Source: an uncultured Actinomycetes bacterium
GTDB taxonomy: Bacteria; Actinomycetota; UBA4738; HRBIN12
NCBI GenBank assembly: GCA_963771385.1
Contig: CAVYTE010000017.1
Span: 6,096-70,095 of the forward strand
Length of the DNA: 64,000 nucleotides
Direction: 5' to 3'
The position numbers and the translations under genes are program-made. Positions 1-64,000 of this stretch are shown here, piece after piece. The notes under the pieces were generated by a model, which saw only the letters and a list, made by a program, of their open reading frames with translations, did not search any database and had not been told where the DNA came from. Positions within the stretch are counted from its first letter, which is position 1. Each line of letters opens with the position of its first letter.

Positions 1-967
1 GCGCGCCTGCGTGAGCCACCGCCACAGACGCGGTCCGCCGATGATGGTCGTCACGAGCTGGCCGAGGACCCGGACCCGGCGGGCCAGACCCGGTCCGATC
101 AGCAGGACCCGCCAGAACGTGTGGGCCGCACCCCACCGATCGCCCACCCGGAGCTGCGAGATCCCGAGCGCGTGCAGGTAGAGCGATCGCAGCTGGGGCT
201 CGCGCGCGAACGCCGCCCGATGCTTGTCGAGCAGGAGCCGGATCCCCTCGACCTTCCTCGCCCAGTCGCGACCGACCCTGGTGCCCGCGAGCTCGTGACC
301 GCGATCTACATGGACGGCGATCCGGTCGGTCCCCGCGAACCTGCCGACCTTCGCGAGGCGGATCAGCATGTCCGTGTGCTCACCCCACACGAGCCGTTCG
401 TCGTAGCCCCCGCATCCCGCATGAGGGCCGTCGGCACGACGTAGGTGTCCAGGAACGCCCCGATCCGCACGCGATGGAACAGCGGCTGGAGCCGTTCGAA
501 GCGCTCCGGGGAGCTGACGAGCGGCACGACCTCGGCGGTTCCGCCCCGTTCGCTCGATCGGATCCCCGCGACGACCACGAGGTCGGACGGGAACCCCTGT
601 TCCCGAAGGACGGCGTCCTGCGCATCCCACTTCCCCGGGAGCCATCGATCGTCGTCGTCCAAGGTCGCCCAGATCGCCCCCGGGCCTCCGCGAGGCCCTG
701 GTTCCGCCCGTGCGGCGCCCCTCGAGCCTCCTCGTTGCGCAGGACCCGGACCCGGGGATCGGAGCAGCTGTCCCTGATCGCTCGCGCGTTCTCGGAGGTC
801 GATCCGTCGTCGACGACGATCACCTCGACGTCCTCGACCTGCTCGAGCACGCTTCGAACCGCCGCCGGCACCATCGCCGGGCGGTCCTTCGTGGGGATGA
901 CGACGGTCAGCACCGGTTCCGCCTCGCCTCGGCGATCGCTCGGCCCGCGTCCTTCGCTCGCGCTCAT
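1..967 (-). CDS. Family-2 (GT-A fold) glycosyltransferase; 3' end lies beyond window start; frame broken twice in this assembly
   Basis: ORF 380..967 begins 'EPVLTVVIPTKDRPAMV..VEVIVVDDGS..RGAPHGRNQGLAEARG' (GT2 fold with DxD). The homologous continuation lies in two other minus frames: 'AIWATLDDDDRWLPGKWD..', then 'GGYDERLVWGEHTDMLIRL..', read by hand down to nt 1. This implies 1-nt indels near ~675 and in the C-run 407..411. Confidence 0.75.
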
Positions 968-1008
968 CGTCGGTCCTGCTCGTCGGAGGGGAAGGTGTGC
1001 GGCACGTC

Positions 1009-2629
1009 CTAGACCTCGGGCTCCTGGTCACCGATCGGACCGAGTGGCAGCGAGGGCTCGATGTCCGCTTCGGCCTCGTTCGCTTCGCGCTCGCGCCTGG
1101 CTGCTCGGCGATCGGAGGCGAGCTGCCGGAGCTCCCGGACCTCCATGTGGAAGGGCCGTCCCGTGAGCGCTCCGGCGAACCATGCGATGGAGGCCATCCC
1201 GCGACGAAGAACGCGGGATCACGTCCTGGGCGAACGGAAGCTGTCCCGCGACGGTCGCGACGGCGACGATCACCGCCGAGAAGAGGAACAGGCTGACGGT
1301 ATCTCTGCGGAACGGTGTGATCCCGGTGCGCCGGTACAGGATCAGGCTGTAGGCGCAGTTGACGAACGAGTAGGAGAGGGTGTTCGACCAGGCCGCGCCG
1401 ATCGGCCCGAAGCGCGGGATCAGGAGGAACCCGAGCGTGAGGTTCACGGCCATCCCGACCACGGCGAACCACGCCATCGGTCCCACGAGCCCGAGCGCGC
1501 CGAGCGTGACGCCGTTGAGACCCGTCATCAGGATGGCCCAGTAGCCGATCGCGAGCACCCACGCGACGCTCTCCATCGTCGCGTAGGGCGCCCCGAACAG
1601 GAACGGGAGCACCTGTCCCGGGACCGCCACCAGGACGATCAAGACCGGGATCCTGATCAGGTACCCCCACTTCGTGACGGACAGGTACAGGCCCTTGAGC
1701 TTGTCGGTGTGGTTCCGGGCGACGTAGCCGGTCGCGATCGGCACGAAGAGCACCGCGAACGCCGCCAGGCCCTTCGTCGCGAACTCGGTGAGCCGCATGA
1801 CCGGCGCGTAGAGCCCGGCCTCCGCGGGTGAGCGGAGGGTTCCGAGCAGGAGCACGTCGGCGCTCCGCATCGCGAAGAACAGCAGCTGCGACGCCAACAA
1901 CGGCAGCGAGAACGCCACGAGCGCCTTCGTGTCCGACATCGTGCTCTGCGTGATCGATCCGACCTGCCGGCGACGGCGGACCAGCGCCAGGCTCAGCAGG
2001 AGGTCGATGAGGGCGGACGCAACGAGGGCGCCGGCGAAGGCCGCGATCCCGTCCGCTCCGGCGAGCACGAGGCCGCCGATCAGCAACACGTCGACGAGCG
2101 GGGCCACGATCCCGAGGAACAGGATGGCCCGGAGATCGCGGTAGGCCCGGATCACGGCCCCGAAGGCCGCGCGGAGGCTGGTGGCGAGCACCAACGGTGC
2201 CAGGATCGTGAGCGCGAGCGAGACCCCGAACCCGTCCATGAGGCCGGAGGCCGCGAGGATGAGCACCAGGGCGGTCCCGGCCAGACCCGTCACCAGGCCG
2301 ACGACGATGCCCGACCGCACCATCCGCATGGCCTTCGCGCGATCGCCTTCTGCGCGAGCGAAGGAGATCATGCGGACCGCGCCGTTGCCGATGCCGGCGC
2401 TCGTGACGGCCTGCACCAGCGTGACGACCGTGAGCGCGACCGCCATCGCTCCGTACCGCGCGGCGCCCATGGTCCGGGTCAGGAGCACCGTCACCACGAG
2501 GCCGGAGACGGCGGCGATCACCGTGTTCGTCAGCGACGCCGCCGCTCCCTTGCCGACCTCGGCGAGATCGCGGCGTGCGTCGTGCGGCGAGCCGTGGCTC
2601 GAGCCGATCGCCTCCGCGCTTCGTGTCAT
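1009..2629 (-). CDS. Wzx-like polysaccharide flippase (MOP / polysaccharide biosynthesis protein family)
   Basis: ORF 1028..2671 is ~500 aa with many hydrophobic helices ('LTNTVIAAVSGLVVTVLLTR', 'LPLLASQLLFFAMRSADVLLLG'), matching typical Wzx size and topology. ATG 2629 overlaps the stop of the upstream hydrolase gene (ATGA). The last ~60 aa look more protein-like in ORF 1009..1197, suggesting a frame switch near ~1200. Confidence 0.7.
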
Positions 2630-3492
2630 CGGCGGCCTTCGCGATCTTCCTCCGAGTACCGCGAACACCACTCGACGATCCGCTCCGCAGCCAGCCGCTG
2701 CACCTCGAGCGTCTTGAACGTGTGCATCTCACCCGGCACGACGTCGAGCTCATACCGGTCGGTGGGCAGGGTGAGCCGCTCGAGCGCGAACCGAAGCTCC
2801 GCCCACGCGAAGTCGCGCTCCGCGTAGAGGAAGTACACGGGCGCTCGGTCGAGCGTTCGACGCACGTCCCGAGCGAAGCCCGGGCTCACGCGCGCCTCGA
2901 GCGGGAGACCGCCCTCTCGCCGCTGCATCGCCGCCCGCGCCGGCCCCTGCTCAGGACCCGGTCGCCCCAGCGCACGCGCGAGCTTGACCTGCAGCCGGAG
3001 TCGGCGCGTGCGGGTTCGCGCGTGGGTCGGCGCGGACACGACCGCCACGCCCTGGACCGCCGGGATCGCGCTGGCGGCACGCAGGACGACCCGTCCGCCG
3101 AAACAGGTCCCGACCAACGCGATCCTGCGCACCGTGGTCTCCTGCAGCAGGAGTTCACACGCGTCCTCTACGGCCCACCCAGGCGGGTCCTCCAGGTCGA
3201 AGACCTGCGGCCTGCCGGACGAGTTGCCGACACCCGGGTAGTCGAGCCGGAGCGCGTACATCCCTCTCGCGGCCAGTGCCTCGGCGACGCGGACCCACAT
3301 CCCGTTGCGATGTGTCCGGTCGCGAGCGCGACCGGCCATCAGCACGACGCCGAGGGCCGATCGAGGCGCGTGGCTCGGGACCGTCACGACCGCCCCGAGA
3401 CGCTCACCGCGACTCGGGATGTAGAGCGGAACCTCCGTCGCGGACGCCACACGTTCGGTTCGCGCGCCGGATCCGCCGATCGTCGTCGTCAC
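2626..3492 (-). CDS. alpha/beta-fold hydrolase/acyltransferase, resembles 'hydrolase 1, exosortase A system-associated' type (copy 1)
   Basis: This is the C-terminal 288 aa of ORF 2626..3951: 'GVVLMAGRARDRTHRNGMWVRVAEALAARGMYALRLDYPGVGNS', with nucleophile elbow 'IALVGTCFGG' (Cys). GTG 3492 overlaps the upstream stop (GTGA). The subfamily call is from remembered family architecture, not a search. Confidence 0.7.
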   Translation of the reverse strand: MTTTIGGSGARTERVASATEVPLYIPSRGERLGAVVTVPSHAPRSALGVVLMAGRARDRTHRNGMWVRVAEALAARGMYALRLDYPGVGNSSGRPQVFDLEDPPGWAVEDACELLLQETTVRRIALVGTCFGGRVVLRAASAIPAVQGVAVVSAPTHARTRTRRLRLQVKLARALGRPGPEQGPARAAMQRREGGLPLEARVSPGFARDVRRTLDRAPVYFLYAERDFAWAELRFALERLTLPTDRYELDVVPGEMHTFKTLEVQRLAAERIVEWCSRYSEEDREGRR

Positions 3493-4481
3493 CAGACCTC
3501 CCCGGCCCACTCGACGGTTCGGCTCGCGACGTCCTCGAACAGCGCGAGGTTCGTCGCCAGATGGCCGCTGACCGGCAGCCCCAGCCCGAACGTTCCCTGC
3601 CCCGGACCCTCCGCGTGCGTGACGCTCACCTGCACCCCGAACCCCTCGAGGCGTGAGGCGCTCGTCGCGATCTCCTTGTCCACCCGAGGGTTCACCGCGA
3701 GGAAGAGCGCTCGTTCGGGGGGTCGGGCGATCGCATCCAGCGGATGCGTGGCCTGAGCGGCCGCATAGAACTCGGGGGTGAGTGGGAACCCGAGCAGGTC
3801 GATCTGCTCGCCGGAGGACAGGGCGTCCTGCAGCATCTTCGTGTTCGGCCTGGCGGCATCCGAACCGTCGCTCGCGTCGACCACCTGTGCACGCGAGAAC
3901 GCGCGGAGCAGGCCGTCGAGGTAAGCGCCGGGATCCAGCGATGGTTGCCACAGCGCCACGCCCGGGGCGCCGAGCTCGCCCGCGACCATGAGCGCGATGG
4001 CCGCACCGAAACGTGCGCCAACGGGCACCACCCCCCGGACGCTGGTCCGCGCGACGAGCTCGTCCCGCGCCGCGAGCACGTCCCGGACGTGCGTCTGCGG
4101 CGAAGCCTCCGCCAGACTGCCGCCCGAATCACCGTACCCCCGCACCTGGACGTAGAGCGTGGGGAACCCCGCCGCCGCCGCCCGTCGAGCGAAGAGGAGC
4201 TCGAGTGGGAAGAGCTCGAACTGCTCGAACCCGAACGAGTGACAGATGACGAACCCCACCTCGCGACGGGCGCCGAGGGGCTCCGCGAGCGTGGTGAACA
4301 GCCGCCCCTCGTCGGTCTCGACGAACCGCTGCTCCTCGGACCACCCCGCGTCCGGTTCCTCCAGCACGGAGAAGGCACGAAGCCGGTCGAGCACATCGAC
4401 GCCGACCGGCCGAGCGTCACGCAGGGGTCGGGGACCATCGGCCGGGTCGACCGAGGTCTCCTTCGAGCCGTCGTTGATCAC
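3489..4481 (-). CDS. alpha/beta-fold protein, resembles 'hydrolase 2, exosortase A system-associated' type (copy 1)
   Basis: ORF 3489..4559 contains 'FVICHSFGFEQFELFPLELLFARRAAAAGFPTLYVQVRGYGDSGG', with elbow-like 'VPVGARFGAA' (Arg where Ser is expected). The likely start is GTG 4481 after GGAG; ATG 4559 is the ORF maximum. Confidence 0.65.
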   Translation of the reverse strand: MINDGSKETSVDPADGPRPLRDARPVGVDVLDRLRAFSVLEEPDAGWSEEQRFVETDEGRLFTTLAEPLGARREVGFVICHSFGFEQFELFPLELLFARRAAAAGFPTLYVQVRGYGDSGGSLAEASPQTHVRDVLAARDELVARTSVRGVVPVGARFGAAIALMVAGELGAPGVALWQPSLDPGAYLDGLLRAFSRAQVVDASDGSDAARPNTKMLQDALSSGEQIDLLGFPLTPEFYAAAQATHPLDAIARPPERALFLAVNPRVDKEIATSASRLEGFGVQVSVTHAEGPGQGTFGLGLPVSGHLATNLALFEDVASRTVEWAGEVW

Positions 4482-4659
4482 GCCGTCACTCCACGTCGAT
4501 GGGTGCCCGAGTACGGGTGACACCGTACGAACAGCCGAGTAGTGACCGCACGCCCACACCTGCGTATTCCTGGTACGGCCGATGGACGAGGCCCGATGGC
4601 CTACGCGGGACTAGCCTTTCGCACCGCCGAACCACGGGCATCGGATCACGGAGGCGGAC

Positions 4660-7131
4660 GTGCAGGGACCGCGAGGGGCTTCGCCACAGCGTAGGCGCGT
4701 GGGATGGTCCCGTGCGCTGGGCGTGGCGCTCGGCTCGGCCGCGCTCCTGTCCTCGCTCCTCGTGGTCACCACCGCTCCCCAGCGGCCTGCGGCTGCGGCC
4801 GCCGCGGAACGGCCGAACTTCGTGATCATCATCACGGACGACCAACGCTTCGACACGATCGGGCGCTGTACCGGCGGTTTCGACGGGAACGATCTGGCCG
4901 CGGGCACCGACGCCTGCATGCCGTTCGTCCAGCAGCACCTCGTCGCGAACGGGACCACCTTCACCCGCGGCTACGTGACGACGTCGTTGTGCTGCCCCGC
5001 ACGGGCGAGCATGCTCACCGGCCGGTACGCCCGGCATACCGGCGTGATCAACAACCAGACGTTGCACCTGCTCGACGACACCTCCACGCTCGCGACCTGG
5101 CTCGACGCGGACGGCTACCGGACCGCGCTCTTCGGCAAGTACGGGAACGGGTTCGGCGAGAACCCGAACATGTTCCCGGCCGGGTACGTCCCCCCAGGGT
5201 GGGACGCGTTCCACGCATTCTGGGGCACGCCGGGCTACACGACCTACTCGATGGTGCACCGAGATCCCGGCGGCACCGCGGCGATCACGTCGTACAACGG
5301 GAGAAATGTCGCCCCGGTCGCGTGCGCGCCCGGCGTCGTCTACTCGACGGACTTCCTCTGCCGGCAGGCGGTGGACTTCCTCGCCAGCGACACGACCGAT
5401 CCGTTCTTCCTGCTCTTCGCGCCGTTCGGCCCGCACCTGCGTGAAGGGGACCGGATCGCCGCCTCCCGCTGGTCGACGAGCTATCAGACGCTCGCCCAGC
5501 CCCGTTATCCCAACTACAACATCCGCCCGGCGCCCAACCCGCCGTCCTGGATCCCGAGCCAGCCGATCACGCCGACCATCCTCGGGCGCACCGAACGGGG
5601 GTTCCGGGACGCCCTCAGATCGAACCGGGCGGTCGACGACGCGATCGGAGCACTCGTGGCTCAGCTCGCCGCCGACGGCCGTCTCGATTCAACGGTCTTC
5701 TTCTTCCTGTCCGACAACGGGCTCGCCCAAGGTGAGTTCCGCTGGAGGGAGAAGGGGTGCGAGTACGAGATCTGTCACCGGGTGCCGTTCGTGGTCGTGT
5801 GCCCGGCGACCTTCTGCCCCGGGGCGACGCCCGGATCCGTCGACACGGAACGAGCCGTGCTCAACATCGACATCGCCCCGACGATCGCCGACCTGGCGGG
5901 GCTCACGACCGCGGCCCCGTTCGACGGGAGCAGCCTCCTGCCGATCCTCGCTGACGCGGCGGCCCCGTGGCGCGACTCCTTCCTCCTGGAGGACCACGGG
6001 GTCACTCCGACGAACCAACCGATCGGGATCGTCTCGCTCGGCGCCGACGGGCATGTCTACAAGTACGTGGAGTTCCTTCGCCGGCCAGCGGAGTTCGAGC
6101 TGTATGACCTGACGTCGGATCCGTGGGAGCTCTCGAACCTGGCGGGCGACGGGATCCATTCGGCGATCCAGGCATCTCTGGCCTCGTCGCTGCGCAGCAT
6201 GTTCTACCCGCCGGTCCTGACGATCACGGGTGGCCCCTTCGGCATCACGATGCAGACGTCGGCGACGTTCACGTGGACATCCGACGAGTTCGCCGAGTTC
6301 GAGTGCTCCCTCGACGGACTCCCCTTCACGGCGTGTGGGTCGGGGACGAACGGATCGGCCGAGTACGTCGATCTCGGCATCTCCGACCATACGTTCCGCG
6401 TCCGTGGGACCGACATCGACCAGAACGTCTCGACGCCGGTCCAGCGGAGCTTCACCGTCACGGATCAACCGCCGAGCGACACGTCGCCGCCCACGGTCAC
6501 GATGCAGCAACCCCCGACCGACACCCTTCGGTCGACCACGCAGGTGAACGCGGCGTGGTCCGGCGCCGACGACACCGGCATCGTTCGATACGACGTGTTC
6601 GAGCGCGTCGGCCTCTCGGGGAGCCAGGTGTTGGTCCGGTCCGATCTCGGCACGAGCTACGTGCGGACCGGCTCGCAGGGCACGACGTATTGCTACCAGG
6701 TGCGCGCGTTCGACGCCGCGGGGAACGCGGGCACCGGTCCGGACCGATGCACCGGCGTCCCGTTCGACGACCGGAATCCCTCGGTCGTGTACTCGGGGAC
6801 GCCCGCCCCGGCCTCGGTGAGCGGCTCGTTCCTGAACACCCTCAGCGTCATGGACGGCGTGGGTCTCCAGGCGCAGCTGACGTTCACCGGCCGCAAGTAC
6901 GGTGTCCTTGCTCAACGGGGACCGAACTGGGGGATGGCCGACCTGTTCCTCGACGGCGTCTTCGTGCGCCGGCTCGACCTGTACTCGAGCACGATCCGAC
7001 ATCGCCAGTTCGTGCACCAGCAGAACGTCGCCTTCGGGTCACACACGGTGACGCTCGTCTGGACCGGCGCGCGGAACCCCGCCTCGACGGGCACGGCGGT
7101 CAACCTCGACGGGATCGCCCTGATCGGCTGA
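4660..7131 (+). CDS. Secreted sulfatase (formylglycine-dependent, Cys-type) with C-terminal Ig/FN3-like and beta-sandwich domains
   Basis: Contains 'NFVIIITDDQR' and 'SLCCPARASMLTGRY' (C-x-P-x-R...LTG motif). The N-terminus 'RRRVGWSRALGVALGSAALLSSLLVV' is a signal peptide. GGAGG (4650..4654) lies 5 nt upstream of GTG 4660. The 823-aa ORF is intact. Confidence 0.85.
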   Translation: MQGPRGASPQRRRVGWSRALGVALGSAALLSSLLVVTTAPQRPAAAAAAERPNFVIIITDDQRFDTIGRCTGGFDGNDLAAGTDACMPFVQQHLVANGTTFTRGYVTTSLCCPARASMLTGRYARHTGVINNQTLHLLDDTSTLATWLDADGYRTALFGKYGNGFGENPNMFPAGYVPPGWDAFHAFWGTPGYTTYSMVHRDPGGTAAITSYNGRNVAPVACAPGVVYSTDFLCRQAVDFLASDTTDPFFLLFAPFGPHLREGDRIAASRWSTSYQTLAQPRYPNYNIRPAPNPPSWIPSQPITPTILGRTERGFRDALRSNRAVDDAIGALVAQLAADGRLDSTVFFFLSDNGLAQGEFRWREKGCEYEICHRVPFVVVCPATFCPGATPGSVDTERAVLNIDIAPTIADLAGLTTAAPFDGSSLLPILADAAAPWRDSFLLEDHGVTPTNQPIGIVSLGADGHVYKYVEFLRRPAEFELYDLTSDPWELSNLAGDGIHSAIQASLASSLRSMFYPPVLTITGGPFGITMQTSATFTWTSDEFAEFECSLDGLPFTACGSGTNGSAEYVDLGISDHTFRVRGTDIDQNVSTPVQRSFTVTDQPPSDTSPPTVTMQQPPTDTLRSTTQVNAAWSGADDTGIVRYDVFERVGLSGSQVLVRSDLGTSYVRTGSQGTTYCYQVRAFDAAGNAGTGPDRCTGVPFDDRNPSVVYSGTPAPASVSGSFLNTLSVMDGVGLQAQLTFTGRKYGVLAQRGPNWGMADLFLDGVFVRRLDLYSSTIRHRQFVHQQNVAFGSHTVTLVWTGARNPASTGTAVNLDGIALIG

Positions 7132-7408
7132 GGCGCCGAGCGACAGGTCCGCCGGCCAGGCTCGTACCCCGTACCGGAGACTCCGTTCCCTGATGCATCC
7201 ACCGTACACGGAATACGTACGCGGGGGCGTGCGTGTGCAGTGCGTGCCTCCCTACCATGCTTGCCTGCCCTGCGGATGGTCGCGCGCATCGAACAGCCAA
7301 GGCGAACGGAAGGAGTGGCGTGGGAGCGGACATCGACGAAGGTCGTCTCGACCCGGCCATCTCCGGGCGCGAGCGGGACGGCCGCGAGCGGTCCGCACGG
7401 GCAACGTG

Positions 7409-8366
7409 ATGCGTGCGGACCCCGATGGTCCGTTGCCGGCGTCCGGCGGCGCCTCGCGCCTGGGAACGAGCACCGCCGTGTCCGCGTCCTCCCGACGCGA
7501 CCCCGTGACGGGTATCCGGGAGGAGGCCGCGTTCTTCGGTCCGGGCCCGGGGAGGCGGTTCGGCGTCCTCCACGTCGCCGCCGGGTGAGCCGATCGCCGG
7601 GTTGGTGATCTGCGGTCCCTACCAGGCCGAGGTCCAGCGCCACTATCGACGGGAGGTCCTGCTCGCGCGTCGCCTCGCCGACATGGGGATCGCGGCGCAA
7701 CGGTTCCACTACGCGGGGTTCGGGCACAGCGACGGGGACCCGTCGGCCGCCACCTTCGAAACGATGCGCGAGGACGCGCTCGCCGCTGCCGATCATCTCG
7801 TCCGTGCCACCGGCGCAACGACGGTCGGGTTCCTCGGCACCCGGTGGGGCGGGCTCGTCGCCGCCTCGGCGGTCGCCGAGCGAGGCGGACACCTGGCCCT
7901 GTGGGAGCCGGTCGTGGATCCCGCGCGGTACTTCGACGAGATCTTCCGGTTCCTGATCATGTACCAGCTGAAGGAGGATCCGGCGGCCACGATGTCGGAG
8001 ACCAGCGTGCTCGACGGACTCCGACGCGAAGGCTCCGTCGACGTCCTCGGTCACCCCGTCGACCTGGCGCTGTACGAGAGCGCCGTGGGGATCGGTCTCG
8101 ACGGTTCCGTCGCCGATGCCGCGGACGCCGCACTGCTGATCCAGATCGGCGTGGGCAAGAGCCTGCGGCCCGAGTACGCGAGCCTGGTCGAGTCGTGGAC
8201 GCGACGCGGGCTCGACACGCAGACGCACGTGATCCGGGAACGGGAGGCGTGGTGGATCAGCGGGCACCGGTGGCCGATCCACGAGGTCCACGCTCCCACC
8301 ACGAAGCTGCTCGGACTCACCACGGGCTGGATCCGTGAGCGGCTCGGATCGGACGGCGCCCGGTGA
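7409..8366 (+). CDS. alpha/beta-fold protein, 'hydrolase 2'-like (copy 2); one frame break
   Basis: ORF 7602..8366 contains 'ICGPYQAEVQRHYRREVLLARRLADMGIAAQRFHYAGFGHSDG', with elbow 'FLGTRWGG' (Arg). The N-terminus continues in ORF 7193..7588 ('EEAAFFGPGPGRRFGVLHVAAG'), with the break at ~7585. The start (ATG 7409 or GTG 7406) is uncertain. Confidence 0.6.
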
Positions 8367-9323
8367 CCCTGATCGACGGCATGCGGGTGGCGACGAGCGA
8401 GCAGGAGACCCCGGTGTTCTTCCCCGCGGGCGCGGACACGCTGTTCGGCGTCCTCACCGAGCCGACCGGCGAGCCGAGAGGCACGGCCGCGATCCTGCTC
8501 GTCGGCGGCGGAACCATCTCGACGAACCGCAACCGCCTGTTCGTCCCCCTCGCTCGCCGGCTGAGCGCCGACGGGTTCCACGCGCTGCGATTGGACTACC
8601 ACGGGGTCGGGGAGAGCAGCGGGGTGCTCGCGGGTGCCCCTCGGGTGGGCGACCCGTTCCTCACCGATCTGCAGGGAGCGGTCGACTGGTTCCGCCCAGG
8701 AGGAACGGACCACCTCCTGCTGATCGGATCGTGCTTCGGTGCCAGGACCGCGCTCTCGGCTGCTCCCGAACTCACCGGCGTGCAGGCCGTCGTGCTGATC
8801 TCCCCGCCGCTCCGCGACCTCGCGATGGACGAGGAGGTGGGCACGCGTCTCGCCTACCGGGTGAAGGGCAGGCACGCGATCCGGCGTGCCCTGTCCCCCA
8901 AGGCATTGCGCGCCTGGCGCGACCCGGCGGCCCGCCGCACCTACCTGCGCTTCGTCAAGGTGAAGGCCTCGATGCTCTGGCGGCTGCCCGCGCGGGTGTT
9001 CCGCCGCGGCGCCGACGACTCGTGGGTCAGCCGGGCCCTGCTCGAGCCGATCCAGGCGCTGGCTCGGCGCAAGGTGCCGGTCCTGCTCGATCTTCGGCAC
9101 GAGGGACTACCACTACGACGACTTCCTCATCGCCCAGCCGGGCCGGCTCGGCAAGGTGCTGAAGGGTGCTCCGCTCACGGATCTGGTCGTCCTCGAGGGA
9201 CCGGTCCACGGGTTCCCCAAGATCGACGTGCAGGAACGTGTGCTGGACGTGATCTACGAGTGGATCGACCGCGTGCTGCCACGTGGTTCGGACGACGGAT
9301 CGAAGGGATCGAGCGAACGATGA
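8363..9323 (+). CDS. alpha/beta-fold hydrolase/acyltransferase, 'hydrolase 1'-like (copy 2); one frame break
   Basis: This is the first part of ORF 8363..10636: 'AAILLVGGGTISTNRNRLFVPLARRLSADGFHALRLDYHGVGES', with elbow 'LLLIGSCFGA' (Cys). After ~9089 the homologous frame reads 'IFGTRDYHYDDFLIAQPGRLGKVL..VLEGPVHGF..' and ends at TGA 9321..9323. GTG 8363 overlaps the upstream stop. Confidence 0.65.
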
Positions 9324-10636
9324 CGGAAGAGCGAATGACGGCGGCCGACGTGATCATCGTCGGCGGGGGTCCCGCGGGGGCGACGCTCGGCGGCCTGTTC
9401 GCACAGAGCGGGCATCGGGCGCTGATCCTCGAACGCGACATCCATCCCCGGGACCACGTGGGCGAGTCGATGGTGCCCGCGAACAACTTCGTCTTCCACC
9501 GGCTCGGGTTCCTCCCGAAGATGGAGGACGCCGGGTTCGTGCACAAGGAAGGCGTCGGTTGGACCGCGCCCCGGTCGAAACTGTGGGCCCTCGTGTCGAT
9601 CCGGACCTCGGACTTCCCGGCCCCGAACGCCGTCCAGAAGTACAGCTACAACGTCGAGCGTGACGTCTTCGACACGCTCCTGCTCCGCCACGTGCACGAG
9701 CTCGGGGCCAAGGTGCTCCAGGGCGTGAACGTGAAGCGGGTGTTGTTCGAGGGCGATCGGGCGGTCGGGGTTCGGGTCGAGATGACCGAGGGGTGGGAGC
9801 AGGACCTGTTCGCGAAGGTCGTGATCGACGCCTCCGGCCGCAGGTGCCTGCTGGCCAAGCAGCTGAAGGTCAAGCAGAAGGACGCCGACTTCAACCAGTA
9901 CTCGATCTGGTCGTGGTTCAAGGACGTGGAGGACCCGCCACCCGGCTACGAAGGGTTCGTGATCTTCCATTTCCTCGGGCTCGAGCGCGCGTGGGGGTGG
10001 CAGATCCCGCTGCGCAACGGCGTGAACTCGATCGGGGTCGTGACGGACAAGGCCGACTTCCAGAAGTCGGGTCGGACACCGGAGGAGTTCTTCGACAGCC
10101 TCATCAACCGGAACCGCACGTTCGCGCACGCGATGCGGAACGCCACGCGGACGCGACCCTGGTGGATCGAGGCCGACTACTCGTACCAGATGGACGAGAT
10201 CACCGGCCCCGGCTGGCTGATGATCGGCGACGCCTTCCGCTTCGTCGATCCGATCTTCTCCTCCGGCGTCGACGTGGCGCTCAACTCCGCGTCCTTCGCG
10301 CACGAGGCGATCCTCCATGCCTGGGAGACCGGGGACGAGAAGGCCGCCTTCGAGGCGTACGCGGAGCGTGTGACCAGCGGCGTCGACGTCTGGTACGAGA
10401 CGACGGACCTCTTCTACAAGCTGCAGCAGCTCTTCGGCCGGTTCGCGTTGGATCCGCGGTATCGAGAGGACATCGCGCGATCGCTGCAGGGCAACCCGTA
10501 CCAACCGCAGAACCAGGAGCGCTCGCAGCGGATCCTCGAACTCATGCGCGAGGCCTACGACCAGGTCATGTCGGACCCGGACAACCTGCTGCGGCCGGGC
10601 GCGCTCGACCCCGCCCGCGCCGGATCGACGGGCTGA
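9320..10636 (+). CDS. FAD-dependent enzyme of the flavin-dependent halogenase type
   Basis: Starts at aa 320 of ORF 8363..10636. It contains '[15 protein letters not shown]' (GxGxxG), '[10 protein letters not shown]' (WxWxIP signature) and '[17 protein letters not shown]'. ATG 9320 overlaps the upstream stop (ATGA). Confidence 0.7.
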
Positions 10637-10640
10637 GGAG

Positions 10641-11498
10641 GTGGCTGCGATGCGAGCCACGGCGGGACCGGTGGGCGCGGCGAGCCCCTCGCCGGGCTCC
10701 CTCCGCGCCCGGACCTCGGATCGGACCGTCGTCGTGGCCGGCGTCTCGATCGGTGCCCGCGCGCCCGTCCGCGTGATCGCCGGCCCCTGCTCGGTGGAGG
10801 ACCTGGAGCAGTTCCGGACGACGGCGCAGGCCGTTCGATCGGCCGGGGCGGTGCTCCTGCGGGGCGGCGCCTTCAAGCCGCGCACGTCGCCCTACAGCTT
10901 CCAGGGTCTCGGACGCGCCGGGCTCGAGATCATGCGGCAGGTCGGCGACGAGCTCGGCATGGGGGTCGTGACGGAGGCGATGTCGGCCGACGACGTCCTG
11001 CACGTCGCCGAGCTGGCGGACATGGTCCAGATCGGCGCCAGGAACATGGACAACCGGGCGCTGCTCGAGGCCGCGGCCGAGACCGGCCGGCCCGTGCTGC
11101 TGAAGCGCGGCGCGACGGCGACGGTCGACGAGCTGCTCGTCGCCGCCGATGTGCTGCGCGACCACGGGACCGAGCAGGTGATCCTGTGCGAGCGTGGGAG
11201 CCGAACGTTCGAGCCGTCCACGCGGAACAGCCTGGACATCGGGGCGGTGCCCGAGCTCAAGCTCCGGACCGACCTCCCCGTGATCGTGGACCCGTCGCAC
11301 GGCACCGGCCTGCGCGAGCTCGTCACGCCGGTGTCGCTCGCCGGCATCGCGGCCGGCGCCGACGGGCTCCTCGTCGAGGTGCACCCGGACCCGGACGCCG
11401 CGCTGTCCGACGGACCGCAGTCGGTGCGCGCCGCGGAGTTCGGCGCCTACATGGACCGCGTGCGAGCCCTCTCGCTCGCCGTCGGACGGGCGATCTGA
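10641..11498 (+). CDS. 3-deoxy-7-phosphoheptulonate (DAHP) synthase, type I-beta
   Basis: All catalytic motifs are present: 'IAGPCSVED', '[17 protein letters not shown]', '[10 protein letters not shown]' and '[16 protein letters not shown]'. ATG 10650 (8 nt after GGAGG) may be the true start. Confidence 0.85.
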
Positions 11499-13135
11499 TG
11501 CAGACGGCGTCCCCGCTCGTCGTCGTGCTGGACCCGGAAGCGAACGACGGCGACCTCGCAGACGCGATCGCCGCCGCGAACGACCTCCAGCCCGGCGTGC
11601 AGGTCACCCGGGGGAACGGGTGGGCCGCGATCGCGGTCGGCGACGGTGTGCGGCCGGTCGAGGTGGGAGCCTTGCAGGATCTCCGGGCGGTCGAGCGGAT
11701 CGTCGAGGTGGACGTCCCGTACCGGCTCGCCTGGCGGGAGGTCTTCGGAGAGGACCTGTCCGTCGAGGTCGGCGACGCCGCGGCCGGCGATCGCTCCGGC
11801 GCCGTGACCTTCGGGGGCCGCGCGCCGATCCGCGTCATCGTGAGCTCCCGATGGGTCGGGGCCGGCGAGGCCCGGCTCGAGCTCCTGGCGCCGATGCTGG
11901 CGGAGGCGGGATGCACCGCGTTCCACGCCGGGCGCCTCGCGACGCCCGGCGAACGAGCCGCCGGTGAGGCCCTCGACATCGACGGGCTCCGGCGGATCCG
12001 GGGGATCGTTCGGAGCCAGGGCCTCGCCCTGTCCGTCGAGGTGGCCGACGTCAGCCAGATCGCGCTCGCGGAACCCGAGGCCGACATCCTGCAGGTCGGC
12101 AGCGCGAACATGCAGGACTTCAGCCTCCTGCGCGAGCTGGGAAGGACCCAGCGGCCCGTCATCATGAAGCGTGGGGCGGGAGCGACGGTCGAGGAGTTCC
12201 TCCTCGCGGCCGAGTACATCCTGTCGCACGGCAACGGCAACGTGATCCTGTGCGAGTCGGGGATCCGCACGTTCGACTCCCTCCGCAGGCCGCGGTTCGA
12301 GATCAACGCCGTTCCCCTGATCAAGGGCTCGACGCATCTCCCGCTGCTGGCGGATCCCTCGCAGGCGGCCCCGCATGCCGGCGTCGTGCCGGCCGTCGCC
12401 CGAGCGGCGATCGCCGCGGGCGCCGACGGTCTCGTCCTCGAGGTGGGAACCGAGTCGGTGCACGACCCCGAGGGGACCACGATCGACATCGACACCCTGC
12501 GACGGCTCACGGCCGAGCTCCGGCCGATCGCGCGCGCGGTGGGACGGACGATCGGGCCGATCGGTGTCGGGGACGGGGAGCCGCTCCCGGCCGACCCCGC
12601 GGACATCCTGCGCCACACCGATCGGACCCTCGCGCAGACGATCGAATCGATCATCGGGCTCCCGCCGGACCTGGACGTCGTCGCGCAATGGCGGCTCGAC
12701 GGGGACGCGTCGGCCTGGCTCTCGCCGCCGCTCTCACGCGGTTCGCAGATCCTCGGCCGGTGCACCGGATACCGCATGGGTTCGGTTCGCCTGTCGCGCA
12801 ACCTGTCGTACGTGGACCTGGGTCGGATCGACCCCACCCTCGCGGCCTTGCTGGAGACGCGGCAGCTGAACCTGGGGCAGCTGTTCATCGACCCGAGGAT
12901 CGAGAAGGAGGACTTCGAGTTCGGGACGCACGAGGACGCCGCGGAGATCGACGCCGAGTTCCGCCGATGGTTCGCCGACGAGGAGGAAGACCTGCACCCC
13001 TACGTGTGGCGGCGGTACCGCGCGGCGATCGGCGGGATGACGAGCTTCGTCGTCGTCGAGGCGCTCCCGACGCGGGTCTGGGACGGGCTCCTCGGCACCG
13101 ACGCCCTCGCGATCCGGCAAGGATGGCCCGGATGA
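11498..13135 (+). CDS. Fusion protein: degenerate DAHP-synthase-like domain + Rv2949c-type chorismate pyruvate-lyase domain
   Basis: Starts at aa 105 of ORF 11186..13135. The N-terminal and middle parts are paralogous to the preceding DAHPS ('ILQVGSANMQDFSLLRELG..PVIMKRG..ILCESGIRTF') but lack the Cys, KPRT and DPSH motifs. The C-terminal ~170 aa ('RTLAQTIESIIG..LSRNLSYVDLGRIDP..LGQLF..VWRRYRAAIGGMTSFVVVEALP') match the chorismate-lyase/DUF98 pattern. The ATG overlaps the upstream stop (TGATG). Confidence 0.65.
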   Translation: MQTASPLVVVLDPEANDGDLADAIAAANDLQPGVQVTRGNGWAAIAVGDGVRPVEVGALQDLRAVERIVEVDVPYRLAWREVFGEDLSVEVGDAAAGDRSGAVTFGGRAPIRVIVSSRWVGAGEARLELLAPMLAEAGCTAFHAGRLATPGERAAGEALDIDGLRRIRGIVRSQGLALSVEVADVSQIALAEPEADILQVGSANMQDFSLLRELGRTQRPVIMKRGAGATVEEFLLAAEYILSHGNGNVILCESGIRTFDSLRRPRFEINAVPLIKGSTHLPLLADPSQAAPHAGVVPAVARAAIAAGADGLVLEVGTESVHDPEGTTIDIDTLRRLTAELRPIARAVGRTIGPIGVGDGEPLPADPADILRHTDRTLAQTIESIIGLPPDLDVVAQWRLDGDASAWLSPPLSRGSQILGRCTGYRMGSVRLSRNLSYVDLGRIDPTLAALLETRQLNLGQLFIDPRIEKEDFEFGTHEDAAEIDAEFRRWFADEEEDLHPYVWRRYRAAIGGMTSFVVVEALPTRVWDGLLGTDALAIRQGWPG

Positions 13136-14691
13136 GCACGACGCCGGCGAACGACGGATCCGGCGCCTACAACGCGACGGTCGACCTCCTCGAGCGGAAC
13201 GTTCGCGAAGGCCGCGGCGGCAACACGTACCTGCGAACCGAGGAGCGCACCTGGAGCTACGAGGAGGTGGCGGCTGCGGCGGACGCCGCCGGATCCGGGC
13301 TCCTCGAGCTCGGACTCCGGCCGGGCGATCGCGTGATCCTGGCGCTCCGCGACCGACCCGAGTTCGTGAGCGCGTTCTGGGGAGCGATGAAGGCGGGCCT
13401 GGTCCCGGTCCCGATCGCCCAGGGCCTGTCGGCCTCGGACGTCGACTTCATGCTCTCGGACAGCGAGGCACGGGCGATCGTGTGCGACGAGTCGTCCGCG
13501 GCGGCCGTCCTCCCGGCCGCCCGCGAAGCCGCGGCGGTGGCGTGCCTGTTCGTGGGTGGGTCTCCGCCGGAGGCGGCGCGCGCGTGGGACGAGGTGTGCG
13601 GCGGGTCCGCCGCGCTCCAACCCGCGTCGACGGGGCCGGACGACATCGCGCTGTGGCTCTACACCTCGGGAACGACCGGGCTCCCGAAGGCGGTCATGCA
13701 CCGCCACCGCCACCTGCGAGACGCGCCGAACGCCCTCGCCCGGCAGGTGATGGAGCTCACCGAGGACGACACGGTGCTGTCGGTCTCGAAGATGTTCTTC
13801 GCGTACGGACTCGGCAACAGCGTGTACCTGCCGGCGTCGGTCGGAGCCTCGGTGGTCGTGAACGGCGCGCCGAGCATCCCGGTGCGCATCCAGGCCCTGG
13901 TGAGCGAGTCGAACCCGACCGTGCTGTTCGGCGTGCCGGCGTTCTTCGCCGGGTTCGCACGCCTCCCCGAGTCCGAGCTTCCGGCATCGGTTCGGATCGT
14001 GCTCTCGGCCGGCGAGGCGCTGTCGGGCGAGCTGTTCGAGATGTTCCAGGAGCGCTTCGGGCTCCCGCTGATCGACGGCCTCGGGTCGACCGAGGCGCTG
14101 CACCACGTCACCTCGAACCGACCCGACGACGTCGTCGCCGGAAGTGCGGGGCGCGCCCTCGACGGGTACGAGGTGCAGGCGCTCGATCGGTACGGTCAAC
14201 CGACGAAGGCGGGCAGCTCGGGCGAGCTGTGGGTCCGAGGGCCCACGACGTTCGCCGGCTACTGGCGCCGGCCGGAGCTGACCGAGCGGGCGTACTCGGG
14301 CGAGTGGATGCGGACCGGCGACGTGGTCCGCATCGTCGACGGTCGCGTGTACCACGAGGGGCGGATCGACGACCTGATGAAGCTCGGCGGCGTCTGGGTG
14401 GCTCCGGCGGAGATCGAGGACGTGCTGCGGAGCCACGCGGACGTGGTCGACGCCGCCGTGGTCGCGGTCGACGACGAGGTCGGGGTCCCCGTCCTCAAGG
14501 CCTTCGTGCTCTCCGAGCGGGCCGACGCGGCCCTGCCGCGGGATCTGGCCAAGTTCTGCAAGGGCAGGCTCGCGGCGTTCAAGCTGCCCCGGTCCTTCGA
14601 GGTCGTCCCGGACCTTCCCAGGACGCCGACGGGGAAACTGCGGCGGTTCGTGCTTCGCGGCGGGGCCGGCGACCGCTCCGCGGTGTCTTGA
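13132..14691 (+). CDS. Aryl-acid AMP-ligase (benzoate/4-hydroxybenzoate-CoA ligase family)
   Basis: 519 aa with 'LYTSGTTGLPKAVMHRH', 'SKMFFAYGLGNS', 'GEWMRTGD' and 'PRTPTGKLRR'. The ATG overlaps the upstream stop (ATGA). Confidence 0.8.
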   Translation: MSTTPANDGSGAYNATVDLLERNVREGRGGNTYLRTEERTWSYEEVAAAADAAGSGLLELGLRPGDRVILALRDRPEFVSAFWGAMKAGLVPVPIAQGLSASDVDFMLSDSEARAIVCDESSAAAVLPAAREAAAVACLFVGGSPPEAARAWDEVCGGSAALQPASTGPDDIALWLYTSGTTGLPKAVMHRHRHLRDAPNALARQVMELTEDDTVLSVSKMFFAYGLGNSVYLPASVGASVVVNGAPSIPVRIQALVSESNPTVLFGVPAFFAGFARLPESELPASVRIVLSAGEALSGELFEMFQERFGLPLIDGLGSTEALHHVTSNRPDDVVAGSAGRALDGYEVQALDRYGQPTKAGSSGELWVRGPTTFAGYWRRPELTERAYSGEWMRTGDVVRIVDGRVYHEGRIDDLMKLGGVWVAPAEIEDVLRSHADVVDAAVVAVDDEVGVPVLKAFVLSERADAALPRDLAKFCKGRLAAFKLPRSFEVVPDLPRTPTGKLRRFVLRGGAGDRSAVS

Positions 14692-14778
14692 CGCGGCGCT
14701 CGAGCGGACGGACCCAGGGACATCACGAGGCACGCGAACCTGACGCGCGCGCTCGACGTCTCCGAAGGAACGCGCGGA

Positions 14779-14804
14779 CGCCGCTGAACGCGAGCTCAGC
14801 GGCG
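14779..14804. terminator. GC-rich hairpin between convergent ligase and ACP genes (possible bidirectional terminator)
   Basis: 9-bp perfect stem CGCCGCTGA / TCAGCGGCG with an 8-nt loop. No U-tract. Confidence 0.35.
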
Positions 14805-14821
14805 CCCGCTCGTACTGCTCG

Positions 14822-15106
14822 TCAGGAGCCCTGCGCCGCGGCTCGGTCCGGCGCTCCCTCGTCGATCTTCGCCTCGAGGAACGCCGCGAGCGCGCTGACC
14901 GACTCGAAGTTGTTCTTCACGACCTGATCATTGCGGATGATCACCTTGTAGCGATCCTCCAGGAACCCGATCAGCGACATGAGCCCGAAGGAATCGAGCA
15001 GACCCGACAGTAGCGGGATGTCCTCCGGCAGGTCGACCTCCTCGTTCTCGTCGAGCACTTCCTCGACGATGAAGGTCCTGATCTCCTTCTCGATCTCCGA
15101 TCGCAT
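14822..15106 (-). CDS. Acyl carrier protein (ACP-1)
   Basis: 94 aa at the tail of ORF 14822..16291, starting 'MRSEIEKEIRTFIVEEVL' and carrying the phosphopantetheine motif 'LLDSFGLMSL'. GGAGG lies upstream of ATG 15106. Confidence 0.85.
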   Translation of the reverse strand: MRSEIEKEIRTFIVEEVLDENEEVDLPEDIPLLSGLLDSFGLMSLIGFLEDRYKVIIRNDQVVKNNFESVSALAAFLEAKIDEGAPDRAAAQGS

Positions 15107-15189
15107 CGCCACACCTCCACCTTCCCTATCGTTCGATCGTCTCCGTTGCCTGAGCGTCTCGTGTGCCCCGACCGCCGCGCCACGCGCTC

Positions 15190-17036
15190 TCAGCGCCCGG
15201 GGATCACCCCGTCCAGAGCCTTGCGCAACCGTCCTTCGTCCAACAGCTCCGACCACCGGATCCAGGGGTCGCCCGCATACACGACCTCGGCCGGCTGGTA
15301 CTGGTACATCGTCTCCGGCGTCGACCGCAGCACGAAGGGTCCACTCGCGAACGCGTGCGGCTCCTGCGCAGCGTACGCATCGGCCAGGGCGGCCGAATCG
15401 AACCGGTACAGGAGGAACCGTTCGGCGTCGATCGTGAGCGCCGATCCCGTTCACCGCGCCGACCCGGAGCTGGCTCGGTGGCAGGAACCCGACGTCGATG
15501 ACCTCGAACCCCGAGAGCCGGATCGCACGGACGACGTCCACGAACCCCGGGGGCGACTCCCCCTCCGCGTCCGAGCGCACCGTCGACTCGGACAGGGCAT
15601 CCAACGCGGGGGCGGTCAGGACCTTGGACCAACGGATCATCGCGTCCGGCAGTGGAACGACGTTCGCCGGGTCCGCATAGCGCTCCGGCGGATCGGACTC
15701 GATCACGACGGTTCCGATCCGCCGCGTGCGCCCCTCGTGGGTGCGAGCCCGCAGCGGATACCCCGACCAGGATGCGTCGAACGCATGGAGGTCGCGGGCG
15801 GCGCCCTCGGACCCGAACGCATGCAGGTTGAGCCGGTCGCCGTCGACGTGGACGCGCAGGCTCGCGAGGGCCTCGCGTGGACGCCGCTGGCTCACGAGCG
15901 GCTCGGCCACGCGGATCTCGTGGCCGGCGCCGGCGAGGGCGGCGAGCAGCTCCGCGAACGGCCCGAGCGGACCGGCGATCTCCTCGAACGGAACCGGCTC
16001 CCGACCGCTCAGGAACAGTCGGGTGTCGCGATGCGAGTAGAACCACGCGTGCCAGCGGACGTAGTACCAGGGCACGGGTTCGAGCACGGTCCCGATGAGG
16101 GTGCCCTCGACGGCCCGTCCCTCGATCGTCCAGCGACTCCCCGTCTGCCGGTCGACGAACGTGCCGTGCTCGCGTGCGAAGGTCAGGGCCACGTCGCCCG
16201 CGCTCGGCACGTACGCGGCCATCGCGAAGCCGTCCTCGCCGGGACCGGCGAACACGACGACGGGCTGCCCGTCGATCGTGTCGGCGACCACCCCCCATCG
16301 CGCTGCACCTCACGCAGCGGGAAGGCGACGCTCTCCGTCTGCCCGTCGATGCCGACGACGACCTCGTTCTCCGGGTAGGTCGTGTCGAGGTTCCCCTGCA
16401 GGGTCTGCAGGAACGCCGCGTCCATCCCCTCGCGCGCGAACAGCTCCTCCCGGCCGTGGCCGTGCCGCGCGTCGGGGTGCGTGGGGTCCTCGGGGGGAGC
16501 ATCACGAGGGTGTCCGGGTGCAGGCCGAGCCACTCCGCCCACTCCAGGTGGTACGTGGCGATCCACGGCAGCCGGACACCCGCCGCCCGTCGGTCCATGC
16601 CGACACCCTCGTAGTGGATCCAGTGGCTCCCGCTGCGAAGGTCCTTCAGCAGGAGCGTCGCGTTCAGGAACCCGACCGAGCGGAACAGCGGCTCACGGTC
16701 GGGGTTGCCGGCGACCTCGGCCCGGAAGGCAGACCCGGACTGGCATCGCTCGCAGCTGACGACGAAGAACGGCTCATCGTCGACCCGGTCGTTGACCACG
16801 TGGTAGTTGTCGACCACCCACACGGGGTAGGCCCGCGCGCTGCCCCCGAACGTGAGCCCGACCACGTAGTCGTCGGGCCGCATGTGGGAGGCGCGCTCGG
16901 CCGGCACCATCTCGGGATGGTCGGTCCCCGAGATCGCCTCGCCGAGCTTCCTCGCGAAGCGGTACCGGTCGTACGCGGACTTGTCGAACGCCGGATGGCG
17001 GAGCTCCGTGGAGCCGGTGTCCCGGGAGGGATCCAT
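15190..17036 (-). pseudogene. DUF3179-like protein with long C-terminal extension; at least three frame breaks
   Basis: Fragments lie in three frames. ORF 15204..17036 gives the N-terminus ('YVVGLTFGGSARAYPVWVVDNYHVVNDRVDDEPFFVVSCERCQSG'). ORF 16183..16566 gives 'NEVVVGIDGQTESVAFPLREV'. ORF 14822..16291 gives 'IDGQPVVVFAGPGEDGFAMAAYV..WYYVRWHAWFYSHRDTRLF'. The last ~75 aa were read by hand to TGA 15190..15192. Confidence 0.55.
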
Positions 17037-17039
17037 CGA

Positions 17040-20000
17040 TCACGTCACCACGATCGCGAACGGTGCCGAGTAGGCGGCGGCGCCGACGCCGGGGTTCTCC
17101 AGCCGGGCACGGAACTCATAGGTGCCCGTGCCGGCGTCGGGGACGAACGTGGTGTTCGTGCCGGTCTGGTTCAGCCGCCAGTTGGTCCAGGTGGAGCTGC
17201 CGGGCCGGCGGAGCTGGACGTCGACGACGTAGCCCGCCGGCAGCGGCGCCGAGGCCCAGGTCACCCCGAACGATGTGCTGGTGCCCCCGGTCGTGGGCGA
17301 GACCACCATCGGCACGCTCACCGAGCCGGTCATGTTGCTCGGACCCAGCGTGCTGCGGTAGGGGTAGTTGCCCGCGGCGGCGAAGGTGAACTGGTGCGTG
17401 CCGGTGGGTGCGATCGTCCCCGAACCGAACAGGCCCATGCCGGTGGTGTCGGTCACGTTGTGGTTGACCGCGCTGATGTTGGTCCATCGCACGGTCTGGC
17501 CGAGCGCGATCGCGACGTTCTTCGGCGTGAACCTGGTGGCCTCGATCGACACGCCCACGGTCGTGGCCTGGGTGTAGGTGGCCGTGTAGGTGACCGGGGA
17601 GCTCACGACGACGTTGTGCGACTGCGCCCCCCCGTCGGACCAGGAGACGAACTCGTAGGAGCTCCCGCTCAGGCTCTGGGGCGAGGGCGCGTTCAGCGCG
17701 TTCGCGGAGCCGACGATCACGGTGCGGGTGAACGGCGTCGCCACGCTCTCACCGTTCAGGTCCAACGAGAGCCCGGTGGGGCTGGATCCCATCGTGATGG
17801 TGGTCGTCTCGGGATAGATCAGCACGCTCGTCGTGTCGGACAGGCCCCCGGAGTCGGTGACGGTGAGTCGGACCTCGAGGTGGGATGGATATCCGTGATC
17901 GGGAGCCGTGAACGAACCGGATGCAACCCCGGGGAACGTCTGCGGCGGATAGGAGTGGCAACTCGACGGACAGTGGTGCAGGATCGACCTGCCAGGACAA
18001 CGCGGAGGCGGGAAGGTTCCCGGTCTCGGGGTCCGTCCCCTGTCCCGAGAAGGCCACGTTCTCCCCCACGTGCCAGGTGAACGCGCCGGTCGGTTGGTTG
18101 ATCACGGCGGTCGGTGGGCTGTTGCCCACGCTGATCAGGATCGACTCGGTGTCCTGCGCGCCCAGCGGGTCGGTCACCCGCAGTCGCACCGTGACGTTGC
18201 CCGGCGAGGTGTAGGTGAACTGGGGCTGGGGTGCCGTGGAGTCGTCGTAGGCGCCGTCCCCGTCCAGGTCCCACGCGTAGGTCAGCGCCCCGCTCTCGGG
18301 ATCGGTGGATCCGGTCCCGTCGAAGTTCACCACGAGGGGTGCCGGGCCCGAGGTGGGGCTGGCCCCGATCACCGCTGTCGGCGGCTGGTTGTTGGTCACC
18401 ACGATCGCGAACGGTGCCGAGTAGGCGGCGGCGCCGACGCCTGGGTTCTCCAGCCGGGCACGGAACTCATAGGTGCCCGTGCCGGCGTCGGGGACGAACG
18501 TGGTGTTCGTGCCGGTCTGGTTCAGCCGCCAGTTGGTCCAGGTGGAGCTGCCGGGCCGGCGGAGCTGGACGTCGACGACGTAGCCCGCCGGCAGCGGCGC
18601 CGAGGCCCAGGTCACCCCGAACGATGTGCTGGTGCCCCCGGTCGTGGGCGAGACCACCATCGGCACGCTCACCGAGCCGGTCATGTTGCTCGGACCCAGC
18701 GTGCTGCGGTAGGGGTAGTTGCCCGCGGCGGCGAAGGTGAACTGGTGCGTGCCGGTGGGTGCGATCGTCCCCGAACCGAACAGGCCCATGCCGGTGGTGT
18801 CGGTCACGTTGTGGTTGACCGCGCTGATGTTGGTCCATCGCACGGTCTGGCCGAGCGCGATCGCGACGTTCTTCGGCGTGAACCTGGTGGCCTCGATCGA
18901 CACGCCCACGGTCGTGGCCTGGGTGTAGGTGGCCGTGTAGGTGACCGGGGAGCTCACGACGACGTTGTGCGACTGCGCCCCCCCGTCGGACCAGGAGACG
19001 AACTCGTAGGAGCTCCCGCTCAGGCTCTGGGGCGAGGGCGCGTTCAGCGCGTTCGCGGAGCCGACGATCACGGTGCGGGTGAACGGCGTCGCCACGCTCT
19101 CACCGTTCAGGTCCAACGAGAGCCCGGTGGGGCTGGATCCCATCGTGATGGTGGTCGTCTCGGGATAGATCAGCACGCTCGTCGTGTCGGACAGGCCCCC
19201 GGAGTCGGTGACGGTGAGTCGGACCTCGAGGTGCGCGGGGTACTCGTGATCGGGCGCCGCGAACGAGCCCGAGGCCACGTCCTCGAATGACTGGTACGGG
19301 TGATCGTGGCAGTCCGACGGACAGTGGTGCAGGATCACCTCCCAGGAGAACGCGGACGCCGGTAGCGTGCCGTCCTCCGGATCGGTCGCGTGCCCCGCGA
19401 AGGCCACCGTCTCCCCCACGTGCCAGGTGAAGCTCGAGAGCGGCTGGTCCAAGATCGCCGTCGGTGGGCTGTTGCCCACGCTGATCAGGATCGACTCGGT
19501 GTCCTGCGCGCCCAGCGGGTCGGTCACCCGCAGTCGCACCGTGACGTTGCCCGGCGAGGTGTAGGTGAACTGGGGCTGGGGTGCCGTGGAGTCGTCGTAG
19601 GCGCCGTCCCCGTCCAGGTCCCACGCGTAGGTCAGCGCCCCGCTCTCGGGATCGGTCGGGTCCAGGTCCCGTCGAAGTTCACCACGAGGGGTGCCGGGCC
19701 CGAGGTGGGGCTGGCCCCGATCACCGCGGTCGGCGGCTGGTTGCTCGAGAAGTACTGGATCCGTCTGACCCTGCCGAGGCCGATGTCGACGTAGAACAGA
19801 TCGCCCGCCGGTCCGGTCTCGATGTCGACCGGGAATCCGGCGAAGTCGACGAACACGTGGGCCAGGTTCGGGTCGGGCAGGCCGTTCTGGCTCCGAGGCA
19901 TCGCCCAGATGCAGCTCCGGTTGTAGTCCGCGAAGAACAACGCGCCGTCGTACGAGTCGGGATACGCCCCTCCCTCGTAGAAGCCGACCGCGCTGACCAC

Positions 20001-21197
20001 GCCGCTGCCGGTCGGGCACGTGTCGCCCGGGAAGACGGGCTGGCTGTGCCGATACGCGAAGTACGGGGCCTTCGCCGCCGTCGCCATCGGCTCGTTGTAG
20101 AGGTTCTCGCAGATCGTCAGGTTGCGCGTGTCCCATCCCGGCATCCGAGGCGATCCCTCGTAGCAGGGCCAGCCGAAGTTCTCGACGACGGCGTCGGTGG
20201 GACTCGGGATCCGGTTGATCTCCTCCCAGGTCGCCTGCCCCACGTCCCCGGTCCAGATCTCGTTGGTGCCGGGACGGAACGCGAAGCGGAACGGGTTGCG
20301 CAAGCCGTACGCGATCACCCGGCGCGCGTTCGGGTCGCTGCTCCCGAACAGGGGGTTGTCCGGCAGCGCGGCCCCCGTGATGGGGTCGACCCGGATGATC
20401 GTCCCGTCCAGCGTGGTCGGATCTGCAGGGGTCCGCAGGTCCTGGACCCGAAGCGCCCCGCCCTCCGCGGTCGGAGGCGTCATCGAGCCGCCGACGCCGC
20501 CCGGCGGATCGCCGCACGGGTTGACGACCGGGTTCCCGAACTGGCCCCAGTCGAGCGGGCTCGCCGCATCGCCCGCACCGACGTACAGCGCACCGTCGGG
20601 GCCGAACGTCACCGTGCCGATCGAGTGGGTCGGGCTCTGCTGGCACCAGTCCTCGATGAGGACCTGCTCCGGACCCGTCATCACGTCGCCCGACGCGGTC
20701 AGCCGCGAGAGGCGGGCGGCGGCGGGGCAGCCGTCGGGTGACGCGCCCGGGGGATCCGGGCAGGGGTCGGACAGGACGCCGGGCGTCCCGTACTTCGGCG
20801 CCGTCCCGCCGATGTCCCCGTCGTACGTGTATAGCGCGTAGACGTAGGGCTGCGCGGGGAAGTTCGGGTGGAGTTCGAGGCCGAGCAATCCCCGGTCGAA
20901 GAAGTTGTAGACGTTCGTGCTCAGGTCCGCGAACGTCGTCGGCGTGGGGTCATCCAGGTCCGTATAGACCTTGATGATCCCGCTCTTCTCGGCGACGAAG
21001 ACACGGCCGTCCGAAGCGAAGGCGACGGCCGTCGGCGTGTCGAGTCCGCTGATCACCGTGTTCACTTGGAACCCGGGCGCGATCGCCTCCGCGACCGACG
21101 GCCGGAGCACCGAACCCTCGGGGAGCACCGTGATCGAGAGCACGAGGGCGAGGAGGGACACCTTGACCGCCCGGATGCCGTTCGTCGAGGCCCTCAC
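17040..21197 (-). CDS. Secreted multidomain protein: PQQ-dependent sugar dehydrogenase beta-propeller followed by 2 x [PKD - His/Cys-containing Ig-like - Ig-like - cupredoxin-like - FN3-like]; two frame breaks
   Basis: ORF 19632..21197 has a signal peptide ('VKVSLLALVLSITVL') and 'GLDTPTAVAFASDGRVFVAEKSGIIKVY', 'FGPDGALYVGAGD'. It continues in ORF 17749..20646 and ORF 17040..17825. The PKD motif is 'VNFDGTGSTDPESGALTYAWDLDGDG'. Frame breaks lie at ~19660 and ~17986. Confidence 0.75.
17041..19745. repeat. Tandem direct duplication, unit ~1351 bp, two copies (about 17041..18393 and 18394..19745)
   Basis: The ORF track gives identical translations at an offset of 1351: 17116..17487 = 18467..18838 and 17368..17577 = 18719..18928. 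Read by hand, the flanks are near-identical and a central ~230 bp has diverged (17880..18115 vs 19230..19465). Confidence 0.9.
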
Positions 21198-21255
21198 GAG
21201 GCGACCCCGCTCACGCCGTCGGACTCCGGGTGCGGTGATGCCATCGTCGCACCGC

Positions 21256-22452
21256 TCATCGGAGCACGAGCTCCTCGATCGCCTGCGCGTCGGAGCGGTT
21301 GAAGCGCGCGTCCACCTGTTCGATCGTCTCGACGAGCAGACGGAAGGCCATCGCCGACGTGCTCGGGTCCGCGAGGAAGCCCATGTTGTGCAGGATGACG
21401 TGGGAGGCGCCGGCGTCGACGTACGGCGTCATCCCCTCCACGAGGTCGTCCGGCGTGCCGTGCAGCATGTACTGGTGGACGAGTTCGAACGGGATCCGAT
21501 CGATCAGCCGCAGCGCCTCGTCCTTCGGGATGCCCGACGGGATGTAGGAGCTCAGGCCGTGGAACCCGTCGCCCATCGGGTGGTCGGCCCCCACGGTCTT
21601 GTAGAGCCAGTCGGGGAGGGACAGGCACAGGCCCTTCACCAACGGGTGGTCCAGCATCCGGTGGGCGGTGTCGTGGTCCTCGTGGGCGACGACGTACGAG
21701 CGGACGGCGGGCGTGAACGGGTCGCCCTGCCGGCCGGCGCGCTCGCGTGCCGCCTCGATCCAGCCGAGGCGCGTGCGCCAGTCCTCGATCGGCATCATCA
21801 CGGGAACCCACCCGTCCGCGTACGCGCCCGTCAGCTCGCACATCTTCGGGCCGTGCGCGCCGACCCAGATCGGCGGGTACGCCCCGTCGTACGGACCGAG
21901 ACCGAGGACGGCCCCGGACAGCCGGAACCACTTCCCGTCGAAGTCCACGGGCCCGTCGGCCTCCCAGAGCAGACGGATCACCTGGAGGGCCTCGGCGAGC
22001 TTGGACACCTGATGATCGAAGCTCATCCCGTACGGGATCGTGTTCTCGCCTTCGCCCGCGCCGATCCCCAGGAAGACCCGGCCCTCGCTCATGTGGTACA
22101 GCGTGAGGAACTCGTTCGCCAAGACGGCGGGATGCCGTCGGATCGGATCGGTCACGCAGGGCCCGAGCATGACCCGCTCGGTGGAGGCGGCCGCCACCGC
22201 GATGCACGCGATCGCGTCCAGGAACACGTGGGGGCTCTTGCTCGGACTGAGCGCGACGAGCGGCGACACGTCCGGCGTCCACAGCGACTCGGGGAGCCAC
22301 CCCATGAGGTGGTCCGGCCACGTGATCATGTCGAAGCCGGCCCGCTCGAGCTTCTTCGCGCGGGTCCCCACGGCCGATGCGGGCGGGCCGAGCGTCCCGC
22401 CGGTGCCGATCCAGACCCGCTTGCTCCCGCCGTTCGTCGCGTTCGTGCTCAC
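21256..22452 (-). CDS. Luciferase-like monooxygenase (LLM) family, F420-dependent oxidoreductase type
   Basis: 398-aa intact ORF with 'RAKKLERAGFDMITWPDHLMGW', 'GIGAGEGENTIPYGMSF' and 'PPIWVGAHGPKM'. GTG 22452 overlaps the upstream stop. Confidence 0.75.
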   Translation of the reverse strand: MSTNATNGGSKRVWIGTGGTLGPPASAVGTRAKKLERAGFDMITWPDHLMGWLPESLWTPDVSPLVALSPSKSPHVFLDAIACIAVAAASTERVMLGPCVTDPIRRHPAVLANEFLTLYHMSEGRVFLGIGAGEGENTIPYGMSFDHQVSKLAEALQVIRLLWEADGPVDFDGKWFRLSGAVLGLGPYDGAYPPIWVGAHGPKMCELTGAYADGWVPVMMPIEDWRTRLGWIEAARERAGRQGDPFTPAVRSYVVAHEDHDTAHRMLDHPLVKGLCLSLPDWLYKTVGADHPMGDGFHGLSSYIPSGIPKDEALRLIDRIPFELVHQYMLHGTPDDLVEGMTPYVDAGASHVILHNMGFLADPSTSAMAFRLLVETIEQVDARFNRSDAQAIEELVLR

Positions 22453-23301
22453 GCCCGCGCTCCGGCGCTCGAGCCGTTGTTCGAAGGCGCCCCGGACGAA
22501 CGCTTCACCGCGACCACCTCGACGTAGTCGATCGGCGCGACGATCGTGTCGTCGCCGGAGATGTTCGCCTCGATCACGAGATCCATCAGCTCGCGCCCGA
22601 ACCGCCCCTGCTTCTCCTCGTCGATCTGGTCGAACACGTTGCCGATCGGCCCGAAGAACCGGCGGAAGAACCCGAGCCAGTCCTCCGCGGAGCGGTAGCG
22701 CAGCTTCACGTTCTTCCGGTGCAACGCGAGCGACTCGATCGCGTCACCGAACAGATCGCGCGCCCGCTCCTCGGTCCCCCACAGGACCGGAGCGTTGACC
22801 CCGCGAGGCGGGAGGACCTGCTTGGCCGCGGCTCGGAAGAAGCCGGCCGCGAGGCTGTCGGGCGGGAAGTTCGCCTGGCCGATCGTGCCGCCGGGCCGGC
22901 ACACCCGCAGGAGCTCGCTCGCCGTGCGCTCCTGATCGGGAGCGAACATCGTCCCGAACGTGGACAGGACGGCGTCGAACGACTCGTCGGGGAACGGCAG
23001 GTCCTCCGCGTCGCCGTCGACGAACGTCACCGCGAGGCGCTCCGCGTCCGCGCGGATGCGCCCGCGCTCGAGCAGGGCCGGGACGTAGTCGACACCCGTC
23101 ACCTCGCACCCCCGCCGTGCGGCCGCGATCGCCGTGTTCCCGCTGCCGGTCGCGACATCGAGGACCTTCTGGCCGGCGCGCAGGTCGACGCGTCTCGCAC
23201 AAACGCTCGCTCACGATCACGATCGTCGTGGCGAACATCGAGAAATCGCCTGCGGCCCACGCCTCCTGCTGACGCTCCTTGATGGCCGCGAGGTCTGCCA
23301 T
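22449..23301 (-). CDS. Class I SAM-dependent methyltransferase; one frame break
   Basis: ORF 22449..23102 contains 'VTFVDGDAEDLPFPDESFDAVLSTFGTMF' and 'RVCRPGGTIG'. The N-terminus 'MADLAAIKERQQEAWAAGDF' lies in ORF 22744..23397. The hand-read bridge 'VDLRAGQKVLDVATGSGNTAIAAARRGCEV' requires removal of 1 nt near ~23194. Confidence 0.75.
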
Positions 23302-23545
23302 GTGCACTCCTTCCGTGGGGCCGATCGTCGGCCTCCGTACATCCGGGGTCAGGGTCCGTGTACCGCCAGTTGAGCCCGGCGCGGACCGGAAACCCATCGG
23401 GTCGCCGGCTCATCCGGCCGAGCTCACGTGCTCGCAAGCGTGTTACCTGGGCGTACGCCTGTCATGGTCCTGTTTGCGTATGTTCTCTACGGCGGAACCC
23501 TTGGCAGGGTCCGACGAACCCTGCGTGGCATCGCGCCGAGATACG

Positions 23546-24586
23546 ATGAGCTCGATGGCCAGGGGCTCTCGGCGCGTACGTCCCTTGAGCCGCCCCGTCC
23601 ACCACGTCCTGTCCGAGGGCGAGGTGAGCGAGATCCTCGTGCGGATCCAGGACCGGTTCGGGTGGCCGGAGACCTCGGAGCGTTTCGAGATCGCGGGGCG
23701 GTGGGGAAGCCGGACGGCGAGCCTGTACCGGTGCCGGGGTGCATCCACGGGCAGGCCCGACGTCATGCTCAAGGTCGGCCGGGACTGGACCCCCGAGATC
23801 GCGAGCGCCGTCCATAAGGAGATGGACGAGCTCGCACGGACCATCCGCGTCGCGGGCCGCCCCATGGTCGGCGTCCCGGACGCCCTCGGGTGGGACGGCG
23901 ACCCACCCCTCGTGTGCTCGGCGTACGTGGAGGGGACCGACCTGTACTTCCTGCTGGCCGATCTGGAGCATCGCGGGTGGTCGGCCTCCGAGCGCTCGCC
24001 GCTCGAGGTCCTCGAGGCTTGCGGCCGAGCCCTGGGCACCTATCACGCACGATCCGTCCCCGGTCCGAGCGATATCGAGGCCCGCACCCAGGCGCTCCAT
24101 GACCTCGAGCGTGCGGCTCGGGCGATGGCCGTGCCGCGGGACCGATCGAACGCGTCGCGGACGTGTTGGTGGTCGCTCGCGGCTTCGGTGACTTCGGGCC
24201 GCATCAGTTCCGCCTGGGCGGGCCGGACGGGCTGTACCTGCTCGACCCGCCGCTCGCCGAGACGTTCGAGCCGGTCCATCGGGACCTCGCGCGGTTCCTG
24301 TTCGGGCTCGCCAGGACCTTGGGGCGCGACGCCGGAGACCGGGGGCGGCAGCGCCGAGCCGAACCCGATCTGCGGTCGGCGTTCCTCCGCGGCTATCGCC
24401 ACGACGGGTCCGACGGATCCCTCGGACCCGCTCGGACGATGGCTGGTGCGGCTCTACGAGGGCGCGGCCGCCGCCGGCATGGCGCACAAGCGCCTCCACA
24501 ACCGCGAGCTCGTCTCGGCCGCGCGATACGCGTGGGCGTGGATGGGTTCCCTCATCGCGATCCGAACGACGGCCCGGCCCGGCTGA
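23546..24586 (+). CDS. Aminoglycoside-phosphotransferase-like (kinase fold) protein; two frame breaks
   Basis: ORF 23279..24586 contains 'LVCSAYVEGTDLYFLLADLE'. The middle part lies in ORF 24163..25071 ('GFGDFGPHQFRLGGPDGLYLLDPPLAETFEPVHRDLARFL'). The start was chosen at an internal ATG and is uncertain. Confidence 0.45.
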   Translation: MSSMARGSRRVRPLSRPVHHVLSEGEVSEILVRIQDRFGWPETSERFEIAGRWGSRTASLYRCRGASTGRPDVMLKVGRDWTPEIASAVHKEMDELARTIRVAGRPMVGVPDALGWDGDPPLVCSAYVEGTDLYFLLADLEHRGWSASERSPLEVLEACGRALGTYHARSVPGPSDIEARTQALHDLERAARAMAVPRDRSNASRTCWWSLAASVTSGRISSAWAGRTGCTCSTRRSPRRSSRSIGTSRGSCSGSPGPWGATPETGGGSAEPNPICGRRSSAAIATTGPTDPSDPLGRWLVRLYEGAAAAGMAHKRLHNRELVSAARYAWAWMGSLIAIRTTARPG

Positions 24587-24624
24587 GTGCACCCTCCGGG
24601 TGTGGCTGGCGATCCGTTCGCCGG

Positions 24625-25857
24625 TCAGCGGCCGCCTTCGGAGCCGCCGGCCACGCCGACGCCCTCGTGCACGACGAACCGCCGGATCCGCGCCACGGCG
24701 TCCACGATCCGGTCCACGGTCGCCGGGTCCATGTCCGACCACAGGGGCAGCGTGAGCACCCGGGAGGCCGCGGCCTCGGTCACGGGGAGGCCGTCGTTGC
24801 CGGACACCAGCGAGCGATAGGCCTTCATCGCGTCCACCGGCGGCGCGTAGTACCGACGGGTCTCGATGCCGACGGCCGCCAGTGCCTCGCCGAGCTCGTC
24901 GGCCCGCAGACCGAACTGCTCGGCCCCGACGAGGATCGTGAAGTCCTTGAAGGTGCTCCGGTCCTGCGGCATCACCTCCGGGAACCCGATCCCGGGAAGC
25001 GAACCGAGGCCCGCTCGGTACCGCTCGACGAGCCGGTTCCGATGGTCGATCCGCGCATCGAGACCGTCTAGGGACGCGAGGGCGATCGCCGCGTGCACCT
25101 CGGACATCCGTGCGTTCAGGCCCACGAACAGGCAGTCGTAGTCGCCGGGGTTGCCGTAGTCGCGACCGATCCGGCAGCGCTCCGCCAGCACGTCGTCGTT
25201 CGTCGCCACGATCCCGCCCTCGGCGGCAACGAGCACCTTCGTCGGCGAGAGGCTGAACACCTCGGCGTCGCCGAACCCTCCGATCCGGGTGCCGTCGTGC
25301 ATCGACCCGAACGCATGCGCGGCGTCGAAGAACAGGCGGATCCCGTTCCGGTCCGCCACCTCCGCGAGTCCCTCGATATCGCACGGCGTCCCGAAGATGT
25401 GCGTGGCCAGGATCGCCGAGGTCCGCACGCCGACCGCTCGTCGGGCGGCTGCGGCGGACAACGTCAGCGTCCCGGGATCGATGTCGGCGAAGGCCGGCCG
25501 GAGCCCGTTCCACGCCACCGCATGGGCGGTCGCGGCGAACGTGAAGGACGGCACCACCACGTCCCCGGAGAGCTCGGCGGCCCGAAGCACGAGCATGAGG
25601 CCGCTCGTGCACGACGACACCGCCACGCAGTGGCGCACGCCCAGGTACTCGGCCGCCCTGCGCTCCAGCTCGCGGACGTACGGGCCGTTCGTCAGGACCC
25701 CGCTCGCGAGGATCCGCTCGACGTCGTCCGCGACGGCTGCCGGATCCGGCACCACCGGCCGGACGAGCGGGATGTCATCACCGGGGGCCTGGGCCTCCGG
25801 GAGGACGAGCGGTCGGAGGGACCGGGGACTGGGAACGGCTGTCGCCACGCTCTTCAC
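24625..25857 (-). CDS. DegT/DnrJ/EryC1/StrS-family PLP-dependent sugar aminotransferase
   Basis: 410-aa intact ORF with 'VLTNGPYVRELERRAAEYLGVRHCVAVSSCTSGL', 'VVPSFTFAATAHAV' and 'FSLSPTKVL' (PLP Lys). Confidence 0.85.
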   Translation of the reverse strand: MKSVATAVPSPRSLRPLVLPEAQAPGDDIPLVRPVVPDPAAVADDVERILASGVLTNGPYVRELERRAAEYLGVRHCVAVSSCTSGLMLVLRAAELSGDVVVPSFTFAATAHAVAWNGLRPAFADIDPGTLTLSAAAARRAVGVRTSAILATHIFGTPCDIEGLAEVADRNGIRLFFDAAHAFGSMHDGTRIGGFGDAEVFSLSPTKVLVAAEGGIVATNDDVLAERCRIGRDYGNPGDYDCLFVGLNARMSEVHAAIALASLDGLDARIDHRNRLVERYRAGLGSLPGIGFPEVMPQDRSTFKDFTILVGAEQFGLRADELGEALAAVGIETRRYYAPPVDAMKAYRSLVSGNDGLPVTEAAASRVLTLPLWSDMDPATVDRIVDAVARIRRFVVHEGVGVAGGSEGGR

Positions 25858-25994
25858 TGCTCCTTCGTCGATCGACGGATCCGCGGAACCGCCTTCGTGC
25901 CGGCGACCTCGTTGGCCGAGGCCGTCTGCTGATGGCCTCCTGCGACGGTAGTAGTCCGGGGCAGGCGTTCCATCCCCTCACCGCCGCAAATCGC

Positions 25995-26963
25995 CTATCG
26001 CACTCGACGTAGATGGGCCCTCCCGGACCAGCGTCGCCAGACGGCCGCGGCGGCGACGGCCCCCACGACCGCGACCCCGGCCGCGCCGAGTGTCCCCAGC
26101 GTGTCCGCGAGCAGGGCCAGCCCGGCGGCGACGATCCCGGCCCCCCAGAACACGAACGTCGAGCGCGTCCGGCCGATCCGCTCAGCCACGAGGTCGTAGG
26201 AATGCTGCCGGTCGCCGGTCGCCATCGGCCGGCGCGTGCGGATCCGACGCATCGTGGTCAGGACCAGCTCGAACACGAAGACGCCGAGGCAGATCCCGCT
26301 GGTCAGGACCCCTTTCCACCCGCTGTCCGCCACGACCAGCGCCGCAAGGACGGCGAGCAGGGCGCCGACCGCATACGCTCCCCCGTTCCCGAGGTAGATC
26401 CGGGCGGGTGGTCGATTGAAGACCAGGAACCCGGCCAGCGACCCGGCGAGCGCCAGCCCGAGAGAGGCATCGGAGGACGTCACGCCGCCAGCCGCGAGCG
26501 CCGCGAGACCCAGCGCGGCGACGAGCCCGAGCCCACCCACCAGGCCGTCCTGGCCGTCGAGCAGGTTCGTCGCGTTCGCGCATGCCACGGTCACGAGCAC
26601 CATCGCGGCCCCCGCGAAGACGCCGAGGGGATCCAGGCGGACGCCGCCGGCCACGAGCACCGCCCCCGCGAGGATGAGGAGCACGACGCGCGACCACGGC
26701 GGCATCGGCCGCAGGTCGTCGAGCAGGCCGGCGGCCAACGCCACCCCGACCCCGATCGCGATCGCGACCGGGTATCCGGGGCCGATCCCGGCGGCGACCG
26801 CGAGCGCGGCGACGACCACGGCGGGACCGCCGAGCACGGGCACCGGAGCGGCGTGGATCTTCAGGTCGTTCCCGGGACGATCCACGATCCCGCCGAGCGA
26901 GCCGAGCTTCGCGGCGAGCGGCGTCAACACGAGCGAGACGACGAGCGCGCCTAGGAACGGCAT
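25995..26963 (-). CDS. Polyprenyl-phosphate HexNAc-1-phosphate transferase (MraY/WecA family), priming transferase
   Basis: 322-aa polytopic ORF with 'IVDRPGNDLKIHAAPVPVLGG' and 'ANATNLLDGQDGL'. Confidence 0.8.
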   Translation of the reverse strand: MPFLGALVVSLVLTPLAAKLGSLGGIVDRPGNDLKIHAAPVPVLGGPAVVVAALAVAAGIGPGYPVAIAIGVGVALAAGLLDDLRPMPPWSRVVLLILAGAVLVAGGVRLDPLGVFAGAAMVLVTVACANATNLLDGQDGLVGGLGLVAALGLAALAAGGVTSSDASLGLALAGSLAGFLVFNRPPARIYLGNGGAYAVGALLAVLAALVVADSGWKGVLTSGICLGVFVFELVLTTMRRIRTRRPMATGDRQHSYDLVAERIGRTRSTFVFWGAGIVAAGLALLADTLGTLGAAGVAVVGAVAAAAVWRRWSGRAHLRRVR

Positions 26964-28748
26964 CGGAGCGTCCAGACGTTGCTGGCCACGCCGTCGTGCA
27001 CGGCGATCCGTGCGCGGTGCTCGAAGCCGACCCGCTCGTAGAAGGCGTTCGCCGGCTCGTTGTCGGTTCCGACGACCACCTTGAGCTCGTCGACGCCTCG
27101 CTCGCGCAACCCCTCGACCACCCCTTCGACGAGCGCCCGTCCGACGCCGCGGGTCCTGGCTCCGGGGACCACGGCGATCGACAGGAGCTCCGGATCCGGC
27201 AGGCTCTCGGCCGTGCCCGGGTAGGCGAGCGACTCCCGCACGCGTTGGAGCGTTCCCGGCCTGGCGAGTGCGGGGATCGCGGCTGCCGAGGCCTGCGCCC
27301 CGTGCCGAAGGATGAAACGACGGTAGAACGAACGAACCGACGGCACCCCGGCGGCGAAACCGAGGATCCCGCGCCGGTCCTCCGCCACCAGCGCCACCGC
27401 CTCAAGGTCTTGCGCGAGGGCCACGTAGAGGCGCCGGAGGAACCGGTCGCCGAGCGCCGGGAGGAACGCCGTCGGCATCGACTCTCGATGCAGTCGCGAC
27501 ATCGACCACGCGTCCCGTGGGGTGGCACGACGGACCCGCATCGGTCCCGCCCCGTTGCTCCCGATCTCCGCGCTCGCCTCCGGAACCGGCGCACGGAAAC
27601 CGCGTCGGGACAGCAGCCGCCGGTACTGCGAGAGGACCAGATCGGCGACCCGTCGCTCGTCGAAGCGCTGCGTCGCGCGGACGCGTGCAGCCGCGCCCAT
27701 CCGGGCTCGCCGCTCCGGGTCCCGGGCGAGCTCGAGGATCGCCTCGGCGAGCCGGCGCCGGGTCACGGACCGGAACGAGCACCCCCTCGAGCCCGTCGGT
27801 CACCACCTCACGGCATCCGCGGATGTCGGTGAGGACGAGCGGGGTGCCCATCGCCGCGGCCTCGATCGCCGAACGCGGGAGGCCTTCGCGCCACGAGGGC
27901 AGGACGAAGATGTCGAACGCACCGAGCAGATCCCGGACGTCCTCACGCCAACCCGCGAAGGTGACGTCCTTCGAAGCGGCCTCCTGTTCGTCCTGGGTGA
28001 TCGCATCGGGCTTCGCGCGGTCCGGGTCCCCGACGGCGACGAACCGGACCTCCGGGAACGAGCGGCGCACCGTTCCGGCAGCCTCGAACAGCTCCCGGTA
28101 CCCCTTCTCGGCGACGAGCCGGCCGACCGTCCCGACGACCACGGCGTCGGACGGCAGACCCAGCCCGGATCGGATCCGCGCGCCGCCGTCCGGGTCGACG
28201 GCGGCGGGATCGAACCGCGTCAGGTCGACGCCGTTGCCCAGCAGGACGCTCCGGGACGGTCGCGCGATGCGTGTCCGCCGAGCCCACTCGAGGTCCTCGC
28301 CGCTCTGGTAGAGCTCGAGATCGCTGAACCTCGCGGCCAGCCACTCGACGCCGAGCACCGGCCACCGCCGCCGGGCGGGGTCCTCCGGCGTCGCGTAGAG
28401 GCCGTGGACGGTGTTCACCACGCACGGGACTCCGGCCATCCGCGCGGCCACCCGTCCCAGCACCCCGCCCTTCGGCGTGTGGGCGTGGACCACGTGGAAG
28501 CGACCACGGCGCAGGATCCGAACCAGCTCCACGAGCGCTCGAGCGTCGTTCGGCGGGTCCCATGCCCTCGTGATCGCCCACGGGATGAACCCGATCCCCT
28601 CGCTGCGGAGGTCGTCGACCCAGGGGCCCGCGGAGCTGATCGCCGTGACGTCGTATCCCTCGTCCCGCTGGCGCCGGAGCTGGTCGAGCAGGAGGAAGCG
28701 GTGCGTCAGGTCGACCGTGGCGACGTGGGCGACCCGGATCGTCGTCAC
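26951..28748 (-). CDS. GT-B (CAZy GT4-type) glycosyltransferase fused in frame to a C-terminal GNAT acetyltransferase domain; one frame break
   Basis: The GT part lies in ORF 27402..29000 from GTG 28748 ('IRVAHVATVDLTHRF', 'GRLVAEKGYRELF', 'FVLPSWREGLPRSAIEAAAMGTPLV'). After ~27765 it continues in ORF 26951..27766 ('RRLAEAILELARDPERRARMG'), which runs without a stop into the GNAT domain ('LLSIAVVPGARTRGVGRALV'). An internal ATG at 27541 could alternatively start a separate GNAT. Confidence 0.65.
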
Positions 28749-29532
28749 GCCGCCTTCCAGGGGCCACGCCCGAGCGCCCGGTACGCGAGCGCCTCGCGCT
28801 CCAACATCCCCCGGACCTTGGCCCGGAAGAACAGCTGACCGTCGCTCGCCAGCACCGGCATGCGGCCCAGCCGGTGGGGATCCAGCCGGCCCCGCCGGTT
28901 CGTCTTCCAGGCGTCGAGCGCCGCCGACCCGAACAGCCGGCGCGCGACCCGGTCCGCCTCGGGCGACCCGACGGCGAAGGGGTAGGCGAAATGGCGGCAC
29001 GCCACCCCGAGCCGGTCTTCGATCAGGTCCTTCGACCGCCGCATCTCGTCCTCGGCGATCCGCTCGGTCGCTCGCGACAGGGTTCGGTGCGCGTGGGTGT
29101 GGGCTCCGACGGTGACGAGCCCGGTCGCCACGGCCTCGCCGAGCTGTGACCAGCTGAGGCCGTCGTCGTCACCGCGCTCGCCGCGCGCCTCGTCGCGGAC
29201 GAGCCCCGTCGCGAGGTACAGGACCGCCGGCACGTCGGTACCGGACCAGGAGCGGGACCACGCGTTCGTGGAAGTCCCGGTAGCCGTCGTCGAACGTGAC
29301 CACGACGCCGCCCCGCTCATCGGCGAGCGCGTCGTCGAGCGAACGGACACTGCCGGCCCGCGCGAGCGCATCGAGGTGCCGCTCGAACCGGTCGAGGGGC
29401 AGTTCGATCTCTCCCGGGCCGTCTCCCGATCCGGTGGTACAGGAGGATGCCGAGGTCCCCCGGACGCCACCGGAACGGTCCGAGCGGGAGCGCGGCGACC
29501 TTCACGGCCTTCCGCGCGATCGTGGACATCAT
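28745..29532 (-). CDS. Polysaccharide deacetylase (NodB-type); about two frame breaks
   Basis: ORF 28745..29470 tail reads 'VPAVLYLATGLV..LSWSQLGEAVATGLVTVGAHTHAHRTL..FAYPFAVG'. The N-terminus 'MMSTIARKAVKVAALPLGPFRWRPGDLGILLYHRIG' lies in ORF 29317..29625. The hand-read middle 'VVVTFDDGYRDFHERVVPLL' lies in a third frame. Confidence 0.65.
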
Positions 29533-29602
29533 GCGTGCGCGGTCCGGTCGGGCCCGGCGGAGAAGCGCAGTCCGCGTCGCGGCCTTCGGAAGCGGAGAAG
29601 GA

Positions 29603-30983
29603 TCACGTCCGCCGCTCCGCGGCATCGACCGACGCGTTCGCCGGCTCTCCGGTTCGTTCCCCCTTCGGCGGGATGCAGAGCAGGACGAGCATGACGGGGA
29701 GCACCTGGACCCGTTGTCGCGCCAGGATCCCGAAGTTCGCGATGCTGGAGTACGCCACGATGAACATCGCGACGTACACGAACGCGAACGCGACGTAGGC
29801 CCTCCTGCGGATGCTCATGAGCGCCGCCACGATCCAGCGGAACCGCACCACGGCCAGGATCAGCAGGAACGCCCCCTCCAGGGACGCGATGAGGGCTTGC
29901 GTGCTGTCTGCCTCGATCGGCAGGGGGCGGAACAGGACCGTGAGCGTGGCCGCCGGGAAGTCCAGCGGCGTCTCCACGATCACGGGATCGAACTCCGATC
30001 CCCCCTTGCTGGTGCGTTCGCCGGTCTGCGTCGAGGGCCTCGCCCAGTCCGCCGAAGGACTCGATCCCCGCGTCGGACAGGAACAGTTTCGCCTGCTGGA
30101 TCATGAACCCCGCGACCAGGACGGCGACGACGATCGCGGCAACCTTCAGGAGGCGCCCGAACTCCTTGCGGGGCACGCGCCCCACGACGAACCCGACGAC
30201 GAGGGCGACCGCCACCAGGCCCGCCACGTGCGGCCGGACCAGCCCAGCAGAACCAGAGCCCGATGGCGGCCACCGGGATGCCGCGCGCGAGGGTCCCGGA
30301 CATCGCCCGGGCGCCCCCGTACGCGGCGATCCCGAGCCCGAACACCATCCACGCCTCCTTGCCGATCCCGGACGGCCAGAAGACCAGCGACGGCAGGAAG
30401 AACAGGAGCAGCGCGTACGAGGTCCGCCGGCCGTCGGGGACGGCGACGTGAAGGCTCGATAGAAGAAGAACAGGCCGAGGAAGCCGAGCCACGAGTAGAC
30501 GAGGAACCCACCCAGGAACGTGGGCCCGGTCACCGCATAGATCAACCCGGTGAAGAAGTAGATGAAGTCCGTGTCGCTCAGGGAGTCCAGGCCGGTATCG
30601 AAGTTGCCGTCCCAGAAGCCCGCCGCGATGCGCGCGCCCTCGCTGTGATACAGGAGCGAATCGCCCTCGCCGCCGTAGACGTCCGACACGACGTAGGCGC
30701 GCAGGAGTGCCCCGAACAGCTTGAGGACGAGCGCGGCCAGCAGGAGCCAGAACACCCACGCATCGCCCTCGCGCCGGGCCTGGCGGACGAGGAGCGGGAT
30801 CGTGACGACGAACATGACGGGGCCGACGATCAGCGCACCCCACGTGTCGTAGCTCGACCTCGGCATGAGGTACATGAGGGCACCCACGTAGACCACGGTC
30901 AGCGTGATGCCGATGCCCACGATGAGACCTTGACCGGGGATCGCGGAGTTGCCCGCTCGCCGATCCGCGAGGGCTCTGCTCAT
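29603..30983 (-). pseudogene. Polytopic membrane protein, candidate O-antigen/EPS polymerase (Wzy-like); about three frame breaks
   Basis: Hydrophobic fragments are spread over three frames: 'GLIVGIGITLTVVYVGALMYLM..FLVYSWLGFLGLFFFYRAF' (ORF 29529..30983), 'YALLLFFLPSLVFWPSGIGKEAWMVFGLGIAAYG' (ORF 29980..31092 frame), and 'LEGAFLLILAVVRFRWIVAALMSI..VAMFIVAYSSIANFGILARQRVQ' (ORF 29603..29983). The function is inferred only from topology and context. Confidence 0.45.
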
Positions 30984-31989
30984 GCGCGCGCCCCTTCGGT
31001 CCGTCGGTCCCGGTCCGTGCTGGGCTCACCGAACGAGAACGCGGCCACCGCCAACGCGAGCGCGCCGCCGGCGATCCAGGCGGCCGCCGCAACGGAGTCG
31101 CGGAGCCCGGCCACCCGTGCGCAGACGTACACGAGCGCGAGTTGCCCGGCCGTCAGGGCGGCGAGGGCCCACACGCGGCCGTCGGGCACGCGCGCCGAGG
31201 ACCCGCGAGCGGCCACGGGCGAGGGCGCGTCCGACCGGCTCGACCACGAGCATCCCGAGGCACGCGAGCCCGCCCACGATGGCGCTGTGTCGGGCGGCTC
31301 CACCCGCCCCGACGGTCCACGCCAGCAGCCCCACGGCGCCGAACGCCCCGGCGGTCCCGAGCGCGTTCATCGCCCGCGGCCACCCGACCGCTCCGGGGAG
31401 CGCGAGCGGCAGGGAGGCACCCAGGACGACGAGGGCCTGCTCCGTGTCGGGCACGGTGGCGTAGACGCCGAAGAGGCTGACCGCGAGCAGCACCGGCGCG
31501 GCTCCGACCCGCCGCCACCGTCGATCGAAGTCGCTCGCGAGCGGCCCTCCCACGACGATCCCCACTCCGAGCAGCACCTGGATCCATCCGATCCGCGGGA
31601 TCGGCTCCGCATGCACGACGAGCCATGCCCCCGGCATCGCGAGGACGGACCCCCACAGGACCGCCCCACCGGGCAGTCGACCGCGCGTCGACGACGAGAC
31701 GGCTCCGGCGCCGACGAGCGCGACGATCCCCCAGGTGAGCGTGTCCGGCACACCTTCGGTTCGCAGCAGCGCGACGAGTGGACGCCGCGACGAAGCACAC
31801 CCCGCCGAGCGGGACGACGACGTCGCGGCCGCCCCAGAGCATCGCGAGCGTTGCCGCGGCGACGACCGCGAGCGCGAGGGATCCGATCACCACCCCCGCC
31901 GCGAACCCCGGGTCACGGAGCGCGCTCACGATCGCGTTCGCGATCGCCGGCTCGAGGATCGTCTCGGTCATGGACGCCGCCCCCCGCAT
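30980..31989 (-). CDS. Hypothetical integral membrane protein; about two frame breaks
   Basis: 'MRGAASMTETILEPAIANAIVSALRDPGFAAGVVIGSLALAVVAAATLAMLWG' lies in the frame of ORF 31153..34245. The protein continues in ORF 31026..31751 ('WGIVALVGAGAV..IGWIQVLLGVGIVVGGPL') and ORF 30980..31303. I recognised no family. Confidence 0.4.
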
Positions 31990-33036
31990 CAGAACACCTC
32001 CACGTCGCCGAGGCAGAGCCCCCACGACCCGAGCCGCCTCGGGTCCGGCCGAAGGTCGGACCGCAGCGGATTCACCACGAAGGTGACGCCCGCGGGCGTG
32101 GGCACGAAGCCGCTCCGGTTGGCGGCGGTCCGGGCCTCGGAGCCCTCGGGGAAGTGACCGGTCACGTGGTCGACGGGCGCGGCCCGGATCACGCGGCGCA
32201 GCAACCGGGTCGCCGTGCCGACGTCCCCCGAGCCGACGATCACGTCGGCGAGGGTCGACTCCCACAGGGTGCCGCGAGCCCGGACCCGGAACACCGCGAG
32301 CCCCTCCAGGCGACCGCCTCGCTCCTCGCGAGCGACCCGGTACTCGAACCCGGGGGCCGATCCGTACCGCCACCGGAGGAACGCGTGATCGCGCGGGGTC
32401 GTCAGCCGCTCCGGGGGAGCGGCCGCCCGCTCCAAGAGGGCGTCCACCTCCTCGGCGGTTCCGAGCCATCCGGATGCGAGCGGCGCGTCTGCCTTCGGCG
32501 CGACGGTCGCGGCGGTGACCCCGGAGGCCTCGGCGTCGCGGAGCGACCGGAACCCTCGTCCGAACCGGATCGGGTTGCGCACCCGAACTCGGACAGGGAT
32601 CCGCCCGACGGGCTCCCAGCCCATCTTCAGGTACCCGGGGAGGCTCTTCTCGTTCGGCGTGTTGAACACGAGATCGACCTCTCCCTCGAGTGCGGCGAGC
32701 GCCGAGGTGGTGAGGCGGCGGAACACGCCGAGCCCCTGATGGTCGGGATCGGTCGCCGTGTCGACCGCACGGACCGCCTCGAGGGTGCGCCCGGCCGCTC
32801 GGAACCTCCAGCGCATGAAGGCCCGCAGGCCGATGATCCGGTCGTCGCGCTCCGCCACGAGCATGAAGGAGGGCCCGAAGGGGTTCTCCACGTGCTTCCA
32901 ACGGAAGAACTCGGGCGATCGCTGACCGAGCGGCCCGCCGCCGAGGGACCGGGCCAGCAGCTCGAGCACCCGCGGCTCGTCTTCCGGCGTGTACGGGCCG
33001 GACCTCGTAGCCCTCGATGCGCGCCGGCCGGCTCAT
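31989..33036 (-). CDS. Large GNAT/FemAB-like acyltransferase typical of EPS loci; one frame break
   Basis: ORF 31989..32969 contains 'FFRWKHVENPFGPSFMLVAERDDRIIGLRAFMRW' and 'DPDHQGLGVFRRLTTSAL..FNTPNEKSLPGYLKMGWEPVG'. The N-terminus 'MSRPARIEGYEVRP' starts at ATG 33036. There is an extra base in the run 32995..32997. Confidence 0.6.
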
Positions 33037-34134
33037 GCGGTGAGCTCCCCGTAGACCTCTTCCATGCGACGCACCGCGCGCCGGATGTCGAAGTCGGCCG
33101 CGCGTCGCCGCGCGGCCCCCCCGAAGGACGAACGGGTCTGCGGGTCCTCGAGCAGGCGGATGATCGCGTCGGCGAGCGCCCGCGGGGTCGGCGGCCGGAA
33201 CGACGAGCCCGTCCCGCTCGTCCGAGACCACCTCGGGGAGCCCGCCTACCCGGGTCACGACCGGAGGCTTCCCGAGCGCCATCGCCTCCAGCAGCGCGAT
33301 CGACAGCCCCTCCTGGAGCGAGGACAACACGAACACGTCGAAGGTCGAGGCGATCCGCAGGGCGTCCTCCCGGTAGCCGGCGAACACCACGGTACCGTCC
33401 AAGCCGAGCTTGCCTGCCTGCGCCCGGAGCGCCCCCTCTTCCGGGCCCTGGCCGACGAGCACGAAGCGCGTCTCCGGCACGGCGCGTCGGACGAGCGTCG
33501 CCGCATGCAGGAGATGCTGATGACCCTTGTGCCCCTTCAGGTTCCCGATCGTGCCGACGACCGGGGCACCGTCCGGGACACCGAGCTCCTCCAGGACGCC
33601 GTCCGCCGGCTCCACCCTCGAGAGCGCCTCCTGGTCCGGCCCGTGGTACAGGGTCTCGAGTGGAGGCATCGGCAGGAACCGCAGCGCGGCCGGGTACCGG
33701 GCGGAGCGACGCACGTGGTCGGAGACCGCGAAGACGTGGTCGTTGCGCGGGTAGGTGAAGAGGTTCGCCCAGCGGGTGGCGGGGTCGTAGCGAGGCCACA
33801 GGTTGTGCTCCGTGTAGACGAGCGGGAGCTTCCGTGGCAGCGCGACCCGGGCCCCCACCATCGCGTACGGCGAGTGTCCGTGGACCAGATCGATGTCCCG
33901 GTCGCGGACCAGGGCCCGGAGCTGGGCGACCCACCCCACTCCCCCGCCGTCTCCCAGACAGTGCGTCGTGACGCCGGCGGCCTCGATCTCGGGCACGAAC
34001 GCGTCCTTCCACGGCAACAGGTAGGCCACCTCGGGCTCGAAGCGCGAGCGATCCACGTGCCGGACGGACGTCGCGAGCAGGCGCTCGGCGCCGCCTCGCC
34101 CGAGTCCCTTGATGAGGAGCAGGATCCTGGTCAG
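33033..34134 (-). CDS. GT-B (GT4-type) glycosyltransferase; one frame break
   Basis: The frame of ORF 31153..34245 reads 'ILLLIKGLGRGGAERLL', 'GNLKGHKGHQHLL' and 'FVLSSLQEGLSIALLEAMALGKPPVVTRVGGLPEVV'. The last 50 aa were read by hand ('RALADAIIRLLEDPQTRSS..MEEVYGELTA', stop 33033..33035) after an extra base in the run 33184..33187. The start is uncertain: CTG 34134 lies 6 nt after GGAG, and ATG 34245 would overlap the divergent gene. Confidence 0.7.
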
Positions 34135-34232
34135 CGTTCGCTCCGTTCGGTCGGGCGCCCGGAATGCTTCCGGCCGGGCTTCGTTGACGGGTCGGGTATC
34201 GTAGGGCCCCCGAGCAGGCCCGCCCCGAACCG

Positions 34233-36098
34233 ATGACTCCTGCACACGGATCCCACATCCTCAGCCGTCGCTCCGTGCTGAAGTTCGCCGGTGCGACGAG
34301 CGTCTCGCTGATCGCGGCGAGCTGCGTCGAAGATCGCTCGGCGCCAGCATCCGGCGGCGCCCCCCGCGGCGACCCCGTGCCGCTGGGCCCGGATCCCCCC
34401 GATCCGAACGACGTCGTGGCGATCACTGAGGAGGTGGTCCTGCGGACCGACCTCCGCGTTGCCGGGGTGGTCGTCGAGCCGAGCGGTCATCTCATCTTCG
34501 ACCCGAACGCATCCGTCACGCTGGAGAGCTCGGGCAACGTCGTCGTTCGTGGCCGCCTGACGGTGCGGGCGGACGATCCCGCGGTCATCCACCGCATCGT
34601 CTTCCCGCAGGTCGGCGAGGAAGCGTTCGTGGGCGGGGGGCTGTACGTGCTCGACTCCGATGTCGGGCTCTGGGTGGTCGATGACGGCAGCATGGACCTG
34701 GCCGGCGCGGCCCGACTGCCCTGGACCCTCGCCGTCGGCGATGTCCCCGCCGGCGTCGACGCCATCGAGGTGCGGGATGACCCGGCGGGTTGGCAGGTCG
34801 GGGACGAGATCGTCCTGACTCCCACCACGCCGCCCACGACCGAGGGCCACGCCGAGGCCTACGACGTGCGCACGATCGCGTCGATCGAGGGACGCAAGAT
34901 CGGGTTGGCCGACCCGGTGACCCACGATCACCCCGCGATCGCATCGGCCCGAGAGACCTTCCCGCCCGCGGAGGTGCTCAACCTCACCCGGAACGTCCAG
35001 ATCGAGGGGACGCCCGAGGGCCGCGCCCACGTCTTCATCCGGTCCAACAGCCCCCAGTCGATCCGCCACGTCCAGATCCGTCATGTCGGCCCCCGCCGGC
35101 CGGCAGCGGACGCGACGGAGGCCGTCCTCGGGCGCTACGGCCTCCACTTCCACATGTCGCACGAGGGCAGTCGCGGGAGCCTCGTCGAGGGCGTCGTGGT
35201 TCGTGAGTGTGGCAACCATGCCTTCGTGCCGCACATGAGCAACGGCATCACCGTTCGCGACTGCGTCGCGCACGACGTGACCGAGGACGCCTACTGGTGG
35301 GATCCGATCGACACGACCGACGACCTGCTGCTCGAGCGGTGCGTCGCCTCGCTGGTGCGAAGCGATCCACCTGGGCGAGGGTACGCCCTCTCCGGGTTCC
35401 TGCTCGGCACGGGACGGAGCAACGTCGCGCGGAACTGCATCGCCGTCGGCGTGCAGGGGAACAGCACGGCTGGCGGCTTCACGTGGCCGGCGCGCCCGGT
35501 CCTGGCCGGCAAGTACCCGTGGACGTTCGAGGACTGCGCCGCGCACAACAACCGCGTGCTCGGAGCCTACGTCTGGCAGAACACGATCACGGCCCAGGAG
35601 GTGGTCGGCTTCCTGGCGTACCAGAACGGGGGCTCCGGGATCCTCCACGGTGCGTACCGCAACCCCTACCTCTATCGAGACTGCGTCCTGTACGCGAACG
35701 GGGTGTCGGAGCTCGAGGTCCTCGCGCAAGCGAGCGAGGCGAGCATCGAGAGCGTCACGTTCGATCGACTCGTGTTCGACGGCAACGGATTCCACGACTT
35801 CGCGGTCACGACGGGCCATCACGCGGTCGAGGCCGTGAAGCCGGTCCGCTTCGAGGGGTGCGAGTTCCGCGGGTACCGCAGGGCGGGGTTCGCCGTCGAT
35901 CCGGCACGAGACGGCGGCCAGCCCGACTGGTTCGAACTCGTGGACTGCGTGTACGAGGGGAACGAGTTCTGGATCGACTCCGCGGCGCACCCGGATGCTC
36001 GGATCCAGGTATCGGACGCGGAGCACGGCAGCATCACGCTCCGCCGGTTCGACCAGCCGGGCACCCCGGTTCCCGCCTGGAACGCAAGCGTCAGCTGA
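34233..36098 (+). CDS. Tat-secreted G8-domain / right-handed beta-helix protein (candidate polysaccharide-degrading or -modifying enzyme)
   Basis: 621-aa intact ORF. It has a twin-arginine signal ('SRRSVLKFAGATSVSLIAASC'), a G8-like N-terminal region, 'LGRYGLHFHMS' and repeated beta-helix-like segments ('NGITVRDCVAHD', 'NVARNCIAVG'). Confidence 0.6.
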   Translation: MTPAHGSHILSRRSVLKFAGATSVSLIAASCVEDRSAPASGGAPRGDPVPLGPDPPDPNDVVAITEEVVLRTDLRVAGVVVEPSGHLIFDPNASVTLESSGNVVVRGRLTVRADDPAVIHRIVFPQVGEEAFVGGGLYVLDSDVGLWVVDDGSMDLAGAARLPWTLAVGDVPAGVDAIEVRDDPAGWQVGDEIVLTPTTPPTTEGHAEAYDVRTIASIEGRKIGLADPVTHDHPAIASARETFPPAEVLNLTRNVQIEGTPEGRAHVFIRSNSPQSIRHVQIRHVGPRRPAADATEAVLGRYGLHFHMSHEGSRGSLVEGVVVRECGNHAFVPHMSNGITVRDCVAHDVTEDAYWWDPIDTTDDLLLERCVASLVRSDPPGRGYALSGFLLGTGRSNVARNCIAVGVQGNSTAGGFTWPARPVLAGKYPWTFEDCAAHNNRVLGAYVWQNTITAQEVVGFLAYQNGGSGILHGAYRNPYLYRDCVLYANGVSELEVLAQASEASIESVTFDRLVFDGNGFHDFAVTTGHHAVEAVKPVRFEGCEFRGYRRAGFAVDPARDGGQPDWFELVDCVYEGNEFWIDSAAHPDARIQVSDAEHGSITLRRFDQPGTPVPAWNASVS

Positions 36099-37230
36099 CG
36101 GTGACGTCGGCGCCCGGAGCGGACACGCCGGCGATCGTCCGGTAGACCTCCGCGTAGCGCCGGGCGATCGTCGCGATGTCGAACCGCCCGTGGATCTGCT
36201 CCGTCGCGGCCCGGCCCATCGTGGCGCGGAGCGCCGGATCCGTCACGAGGCGGAGGAGGCCATCGGCCAGCGCCGCGCGGTCGCCGGGTGGCGCGAGGAG
36301 GCCGGTGACGCCGTCCTGCACGACCTCGGCGACCCCACCGACGTCGTACGACGCGACCGGCAGACCGGCGATTCCCGCCTCGATCAGCACCGCCGGCATC
36401 CCTTCGGTTCGGCTCGACAGCACGAGGACGTCCGACGCCGCGAGCAAGTTGCCGACGTCGTCTCGCGGACCGAGCAGCCGGATGCGCTCCGCGTGGCGGC
36501 CGGATCGCATCGCCGATCCCACTCGGGATCGCAGCGGTCCGTTCCCGGCCAGGACGAGGGACGCTCCCGGCACGACGTCGAGCACGCGTTCGGCCACGTC
36601 GAGCAGCGCGAGCGGATCCTTCTCCCACGTCAGCGCTCCGACCGCGAGCAGGATCGGCGCGTCGAGCTCCACCCCCAGGGAGGCGCGTACCGCATCGCGG
36701 GACCTGGAGGCCCGGACGCGATCGGGGTCGACGCCGTTCGGCACGACGAGGGTGCGATCGAGCCGGACGCCGTAGATCTCGACGGTCTCGCTCCGAACCA
36801 CCTCGGACACGCCGATCACGAGATCGGCCCTGCGGATCAACCATCCGTACACGTGGCGCCTGGCGGCGTCGGTCACCCACGGGTGCGCGGACCCGATCCT
36901 GCGATACACGACCGGGACCCCCGAACCGAGCGCCCCGGGGATCGAGTACTTCAGCGCCTCCCCGCCGTGCGCCTGCACGACCTGCGGGCTCCATCCCCGG
37001 ACCAGCCGGCGTAGCGACCGGGCCCGCGCGATCCCGAACCTGCCCGGCCGGCCGCCGCCCAGCGCGTGGGTCGGCGCGTCGAAGCTCGCGACGATGCCCT
37101 CCGTCGCTCGAAGGACGGCCACACGTTGCTCGAACCCCTCGCTCCGCAGTGCCCGGACGAGGTCCACGGCGAACAGTTCCGCTCCGCGACGTTCGTTCGT
37201 CGCGACGACGTGCAGCACGCGACCCGACAT
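36091..37230 (-). CDS. GT-B (GT4-type) glycosyltransferase
   Basis: 379 aa at the tail of ORF 36091..38328: 'VLHVVATNERRGAELF', 'GALTWEKDPLALL' and 'LVLSSRTEGMPAVLIEAGIAGLPVASYDVGGVAEVV'. Intact. Confidence 0.8.
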   Translation of the reverse strand: MSGRVLHVVATNERRGAELFAVDLVRALRSEGFEQRVAVLRATEGIVASFDAPTHALGGGRPGRFGIARARSLRRLVRGWSPQVVQAHGGEALKYSIPGALGSGVPVVYRRIGSAHPWVTDAARRHVYGWLIRRADLVIGVSEVVRSETVEIYGVRLDRTLVVPNGVDPDRVRASRSRDAVRASLGVELDAPILLAVGALTWEKDPLALLDVAERVLDVVPGASLVLAGNGPLRSRVGSAMRSGRHAERIRLLGPRDDVGNLLAASDVLVLSSRTEGMPAVLIEAGIAGLPVASYDVGGVAEVVQDGVTGLLAPPGDRAALADGLLRLVTDPALRATMGRAATEQIHGRFDIATIARRYAEVYRTIAGVSAPGADVTVS

Positions 37231-37232
37231 CC

Positions 37233-38402
37233 CTAGCCCCGCGACCGGTGTCCGCGCGACGACGTCAGCCAACGGACGGGAACGAGCCACCGATGGAGGT
37301 AGGAGGTGTGCCGCCCCCCATCCCTCGCCTTCACGAACTCGCGGTCGGGGAGCACGAGGGCCCGCACGTACGCGGCCTTTGCCCCGAGCCCGGGGATCGC
37401 TCGAAGCGTCGACCGCGCGGTCCCTCCGCGGCTCCGCCGGTCGGTGAGGTACGCGTCCAACGCGCGCTGCTCGCGTGGGTCGATCTTCGCCTGGATGATC
37501 GAATGGGCGAGCGGCGGCGGTTCCACGCCGAGCACCGTCCGGGCCTCCTCCAGCGAGCGCCGAACCACGGCTCGAAGCCGCCATCGGTCGGCGAGCACGT
37601 CCAACTCCGCCCAGTCCACGTCTCCGATCGCCGCGATCTGGGCGACGTCGCGCAGCGGGACCAGCCGGACCCGGCGGGAGCCGAGGACCGCGTGCATGCA
37701 CGCGTGCAGGAACGCCCTCGTGTCGTCGAGCCGCCGGAAGGCCCGACCGCCGATCGAGAGCTCCGTGGTGCCCTCGAAGAGTCCCTCCGGCTCCATCCAG
37801 AGCCCGAACGGGCCGAGCACCAGGGTCCGGTGGAGATCGATCTGGACGCCGTCGGGACCGATATGGGTCGCGGCCTTGCCGAACCGCTCGTCGAAGCCCC
37901 GGCGTGGTTCCGGGAGCCGGCGTCGGAACCCGGCCGTCGCGAGCGCGATGCAGGCCGCTTGCCAGTCCGCCGTGCTGACGAGCAGATCGAGGTCGCCGAA
38001 CGATCGCCACGACGGATCGGGATAGAACGCGCGCGCCACGGCCGGGCCCTTCAGGACCAGGAACTCGATCCCGGCGTCCTGGAGCGAAGGGGTCACCTCG
38101 AGGAGGCGGCGCTCGAGCTGCAGCGCGACCGTCATCGCTCCGCGGTGCCGCTCGAGCAGTTGATCCGCGTCCGCCTCTGCGAGCGCCAGGGCGCCGGCCT
38201 CGAGCGCCGCGACGCCCAGGCCGGTCAGCCGCTGCGACCCGAGCCAGGCCATCGTCGCCGGCCACGCGTTGGACGCAACGGCGCGTTCGCCCGCCACGCT
38301 CCCCGGGACACCGAAGGCGGCGATCCACCGGGCCGTCGAGAGCGGGTCGGGCGCGGGCTCTCGCGTCGATCCGTCCGCCGCCAGATGCGCGGCCTCCGTC
38401 AT
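37233..38402 (-). CDS. Nucleotidyltransferase-family protein (PF14907 / NTP_transf_5-like)
   Basis: 389-aa intact ORF with 'IEFLVLKGPAVARAFYPDPSWRSFGDLDLLV' and 'IDLHRTL'. It is translationally coupled to the PqqD gene upstream and lies 3 nt from the GT start downstream. Confidence 0.6.
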   Translation of the reverse strand: MTEAAHLAADGSTREPAPDPLSTARWIAAFGVPGSVAGERAVASNAWPATMAWLGSQRLTGLGVAALEAGALALAEADADQLLERHRGAMTVALQLERRLLEVTPSLQDAGIEFLVLKGPAVARAFYPDPSWRSFGDLDLLVSTADWQAACIALATAGFRRRLPEPRRGFDERFGKAATHIGPDGVQIDLHRTLVLGPFGLWMEPEGLFEGTTELSIGGRAFRRLDDTRAFLHACMHAVLGSRRVRLVPLRDVAQIAAIGDVDWAELDVLADRWRLRAVVRRSLEEARTVLGVEPPPLAHSIIQAKIDPREQRALDAYLTDRRSRGGTARSTLRAIPGLGAKAAYVRALVLPDREFVKARDGGRHTSYLHRWLVPVRWLTSSRGHRSRG

Positions 38403-38677
38403 CGGGCGACCCGTTCCACCCAGCCTCGCCGCTGCAGCTCGTCCAGGAACGCCTCGACGTCTGCCAGCACGGCCCGCTCCTGCTGCCCGAAGGCCTCCGC
38501 GACGAGCCGGGTGACCTCCCCCGGTGCCCTCGGTACGTCGAGGACGTGCCAGACGGCGGCCGCCGTGCCCGAGAGCCGGTCGATGTCGGCGTGCCCCGCG
38601 GCCGTCAACAGGACGTCGCCTCCGACGTTGCGGACGAGCATGTCGGGGGATCGCCGCAGCTGGATCCGATCGCTCAC
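38399..38677 (-). CDS. PqqD-family protein (RRE-type peptide chaperone), copy 1
   Basis: 92 aa from GTG 38677 (overlaps the upstream stop, GTGA): 'RRSPDMLVRNVGGDVLLTAAGHADIDRLSGTAAAVWHVLDVPRAPGEVTRLVAEAFG..VEAFLDELQRRGWV'. Confidence 0.65.
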   Translation of the reverse strand: MSDRIQLRRSPDMLVRNVGGDVLLTAAGHADIDRLSGTAAAVWHVLDVPRAPGEVTRLVAEAFGQQERAVLADVEAFLDELQRRGWVERVAR

Positions 38678-39984
38678 AGCACCACGACGTTCGAGCGATG
38701 GTCCGGGCCGAAGGCGTTCCGCGCGTCGAAGACCACGCTCGCGTGGTTGGCGATCCAGTCGAGATCGTACGCCGCGTGCGGCGTCAGGATCGCGACGCAA
38801 TCGGCGGCCTCGACGGCGGGCCTCGAGAGCTCGGTCCGCGTCACGTGCAGACCGTTCACGCTGATGGTGTCCACGAAGGGGTCGTGGTACTCGATCACCG
38901 CACCGCGCCGATGCAGCTGGGCCATCACCCGGAGGGCCGGCGATTCGCGAACGTCGCCGACGTCGGCCTTGTACGACACGCCGAGCACGAGGATGCGTGC
39001 GTCCTTCACGGCCTTGCCCGCGTCGTTCAGGGCCTCACCGATCCGCTGCGCGACGTAGGTCGGCATCTGCGCGTTGATGTCCTGCGCCTGCTCGAGGATC
39101 CGGAACTGGTGGCCGGCGTCGCGCCGGATCTGCCACGAGAGGTAGGTCGGGTCGAGCGGGATGCAGTGCCCACCCACGCCGGGGCCCGGGTAGAAGGTCA
39201 TGAACCCGAAGGGTTTGGTCGAGGCGGCGTCCACGACCTCCCACACGTCGATCCCCACCTCGTGACACAGGATCGCGATCTCGTTCACGAACGCGATGTT
39301 CACGTGGCGGAAGGTGTTCTCCAGCAGCTTGCTGAGCTCCGCGGTTCGGCACGACGAGACCGGAACGACCTTGTCGACGAGCTGGCCGTAGAACAGGACG
39401 GCCACACCGGTCGATTCGGCGGACACCCCACCGACGATCTTCGGCGTGTTCCGCAGGTCGAACTCGTCGTTGCCCGGGTCGATCCGCTCCGGGGAGTACG
39501 CGAGGAGGAAGTCGCGTCCACCCTGCAGACCCGAGCGCTCCAGGATCGGCATGACGAGCTCCTCGGTCGTACCCGGGTACGTCGTCGACTCCAGGACGAC
39601 GAGCCCGCCGGGCTTGAGATGCTCGGCGACGGCCTCGGTCGCCTGCTCGACGTGGGTGAGATCCGGGGCGTGGTCCCGGACCGGCGTCGGGACGCAGATC
39701 AGGACGATGTCACAGTCCGAGATCACCTCGGGATCGGTCGTGAACTCGACCCGGCCGCTCGCCATGCCGGCCCGGTAGAGCTCCTCCCGGACACCCGCGA
39801 CCGAGAGCGTCCCCTGACGGAGGTCGGAGAGGCGTGCGTCATCGACGTCGATCCCGTACACGCTGAATCCGGCCTCCGCCGCGGCGCACGACAGCGAGAG
39901 GCCGACGTACCCTTGTCCGATCACGCCGATCCTCGCTTTGCGCGCGAGGATCCGGCGCCGGAGCAGCGCGGTCGTCTTGATGAT
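38674..39984 (-). CDS. UDP-sugar / nucleotide-sugar 6-dehydrogenase (UDP-glucose/GDP-mannose dehydrogenase family)
   Basis: ORF 38674..39924 contains 'GQGYVGLSL', 'AYSPERIDPG' and 'PGPGVGGHCIPLDP'. GTG 39924 would truncate Rossmann strand beta-1 ('RIGVIG' is encoded just upstream). GGAGG at 39988..39992 is followed by ATC ATC (39984, 39981). The start is therefore uncertain. Confidence 0.8.
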   Translation of the reverse strand: MIKTTALLRRRILARKARIGVIGQGYVGLSLSCAAAEAGFSVYGIDVDDARLSDLRQGTLSVAGVREELYRAGMASGRVEFTTDPEVISDCDIVLICVPTPVRDHAPDLTHVEQATEAVAEHLKPGGLVVLESTTYPGTTEELVMPILERSGLQGGRDFLLAYSPERIDPGNDEFDLRNTPKIVGGVSAESTGVAVLFYGQLVDKVVPVSSCRTAELSKLLENTFRHVNIAFVNEIAILCHEVGIDVWEVVDAASTKPFGFMTFYPGPGVGGHCIPLDPTYLSWQIRRDAGHQFRILEQAQDINAQMPTYVAQRIGEALNDAGKAVKDARILVLGVSYKADVGDVRESPALRVMAQLHRRGAVIEYHDPFVDTISVNGLHVTRTELSRPAVEAADCVAILTPHAAYDLDWIANHASVVFDARNAFGPDHRSNVVVL

Positions 39985-40040
39985 GGTCCTCCTTCAACCA
40001 GGGGGCCGGCGTGGGCGCCGGCACCGGATGGATGCTTCCG

Positions 40041-40829
40041 TTACGACTCTCGGTTCGCGAGCGGATCGGGCGTGGCCCGCCGGGCGCGACGGGGCGCGCC
40101 CCCCCGGAGGGCTCGTTTCATCCGTCGTTGCGCCAGGAACAACCGGTCGGGCACGCTGCGCGTGCGATCCCCGAACCGCTCCCGCACCTCCTCGAGATGG
40201 GTCATCGCGGGCGCGTACTCCTCGAGGTCGCGGCCGAAACCGGACACGTCGTCCGGCGACCAATGGTTGTGATGCAGGCAGACGGTCCACACGCCGGGCG
40301 GCTGCGGCTTGAACCTCCAGCTCTGCATCGGGACCCAGAACGTGCCGGCTCGATCCCGATACGGGGACAGGGCGAGCCCGTCGCTGACCACCTCGACCCC
40401 GCAGGCGAGCAGGGCCGCGACGGTCGACCGGTCGAACGCATGGTTCGGGGCTACCCAGGCCTCGGGGACGACCCCGTGCTCGCGGAAGATCGCCGTGCCG
40501 GCCCGCAGCTTCTCGAGCTGCTCCTCGTACGCCAGGCCGGCGAACTCGCTGCGTGCGTTCCAGCCGAACAGCCCCGGATCCTCCGACACGTAGAGGTGCT
40601 GGTACCCGTGCAGGGCGATCGCCCAGCCCCGCGCCTGCCAGTCACGAACCCGCTCCCAGAAATCCGCCGCCGCGGGCTCGAGCTCGAGCGACGGGTCTCG
40701 GTTGTCCGGGATGACGGCGAGGATCGGCCGCACGCCGGTCTCCACGAGCAGCCGTTCGACCTGCTCCCAGATCGTCCAGTTCATCGTCGGACACAGGTCG
40801 TCGAACCGCACGAGGTAGGTGGCCTTCAT
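40041..40829 (-). CDS. DUF2334-domain protein (polysaccharide-deacetylase-like fold)
   Basis: 262-aa intact ORF with 'YLVRFDDLCPTMNWTIWEQVERLLVETGVRPILAVIPDNRDPSL' and 'GWAIALHGYQH'. Confidence 0.65.
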   Translation of the reverse strand: MKATYLVRFDDLCPTMNWTIWEQVERLLVETGVRPILAVIPDNRDPSLELEPAAADFWERVRDWQARGWAIALHGYQHLYVSEDPGLFGWNARSEFAGLAYEEQLEKLRAGTAIFREHGVVPEAWVAPNHAFDRSTVAALLACGVEVVSDGLALSPYRDRAGTFWVPMQSWRFKPQPPGVWTVCLHHNHWSPDDVSGFGRDLEEYAPAMTHLEEVRERFGDRTRSVPDRLFLAQRRMKRALRGGAPRRARRATPDPLANRES

Positions 40830-42034
40830 CCCTCCGTCACCCCTCGCTCGTCGATCCGAACCTCCGTGTTGCCGTGTGCCCGTCCGCCCGCGGACAGCAC
40901 CCGTTCGTAGAGCTCGAACATCCCGCGCGCGGCGCGCTCGGCCGTGTACCGGTCGAGGAAGCGCTCCCTGCCGCGCTCGGCCCGCCGCGACGACTCATCG
41001 CTATCGGCGAGGGTCTCGCCGATGGCCGCGGCGAGTTCCCCGGCGTCTCCGACCCGCGCGAGGAGCCCGATGTCGTGGCCGTCGAAGACCTCCCGCACCG
41101 CGGGAAGGTCGCTCGCGACGGTGGGCGCCTCGAGCGCCATCGCCTCGAGCAACACCCCGGGCAGCCCCTCGCGCCGGGAGGGCAGGACGAAGACGTCGGC
41201 CGCGCACAGGAGGTCCGGCACGTCGCCCCGCGTTCCCAGGAAGACGACCGAGCCGGCCAGATCACCACGGGTCGCGCGCTCCCGGAGGAGCGCCGTCGCG
41301 TTCCCATCCGCGCCGGCAACGAGCAGTCGTGCGGCGACGCGTTCGGACCGCACCGAACCGAACGCGTCGAGGAGGACGTCCAGACCCTTCGCGTGGTCCT
41401 GCCGAGCGATCGCCACGATCACCGGCACATCGTTCCCCACCTCGAGCCGCGATCGGGCCGCGCGTCGCCGGTCCTGCGACCGGCGACCGAGCACCTGCGG
41501 GTCCCTGCCCCTGGGGACCACCGTGAAGCGGCCCCGTGGGACGCGCAGCCGCCGGGCCATCGTATCGGCGATGTGCTGCGCGGGAACGTGGAACCGGACG
41601 ACCGATCGCGCCGTCGCCGCGTCGGCGGCCTGCGCCGCACGCACCTTCCACCGGCGGAGCCCGGGCTCGCTCAGGTGCGCGGAGCCGTACCCCTCGCTCA
41701 CGATGCTCGACACGACCGGCACCCGAGCCAGCCGGCCCGCGATCCGGCCGAGGAGATCGGCCTCGTACAGCGTGGTGTGAAGGAGGTCCGGCCGCCGTTC
41801 GCCGAGCACCCGACGGACGCGGCGGAGATCGCCGGTGCGGCCGCCCGGGCCGTCCAGCGGCAACAGCGTGGCGCCGCTCTCGCGGAGCAGGTCGTGCACA
41901 CCCGGACGCTCGCGCAGATACGCGACGTCGAGGCGAACGCCCGCGGCGACGAGGTCCGGCGCCATGGAGGCGAGCGAACGCTCCGCGCCTCCCATCGCCA
42001 GGCTGTCGATCAGGTACAGGACGTGCACGCTCAA
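40826..42034 (-). CDS. GT-B (GT4-type) glycosyltransferase
   Basis: 402 aa at the tail of ORF 40826..43738: 'VHVLYLIDSLAMGGAERSL', 'ARQDHAKGLDVLL' and 'FVLPSRREGLPGVLLEAMALEAPTVASDLPAVREV'. TTG 42034 overlaps the upstream stop (TTGA). Confidence 0.8.
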   Translation of the reverse strand: MSVHVLYLIDSLAMGGAERSLASMAPDLVAAGVRLDVAYLRERPGVHDLLRESGATLLPLDGPGGRTGDLRRVRRVLGERRPDLLHTTLYEADLLGRIAGRLARVPVVSSIVSEGYGSAHLSEPGLRRWKVRAAQAADAATARSVVRFHVPAQHIADTMARRLRVPRGRFTVVPRGRDPQVLGRRSQDRRRAARSRLEVGNDVPVIVAIARQDHAKGLDVLLDAFGSVRSERVAARLLVAGADGNATALLRERATRGDLAGSVVFLGTRGDVPDLLCAADVFVLPSRREGLPGVLLEAMALEAPTVASDLPAVREVFDGHDIGLLARVGDAGELAAAIGETLADSDESSRRAERGRERFLDRYTAERAARGMFELYERVLSAGGRAHGNTEVRIDERGVTEG

Positions 42035-43734
42035 CCCCGTCCCCTCGGCCCGCCGGCGGGCGCGGGCGACGAGCTCGTGGCAACCGTCTCCGACCCACCG
42101 CCGGATCCGCTGCGTGAACGGGCGCCGGCGGTCGACCCGGCGGCGACCTCTTCCAACCGCCGGCGATCCACCTTGCCCGTCGAGGTGCGGGGCAGCTCGT
42201 CCAGGATCTCGACGCTCGCCGGGACCATGTACCGGGGGAGCCGCTCGGCCACGTGGCGCTTCACGTCGCTCGTGGCGATCACCGCTCCGCGGTTCGCAAC
42301 GACGCACGCCACGATGGCGGTGCCCCAGCCGTCGTGCGGCACGGCGATCGCGACGGCGTCGGCGAGCGCGGGATGCGCGCGCAGGGCGACCTCGATCTCC
42401 CCGAGCTCGATGCGGTACCCGCGGCTCTTGATCTGATGGTCCCGGCGGCCCAGGAAGTCGAAGGCACCGTCCGGCCGCAGCCGCACGAGGTCCCCGGTTC
42501 GATAGACGGGCTCCCCCGCGTGCGCGGGCAGCGGGCTGGGCGAGAGGACCTCGGCGGTCTTGTCCGGCCGCCCCCAGTAGCCGCGCATCACCGTCGCGCC
42601 GCGCACGTACAGCTCGCCCTGTTCGCCCACCGCGGCGAGCGCACCCGCGTCCGTCCATGCGAAGACCTCGGTGTTCTCGCACGCGCGGCCGATCGGGATC
42701 GTCCGGTCGTCCTCGGGGATCTCGTCGACGCGGTGGTAGGTACAGACGTTCGTCTCGGTCGGGCCGTAGAGGTTCCACAGGGCGGCGTCGGGGACGACAT
42801 GGCGCAGCGTCCGCAGATCCCTCGTCGGATAGACCTCTCCGGCGAAGACGACCGTCCGCAGATCCGGGAAGGCCCCCGGCTCTCGTCCGGTCCGCGCGAG
42901 CAACGTGAGCGCGGTCGGTACCGAGTACCAGATCGTGATCCGCTCCGACCGGACGAACCTGGCGAGCTCGGTGCCGAGGAACGCGATCTCCTCGGGGACG
43001 AGCACGACCGTCGCGCGGCCGAGGGCCGCGAGGAACAGGTCGAAGACCGAGAGATCGAAATGCAGCGGCGCGTGGTTCGACAGCCGGTCGCCGGGCTCCA
43101 CACCGATCCGAGCGGCGCTCCACTCCACGAACGTCAGCGCGTTGCGGTGGGTGAGCGTGACGCCCTTCGGGACGCCCGTCGAGCCCGAGGTGTACAGGAT
43201 GTAGGCGACGTCGGTGTCGATCACCGGGACCTCGGGGTCGCTCGCCGGACGCGACGCCGAGTCGAAGTCGATCACGGTGGACGGCAGCCGGCCGGCCTCG
43301 GACCCGTCGTCGGCCAGCACCACGAGGCGGGGCGGTGGCCCATCCATCTGTGACAGGAGGGCCGTCGCACGCCCGGGCGTCGTGACGAGCGCCGAGATCG
43401 CGCAGTCCTGCGCCACCATCGCGACGCGCGGAGCGGGGGCCTTCGGATCGAGCGGCACGTAGGCGGCCCCCGCCTTCAAGACGCCGTAGACGGCGACGAG
43501 GGTCTCGACGCGCTTCGGCAGGTGGATCCCGACGCGGTCCCCAGGGCGGACGCCGGTGTCGAGCAGCGTCCGCGCCAGCCCGTTCGCCGCGCCCGCGAGC
43601 TCCGCGTACGTGAGCTCGACCCCCGCGCAGCGCACGGCGGGGTGCTCGGGACGTTCCCTCGCCGCCTCGTCGAGGAGCTGGTGCAGGAGGAAGCTCACGC
43701 CGGGTCGCCCGACCTTCCGGCGCCGCTCGCGCAT
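42031..43734 (-). CDS. Stand-alone adenylation enzyme (NRPS A-domain / DltA-like amino-acid--carrier-protein ligase)
   Basis: 567-aa intact ORF with 'LTYAELAGAANGLA', 'AYILYTSGSTGVPKGV', 'HFDLSVFDLF', 'NLYGPTETNV', 'YRTGDLV', 'GRRDHQIKSRGYRIELGEIE' and 'PRTSTGKVDR'. Confidence 0.85.
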   Translation of the reverse strand: MRERRRKVGRPGVSFLLHQLLDEAARERPEHPAVRCAGVELTYAELAGAANGLARTLLDTGVRPGDRVGIHLPKRVETLVAVYGVLKAGAAYVPLDPKAPAPRVAMVAQDCAISALVTTPGRATALLSQMDGPPPRLVVLADDGSEAGRLPSTVIDFDSASRPASDPEVPVIDTDVAYILYTSGSTGVPKGVTLTHRNALTFVEWSAARIGVEPGDRLSNHAPLHFDLSVFDLFLAALGRATVVLVPEEIAFLGTELARFVRSERITIWYSVPTALTLLARTGREPGAFPDLRTVVFAGEVYPTRDLRTLRHVVPDAALWNLYGPTETNVCTYHRVDEIPEDDRTIPIGRACENTEVFAWTDAGALAAVGEQGELYVRGATVMRGYWGRPDKTAEVLSPSPLPAHAGEPVYRTGDLVRLRPDGAFDFLGRRDHQIKSRGYRIELGEIEVALRAHPALADAVAIAVPHDGWGTAIVACVVANRGAVIATSDVKRHVAERLPRYMVPASVEILDELPRTSTGKVDRRRLEEVAAGSTAGARSRSGSGGGSETVATSSSPAPAGGPRGRG

Positions 43735-43756
43735 GCAATCCCGCCGGGCGCCATCG

Positions 43757-44920
43757 TCACAGCCCCAGATCGCGCGCGATGATGCGACGCTGGATCTCCG
43801 AGGTCCCCGAATAGATCGTGCCGCCGACCGCGTCGCGCAGCGACCGTTCGACCTCGACCTCGGTCATGTACCCGTATCCCCCATGGATCTGCACGGCGTC
43901 CAGTTGCGTTCGGACGTTCGCCTCGCTCACGAACGCCTTGGCCACCGCGGCCTCCACCGTGGCGTCCCTGCCCGCATCCATGAGCCAGCCGACCCGGAGC
44001 ACGAGCGCGCGGGCGGCGTCGACCGCGATCCGCATGTTCGCGATCTTGTCGGCGACGGAACCGAACTTGCCGATCGGTTGTCCGAACTGGCGACGTTGGC
44101 GCGCGTACTCCGCGCAGCTCTCCATCGTCCGGCGCATGAGCCCGACCTGGCTGGCCATGATGCAGGCGCGTTCCCACCGCATCGACTCCTGGAAGATCTC
44201 GCCTCCCCGCCCGCGCTCGCCGAGGATCGCCTCCTCCGGCACGGAGCAGTCATCGAGGATGACTTCGGACATCGGCGAGGTCCGAAGGCCCATCTTGTCG
44301 AACTCCCGACTGACGGAGCACCCACGCGTTCCGCGCTCGACGAGGAACGCGGTGATCCCGAAGGGTCCGATCCCCTCGGAGGTGCGGGCGAACACGATGA
44401 GGAGGTCCGCGACCGGCGCGTTCGTGATGAAGACCTTCCGTCCGTCCAGGGCGTACCCCCCCGGCACGCGCCGGGCGGTCGCCCGCATGGCGAACGCGTC
44501 GGACCCCGCCTCGGGCTCGGTGATCGCGTGGCACCCGATCAGCCCTCCCGAGCACAGACCCGGCAGCCATCTCGCGCGCTGCTCCTCGGACCCGAACCGC
44601 CACAGGGGGATCACGCTCGTCCACAGGTGTGCGTTGATCGAGAACACGAGCCCATTGTCGCGACAGCCGTACCCGAGTCCCTCCAGCGCAAGCATCGTCG
44701 TGACGACGTCGGCTCCGCCGCCCCCGAGGTCCTGCGGGACGGGCAACCCCTGGATCCCGAACGCCCCGCACCGGTCCCACACCTCGCGCGAGAACTCCGC
44801 GCTCCGATCCCGCTCGCGCGTGTCGTCCGGAAGCGTCCGCGCGAACCGCGTCACGGCCTCGAAGAACTCCGACTGCTCGGGGGTGACCCACTCGACGACC
44901 GACGGGGCCGACACCGTCAC
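43757..44920 (-). CDS. Acyl-CoA dehydrogenase-family flavoprotein (probably acts on an acyl/aminoacyl-S-carrier protein)
   Basis: 387 aa from GTG 44920 (GTGA overlap with the ACP stop): 'GCHAITEPEAGSDAFAM', 'FITNAPVADL', 'QIHGGYGYM' and 'IYSGTSEIQRRIIA'. Confidence 0.8.
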   Translation of the reverse strand: MTVSAPSVVEWVTPEQSEFFEAVTRFARTLPDDTRERDRSAEFSREVWDRCGAFGIQGLPVPQDLGGGGADVVTTMLALEGLGYGCRDNGLVFSINAHLWTSVIPLWRFGSEEQRARWLPGLCSGGLIGCHAITEPEAGSDAFAMRATARRVPGGYALDGRKVFITNAPVADLLIVFARTSEGIGPFGITAFLVERGTRGCSVSREFDKMGLRTSPMSEVILDDCSVPEEAILGERGRGGEIFQESMRWERACIMASQVGLMRRTMESCAEYARQRRQFGQPIGKFGSVADKIANMRIAVDAARALVLRVGWLMDAGRDATVEAAVAKAFVSEANVRTQLDAVQIHGGYGYMTEVEVERSLRDAVGGTIYSGTSEIQRRIIARDLGL

Positions 44921-45162
44921 TGCTGCGCGACCCGGGAGTTCACGAGGTTGTCGATGTCCGCGATCGTACGGAAGTGCTCGACGGTCACCTCTTCGTCCTG
45001 CACCTCGATGTCGAACTCCTCCTCGAGGAACGCGACGAGCTGCATGAGTCCGAGCGAATCGAGGACCCCGTCGAGCAACGGCGTCTCGTTCGTGAGGGCG
45101 ACGGAGTCGTCCTCGAAGAGGATCTCGGTCTGGATGAAGCCGCGGATGCGATCGGCGTTCAT
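44917..45162 (-). CDS. Acyl/peptidyl carrier protein (ACP-2), paralogue of ACP-1
   Basis: 81 aa at the tail of ORF 44917..45510, starting 'MNADRIRGFIQTEILF' and containing 'LLDGVLDSLGLMQLVAFLEEEF'. AAGGAG lies upstream of ATG 45162. Confidence 0.85.
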   Translation of the reverse strand: MNADRIRGFIQTEILFEDDSVALTNETPLLDGVLDSLGLMQLVAFLEEEFDIEVQDEEVTVEHFRTIADIDNLVNSRVAQQ

Positions 45163-45212
45163 GGGAACGCTCCTTTCCGTGATCGATGCTCGTGCGGATG
45201 TGGCGCCGGCCG

Positions 45213-45572
45213 CTACGCCGCGACCTGCGGATCGCCCAGTTGCACGATCCGCCGGATGGCGCTGCCCCGGAGACGGAAGCACTGCCGCCTCGAGACGCCG
45301 AGCTCCTGCGCGATCTCGCCGACACCGAGCTCGCGCAGGTACCACAGGATCAGGACCAGACGGTCGCGCTCGGGGAGGAGCAGGAAACGCCGGCGGAGCT
45401 CGGACCGCTCGTCCAAGGAGTCGACCAGACCGGGATGCAGACCGTCGTGTCCGCTCCGTGTGCGTCGGGCGTGGCCGACCTCGATCACCGACGAGGTCGA
45501 CGGCTGCCACCAGTCCGTGTACCGCAGGAGGCCTCGAACCACGCCGCCTTCGGACGCAAGTAGGTCCGACAT
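45213..45572 (-). CDS. Small sigma-70 region-4-like HTH protein (no region 2 recognisable)
   Basis: 119 aa at the tail of ORF 45213..46262: 'LLLPERDRLVLILWYLRELGVGEIAQELGVSRRQCFRLRGSAIRRI'. Confidence 0.55.
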   Translation of the reverse strand: MSDLLASEGGVVRGLLRYTDWWQPSTSSVIEVGHARRTRSGHDGLHPGLVDSLDERSELRRRFLLLPERDRLVLILWYLRELGVGEIAQELGVSRRQCFRLRGSAIRRIVQLGDPQVAA

Positions 45573-45580
45573 CTTAGAGG

Positions 45581-47134
45581 TTAGTCCTCCGAGGAGGGAC
45601 GCGATAGGGGGGGATTCCCCGCATGCCCGTCCTCGCGCGCCCGCACGTACGCGTGGTAGCCGGACGGCACCGGGATCTCCTTGGCCGCGTTCAGCACCAC
45701 GCCCAGGATCGGTGCCCCGAGGCGCTCGAGGACCTCCGTCGTGCGCGCCGCGATCTCGGGCCGAGTCCATCCCGCCCTCGCGACGACGAGCACGCCGTCG
45801 ACGAACGGCAACAGATAGGCCGCGTCGCTCACCGCCAGGATCGGGGCGGAGTCCAGCACGACGATGTCCGCGACGGCCTTCGCCTCGGCGACGGCGGCTC
45901 GCATGTGCTCCGAGCTGAGCAGCATGCTCGGGGTCTCCCTCGCCGGTCCGCTCGGCACGACCCGCACGCTGTCGTGGGGCGTGTCCCACGTGCACTCGGC
46001 GAGCAACGGCCTGCCGTTCGCCGTGCTCAGGGCGTCGACGAGGCCGGTGTCGTTCGGCACGCCGAAGAACCGGTGGACGTCGGGGTGGCGGAAGTCGCAG
46101 GCGAGCACGATGACCCGCTTCCCCGTCTCCGCGAGCGCGACGGCGAGGTTCGCGGCAACGGTCGTCTTGCCTTCGGACGGACCCGAGCTCGTGACCAGCA
46201 GGGCCCTCGGCTCGTCCGAGGACACGAGCGAGGGCTTCACCTTGCCGTTCGTGATCGACCACCGGGCGACCTCGGTGCCGAGCAGCCGGAACGCCTCGGC
46301 CGGAAGCGAGGTTGGCTCGTTGGCGGACACGATCGTGTCACGCTGGCTCCGCGGGATCTGTGGGATCTCCGCGAGGACCGGCAGCGCGAACCCCTGCTCC
46401 GCGACGCTCTTCGAACGGATCCGCGTGTCGACCCGTGCCAGCAGGATCGCGATCCCGAGCCCGATCGCCAGGCCGAGGAGTCCCGCGATCAGGGCGCGGA
46501 CCGCGAAGCTGCGGGGCGGCTGGAACCCGAGATCCGGCGCGATCCGCGCGGGGCCCGCATCGATCCGCCCGTATCCGGGGTCGAACTGCGCCACGGCCAG
46601 CGCCTGGAGCTGGTTCTCGAACTGAGCGATGAGCACCGAGTCGGGATCGCTCTCCATCAGCGACTCGATCTGTGCCTCCAGCTGTGCGATGTAGGGTCCC
46701 GTCGTCTCCGTCCGAAGCTCCCCGAGGAACCCGATCACCGCGGTTCCGAACGCATCCGCGATCTCCTCGGCGCTCTCGGCGTCCGGCCCGGAAGCGGTGA
46801 TCGTGACGAAGCCCGACTCGGCGTCGACGCCCGCCGACACCTGGGTCATGAGGTCGCGCGGGTCTCCCTCGTAGCCGAGCCGCTGCGCGGCCCGATCGGC
46901 GACCTCGTAGAGGAACACGAACTCCCGGACCGCCTCCGGTTCCGTCGTGCTGATCCCGAGCGCGGGGTTCTGGAGCGATGCCGCGAGGATGACGTCCGCC
47001 TCCCAGGTCTGGGTCTGGGCCGCCTCGCTCTCGTCGGCGCGCGTGAACCACGCGGCGGCAACCGCGACGAACACGCACGAGACGACGATCAGCCAGTGCT
47101 GGCGGACCGCTCGGAGCACGTCCATCATGCCCAC
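45581..47134 (-). CDS. Polysaccharide co-polymerase fused to BY-type tyrosine autokinase (Wzz + CpsD/CapB-like ATPase)
   Basis: 517-aa intact ORF with an N-terminal TM segment ('HWLIVVSCVFVAVAAAW') and a second TM segment ('ALIAGLLGLAIGLGIAILLA'). It has Walker A 'SSGPSEGKTTVAANLA', A' 'VLACDFRHP' and B 'IVVLDSAP'. Only two Tyr lie in the C-terminal tail ('SGYHAYV'). Confidence 0.8.
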   Translation of the reverse strand: MGMMDVLRAVRQHWLIVVSCVFVAVAAAWFTRADESEAAQTQTWEADVILAASLQNPALGISTTEPEAVREFVFLYEVADRAAQRLGYEGDPRDLMTQVSAGVDAESGFVTITASGPDAESAEEIADAFGTAVIGFLGELRTETTGPYIAQLEAQIESLMESDPDSVLIAQFENQLQALAVAQFDPGYGRIDAGPARIAPDLGFQPPRSFAVRALIAGLLGLAIGLGIAILLARVDTRIRSKSVAEQGFALPVLAEIPQIPRSQRDTIVSANEPTSLPAEAFRLLGTEVARWSITNGKVKPSLVSSDEPRALLVTSSGPSEGKTTVAANLAVALAETGKRVIVLACDFRHPDVHRFFGVPNDTGLVDALSTANGRPLLAECTWDTPHDSVRVVPSGPARETPSMLLSSEHMRAAVAEAKAVADIVVLDSAPILAVSDAAYLLPFVDGVLVVARAGWTRPEIAARTTEVLERLGAPILGVVLNAAKEIPVPSGYHAYVRAREDGHAGNPPLSRPSSED

Positions 47135-47694
47135 GTGGGCTCCTTCACGAGTCCCGTCGTGACCGCGAGGTTGACCGCCGCGGTCTGGTTGGCGACGCCG
47201 AGCTTGGAGAACATCCTCGTCTTGTGCCGTTCCACGGTCTTCGCGCTGATCCCGAGTTGCCGCGCGACCTGCTTCGCCGCGAGACCACGGGCCACGAGAC
47301 CGAGGATCTGCCGCTCCCGGGTCGTCAGGCCCGCGCGCGGCTGTCCACCGGTGGGTAGCCCGGGCACGAGGGCCCGTGCGAGCACCGCGACCGGCGCCGC
47401 GGTCGAGACGCGGACGCCACCCTCGTCCACGTCGTCGGGATCGACGTCGTTCGAGGGACCGCCCAGCATGACCACCCGGACGCCCCGGCGTCGGAGCAGG
47501 ATCGCGGCGGCGTCCGCCCCGGGGAGGCGCTCGTCGAGCGCCACGGCGTCCGCCGTCTGACCCCGCGCCTCCGCCTCGGCCGCCGACGAGGCCACGCCCG
47601 CCGGCACGATCGGGGGGAACTGGGCGAGCGCGGCCGCGATGCCCTCGGCGACCATGCCCTCGCGGTGGGCCACGACGATCACGCGCGGCCTCAC
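47125..47694 (-). CDS. LuxR/FixJ-type transcriptional regulator with atypical receiver-like N-domain
   Basis: The HTH is 'LTTRERQILGLVARGLAAKQVARQLGISAKTVERHKTRMFSKLGV'. The N-terminal 'VIVVAHREG' lacks the acidic pair. Confidence 0.75.
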   Translation of the reverse strand: MRPRVIVVAHREGMVAEGIAAALAQFPPIVPAGVASSAAEAEARGQTADAVALDERLPGADAAAILLRRRGVRVVMLGGPSNDVDPDDVDEGGVRVSTAAPVAVLARALVPGLPTGGQPRAGLTTRERQILGLVARGLAAKQVARQLGISAKTVERHKTRMFSKLGVANQTAAVNLAVTTGLVKEPTWA

Positions 47695-49586
47695 GGGACC
47701 ACCACCGCGGCTCGAGGGAAGTCCTCGGCGAACGACTTGACGCGAGCCGCCAGCTCCGTCCGTTCGCCGGCGGTGCTCAGCGACTCGAGCTCACGCAGGG
47801 CGCCCCGCAACGAGGGGCGGTCGGGAACGGGTGGCCGCGACATCACGATCCCCGGGTGCGTCGTGGCGACCGGGTGCTCGTCGGGGTTCACGAGCTCCTC
47901 GATCAGCCGTTCCCCCGGTCGGGCGCCGACGAACTCGATCTCGACGTCGCGACCCGGGACCCGGCCCGAGAGCAGGATCAGCTTGCGTGCCAGACCCATG
48001 ATGTTCACGGGCTCACCCATCTCGAGGGTGAAGACCTCGCCGCCCTCGGACAGCGCGGCCGCCTGCAGGACGAGCTGGACCGACTCCTGCACGCTCATGA
48101 AGTACCTGGCCATGTCGGGAGCGGTGACCGTGACCGGGCCTCCCCGCCGGATCTGCTCGAGGAACGTCGGGATCGACGCTTCCGCGGCTCCCCAGGACGT
48201 TGCCGAACCGCACGGCGCAGAACACGCAGTCCATCCCGTGGATGCTCCGCACGATCTGCTCGGCGAACCACTTCGTCGCGCCCATGACGCTGACGGGGCG
48301 GACCGCCTTGTCCGTGGAGATCAGGATGAATCGCGTCACCCCGGCCGCGACGGCCGCATCGGCGACGTTGGCGGTTCCGATCACGTTCGTGAGCACCGCC
48401 TCTTCCGGGATGCGCTCCAGGACCGGCACGTGCTTGTGCGCTGCCGCGTGGAAGACGACCTCGGGGCGGTGGTGCATGAAGACGCCGAAGATCCGGTCGC
48501 GATCGCGGACGTCGGCGAGGACCTGTTCGATGACGACCGTGCCGTCGTCGACCTGCAGGACGACGTCGTGCAGGTGCGTCTCGTCGTGATCCAACACGAT
48601 GATCGAGGCGGGTTCGAACTCGGCGATCTGCCGCGCGATCTCGGAGCCGATCGAACCTCCCGCTCCCGTGACCAGGATCCGACGCCCACGGAGCGTGGCG
48701 GCGACCGACTCCAGGTCCGTCGTCACCTGCTGGCGGCCGAGGAGGTCCTCGATCTGGAGGTCGCGGATGTCCTTGGCCGAGATCTTCCCGTCGACGACCT
48801 CCTGGACGGTCGGGAGGACGCGCAGCATGACGTTGGCCTCCTCGCACACGGCGGCCACCTCGCGAACCTGCTCCTCGGTGGCGGAGGGGATCGCCAGCAG
48901 CACCTCCTCGACGTCGAGCCGGTCGACGAGGGCAGGGATCGCCGAGCGGTCGCCCGAGCACCGGCACCTCGTGGAGGGCGAGGCCGATCTTCCGTCGGAT
49001 CGTCGTCGACGAACCCGACCGGCTCCAACTCGACGGAGGGGTTCTCCAGGATGTCCTTCAGGACCATCGACCCGGCGGCACCGGCGCCGACGAGCAGGAC
49101 CCGGGGCCGGGGGTTCGGGCCGACGGAACGCCGGCGCAACGCGAACAACCGGCTCTGGAAGCGGATCGCGCCGAACCCGATGAGCGACAGCACCGAACCC
49201 ATGATCACGACCGAACGGGGCAATGGTTGCTCCCACAGCCAACCGACGGCCGCGTTGACGCCGATCACGAAACCGCCGCCGACGAGGGCGGCGATCGCCA
49301 CCCGGCGCGCCTCCTGGACGCTCGCGTACCGCCACATCTGCCCGTAGAGCCCGTAGACATGGTTCGCGGTCAGGTGGATGAGCCCGACGACGGGGATGAA
49401 CAGCCAGAAGTAGGTCCAGTACGTGTCCGGAACGCGTCCGTCGAACCGCAGGACGAGGGGACCCAGGTAGGCCGGCAACACCACGGCGAGATCGAGGAGC
49501 GCGAGCGGGACGTTGCGGCGAACACGCCGAGACACCGACGTCGCGAGCCCGTCGTGCCTGCCCCGCCGCCCGTTCCCGATCGCCAT
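47691..49586 (-). CDS. CapD/WbpM/PglF-type membrane-anchored nucleotide-sugar 4,6-dehydratase; two frame breaks
   Basis: The N-terminal TM region lies in ORF 48723..49640 from ATG 49586 ('LALLDLAVVLPAYLGPLVL', 'VLLVGAGAAGSMV'). The core lies in ORF 48013..49650 ('ILVTGAGGSIGSEI', 'VFHAAAHKHVP', 'ISTDKAVRPVSVMGATK'). The C-terminus lies in ORF 47691..48113 ('MARYFMSVQESVQLVLQAA'). Breaks lie at ~48975 and ~48175. Confidence 0.8.
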
Positions 49587-49722
49587 GCCGAACCTCCCCG
49601 GTTGCTTCGAAGACCCGCAGCATAGGCACGCGTCCTGCACCCCTCATCAATCACGGTGCGTAACTTCGCTACGCCGAACCGCGTAAGGGGATGCCCGAGC
49701 CCGACTCCGGGGGACATCTACG

Positions 49723-50190
49723 ATGAACGGCGGATGCGCCATGCGGCCCAGGCCCCGAGACTCAGGCTGCATGAACGACCTCGAGGGAAGCGATCGGTAC
49801 GAGCGCTCCCTCCTGGAGGACGACGGTGCAACTGCCGACACGCCGACCGCGATCGAGATGCGTACGGACGTCCCCCGGACGCTCGTGACCGTACCCGACG
49901 GGTACCGTCCACGACGCCGTGAAGGCGTGCTCGACATCGACATGGGCGACGGTTTCATCCTGTTCGACGAGTCGTCGAGCCTCGTCCACCACCTGAACCC
50001 CTCCGCGACGTTGATCTGGCAGCTGTGCGACGGCACGGGAACCGTCGCGGACCTCGCCGGGGACATCGCCGCCGAGTACGGGCTCGACGAACCGACCATC
50101 CGGAGCCAGGTCGCCGAGGTGATCGCCGAGTTCGATGCACTCGAACTCGTCCAGGATGAACGGAACCTCTTCTCGGAGCGAGATCGATGA
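49723..50190 (+). CDS. PqqD-family protein (RRE-type peptide chaperone), copy 2
   Basis: Contains 'VLDIDMGDGFILFDESSSLVHHLNPSATLIWQLCDGTGTVADLAGDIAAEYGLDEPTIRSQVAEVIAEFDALELV'. The start could also be ATG 49771. Confidence 0.7.
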   Translation: MNGGCAMRPRPRDSGCMNDLEGSDRYERSLLEDDGATADTPTAIEMRTDVPRTLVTVPDGYRPRRREGVLDIDMGDGFILFDESSSLVHHLNPSATLIWQLCDGTGTVADLAGDIAAEYGLDEPTIRSQVAEVIAEFDALELVQDERNLFSERDR

Positions 50191-50289
50191 CCTACGCCCC
50201 ATGTCGTAGGGCGACCGAAGGCATCGCGAACCGACGCGATCGACGTGGCGACTCGCTGGGACGCGGACCCGACCCGATGCTCCGGTATC

Positions 50290-50305
50290 TACGCACACGT
50301 GCGTA
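50290..50305. promoter_or_regulatory. 7-2-7 inverted repeat TACGCAC-AC-GTGCGTA, candidate NarL/LuxR-family operator upstream of the Cys-rich ORF
   Basis: The arms are perfect 7-bp repeats, ~85 nt upstream of ATG 50390. A TATCAT -10-like hexamer lies at 50329..50334. The same heptamer (GTGCGTA 49656..49662) plus TACGCCG (49670..49676) lies in the capD/pqqD-2 divergent intergenic region. Confidence 0.35.
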
Positions 50306-50389
50306 TCGCCGAGCGTCAACGCAGTCCGTATCATGGCCCCGCGGCACGACGCCTGTGCGACGTGGCCTCCGGGCGGAAGGACCCACTGG

Positions 50390-50794
50390 ATGAGCAACCG
50401 TGATCGTGAGGATCTGAACCGGCGCGACTTCCTTCGGAAGGCTGCGCTGACCACCGCAGCCGCCGCGTGGGCGGCCCCGGTGATCCAGACGGTGGCGGCG
50501 ACCCCGGCATTCGCTCAGGCCCAGGGAACCCCGCCTCCGACCTCCGATGAGCCCTGCGGCCACTCCACCGGCCTGAACGGTGGCTGCATGGGAGCCTGCG
50601 CCAGTGTGTGCGGGGGCAACCAGTGCGGCGGTCAGTCGAACGGTCGGAACCAGGTGGCCGGCCCCTGCACGACGTACTGCGCGCCCGGCCAGGGCAACGA
50701 CAACCCGTGCGCCAACCCGGGTCTGTGCGAGCCGGGGAACTTCGTGTGTAGCCCCGACCAGCAGGGCGTCGCGACCTACACCGGCCCGCTGTAG
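50390..50794 (+). CDS. Small secreted Cys-rich protein with twin-arginine signal (candidate substrate/precursor of the PqqD/HprK-like module)
   Basis: 134 aa starting at aa 20 of ORF 50333..50794. The signal is 'MSNRDREDLNRRDFLRKAALTTAAAAWAAPVIQTVAATPAFAQA'. The 90-aa mature part has 10 Cys, including 'CMGACASVC', and is rich in Gly/Asn/Pro. GGAAGGA lies upstream of the ATG. Confidence 0.6.
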   Translation: MSNRDREDLNRRDFLRKAALTTAAAAWAAPVIQTVAATPAFAQAQGTPPPTSDEPCGHSTGLNGGCMGACASVCGGNQCGGQSNGRNQVAGPCTTYCAPGQGNDNPCANPGLCEPGNFVCSPDQQGVATYTGPL

Positions 50795-50814
50795 ACCGCA
50801 CTCCTTCCCCGACC

Positions 50815-51639
50815 TCAGGTCAGGCGTTCCGCGAGCAAGGCTGCCCGTTCCCTCGGCGTGCCGCCCCGCAGCTCGAAGGCCTCCGCCTCCTGCGCAACCC
50901 GCGTGAGGAGCACGACGCCGCGCTCCTGGTACCGGTAGAGGTTGAAACAGTTCGCCGCCATCCGACGGACGGCGTCGGCTCGCGGGACGGGCTCCAGACG
51001 CGGGGGGCCCGATCGCTCCATCCCCACGAAGACGAGCCATGATGGCGGTGCCGCCTCGGCGGCGGCCGCGCCCAGGTCCTCCGGTCGCACGTATCGCTGC
51101 GAGAGCGAAACACCGCTCTCCGTCCGGTCGACGAGCCGGTCGCGCAGGCCGTCGAAGTGCTCGAGGGCGTCATCGTCCAGGCTGATCCGCTTCGGGAAGG
51201 GGTAGGCCCTCCCGGTGACCGGATCGAGCGCGCCGAGCTCGTCGGACAGGTACCCGAACCCGAGCTCCAGCAGTGCGACCACGAGCGAGGACTTCCCCGC
51301 GTCCATCTCGGCCGGCAGCACGAGCGCTCGGCCGTCACGGGCGACGGTCCCGGCGTGCAGGAACAGGAAGTCTCGCGACCCCTTCGGGACGGTCGCGTGC
51401 AGATCCCAGACGGCGTGCCCGAGCAGACGCTCCAGCTGCGCGTGCCGGTAGCGGAGCAGTCCCCCGCGGTAGAGCGACCGGGGCGGCGGCGTGACGTCCT
51501 CGTCCTCTTCGTCCACGAACAGATCGACGAACACGGCGTGGTGGTCGCCGCCCGGACGCCGGAACGGCGCGAGGTGCCAGGCGAGCGCGGCCGAGAACCG
51601 CTCGTCCACGGAACGGACCGTGTACGAGGTGGAGAGCAT
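50815..51639 (-). CDS. HPr-kinase-related kinase (HprK-related kinase A/B type) with intact P-loop
   Basis: 274-aa ORF with 'FLHAGTVARDGRALVLPAEMDAGKSSLVVALLELGFGYLSDE'. A conserved coding-like extension (GWVATDHYR) lies upstream of the ATG, up to an in-frame TGA at 51685..51687. Confidence 0.65.
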   Translation of the reverse strand: MLSTSYTVRSVDERFSAALAWHLAPFRRPGGDHHAVFVDLFVDEEDEDVTPPPRSLYRGGLLRYRHAQLERLLGHAVWDLHATVPKGSRDFLFLHAGTVARDGRALVLPAEMDAGKSSLVVALLELGFGYLSDELGALDPVTGRAYPFPKRISLDDDALEHFDGLRDRLVDRTESGVSLSQRYVRPEDLGAAAAEAAPPSWLVFVGMERSGPPRLEPVPRADAVRRMAANCFNLYRYQERGVVLLTRVAQEAEAFELRGGTPRERAALLAERLT

Positions 51640-51718
51640 CCGATAGTGGTCCGTGGCGACCCAACCTGGGTCGAATTCGTCGCCTCAGCCCCCCGATGGA
51701 TGCCGATGCGCGCGTGGC

Positions 51719-52531
51719 TCATCGGCCAGCCGACCCACCTCCCTCCGGAACCGTCTGCTCGAGCAGGAGCCGGGCAGCATCGGGGAGCGATCCGACGACG
51801 AGTTCGGCGACGCGGGCGTTCCGGAGCACGTCGCGGAACACGAGCAACGCTCGGTCCGCCCAGATGTGCAGGTTGAGACCCGCCTGCGTGAACCGGAAGA
51901 GCGCCTCGGCCGCCCCGATAGGCCGGAGCTCCGACGGACTCCCCGGTTCGAACGTCGGGAAGATCACCCCGCCCGGATCCGCCGGCTCGGCCAGGCGTCC
52001 CCCGAGCTCGTCCAGACGCACCGGTCGCCGAGGCTCCCTCGCGCCGTCCTCGCGCGCTCGCCGGCGGCTCGGCGACGACGAACGGCCCAGCTCCGGGAAG
52101 AGCGCGAGATCGCTCTCCGCGAGGAGCAACGGGATCGACGAGCCGTGCACCCGGCGCATGACCGGGTCGAGGTTCACGATCTCGTCGCCGAGGTAGCCGG
52201 CGCCGGATCGCACGAGGAGCGCCACCAACGCGGGGAGATGCGGCGCGGGGACCGAGGGCAGGATCAGCGCACGGCCGTCCACCACGACCCCGCCCGCCCG
52301 GATGCGGATGAACTCGTTCGAGGAGCGCGTCGCGATGTCACGGACGCCGGAGATCAACCGTCCCGCCATCTCGTCCGGCGCGTACCCCTCGTAGATCTTC
52401 AGACCGCCGACGAACAACCGCTGGCGCGCGCGGACCTGCTTGCCGCCGGCGAGCGTGCGCTGGATCCCGCAGTCGGCGGAGAAGCGCAGCTCGTCGGACG
52501 CGTCCGGGTCCAGGAACCGCTGCAAGGGCAC
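51719..52531 (-). CDS. HPr-kinase-related paralogue with degenerate P-loop (probable pseudokinase partner)
   Basis: 270-aa ORF with 'IRIRAGGVVVDGRALILPSVPAPHLPALVALLVRSGAGYLGDE', aligning with the neighbouring kinase but without GKS. Homology to its paralogue continues ~29 codons upstream of GTG 52531 ('GWVASDRYSVEGTEFAVRATDPAF'), so the true start is unresolved (up to 52639). Confidence 0.6.
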   Translation of the reverse strand: MPLQRFLDPDASDELRFSADCGIQRTLAGGKQVRARQRLFVGGLKIYEGYAPDEMAGRLISGVRDIATRSSNEFIRIRAGGVVVDGRALILPSVPAPHLPALVALLVRSGAGYLGDEIVNLDPVMRRVHGSSIPLLLAESDLALFPELGRSSSPSRRRAREDGAREPRRPVRLDELGGRLAEPADPGGVIFPTFEPGSPSELRPIGAAEALFRFTQAGLNLHIWADRALLVFRDVLRNARVAELVVGSLPDAARLLLEQTVPEGGGSAGR

Positions 52532-52717
52532 GCGAAGCAGTTCGAGGAACGCGGGGTCCGTCGCACGTACCGCGAACTCCGTGCCCTCGACCGAATACCG
52601 ATCGCTGGCAACCCAACCTAGGCGCTCGAGGGTTTCCTCTCAGTGGTTGCGTGCGCGCGTCTGCGGCGTCACAGCTCCCCTCCTCGCTGCATGCGTTCCT
52701 GCTGGTAGGCGGGCGCG

Positions 52718-52732
52718 TACTATAACCAAGTG
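52718..52732 (+). promoter_or_regulatory. -10-like TACTAT placed 6 nt before the GTG start: probable leaderless transcript for the LuxR-type gene
   Basis: 'gcgTACTATaaccaaGTG': the hexamer is at 52718..52723 and the GTG at 52730. There is no SD and no convincing -35. Confidence 0.3.
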
Positions 52733-53419
52733 GCTCCTCGGGTCCTCATCGTCGATCCAGAGCCGTTCTTCAGCGAGTCATTGGCCACCGCGCTCGGTCT
52801 CGACGATCGGATCCAGGTCGTCGGGTGGACCACCGACGAACGAGCGGCGGTCCAGATGGCCACCTCCCTCGCTCCCGACATCGTCCTCTCGGGCTCCGAC
52901 GCCGCTCCGGAAACGGTGGCTCGCAAGGTCCGCCGGTTGCGAGGCCACGCGAAGGTCGTCGTCCTCACCCGTCGACCGGTCGGCAACCTGCTGCTCGAGG
53001 CGGCCACCGCGGGGGCGACGGGTGTCCTCGGGCACGACCTGGGAGTCTCCGACCTCGTCCCGCTGCTCGCCGGGTCGATCGACGGCCGGTTCGTGGTCGA
53101 ACCGAGCCGGCTGGGCGACAACCTCCGGCAGGCCGCAGCTGGGCGTGCACGCGAAGGTCCGGAGAGCGACGGGCTGGAACGACTGACCGACCGGGAGCGC
53201 GAGGTCCTGCATCTGCTCGCTGCCGGCCTGGACAATGCCGCGATCGCGAAACGGCTGCATCTGTCCGCGCACACGATCCGGACCCACGTGGGCAACATCC
53301 TTCGCAAGCTCGAGGTGCACAGCAGGGCGCAGGCGGCTCGCGTCGCCCTCGCCGCGGACGACCCGAGCCGCGCCGTCGGCGTCTTCCACATCCGTGGTCC
53401 GGAGCTCCCTCCCCGGTGA
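52730..53419 (+). CDS. LuxR-family regulator with degenerate receiver domain
   Basis: The HTH is 'LTDREREVLHLLAAGLDNAAIAKRLHLSAHTIRTHVGNILRKLEV'. The N-terminus 'VLIVDPEPFFSE' has only one acidic pocket residue. Confidence 0.75.
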   Translation: MAPRVLIVDPEPFFSESLATALGLDDRIQVVGWTTDERAAVQMATSLAPDIVLSGSDAAPETVARKVRRLRGHAKVVVLTRRPVGNLLLEAATAGATGVLGHDLGVSDLVPLLAGSIDGRFVVEPSRLGDNLRQAAAGRAREGPESDGLERLTDREREVLHLLAAGLDNAAIAKRLHLSAHTIRTHVGNILRKLEVHSRAQAARVALAADDPSRAVGVFHIRGPELPPR

Positions 53420-54033
53420 GCGCCGACGGACGGACCGTCCTCCTCGTCTGCTCGGACCGACTGTTCCGCGAGTCCGCGACCGCCTACCTGGAACGGCACG
53501 GATGGACGGTCCTGCCGGCCGCCGACGAGCTGCAGGCGCTCGTGACGATCTCGCGATCGGTTCCCGGTGCGATGCTCGTGCTCGAGGGCCTCGACCGACA
53601 CCGGCCCGGGGCCCTCGTCCGGCAGATCCACCGGCGGTGGCCGCTCGTCTCGGTCACGGTCCTGGGCAGCATCCCCGTGGATGGAGCCGAGGTCCTTCCA
53701 CGAACGGCGACCGCAACCGAGGTCCTCGAGGGGCTCGAGCGGACCGCCGGCCCGAGCGTACCCAGCCCCGGATCGGCACCGGACGGACTCGACCGCGAGG
53801 GGATCGCGCTCCTGCGGACACTGACGCGACGCGAACGGCGGATCCTGTCCGACCTCGTGGACGGCCTCACGAAGGCCGAGATCGCGGATCGTCTGGGTGT
53901 GAGCGAGCACACCGTGCGGACGCATCAGCAGAACCTCCATCGCAAGCTCGGGGTCCACAGCCGGCTCGAGCTCATGCGGCTCGCATCCGCGCACGGACTG
54001 CTGCGTTCGAAGGATCTCGACCGGGTCGTGTGA
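53416..54033 (+). CDS. LuxR-family regulator with degenerate receiver-like domain
   Basis: 205 aa from GTG 53416 (GTGA overlap). The HTH is 'LTRRERRILSDLVDGLTKAEIADRLGVSEHTVRTHQQNLHRKLGV'. The N-terminus is 'VLLVCSDRLFRE'. Confidence 0.7.
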   Translation: MSADGRTVLLVCSDRLFRESATAYLERHGWTVLPAADELQALVTISRSVPGAMLVLEGLDRHRPGALVRQIHRRWPLVSVTVLGSIPVDGAEVLPRTATATEVLEGLERTAGPSVPSPGSAPDGLDREGIALLRTLTRRERRILSDLVDGLTKAEIADRLGVSEHTVRTHQQNLHRKLGVHSRLELMRLASAHGLLRSKDLDRVV

Positions 54034-54041
54034 CCCGGTTC

Positions 54042-54731
54042 CTACCGGTCGGCGCCGACGAGCTCCTCGACGATCCGGTTCTGCCGCACGAAGGCAGCGG
54101 CCTCGAGCCGCGAGTGGACGCCCAGCTTGCCGAGCACGTTCTGCACGTGCGTCCTCGCCGTCTGCGGGCTGATCACGAGGGCCTGCGCGATCGCGTCGTT
54201 GTCGGCGCCGTCCGCAAGGAGCGCGAGGACCTCGCGCTCGCGACGGGTGAGACGCGAGGCTCGCCGGAGCGCCTCGTCCTGCTCCGTCCGCCGGCGCGTG
54301 AGCCGCGCGATGAGCGTGCCGAGCATCCGCGGAGGGACGAGCGTGTCGCCGTCGTGGATCGCCCTGGTGGCGCTGATGAGCTCGGCGAGTGGGCTCGTCT
54401 TCGTCAGGTAGCCGTTCGCACCGGCCTCGAACGCCGCGACGAGGGACCGCTCCTCCTCCTCGGCCGACACCACGAGGACCTTGCACCCGGGAACGGCGGA
54501 CTTCAAGAGCGCCGTGACGCGGAACCCATCGCCGTTGGGCAGACCGGCGTCGACGATCGCCACGTCCGGCTGCGTCTGCCGGGCCGCCGCGACCGCCTGC
54601 AGCCCGTCACGCGCCTCGCCGACGACCTCGATGTCCAACTCCCGCTCGAGGACCACTCGGACGGCCTCGCGGAACAGCGACTGCTCCTCGGCGATGAGGA
54701 GCCGGATCTTCCGATCACCGTTCGCCATCAT
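54042..54731 (-). CDS. NarL/FixJ-family response regulator
   Basis: The receiver reads 'IRLLIAEEQSLFREA..PDVAIVDAGLPNGDG..VLVVSAEEE..GYLTK'. The HTH is 'LTRREREVLALLADGADNDAIAQALVISPQTARTHVQNVLGKLGV'. Confidence 0.8.
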   Translation of the reverse strand: MMANGDRKIRLLIAEEQSLFREAVRVVLERELDIEVVGEARDGLQAVAAARQTQPDVAIVDAGLPNGDGFRVTALLKSAVPGCKVLVVSAEEEERSLVAAFEAGANGYLTKTSPLAELISATRAIHDGDTLVPPRMLGTLIARLTRRRTEQDEALRRASRLTRREREVLALLADGADNDAIAQALVISPQTARTHVQNVLGKLGVHSRLEAAAFVRQNRIVEELVGADR

Positions 54732-54930
54732 GGCTTCCTGCTCCGTCCAAACTAGTCGTGCGGCACAGGGTACGGGCGGGTCGACTGGTCGGCACGCGTC
54801 CTCGAACGTAGGCCGGGTAGTACGAACGGATGAGATGCACCGTGTCCGCGAGCAGGCCGACGGGCTTCGCGTCCGGCGAGCGAGCTTCCTGCGCCCTCGC
54901 GTCCACGTCCGCTACGCAGGATGACGGGTT

Positions 54931-54955
54931 CGGCGTCGGCATCCCCACGACGCCG
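54931..54955 (-). terminator. Hairpin 40 nt downstream of the response-regulator stop (possible intrinsic terminator)
   Basis: 8-bp stem CGGCGTCG / CGACGCCG with a 9-nt loop. No U-tract. Confidence 0.3.
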
Positions 54956-54994
54956 CTCTCGGGAGGATCGCTCCACGAGGCGCGGCCCGCGATC

Positions 54995-55642
54995 CTAGGA
55001 ACGAGCCGGCCCGACCGGATCGTTCACGAGGTGGTGGCGGACGGCGAACGCCGCCGCCTCCAGACGCGAGTGCACCTGGAGCTTCGTGAGGATGCTCTGG
55101 ACGTGGGTCCGGACCGTGTTCGGACTGATCCCCAGGGGTCGAGCGATCGCGTCTCCGCTCGCCCCCTGCACGAGGAGCGTCAACACCTCGCGTTCCCTCG
55201 GAGTGAGCTGCTCGGCCATCAGGGCGGCGTTCTCGTCCTCCGAACGACCGTTGCCCGAGCTGAGTCGGCGCGGCAAGACCACCTGTCCCGCGGAGACCGT
55301 CCGCACCGCCTGGACGAACTCTTCCACCGCCGTGTTCTTCGTGACGTAGCCATGGAACCCGATCTGCAGCGCCTCCTCGACGGCCCAGTGATCGTCGCGG
55401 GCGGTGAGCGCCAGGATCTTCGCATCGGGGAAGCGCTCGAGGATGGCCTTGCCGGCGGCGAGGCCGCTCTGATCCGGGAGGCCGAGATCCATGAGGATCA
55501 GGTCGGGCCGTTCGCGTTCCACGGCCACGAAGCAGTCTTCCGCGGTCGGGGCCACGGCCACCACGCGGATGCCCTCCGCCTCGAGGGCGGGCGTGATCGC
55601 GTCCGCGAAGAGCGCGTGATCGTCGACGATCAGGACGCGAAT
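54995..55642 (-). CDS. NarL/FixJ-family response regulator (canonical receiver), apparently initiating at ATT
   Basis: 215 aa with 'IRVLIVDDHALF..PDLILMDLGLPDQSG..ILALTARDD..GYVTK' and HTH 'LTPREREVLTLLVQGASGDAIARPLGISPNTVRTHVQSILTKLQV'. There is no ATG/GTG/TTG upstream of the DD pocket. GGAAGGAG (55649..55656) lies 6 nt before ATT 55642. The gene overlaps the kinase stop by 13 nt. Confidence 0.8.
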   Translation of the reverse strand: MRVLIVDDHALFADAITPALEAEGIRVVAVAPTAEDCFVAVERERPDLILMDLGLPDQSGLAAGKAILERFPDAKILALTARDDHWAVEEALQIGFHGYVTKNTAVEEFVQAVRTVSAGQVVLPRRLSSGNGRSEDENAALMAEQLTPREREVLTLLVQGASGDAIARPLGISPNTVRTHVQSILTKLQVHSRLEAAAFAVRHHLVNDPVGPARS

Positions 55643-57384
55643 CGTTCGCTCCTTCCCTCGAGGATGGGCAGCTCCAGTCGGAAGCTCGCCCCCGACCGGG
55701 TGGACCGCAGGCCGATCGAGCCGCCGTGCGCCTCGAGCACCCGGCGCGCGATGAACAGCCCGAGCCCGTGCCCTCGGCGAGCCGCCCTGCCCGACCGGCC
55801 TCGCTCGAAGGGGTCGAACAGGAGTTGGCGCTCCGTCGGGGGGACCCCGGGTCCCCGGTCGGTGACCTCGACGCCCGCCATCCGTCCCTCGATCGCGACG
55901 CGGACAGTGACGGGAGTTGCGGGCGGCGAGTACGCGAGCGAGTTGCGGATGACGTTCGAGATCGCGCCCCGCAGCTGCTTGGCGTCGCCGAGGACGAATG
56001 GGTGATCGGATGCCTCGACGACCAGGCGCTCGTCGATCGCCCCGAGGCTGGAGGATCGCGCCGCATCCCGGACGACGCGCACGAGATCGGTCCGCTCCCG
56101 CGTGATCGGCTCGGTGCCGACGGACCACCGGAGCAGGGGATCGACGAGGTCGGCCAACTGCATCAGCTCCTCCTGGGTCCTGCGCAGCAGCTCCCGGCCC
56201 TCGTCGCCGGCGTGCGTCTCGTAGGCCCGTTCGATCGCGGCGCGCGCGCCGACCAGCGGGCCCGTCAGCTCGTGCGCCGTGAGCGCGATCCCGAGGTCGC
56301 GCGCCTGGTTCCGCGCTCGCGCCCGACGGCTGACGCTCGACTGGGCCAGCGCGGCCCCCAACATCGACTCCGCCCGATCGAGGAACTCGACCTGCGACTC
56401 CTGCGCGTCGCCGACGAGGAGCGTCGCACCCCCGGCCCGGAGCACGGCGACCTCTCCGCATCCGGTGATCTCCCGGAACCGCCGGCGCAAGGTCGCGACC
56501 GGCGCGCGGTGCGGCTCGGGCTCGTCGTCGCGGGCCCGGAGGGCGGCACGCAGCTCCGCCCGTCTCCTCGAGCCGAGACCACCGGTCCCCGCGAGGAACC
56601 ACCCCCATCCGTCGCGATCGGGCAGCACCCCGGCGACGGGGACCGCGAGGTACTCGAAGCACACGCCGACCGTGACGCGGACGGCCTCGGTCGCCGTCTT
56701 CGCCTCCAGCAGCTCCGGGGCCAGCCGCGAGATCGCGGTCATCCCCGCGAGCGCTCGCTCCGTCTGCGACCGGACGAGCGCGGTATCCAACACGAGCGCC
56801 GCCTGCCCGATGAGGGCACGCACGACCTCCTCGCGCCAGACGATCCTGTCCGTCGGGGCGACGATCTCGACGACGCCGAGCACGTCGTCGTCCTGCACGA
56901 TCGGGAAGATCCCGAGCGCGAGGCCCGGGGATCCCTGGATGGGAACGTGGATCGCATCCCCGGTCAGGAACACCGTCCTGCGGCGCGAGGAACGCATCCG
57001 ACCCAGGCCTTCGTGCTGCCCGTCGCACGCGATCACCCGCAGCCGCCCGGCGGCATCGGGAACCGCGACGCGAACCGTCGCGGATCCCTCGCCCACCGCG
57101 GAACGGATCCAGTGGGCGCACGCGGCGGCGGAGCGTCGAAGTTCGGCCTCCGGCCCCCCGATCGACCGTCGAGCGCGCTCGGCCGTCCGCGCCTGCCCGA
57201 TCGAACGGTGTCCGTTCAGAGCCTTGAGGTCGGCCCGCGCGACCGGCGCAGGGCGGGTCCGAGCCCGGTCGGGGATGCGCTCGGATGCATCTCGAAGGGA
57301 ACCCTCTTCCAGCACCGTGTTCCTTCCTCGTTCCAACGTCGGCCCGTCGGAGGCCATAGAGTTCCCTTTCGGGGGGACGCCCAA
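55630..57384 (-). CDS. Cytoplasmic sensor histidine kinase with two GAF-like domains
   Basis: 584-aa intact ORF with H-box 'LTAHELTGPL', 'ISNVIRNSLAYS', 'VTDRGPGV' and 'GHGLGLFIARRV'. No TM helices are evident. The start may be ATG 57357. Confidence 0.8.
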   Translation of the reverse strand: MGVPPKGNSMASDGPTLERGRNTVLEEGSLRDASERIPDRARTRPAPVARADLKALNGHRSIGQARTAERARRSIGGPEAELRRSAAACAHWIRSAVGEGSATVRVAVPDAAGRLRVIACDGQHEGLGRMRSSRRRTVFLTGDAIHVPIQGSPGLALGIFPIVQDDDVLGVVEIVAPTDRIVWREEVVRALIGQAALVLDTALVRSQTERALAGMTAISRLAPELLEAKTATEAVRVTVGVCFEYLAVPVAGVLPDRDGWGWFLAGTGGLGSRRRAELRAALRARDDEPEPHRAPVATLRRRFREITGCGEVAVLRAGGATLLVGDAQESQVEFLDRAESMLGAALAQSSVSRRARARNQARDLGIALTAHELTGPLVGARAAIERAYETHAGDEGRELLRRTQEELMQLADLVDPLLRWSVGTEPITRERTDLVRVVRDAARSSSLGAIDERLVVEASDHPFVLGDAKQLRGAISNVIRNSLAYSPPATPVTVRVAIEGRMAGVEVTDRGPGVPPTERQLLFDPFERGRSGRAARRGHGLGLFIARRVLEAHGGSIGLRSTRSGASFRLELPILEGRSERFAS

Positions 57385-57525
57385 GTGTCGAACACGGAGC
57401 GCGTACTTGTCAATCGGGCTTACGTCGAGGGCACTACGAGGCGCGCCGTATGAGGACTACGCGGAGGACAGGATTCCGCCGAGCCCCCGGATGCCGCATG
57501 ATGGTCCTAGCCCCCCCAGTCGCCG

Positions 57526-58029
57526 ATGCGAGGTGTGATCGTGGGCAAGCATGTCACGCGTGACCTGGGGAGAGCCCTCCGGCAAGCACGCGAGGAGCGC
57601 GGGCTCAGCCTCCGAGAGGCGAGCCGGCGATCGCAGGGCAGGTTCACCCCCTCCGGGATCGCCGGGTACGAGCGCGGAGAGCGCCGGATCTCGGTCGAAC
57701 GCATGTGCGCGCTGGCGGAGGTCTACGGGGTCCGTCCGGAACGGCTGCTCGCGGCCGGCCTCCACCCGGCCGGAGCGGCGCCGGTCGAGGTCGATCTGTC
57801 CTCGCTGGAGCGGCTCCCGCCCGAGCTCCGGACCCTCCTCGCCGGCTACATCGAAGAAGTGCTCACGATGCGCGGACCCGCGGACCCGGACCGGATCTCG
57901 TTGCGGTCGGGTGATCTGGAGATCCTGGCGGGATCGGCGAGCGGCTCGGTCGCGGACCTCTACCGCCGGATGCGCGATGCGCTCGCCGACAACGACGGGG
58001 AAACAGAACCGCAGCCGGCCTCTTCCTGA
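57526..58029 (+). CDS. XRE-family helix-turn-helix transcriptional regulator
   Basis: Contains 'LGRALRQAREERGLSLREASRRSQGRFTPSGIAGYERGERRISVERMCALAEVYGV'. Confidence 0.7.
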   Translation: MRGVIVGKHVTRDLGRALRQAREERGLSLREASRRSQGRFTPSGIAGYERGERRISVERMCALAEVYGVRPERLLAAGLHPAGAAPVEVDLSSLERLPPELRTLLAGYIEEVLTMRGPADPDRISLRSGDLEILAGSASGSVADLYRRMRDALADNDGETEPQPASS

Positions 58030-58034
58030 CGGCG

Positions 58035-58970
58035 TCAGGCGGCAGTTCGGCGGAACCACTGCACGGTCCGCTCGAGCCCTCGTTCGATGTCGAACGCGGG
58101 CTCATAGCCGATCAGTCGTCTCGCGAGCGAGACGTCGGCCTCCGTCTTGCGAACGTCGCCCGCGCGGGGTTCGACGTGGACCGGTTCGGGCCGGGCGTCC
58201 GTGAGCCGCGCGACGATCGCCAGCATCTGATTGATCGAGGTCGGCTCCAGCCCACCGCCGACGTTCAGCACCGTCCCGCGGGCGTCCTCGGGGGCTCGCC
58301 CCGCCAGCAGGTTCGCCTCGACGACGTCGTCGATGAACGTGAAGTCCCTCGACTGCTCCCCGTCACCGTGGATCTCGGGCGCGGTACCCGCGAGACACGC
58401 GAGCGTGAACAGCGGGATCACCGCCGCGTACGCGTTCGCGGGATCCTGGCCGGGACCGTAGACGTTGAAGTAGCGGAGCGCGACGGTCGGCACCCCGTAC
58501 GAGGACCACCACGACCGGCAGAACCCCTCGCCCGCCAGCTTGCTCGCCGCGTACGGGGATCGAGGCAACGGGGACATCGATTCCTGCAGCGGGAACGTGT
58601 CGCGGTCGCCGTAGACCGACGACGACGACGCGAAGACGACCGTCGCCGGCCCCTCGCGCGCCGCGAGGAGCACGTTCAGCGTCCCCCGGACGTTGACGTC
58701 GGTCGTCTTCTCGGGCTCCACGATCGAGCGCGGGACCGATCGCATGGCCCCCTGATGGAAGACGACCGCACACCCCCGCACCGAGTCCCCCACCGTGCGT
58801 TCGTCGCGAAGGTCGCCCTCCACGAACCGCACCTCGGGTACGTCCGCCAGGTTCTCGAGCTTGCCGTCGGACAGGTCGTCGAGCCCGACCACCTCGTGGC
58901 CGTCGGCGACCAGCCGGCGACACAGGTGTGAGCCGATGAACCCCGCGGCACCGGTGACGAGAGCTCGCAC
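58035..58970 (-). CDS. NAD-dependent nucleotide-sugar epimerase/dehydratase (SDR family)
   Basis: 311 aa from GTG 58970 with 'ALVTGAAGFIGSHL', 'SSSSVYG', 'PYAASKLAGE' and 'RYFNVYGPGQ'. Confidence 0.8.
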   Translation of the reverse strand: MRALVTGAAGFIGSHLCRRLVADGHEVVGLDDLSDGKLENLADVPEVRFVEGDLRDERTVGDSVRGCAVVFHQGAMRSVPRSIVEPEKTTDVNVRGTLNVLLAAREGPATVVFASSSSVYGDRDTFPLQESMSPLPRSPYAASKLAGEGFCRSWWSSYGVPTVALRYFNVYGPGQDPANAYAAVIPLFTLACLAGTAPEIHGDGEQSRDFTFIDDVVEANLLAGRAPEDARGTVLNVGGGLEPTSINQMLAIVARLTDARPEPVHVEPRAGDVRKTEADVSLARRLIGYEPAFDIERGLERTVQWFRRTAA

Positions 58971-58978
58971 GCGTCGGC

Positions 58979-60992
<2,014 letters not shown>

Positions 60993-61008
60993 GCCTTCCC
61001 TCCTTGCG

Positions 61009-61035
61009 TTAGCACTCGGGTCTGATGAGTGCTAA
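61009..61035 (-). promoter_or_regulatory. CIRCE operator (HrcA binding site) in the groES leader
   Basis: TTAGCACTC-N9-GAGTGCTAA is a perfect match to the CIRCE consensus, 17 nt upstream of the groES ATG. Confidence 0.95.
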
Positions 61036-61036
61036 C

Positions 61037-61065
61037 AGGATATCGGCGAGAGTGCCAGGGGTCAA
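61037..61065 (-). promoter_or_regulatory. sigma-70-type promoter of groES-groEL
   Basis: On the minus strand, TTGACC (61060..61065) is followed by a 17-nt spacer and TATCCT (61037..61042), immediately upstream of CIRCE. Confidence 0.6.
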
Positions 61066-61122
61066 ACGTCGGCTTTCAGCCCGGGCGCGACCGCTCGCAC
61101 CATCGGCGGGCCGCCCGCAGCC

Positions 61123-62061
61123 CTACATCCCCCGCATGAAGGCGATCGTCTCGCGCAGACCGTCCTCGAGATGGGTCCATGGCCGCCACCCGAGGACGCT
61201 CGATGCGAGCTCGGGGTCGAGGGCACTCCGACGCAGATCCCCCGCCCGTGGGGGCCCGTGGGCCGGTTGCCCGGTGAACCCCGCATGCTCCGCGAGCATC
61301 CGGTACAGCCCGTTCACCGAGGTCTCGAGGCCGGTACCGACGTTCACCAGACGGCCGTCCCCGACGCCCGCGGCGAGCGCGAACGCATGCACGGTGTCAT
61401 CCACGAACACGTAGTCGCGGGTCTGGTCCCCATCTCCGAAGATCGTCGGCGCCTCGCCCGCCAGCATCTTCGAGGTGAAGATCGCGATCACGCCCGCCTC
61501 GCCGTTCGGGTCCTGGCGTGGCCCGTACACGTTCGCGAGCGCGAGCGCCGTGTAGGGGAGCCCGCGGAACGTCTCGTAGAACGCGAGGTAGTCGAGGGCC
61601 ACCTTCTTCGTGATCCCGTAGGGAGAGGAGGGCCGCCCCGACGCCGTCTCCTTCACGGGCAAGCGGCGTGGCTCGCCGTACAGGGTGCCTCCGGACGCGG
61701 CGAACACGACCTTGCGGACCCCGGTCCTCGCGCAGCACTCGAGGATGTTCAGCAGGCCCATGACGTTCACCTGCGCGTCGCGGATCGGCGCCTCCACCGA
61801 CGTCGAGACGCTCGCCTGCGCGGCCAGGTGCATCACGACCTCGGGACGATGACGCTCGAACAGCGACAGCAGGCCCTCGGCGCCGATGTCCATGTTGAAG
61901 AAGGTGAACTCCGCGCCGTAGCCGCGCGCCTCGGACAGGTTCGCGATCCGGCCGGTGGACAGGTCGTCGACGGCCACCACGCGATGGCCCTCGGCCAGCA
62001 GGCGATCGCACAGGTGCGAACCGATGAACCCCGCCCCGCCGGTGACCAGCGTCGTCGTCAT
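61123..62061 (-). CDS. NAD-dependent nucleotide-sugar epimerase (GalE-like SDR)
   Basis: 312 aa at the tail of ORF 61123..63012: 'TLVTGGAGFIGSHL', 'ASGGTLYG', 'PYGITKKVALDY' and 'ALANVYGPRQ'. Confidence 0.8.
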   Translation of the reverse strand: MTTTLVTGGAGFIGSHLCDRLLAEGHRVVAVDDLSTGRIANLSEARGYGAEFTFFNMDIGAEGLLSLFERHRPEVVMHLAAQASVSTSVEAPIRDAQVNVMGLLNILECCARTGVRKVVFAASGGTLYGEPRRLPVKETASGRPSSPYGITKKVALDYLAFYETFRGLPYTALALANVYGPRQDPNGEAGVIAIFTSKMLAGEAPTIFGDGDQTRDYVFVDDTVHAFALAAGVGDGRLVNVGTGLETSVNGLYRMLAEHAGFTGQPAHGPPRAGDLRRSALDPELASSVLGWRPWTHLEDGLRETIAFMRGM

Positions 62062-63061
62062 GCGAGCACCATCGACGGGTCGGCTCCGACGCCGAGCGAG
62101 GTCCGCTCGCCCGCGGGCCAGGCGGGAGGCGCCGGCGATCGCGATCATCGCGCCATTGTCGGTGCAGAGATCGATCGATGGGAACAGGACCCGGATCCCG
62201 GCCCGCTCGCCGGCGTCCAGCATCCGCTCTCGGAGCCGCGTGTTCGCGACGACGCCGCCGCCCAGCAGGACCGTCTGCACGCGACACTCCGTCGCCGCGG
62301 TCATCGTCTTGGAGACCTGCACGTCCACGATCGCCTCCTGGAACGACGCCGCGAGGTCGGCGGGGTCGATCTCCCGCCCCGCGGCGCGCTCGTTCTTCAC
62401 GTGCCGAAGGACCGCGGTCTTCAGTCCCGAGAGCGAGAAGTCCAGATCTCCGGACGACGCCATCGAGCGCGGGAACGCGATCGCGGCGGGGTCGCCGGTC
62501 CGGGCGAGGGCGTCGAGCGCCGGCCCGCCCGGGAACCCGAGCCCGAGGAACCGCGCGATCTTGTCGAAGGCCTCGCCCGCGGCGTCGTCCACGGTCTGGC
62601 CCAGGAGCTCGTAGCGATGCCACGCCGGCATGTGCACGAGCATCGTGTGCCCGCCGGAGACCACCAGGCAGACCGCAGGCGGCAGGTTGGAGCCATGCTC
62701 GATCGTGTTCGCGGCGATGTGGCCCTCGAGATGGTTCACACCGACGAACGGCGCCCCCGTCGACAGGGCGATCGCCTTCGCCGCGGCCACCCCGACGAGC
62801 AGCGCCCCGATCAGCCCCGGGCCGACGGTGACCGAGACCCCGTCCAGGTCGTCGAAACCGCACGCAGCGATCCGCAGCGCCTCGTCGAGCAGCGGCGTGA
62901 GCGCCTCCACGTGCGCCCGGCTCGCGAGCTCGGGGACCACGCCTCCGAACCGCTCGTGGAGATCGACCTGGCTCGCGATCAGGTTCGACAGGACGCGGCC
63001 GTCCTCCACCACCGCGACGCCGGTCTCGTCGCAGGACGTCTCGATGCCCGAGGACCTTCAC
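62058..63061 (-). CDS. tsaD: tRNA N6-adenosine threonylcarbamoyltransferase TsaD; two frame breaks (assembly errors likely)
   Basis: ORF 61123..63012 N-terminal half contains 'VPELASRAHVE', 'GPGLIGALLVG', 'GVNHLEGH' and 'VSGGHT'. The true N-terminus 'MKVLG|IETSCDETGVAVVEDG' needs 1 nt removed at the run 63047..63049. The true C-terminus 'GERTSLGVGADPSMVLA*' (stop 62058..62060, ATGA overlap with the next gene) needs 1 nt removed at 62110..62112. Confidence 0.9.
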
Positions 63062-63110
63062 GGTGCGAAGGTGGTCACGCCGGATCTCACCCCCGCGTGG
63101 CCTCGCGCGC

Positions 63111-63668
63111 TCACACGTCCTCCGGGCGGATCCCCTCGGGGAGCTCGTCCATCAGCGCCCGGATGCGTTCGCGGAACCCGACCACCTGGATGCCGTCGAG
63201 CCACATGATGAGCGCGTCCTCGCCGATCTCCTGGTAGTAGTTCTTCCGGACGCCGACCGGGTGGAACCCGAACCGTCCGTAGAGGCGCTGCGCTCCCCAG
63301 TTGGTCACCCGCACCTCGAGCGAGACCGCGTCGGCCCCCATCTGGATCGCCGCGAGGATCAAGTCGTTCAGCAGTCGCATGCCGATCTTGCGTCGCTGCA
63401 GGTCGGGGTCGACGGCCACGTTCGTGATGTGGGCCTCCTCCCCGTAGCAGATGAGCCCGCCGTACCCGACCACCTGCCGGTCGATGCGGGCGACGAGGTA
63501 GCAGCGGTTCCGCGACTCCGCCATCTCGGAGATGAACAGGTTGGGGCTCCACGGACGTGGGTAGACCTGCCGTTCGATCGCCATCACGCCACGGAGGTGG
63601 CGCCGGCGCATCCGGGTCACCTCAAGCCGAGGCGCCTCGGGCTCGCTGATCCCAAGCGATCTCCGCAT
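63111..63668 (-). CDS. rimI: Ribosomal-protein-alanine N-acetyltransferase RimI (GNAT)
   Basis: Contains 'VMAIERQVYPRPWS' and 'ITNVAVDPDLQRRKIGMRLL', and lies between tsaB and tsaD. The start is probably internal to the ORF. Confidence 0.8.
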   Translation of the reverse strand: MRRSLGISEPEAPRLEVTRMRRRHLRGVMAIERQVYPRPWSPNLFISEMAESRNRCYLVARIDRQVVGYGGLICYGEEAHITNVAVDPDLQRRKIGMRLLNDLILAAIQMGADAVSLEVRVTNWGAQRLYGRFGFHPVGVRKNYYQEIGEDALIMWLDGIQVVGFRERIRALMDELPEGIRPEDV

Positions 63669-64000
63669 CCGTCTTCCTCAGGTATAGGGGCGCGACGTCC
63701 ACCAGCCGGTCGGTGTCCTCGCGGATGAACCTCGGAGCCGCGAGGCTCACCAGCGCCGACGCCCACGGATGGGCGAACGACGCCGGCGCGAACTCGAGAC
63801 GCGCGCCCGCCCGCTCGAGCTCGTTGCGGTACAGGATGGCACCGTTGCCGACGAGCAGCATCTCCTCCGGCACGGCCTCCAGCTCGGCGGCCAGGGTCTC
63901 GGGGGAGCCGACGCGAGAGCCGCCCTGGCGCGGAGCACCCCGCCGGGCGCCGGCCGGTAGAAGGCGAAGAACACCTCTCCGCGGCGGGCATCGAGGACGG
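63622..64000 (-). CDS. tsaB: tRNA threonylcarbamoyladenosine biosynthesis protein TsaB, C-terminal part (5' end beyond window); one frame break
   Basis: ORF 63622..63873 reads 'LLVGNGAILYRNELERAGARLEFAPASFAHPWASALVSLA..APLYLRKTDAEI'. The upstream part 'EVFFAFYRPAPGG' lies in another frame (~63925). The synteny with rimI and tsaD supports the call. Confidence 0.7.
   Translation of the reverse strand, partial: RPRCPPRRGVLRLLPAGARRGAPRQGGSRVGSPETLAAELEAVPEEMLLVGNGAILYRNELERAGARLEFAPASFAHPWASALVSLAAPRFIREDTDRLVDVAPLYLRKTDAEIAWDQRARGASA

What the first reader, a model, noticed from the sequence alone, without database searches (positions are those of the whole stretch)
50390..50794. Small Tat-exported protein with 10 Cys and a CxxxCxxxC core: unrecognised family and candidate precursor
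Seen: the signal 'NRRDFLRKAALTTAAAAWAAPVIQTVAATPAFAQA' has a twin-Arg, an h-region and an AxA site. The 90-aa mature part has 10 Cys with spacings 9-3-3-4-13-3-9-5-6, 18 Gly, many Asn/Pro, and no obvious secondary-structure repeats. Its ATG has its own SD and lies directly downstream of a PqqD gene. Inference: Tat export of a Cys-rich small protein implies folding, cofactor loading or modification in the cytoplasm before export. That would fit pre-export processing by the neighbouring enzymes, or metal or cluster binding. I recognise no family for it.
Basis: partly seen in the sequence, partly recalled or inferred. Interest (0 to 1): 0.7.

Follow-up and report, generated by a model that had tools for sequence, protein, structure and literature searches.

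The report
Tat-leader protein tied to PqqD/HprK cassette
This is a real, conserved gene for a small exported protein held together by disulfide bonds, and its unusually conserved twin-arginine signal peptide looks like the address tag that a neighbouring peptide-chaperone and kinase cassette uses to find the proteins it acts on, a pairing not described before.

Summary
ORF 50390-50794 (+) is coding. It has at least 91 homologues at the 90% cluster level, all from uncultured Actinomycetota. No Pfam, NCBIfam, PDB sequence or PDB fold match exists beyond the Tat signal.

1. The cysteines are almost always even in number (10 or 12) and are gained or lost in pairs. The mature part is therefore a disulfide-rich extracytoplasmic domain, not an obvious metal or cluster site.
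2. The signal peptide is far more conserved than the mature part (73% vs 31% pairwise identity). It carries an invariant WxxP[VI][VI] motif at a fixed distance from the twin arginines.
3. The same leader is fused to about as many unrelated passenger domains, some with LPxTG sortase signals. Leader-bearing genes, whatever the passenger, sit next to HprK-like kinase, PqqD and NTP_transf_5 genes: 29 of 31 loci of at least 3 kb have an HprK-like gene.

The nearest tested precedent is lasso-peptide tailoring. There a PqqD-type RRE binds a YxxPxL leader motif and an HprK-like kinase phosphorylates the precursor. HprK1 keeps the catalytic residues in the same spacing.

Best reading: this protein is a client of leader-guided modification before Tat export. 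No chemistry has been shown. I rate it a new variant of a known kind.

The parts
50390..50794 (+). Gene for the 134-aa Tat-leader, Cys-rich protein ('TatCys')
   Evidence: ORF and sequence. GC3 is 0.86. 91 homologous clusters. An identical public protein, P0001, has the same start.
50375..50381 (+). Shine-Dalgarno-like GGAAGGA, 8 nt upstream of the ATG
   Evidence: Read directly from the sequence. The block is partly conserved in L006 and L001.
50390..50515 (+). Leader, a twin-arginine signal peptide (residues 1-42). R11-R12 lie at 50420-50425. The predicted cleavage is AFA|Q after A42; the alternative is AQA|Q after A44.
   Evidence: TIGR01409 scores 20.9 bits against a cutoff of 16.7. Mean pairwise identity is 0.73 in the leader and 0.31 in the mature part. 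The cleavage site is inferred from the conserved AxA, not tested.
50468..50485 (+). W27-A-A-P30-V-I32, the WxxP[VI][VI] core motif of the leader and candidate PqqD/RRE recognition site
   Evidence: W27 is conserved in at least 90% of sequences and P30 is invariant. Both are invariant in leaders with unrelated passengers. 226 of 231 RR-bearing relatives have [WYF]xxP, mostly 16 residues after the first Arg. It resembles the lasso leader motif YxxPxL (PMC10368454). Binding is inferred.
50516..50791 (+). Mature exported part (residues 43-134). It begins with a conserved G-T47-P48 (T47 at 50528-50530). The disulfide-rich domain follows, starting at C56-x-H58-S59 (S59 at 50564-50566).
   Evidence: C56, C66 and C70 are invariant. 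H58, S59, C79, C93, C97, C113 and C120 are conserved in at least 90%. Cysteines keep even parity and are gained or lost in pairs. AF2 pLDDT is 75-91 over residues 60-134. There is no PDB fold match.
49723..50190 (+). PqqD-family (RRE-type) peptide chaperone gene
   Evidence: PF05402, E 2e-14. The best NCBIfam hit is TIGR04353, the 'HPr-rel-A system PqqD', at 33.8 bits against a cutoff of 35. A profile of the orthologues hits the lasso B1 proteins TfuB1 and TbiB1 and PqqD in the PDB.
50815..51639 (-). HprK1, an HprK-related kinase with catalytic residues retained
   Evidence: TIGR04352, E 2e-28, at 99 bits (below the cutoff of 200). H95, G115 and K116 are invariant; S117, D133 and E134 are conserved in at least 90%. 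Their spacings of 21 and 17 equal those of the lasso kinase BsfK (H148/K169/D186; PMC10368454). The AF2 model has pLDDT 93.6 and matches PEPCK and HPrK/P folds.
51719..52531 (-). HprK2, an HprK-related paralogue without the P-loop and a likely pseudokinase partner
   Evidence: TIGR04352, E 1e-11. All 17 orthologues have PS.P.PHLPAL in place of GKS and Arg in place of the catalytic His, but keep YLGDE.
38402..38701 (-). Second PqqD-family gene (bounds approximate)
   Evidence: PF05402, E 7e-10.
37233..38402 (-). NTP_transf_5 'uncharacterised nucleotidyltransferase' gene
   Evidence: PF14907, E 2e-33. In relatives the domain is fused to a GT1 glycosyltransferase and lies directly upstream of the TatCys gene.
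36091..37290 (-). GT4/GT1 glycosyltransferase gene just downstream of NTP_transf_5 (start approximate)
   Evidence: PF00534, E 2e-31, and PF13439, E 1e-19. It matches the C-terminal half of the NTP_transf_5-GT fusion of L004.

Best explanation
The ORF encodes a small secreted protein with two modules.

**Module 1: the leader.** It is a specialised twin-arginine signal peptide, RRxFLRKAAxTxAAAAWAAPVIQTVAATPAFA. It is much more conserved than an ordinary signal and carries a fixed WxxP[VI][VI] motif.

**Module 2: the passenger.** It is a 90-aa hydrophilic domain rich in Gly, Pro and Asn. Its ten cysteines form five disulfides after export.

**Proposed mechanism.**
1. The leader serves both as export signal and as recognition tag for the adjacent cassette.
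2. The PqqD-type chaperone binds the WxxPxI segment, as lasso-peptide B1 proteins bind YxxPxL.
3. PqqD presents the protein to HprK1, an active HprK-type kinase, probably paired with the P-loop-less HprK2.
4. HprK1 phosphorylates a conserved Ser or Thr. Candidates are T47 in the conserved [ST]-P just after the cleavage site, S59, or T34.
5. The NTP_transf_5 and glycosyltransferase genes of the locus may extend the phosphate with sugar, as in pseudomycoidin.
6. The modified, bulky protein then leaves through Tat. The signal is cut at AFA|Q and the disulfides form outside the cell.

**Shown:** gene reality, conservation, leader and passenger architecture, Cys covariation, gene linkage, and catalytic-residue retention.
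**Inferred:** binding, phosphorylation, glycosylation, Tat dependence, and the extracellular role of the domain.
For: **Gene reality and conservation.**
- The gene is real and conserved.
- The leader has 0.73 pairwise identity against 0.31 for the mature part.

**Linkage in the TatCys family.**
- In every locus with enough flank, the TatCys gene is followed within about 100 nt by convergent HprK1 and HprK2 orthologues.
- PqqD lies directly upstream or within about 5 kb, often with an NTP_transf_5-GT fusion.

**The link follows the leader.**
- A metagenome scan seeded only with leaders of unrelated passengers again found HprK-like, PqqD or NTP_transf_5 genes beside them.
- Those loci often carry 2-3 tandem leader genes.
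- Overall, 31 non-redundant loci of at least 3 kb carry a leader gene. 29 have an HprK-like gene, 24 have PqqD and all 31 have at least one cassette gene.
- L052 shows the cassette outside any polysaccharide locus.

**The motif.**
- [WYF]xxP sits at a fixed distance from RR in 226 of 231 relatives.
- A divergent leader lineage (L055) keeps YxxP[IL]V and is also followed by PqqD and an HprK-like gene.

**The enzymes.**
- The PqqD profile hits lasso B1 RREs in the PDB.
- HprK1 keeps H, GKS and DE in the same spacing as the lasso kinase BsfK (PMC10368454).
- BsfK phosphorylates core Ser3, needs the leader, and is accelerated by its RRE.
- PsmK and PsmN phosphorylate and then hexosylate a lasso precursor (PMC6993621).

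**Export.**
- Some leader-bearing passengers end in LPxTG or LAxTG sortase signals, so the leader is a true export signal.
- Even Cys parity and paired Cys gain and loss indicate extracytoplasmic disulfides.
Against: - No biochemical data exist for any member, and all homologues come from uncultured MAGs.
- The HprK-like proteins score well below the NCBIfam cutoff (99 and 44 bits against 200). The window's PqqD is just below its cutoff.
- The HprK1 P-loop is partly degenerate (AEMDAGKS). G163 of BsfK, reported as important, aligns with Ala.
- The identity of NTP_transf_5 (PF14907) with lasso PsmN/BsfN was not tested here.
- In the window the nucleotidyltransferase lies 12 kb away.
- Gene linkage could reflect co-regulation within cell-envelope loci rather than an enzyme-substrate relation.
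- The high leader conservation could partly reflect paralogous expansion within one phylum.
- One locus, L026/L027, has only NTP_transf_5 within 8 kb.
- The modified residue is unknown.
- A 90-aa disulfide domain is atypical for a RiPP core.
Confidence: 0.55

Rival explanations
1. Neighbour but not substrate. The protein is an ordinary Tat-secreted, disulfide-rich cell-envelope or matrix protein that is merely co-located and co-regulated with a polysaccharide locus. The PqqD/HprK/NTP_transf_5 cassette acts on a different, unidentified peptide or on the glycan. The conserved leader would reflect lineage-specific Tat preferences and recent paralogy.
For: - The window locus is a polysaccharide-type cluster: GT4 glycosyltransferases, UDP-glucose dehydrogenase, a CapD-like gene, a Wzz/tyrosine-kinase-like gene, and an AMP-ligase/ACP/ACAD trio.
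- No modification has been shown.
- The canonical HPr-rel-A families are defined in NCBIfam. I found no described client in the text library.
Against: - The link persists across unrelated passengers, across two leader lineages, and in a locus with no polysaccharide genes.
- No other small-ORF candidate is conserved next to the cassette in the loci examined.
- The invariant WxxP motif at a fixed register is not a general Tat feature. The best generic Tat signal in the PDB scores only 14.6 bits against the family profile.
Confidence: 0.22
2. Cofactor protein. The conserved Cys, His and Met residues (C56-x-H58, G-C66-M67-x-x-C70) bind a metal or Fe-S cluster that is loaded in the cytoplasm, which is why Tat is used. 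The neighbours would be unrelated, or would assist loading.
For: - C56, C66 and C70 are invariant, H58 is near-invariant and M67 is mostly conserved.
- Tat is classically used for cofactor-bearing proteins.
- Small Tat-exported Cys proteins such as HiPIP exist (general knowledge).
Against: - Cys counts are even in 117 of 121 family members.
- The second Cys of the CC doublet and the C-terminal Cys co-occur: 43 sequences have both, 14 have neither, 2 are discordant.
- Loss of C120 always comes with loss of one upstream Cys, in 6 of 6 cases. This pattern points to disulfides.
- There is no sequence or fold similarity to any solved metalloprotein.
- The same leader carries passengers with no Cys at all.
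Confidence: 0.1
3. Secreted antimicrobial or toxin. The domain is a bacteriocin-like, knottin-like effector. Its hypervariable passengers and tandem paralogues would reflect an arms race, and the cassette would install an activity-conferring modification.
For: - Passengers are hypervariable behind a conserved leader, and 2-3 leader genes often lie in tandem.
- The architecture is small and disulfide-rich.
- The cassette has RiPP-type relatives.
Against: - No immunity gene, ABC exporter or protease gene is conserved beside it.
- Several passengers are sortase-anchored surface proteins.
- The locus context is cell-envelope biosynthesis.
Confidence: 0.08

Closest known systems
Lasso-peptide tailoring module: PqqD-type RRE (B1), HprK-like kinase (PadeK/ThcoK/PsmK/BsfK) and nucleotidyltransferase (PsmN/BsfN)
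   Same: - The same three protein types sit next to the gene for their peptide substrate.
- The kinase needs the leader and is accelerated by the RRE (PMC10368454).
- The leader motif YxxPxL at -17 to -12 parallels W27xxP30xI32, at about -16 to -11 here.
- The catalytic His/Lys/Asp-Asp register is preserved in HprK1 as H95, K116 and D133-E134.
- The PqqD profile hits TfuB1 and TbiB1.
   Different: - No lasso cyclase or B2 protease lies in or near the cassette.
- The 'leader' is a cleavable Tat signal.
- The 'cores' are whole domains or proteins of about 75-430 aa.
- There are two kinase paralogues, one without a P-loop.
- The nucleotidyltransferase is often fused to a GT1 domain.
- No product is known.
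NCBIfam 'HPr-rel-A system' (TIGR04352 HprK-related kinase A, TIGR04353 PqqD family chaperone)
   Same: These are the best NCBIfam hits for the neighbours. The PqqD of relative L004 passes the TIGR04353 cutoff, at 41.8 bits against 35.
   Different: - The window's proteins fall below the cutoffs: 33.8 against 35, and 99 and 44 against 200.
- There is no hit to kinase B (TIGR04355).
- I found no description of the system, and none of a Tat-leader client, in the text library.
Bufferins and other signal-peptide-bearing RiPP precursors (DUF2282 with MNIO and DUF2063 RRE)
   Same: These are small Cys-rich precursors with an N-terminal export signal. They are paired with an RRE-containing partner and modified before export (mentioned in PMC12710340; the rest is from general knowledge).
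   Different: - They carry a Sec signal, not a Tat signal.
- Their modifying enzyme is an MNIO oxidase, not a kinase.
- In bufferins no specific signal-peptide motif is thought to be recognised, whereas here the motif lies inside the signal peptide.
- No MNIO or DUF2063 gene is found here.
Tat signal-binding proofreading chaperones (TorD/DmsD/NapD class)
   Same: Conceptually, a dedicated cytoplasmic protein binds a specific Tat signal peptide and holds the substrate until maturation is complete (general knowledge).
   Different: The fold family is different (PqqD/RRE), the maturation would be a covalent modification rather than cofactor insertion, and nothing has been tested.

Membership tests
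Twin-arginine (Tat) signal peptide | An [ST]-R-R-x-F-L-K-type n-region, a hydrophobic h-region and an AxA c-region | tested here: met
   The sequence reads N-R-R-D-F-L-R-K, then an Ala-rich h-region, then AFA/AQA. TIGR01409 scores 20.9 bits against a cutoff of 16.7. PF10518 is below its cutoff, at 16.7 against 22.7.
Twin-arginine (Tat) signal peptide | Export that depends on TatABC and on the RR pair | not testable with these tools
   This needs RR to KK and tatC-deletion experiments. Indirect support: some passengers behind this leader carry LPxTG or LAxTG sortase signals.
RiPP-type precursor (leader plus core recognised by an RRE) | A conserved leader, a hypervariable core, and an RRE-domain protein encoded nearby | tested here: met
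   Leader identity is 0.73 against 0.31 for the mature part. There are 121 TatCys-type and 110 other passengers behind the same leader. PqqD lies nearby in 24 of 31 loci of at least 3 kb.
RiPP-type precursor (leader plus core recognised by an RRE) | Enzyme-dependent covalent modification of the core | not testable with these tools
   No member has been expressed. This needs mass spectrometry.
Lasso peptide biosynthetic cluster | A lasso cyclase (Asn-synthetase-like C) and a B2 transglutaminase-like leader peptidase | tested here: not met
   None is found among the genes within about 15 kb in the window, nor within 8-10 kb in orthologous loci with precomputed Pfam.
Lasso peptide biosynthetic cluster | A YxxPxL leader motif bound by the B1 RRE | tested here: inconclusive
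   An analogous WxxPxI (YxxP[IL]V in L055) sits at a similar distance from the cleavage site. Binding was not tested.
HPr kinase-like peptide kinases (lasso PadeK/BsfK type) | A conserved His...G-K-S...D-D catalytic motif on an HPrK/PEPCK-like fold | tested here: met
   For HprK1, the residues are H95, G115-K116-S117 and D133-E134, with spacings of 21 and 17 as in BsfK. The AF2 model (pLDDT 93.6) matches PEPCK and HPrK/P at E from 6e-5 to 1e-3. The second Asp is Glu, and the upstream P-loop glycines are degenerate.
HPr kinase-like peptide kinases (lasso PadeK/BsfK type) | The same motif, tested in HprK2 | tested here: not met
   All orthologues have the His replaced by Arg and GKS replaced by PHLPAL. 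Only GDE is kept.
NCBIfam HPr-rel-A system (TIGR04352/TIGR04353) | Scores above the curated cutoffs | tested here: not met
   The window's PqqD scores 33.8 against 35. HprK1 scores 99.1 and HprK2 44.2 against 200. The PqqD of L004 passes at 41.8. I treat the cassette as a divergent relative.
Known small Tat-exported metalloproteins (e.g. HiPIP) or MNIO-modified bufferins | Sequence or fold similarity, or the partner genes MNIO (DUF692) and DUF2063 | tested here: not met
   There is no Pfam, NCBIfam or PDB hit to the mature part. No such partner genes are present. Cys parity points to disulfides.

The most novel reading that the evidence does not exclude
A whole class of actinobacterial exported proteins uses its Tat signal peptide as a RiPP-style leader. 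A PqqD/RRE chaperone reads a WxxP[VI][VI] motif inside the signal's h-region. It recruits an HprK1/HprK2 kinase-pseudokinase pair, and often an NTP_transf_5-glycosyltransferase, to phospho(glyco)sylate the protein in the cytoplasm. It also gates Tat export until that modification is done. This would be a general protein phosphoglycosylation-and-export pathway rather than a natural-product pathway.
Probability: 0.4. Interest if true: 0.85.

Novelty: new variant of a known kind. Interest (0 to 1): 0.72.

Why it matters
If correct, the finding would do four things.
- It would give the uncharacterised HprK-related/PqqD cassettes (NCBIfam 'HPr-rel-A' type) their first candidate clients.
- It would extend RRE-guided, leader-dependent modification from short natural-product peptides to whole secreted and surface-anchored proteins.
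- It would show a Tat signal peptide acting both as export signal and as enzyme-recruitment tag.
- It would give a rationale for Tat use, namely export of a bulky protein that has already been modified.

It would also define a new disulfide-rich extracellular domain family with no known fold, found so far only in uncultured Actinomycetota (soil source suggested by sample names, not checked). The leader HMM and cassette HMMs give a direct way to find clients in genomes. The proposed chemistry can be tested by simple co-expression and mass spectrometry.

Tried and rejected
1. **PDB searches of the family.** The profile search against PDB sequences returned only generic Tat signals (NosZ, 14.6 bits). 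Foldseek of the AF2 model returned no match at E<=10. No known fold can be assigned.
2. **Contexts of the Cys domain behind other, generic Tat signals** (P0143, P0165, P0142). All contigs were about 1 kb, so they were uninformative. The same was true of P0214.
3. **Metagenome scan with the 18-sequence alignment A3.** I repeated it with the leader-only alignment A4.
4. **Literature.** I found no paper on 'HprK-related kinase', TIGR04352/3/5 or HPr-rel-A, none combining HPr kinase, PqqD and exopolysaccharide, and none combining twin-arginine with RiPP and PqqD. The two RRE-survey papers mention neither kinases nor Tat.
5. **HprK1 homologue search.** It returned only close actinobacterial relatives, so it gave no view of other phyla.
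6. **Rfam, promoter and terminator scans** around the gene found nothing.
7. **Rejected: a HiPIP-like or metal-cluster reading.** The grounds are Cys parity and covariation.
8. **Rejected: a lasso or MNIO cluster.** The defining enzymes are absent.
9. **Rejected: the alternative start at 50333.** Homologues and the identical public protein begin at the 50390 Met.
Full report
**1.

The ORF runs from ATG 50390 to TAG 50792-50794 and encodes 134 aa. Its third-position GC is 0.86, against 0.64 and 0.62 at positions 1 and 2. The overlapping antisense ORFs carry the high GC at position 2, so they are shadows. GGAAGGA lies 8 nt before the ATG. The 90-aa remainder has 10 Cys with exactly the stated spacings, plus 18 Gly, 11 Pro and 8 Asn. 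TIGR01409 (Tat signal) is the only family model passed.

The upstream gene (49723-50190, +) is PqqD, at PF05402 E 2e-14. The two convergent downstream genes (50815-51639 and 51719-52531, both -) are distant HprK-related kinases, at TIGR04352 E 2e-28 and 1e-11, both below the curated cutoff.

**2. A real but unrecognised family**

A search of 5.8 billion proteins gave 91 clusters, from 100% down to 38% identity. All come from uncultured Actinomycetota, and none is named beyond 'twin-arginine translocation signal domain-containing protein'. A profile search of 1.84 billion representatives gave 715 hits at E<=1e-3 and 86 at E<=1e-10.

The family profile finds nothing in PDB sequences except generic Tat signals at no more than 14.6 bits. 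An AF2 model reaches pLDDT 75-91 over residues 60-134. It shows a few short helices and a small β-bridge, and has no Foldseek match in the PDB at E<=10.

**3. The cysteines behave as disulfides**

- Family members have 12 Cys (60 of 91) or 10 Cys (22 of 91). The rare odd or low counts are mostly in truncated or frameshifted entries.
- In a wider set, 117 of 121 family members have an even count.
- The window's subgroup lacks two cysteines together: the second Cys of the 'NPCCNPGLC' doublet and the C-terminal Cys. Across 59 scorable sequences, 43 have both, 14 have neither and 2 are discordant.
- Loss of C120 is always accompanied by loss of one upstream Cys, in 6 of 6 cases. By inspection this is C74, and it recurs in several lineages.

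Paired gain and loss with preserved parity is what disulfide partners do. I therefore read the mature part as a five-disulfide extracytoplasmic domain. A metal or cluster site becomes a minor alternative. The conserved C56-x-H58-S59 and G-C66-M67 remain unexplained.

**4. The leader is the more remarkable half**

Mean pairwise identity is 0.73 in the leader and 0.31 in the mature part. R11, R12, F14, R16, T21, W27, P30, T34, P39 and the AFA site are invariant or nearly so.

The profile search also recovered many proteins that match only the leader. Their mature parts are unrelated:
- β-rich domains ending in 'ISHVELxFCC';
- other Cys-rich modules;
- Pro-rich proteins ending in LPxTG or LAxTG sortase signals.

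Among 231 RR-bearing relatives, 121 have the TatCys domain and 110 have other passengers. Of the 231, 226 carry [WYF]xxP, mostly exactly 16 residues after the first Arg. A short [ST]-P follows the AxA site in most leader types read. The sortase-signal passengers show that the leader is a genuine export signal.

Conversely, the Cys domain also occurs C-terminally behind generic Tat signals and Thr-rich linkers (P0142, P0143, P0165). It is therefore an autonomous domain.

**5. Gene linkage follows the leader**

*TatCys-family loci.* In every locus from the genome and metagenome collections with enough flank, the gene is followed within about 100 nt by convergent HprK1 and HprK2 orthologues. PqqD lies directly upstream or within about 5 kb. 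In many loci a 735-747-aa NTP_transf_5 (PF14907)-GT1 fusion lies immediately upstream.

*The window.* The nucleotidyltransferase (37233-38402, -) and a GT4/GT1 gene (36091-37290, -) are separate genes 12 kb away, preceded by a second PqqD (about 38402-38701, -).

*The decisive test.* I scanned metagenome contigs with an alignment of leaders taken only from proteins with other passengers. The hits were again flanked by HprK-like, PqqD or NTP_transf_5 genes, often with 2-3 tandem leader genes.

*Pooled counts.* There are 31 non-redundant loci of at least 3 kb with a leader gene.

| Cassette gene nearby | Loci (of 31) |
|---|---|
| HprK-like | 29 |
| PqqD | 24 |
| NTP_transf_5 | 13 |
| At least one of these | 31 |

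The two loci without an HprK-like gene are one that ends 70 nt after the leader gene, and L026/L027, which has only NTP_transf_5.

*Two further points.* Two contexts reached from the kinase side both contain a TatCys gene, and one of them (L052) lies outside any polysaccharide locus. A lineage with a divergent leader (L055: RRVVVATGAKLAYTVPIVAAS) has three tandem leader genes, one carrying the Cys domain. They are followed by PqqD and an HprK-like gene with a full P-loop. It keeps YxxP[IL]V.

**6. The enzymes**

- **PqqD.** A profile of the PqqD orthologues hits a 'PqqD family protein' (9x8z_B, 6e-8), the lasso RREs TfuB1 (4e-6) and TbiB1 (1e-5), and PqqD itself.
- **HprK1.** The orthologues keep H95, G115-K116-S117 and D133-E134. 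The His-to-Lys spacing of 21 and Lys-to-Asp spacing of 17 equal H148, K169 and D186 of the characterised lasso kinase BsfK (PMC10368454). The AF2 model has pLDDT 93.6 and matches ATP-dependent PEPCK and HPrK/P. The profile also aligns, weakly, to HPr(Ser) kinase over this core.
- **HprK2.** The orthologues have uniformly lost the His and the GKS but keep GDE. I read HprK2 as a conserved pseudokinase partner.

**7. Mechanism proposed, with precedent**

In lasso pathways:
- an HprK-like kinase phosphorylates the precursor before leader removal;
- BsfK acts on Ser3 of the core, requires the leader, and is strongly accelerated by the PqqD-type RRE BsfB1;
- the leader carries YxxPxL at -17 to -12 (PMC10368454);
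- PsmK and PsmN add phosphate and then hexose (PMC6993621; PMC9266682).

Here W27-x-x-P30-x-I32 lies at -16 to -11 from the predicted AFA|Q site. A conserved Thr47-Pro48 lies 20 residues after W27, compared with 19 residues between Tyr(-17) and Ser3 in BsfA.

I therefore propose that PqqD binds the WxxPxI segment of the Tat leader and HprK1 (with HprK2) phosphorylates a conserved Ser or Thr. The NTP_transf_5 and GT enzymes may extend the phosphate, and Tat then exports the modified protein. A bulky, already modified passenger would explain the use of Tat. The hydrophilic Gly/Pro/Asn-rich composition, with very few hydrophobic residues, fits a substrate that Tat tolerates before its disulfides form. 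That last point is an inference from general knowledge. None of the binding or chemistry is shown.

**8. Comparison with known systems**

| System | Verdict | Reason |
|---|---|---|
| Lasso cluster | Not a member | No cyclase or B2 protease |
| MNIO/bufferin cluster | Not a member | Partner genes absent |
| NCBIfam HPr-rel-A families | Divergent relative | Below the curated cutoffs |

The system works most like the lasso tailoring module, but applied to Tat-exported proteins. I found no description of it in the text library.

My ratings:
- Novelty: new variant of a known kind.
- Gene and family: about 0.95.
- 'Client of the cassette via the leader': about 0.6.
- Specific phospho(glyco)sylation chemistry: about 0.45.

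Noticed in passing
window 47700-49568 (-): The CapD-like polysaccharide biosynthesis gene (Polysacc_synt_2) is split over frames -3/-2/-3, with breaks near 48980 and 48140-48190. Its orthologue in the closely related locus L006 (TatCys protein 90% identical) is intact in one frame. It is either a pseudogene or carries indel errors of a long-read MAG assembly.
   Followed up: yes
window 50189-50210 and 50290-50305 (PqqD-TatCys intergenic region): There are two inverted repeats. CCTACG-N8-CGTAGG lies right after the PqqD stop, and the 16-nt palindrome TACGCACACGTGCGTA lies further on. Their cores are conserved in L006 and, partly, in L001 (protein 70% identical). They are possible operators for the LuxR/GerE regulators of the locus. 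No sigma-70-like promoter, terminator or Rfam match was found.
   Followed up: partly
window 51719-52531 (-) and orthologues in L001-L021: HprK2 is a conserved P-loop-less paralogue. The catalytic His is Arg, and GKS is replaced by PHLPAL. It is always encoded next to the intact HprK1, which suggests a kinase-pseudokinase pair.
   Followed up: partly
L039 6176-6640, L042 702-1250, L044 8-613, L046 2332-3303: Proteins with the same Tat-type leader carry Pro-rich, Cys-free passengers that end in LPxTG or LAxTG plus a TM segment and a basic tail. These are sortase substrates. L039, L042 and L046 lie next to PqqD, and L039 and L046 also next to an HprK-like gene; L044 is too short to tell.
   Followed up: partly
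L055 951-3710 and 3727-4892: A second leader lineage (RRxVVxxGxKLAYxxP[LI]VAAS) is present on three tandem genes with unrelated passengers, one a 481-aa low-complexity protein. They are followed by a 93-aa PqqD and an HprK-like gene with a canonical GQSGQGKST P-loop (precomputed Pfam: ScmC, faint; Hpr_kinase_C, weak).
   Followed up: partly
window 40041-45510 (-): Upstream of the cassette lies a run of genes: a DUF2334/polysaccharide deacetylase, a GT4, an AMP-dependent ligase, an acyl-CoA dehydrogenase, an ACP and a sigma70_r4 protein. From memory, this resembles the acyl-ligase/ACP sets of exosortase-associated EPS loci. No exosortase was looked for.
   Followed up: no
window 34233-36098 (+): A 621-aa protein has CEMIP beta-helix and G8 domain matches. 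It is a possible secreted glycan-binding or glycan-degrading protein next to the NTP_transf_5/GT4 genes.
   Followed up: no
window 61123-63012 (-): A single 629-aa ORF combines TsaD (residues 7-291) with a complete NAD-dependent epimerase/dehydratase (residues 322-622). It is either a fusion or an assembly artefact that merges two genes.
   Followed up: no
L002/L004/L007/L009/L013 (gene directly upstream of TatCys, divergent): The NTP_transf_5 domain is fused to a GT1 glycosyltransferase in one 735-747-aa protein. This fits the published suggestion that lasso PsmN-type nucleotidyltransferases work together with a glycosyltransferase (PMC9266682).
   Followed up: partly
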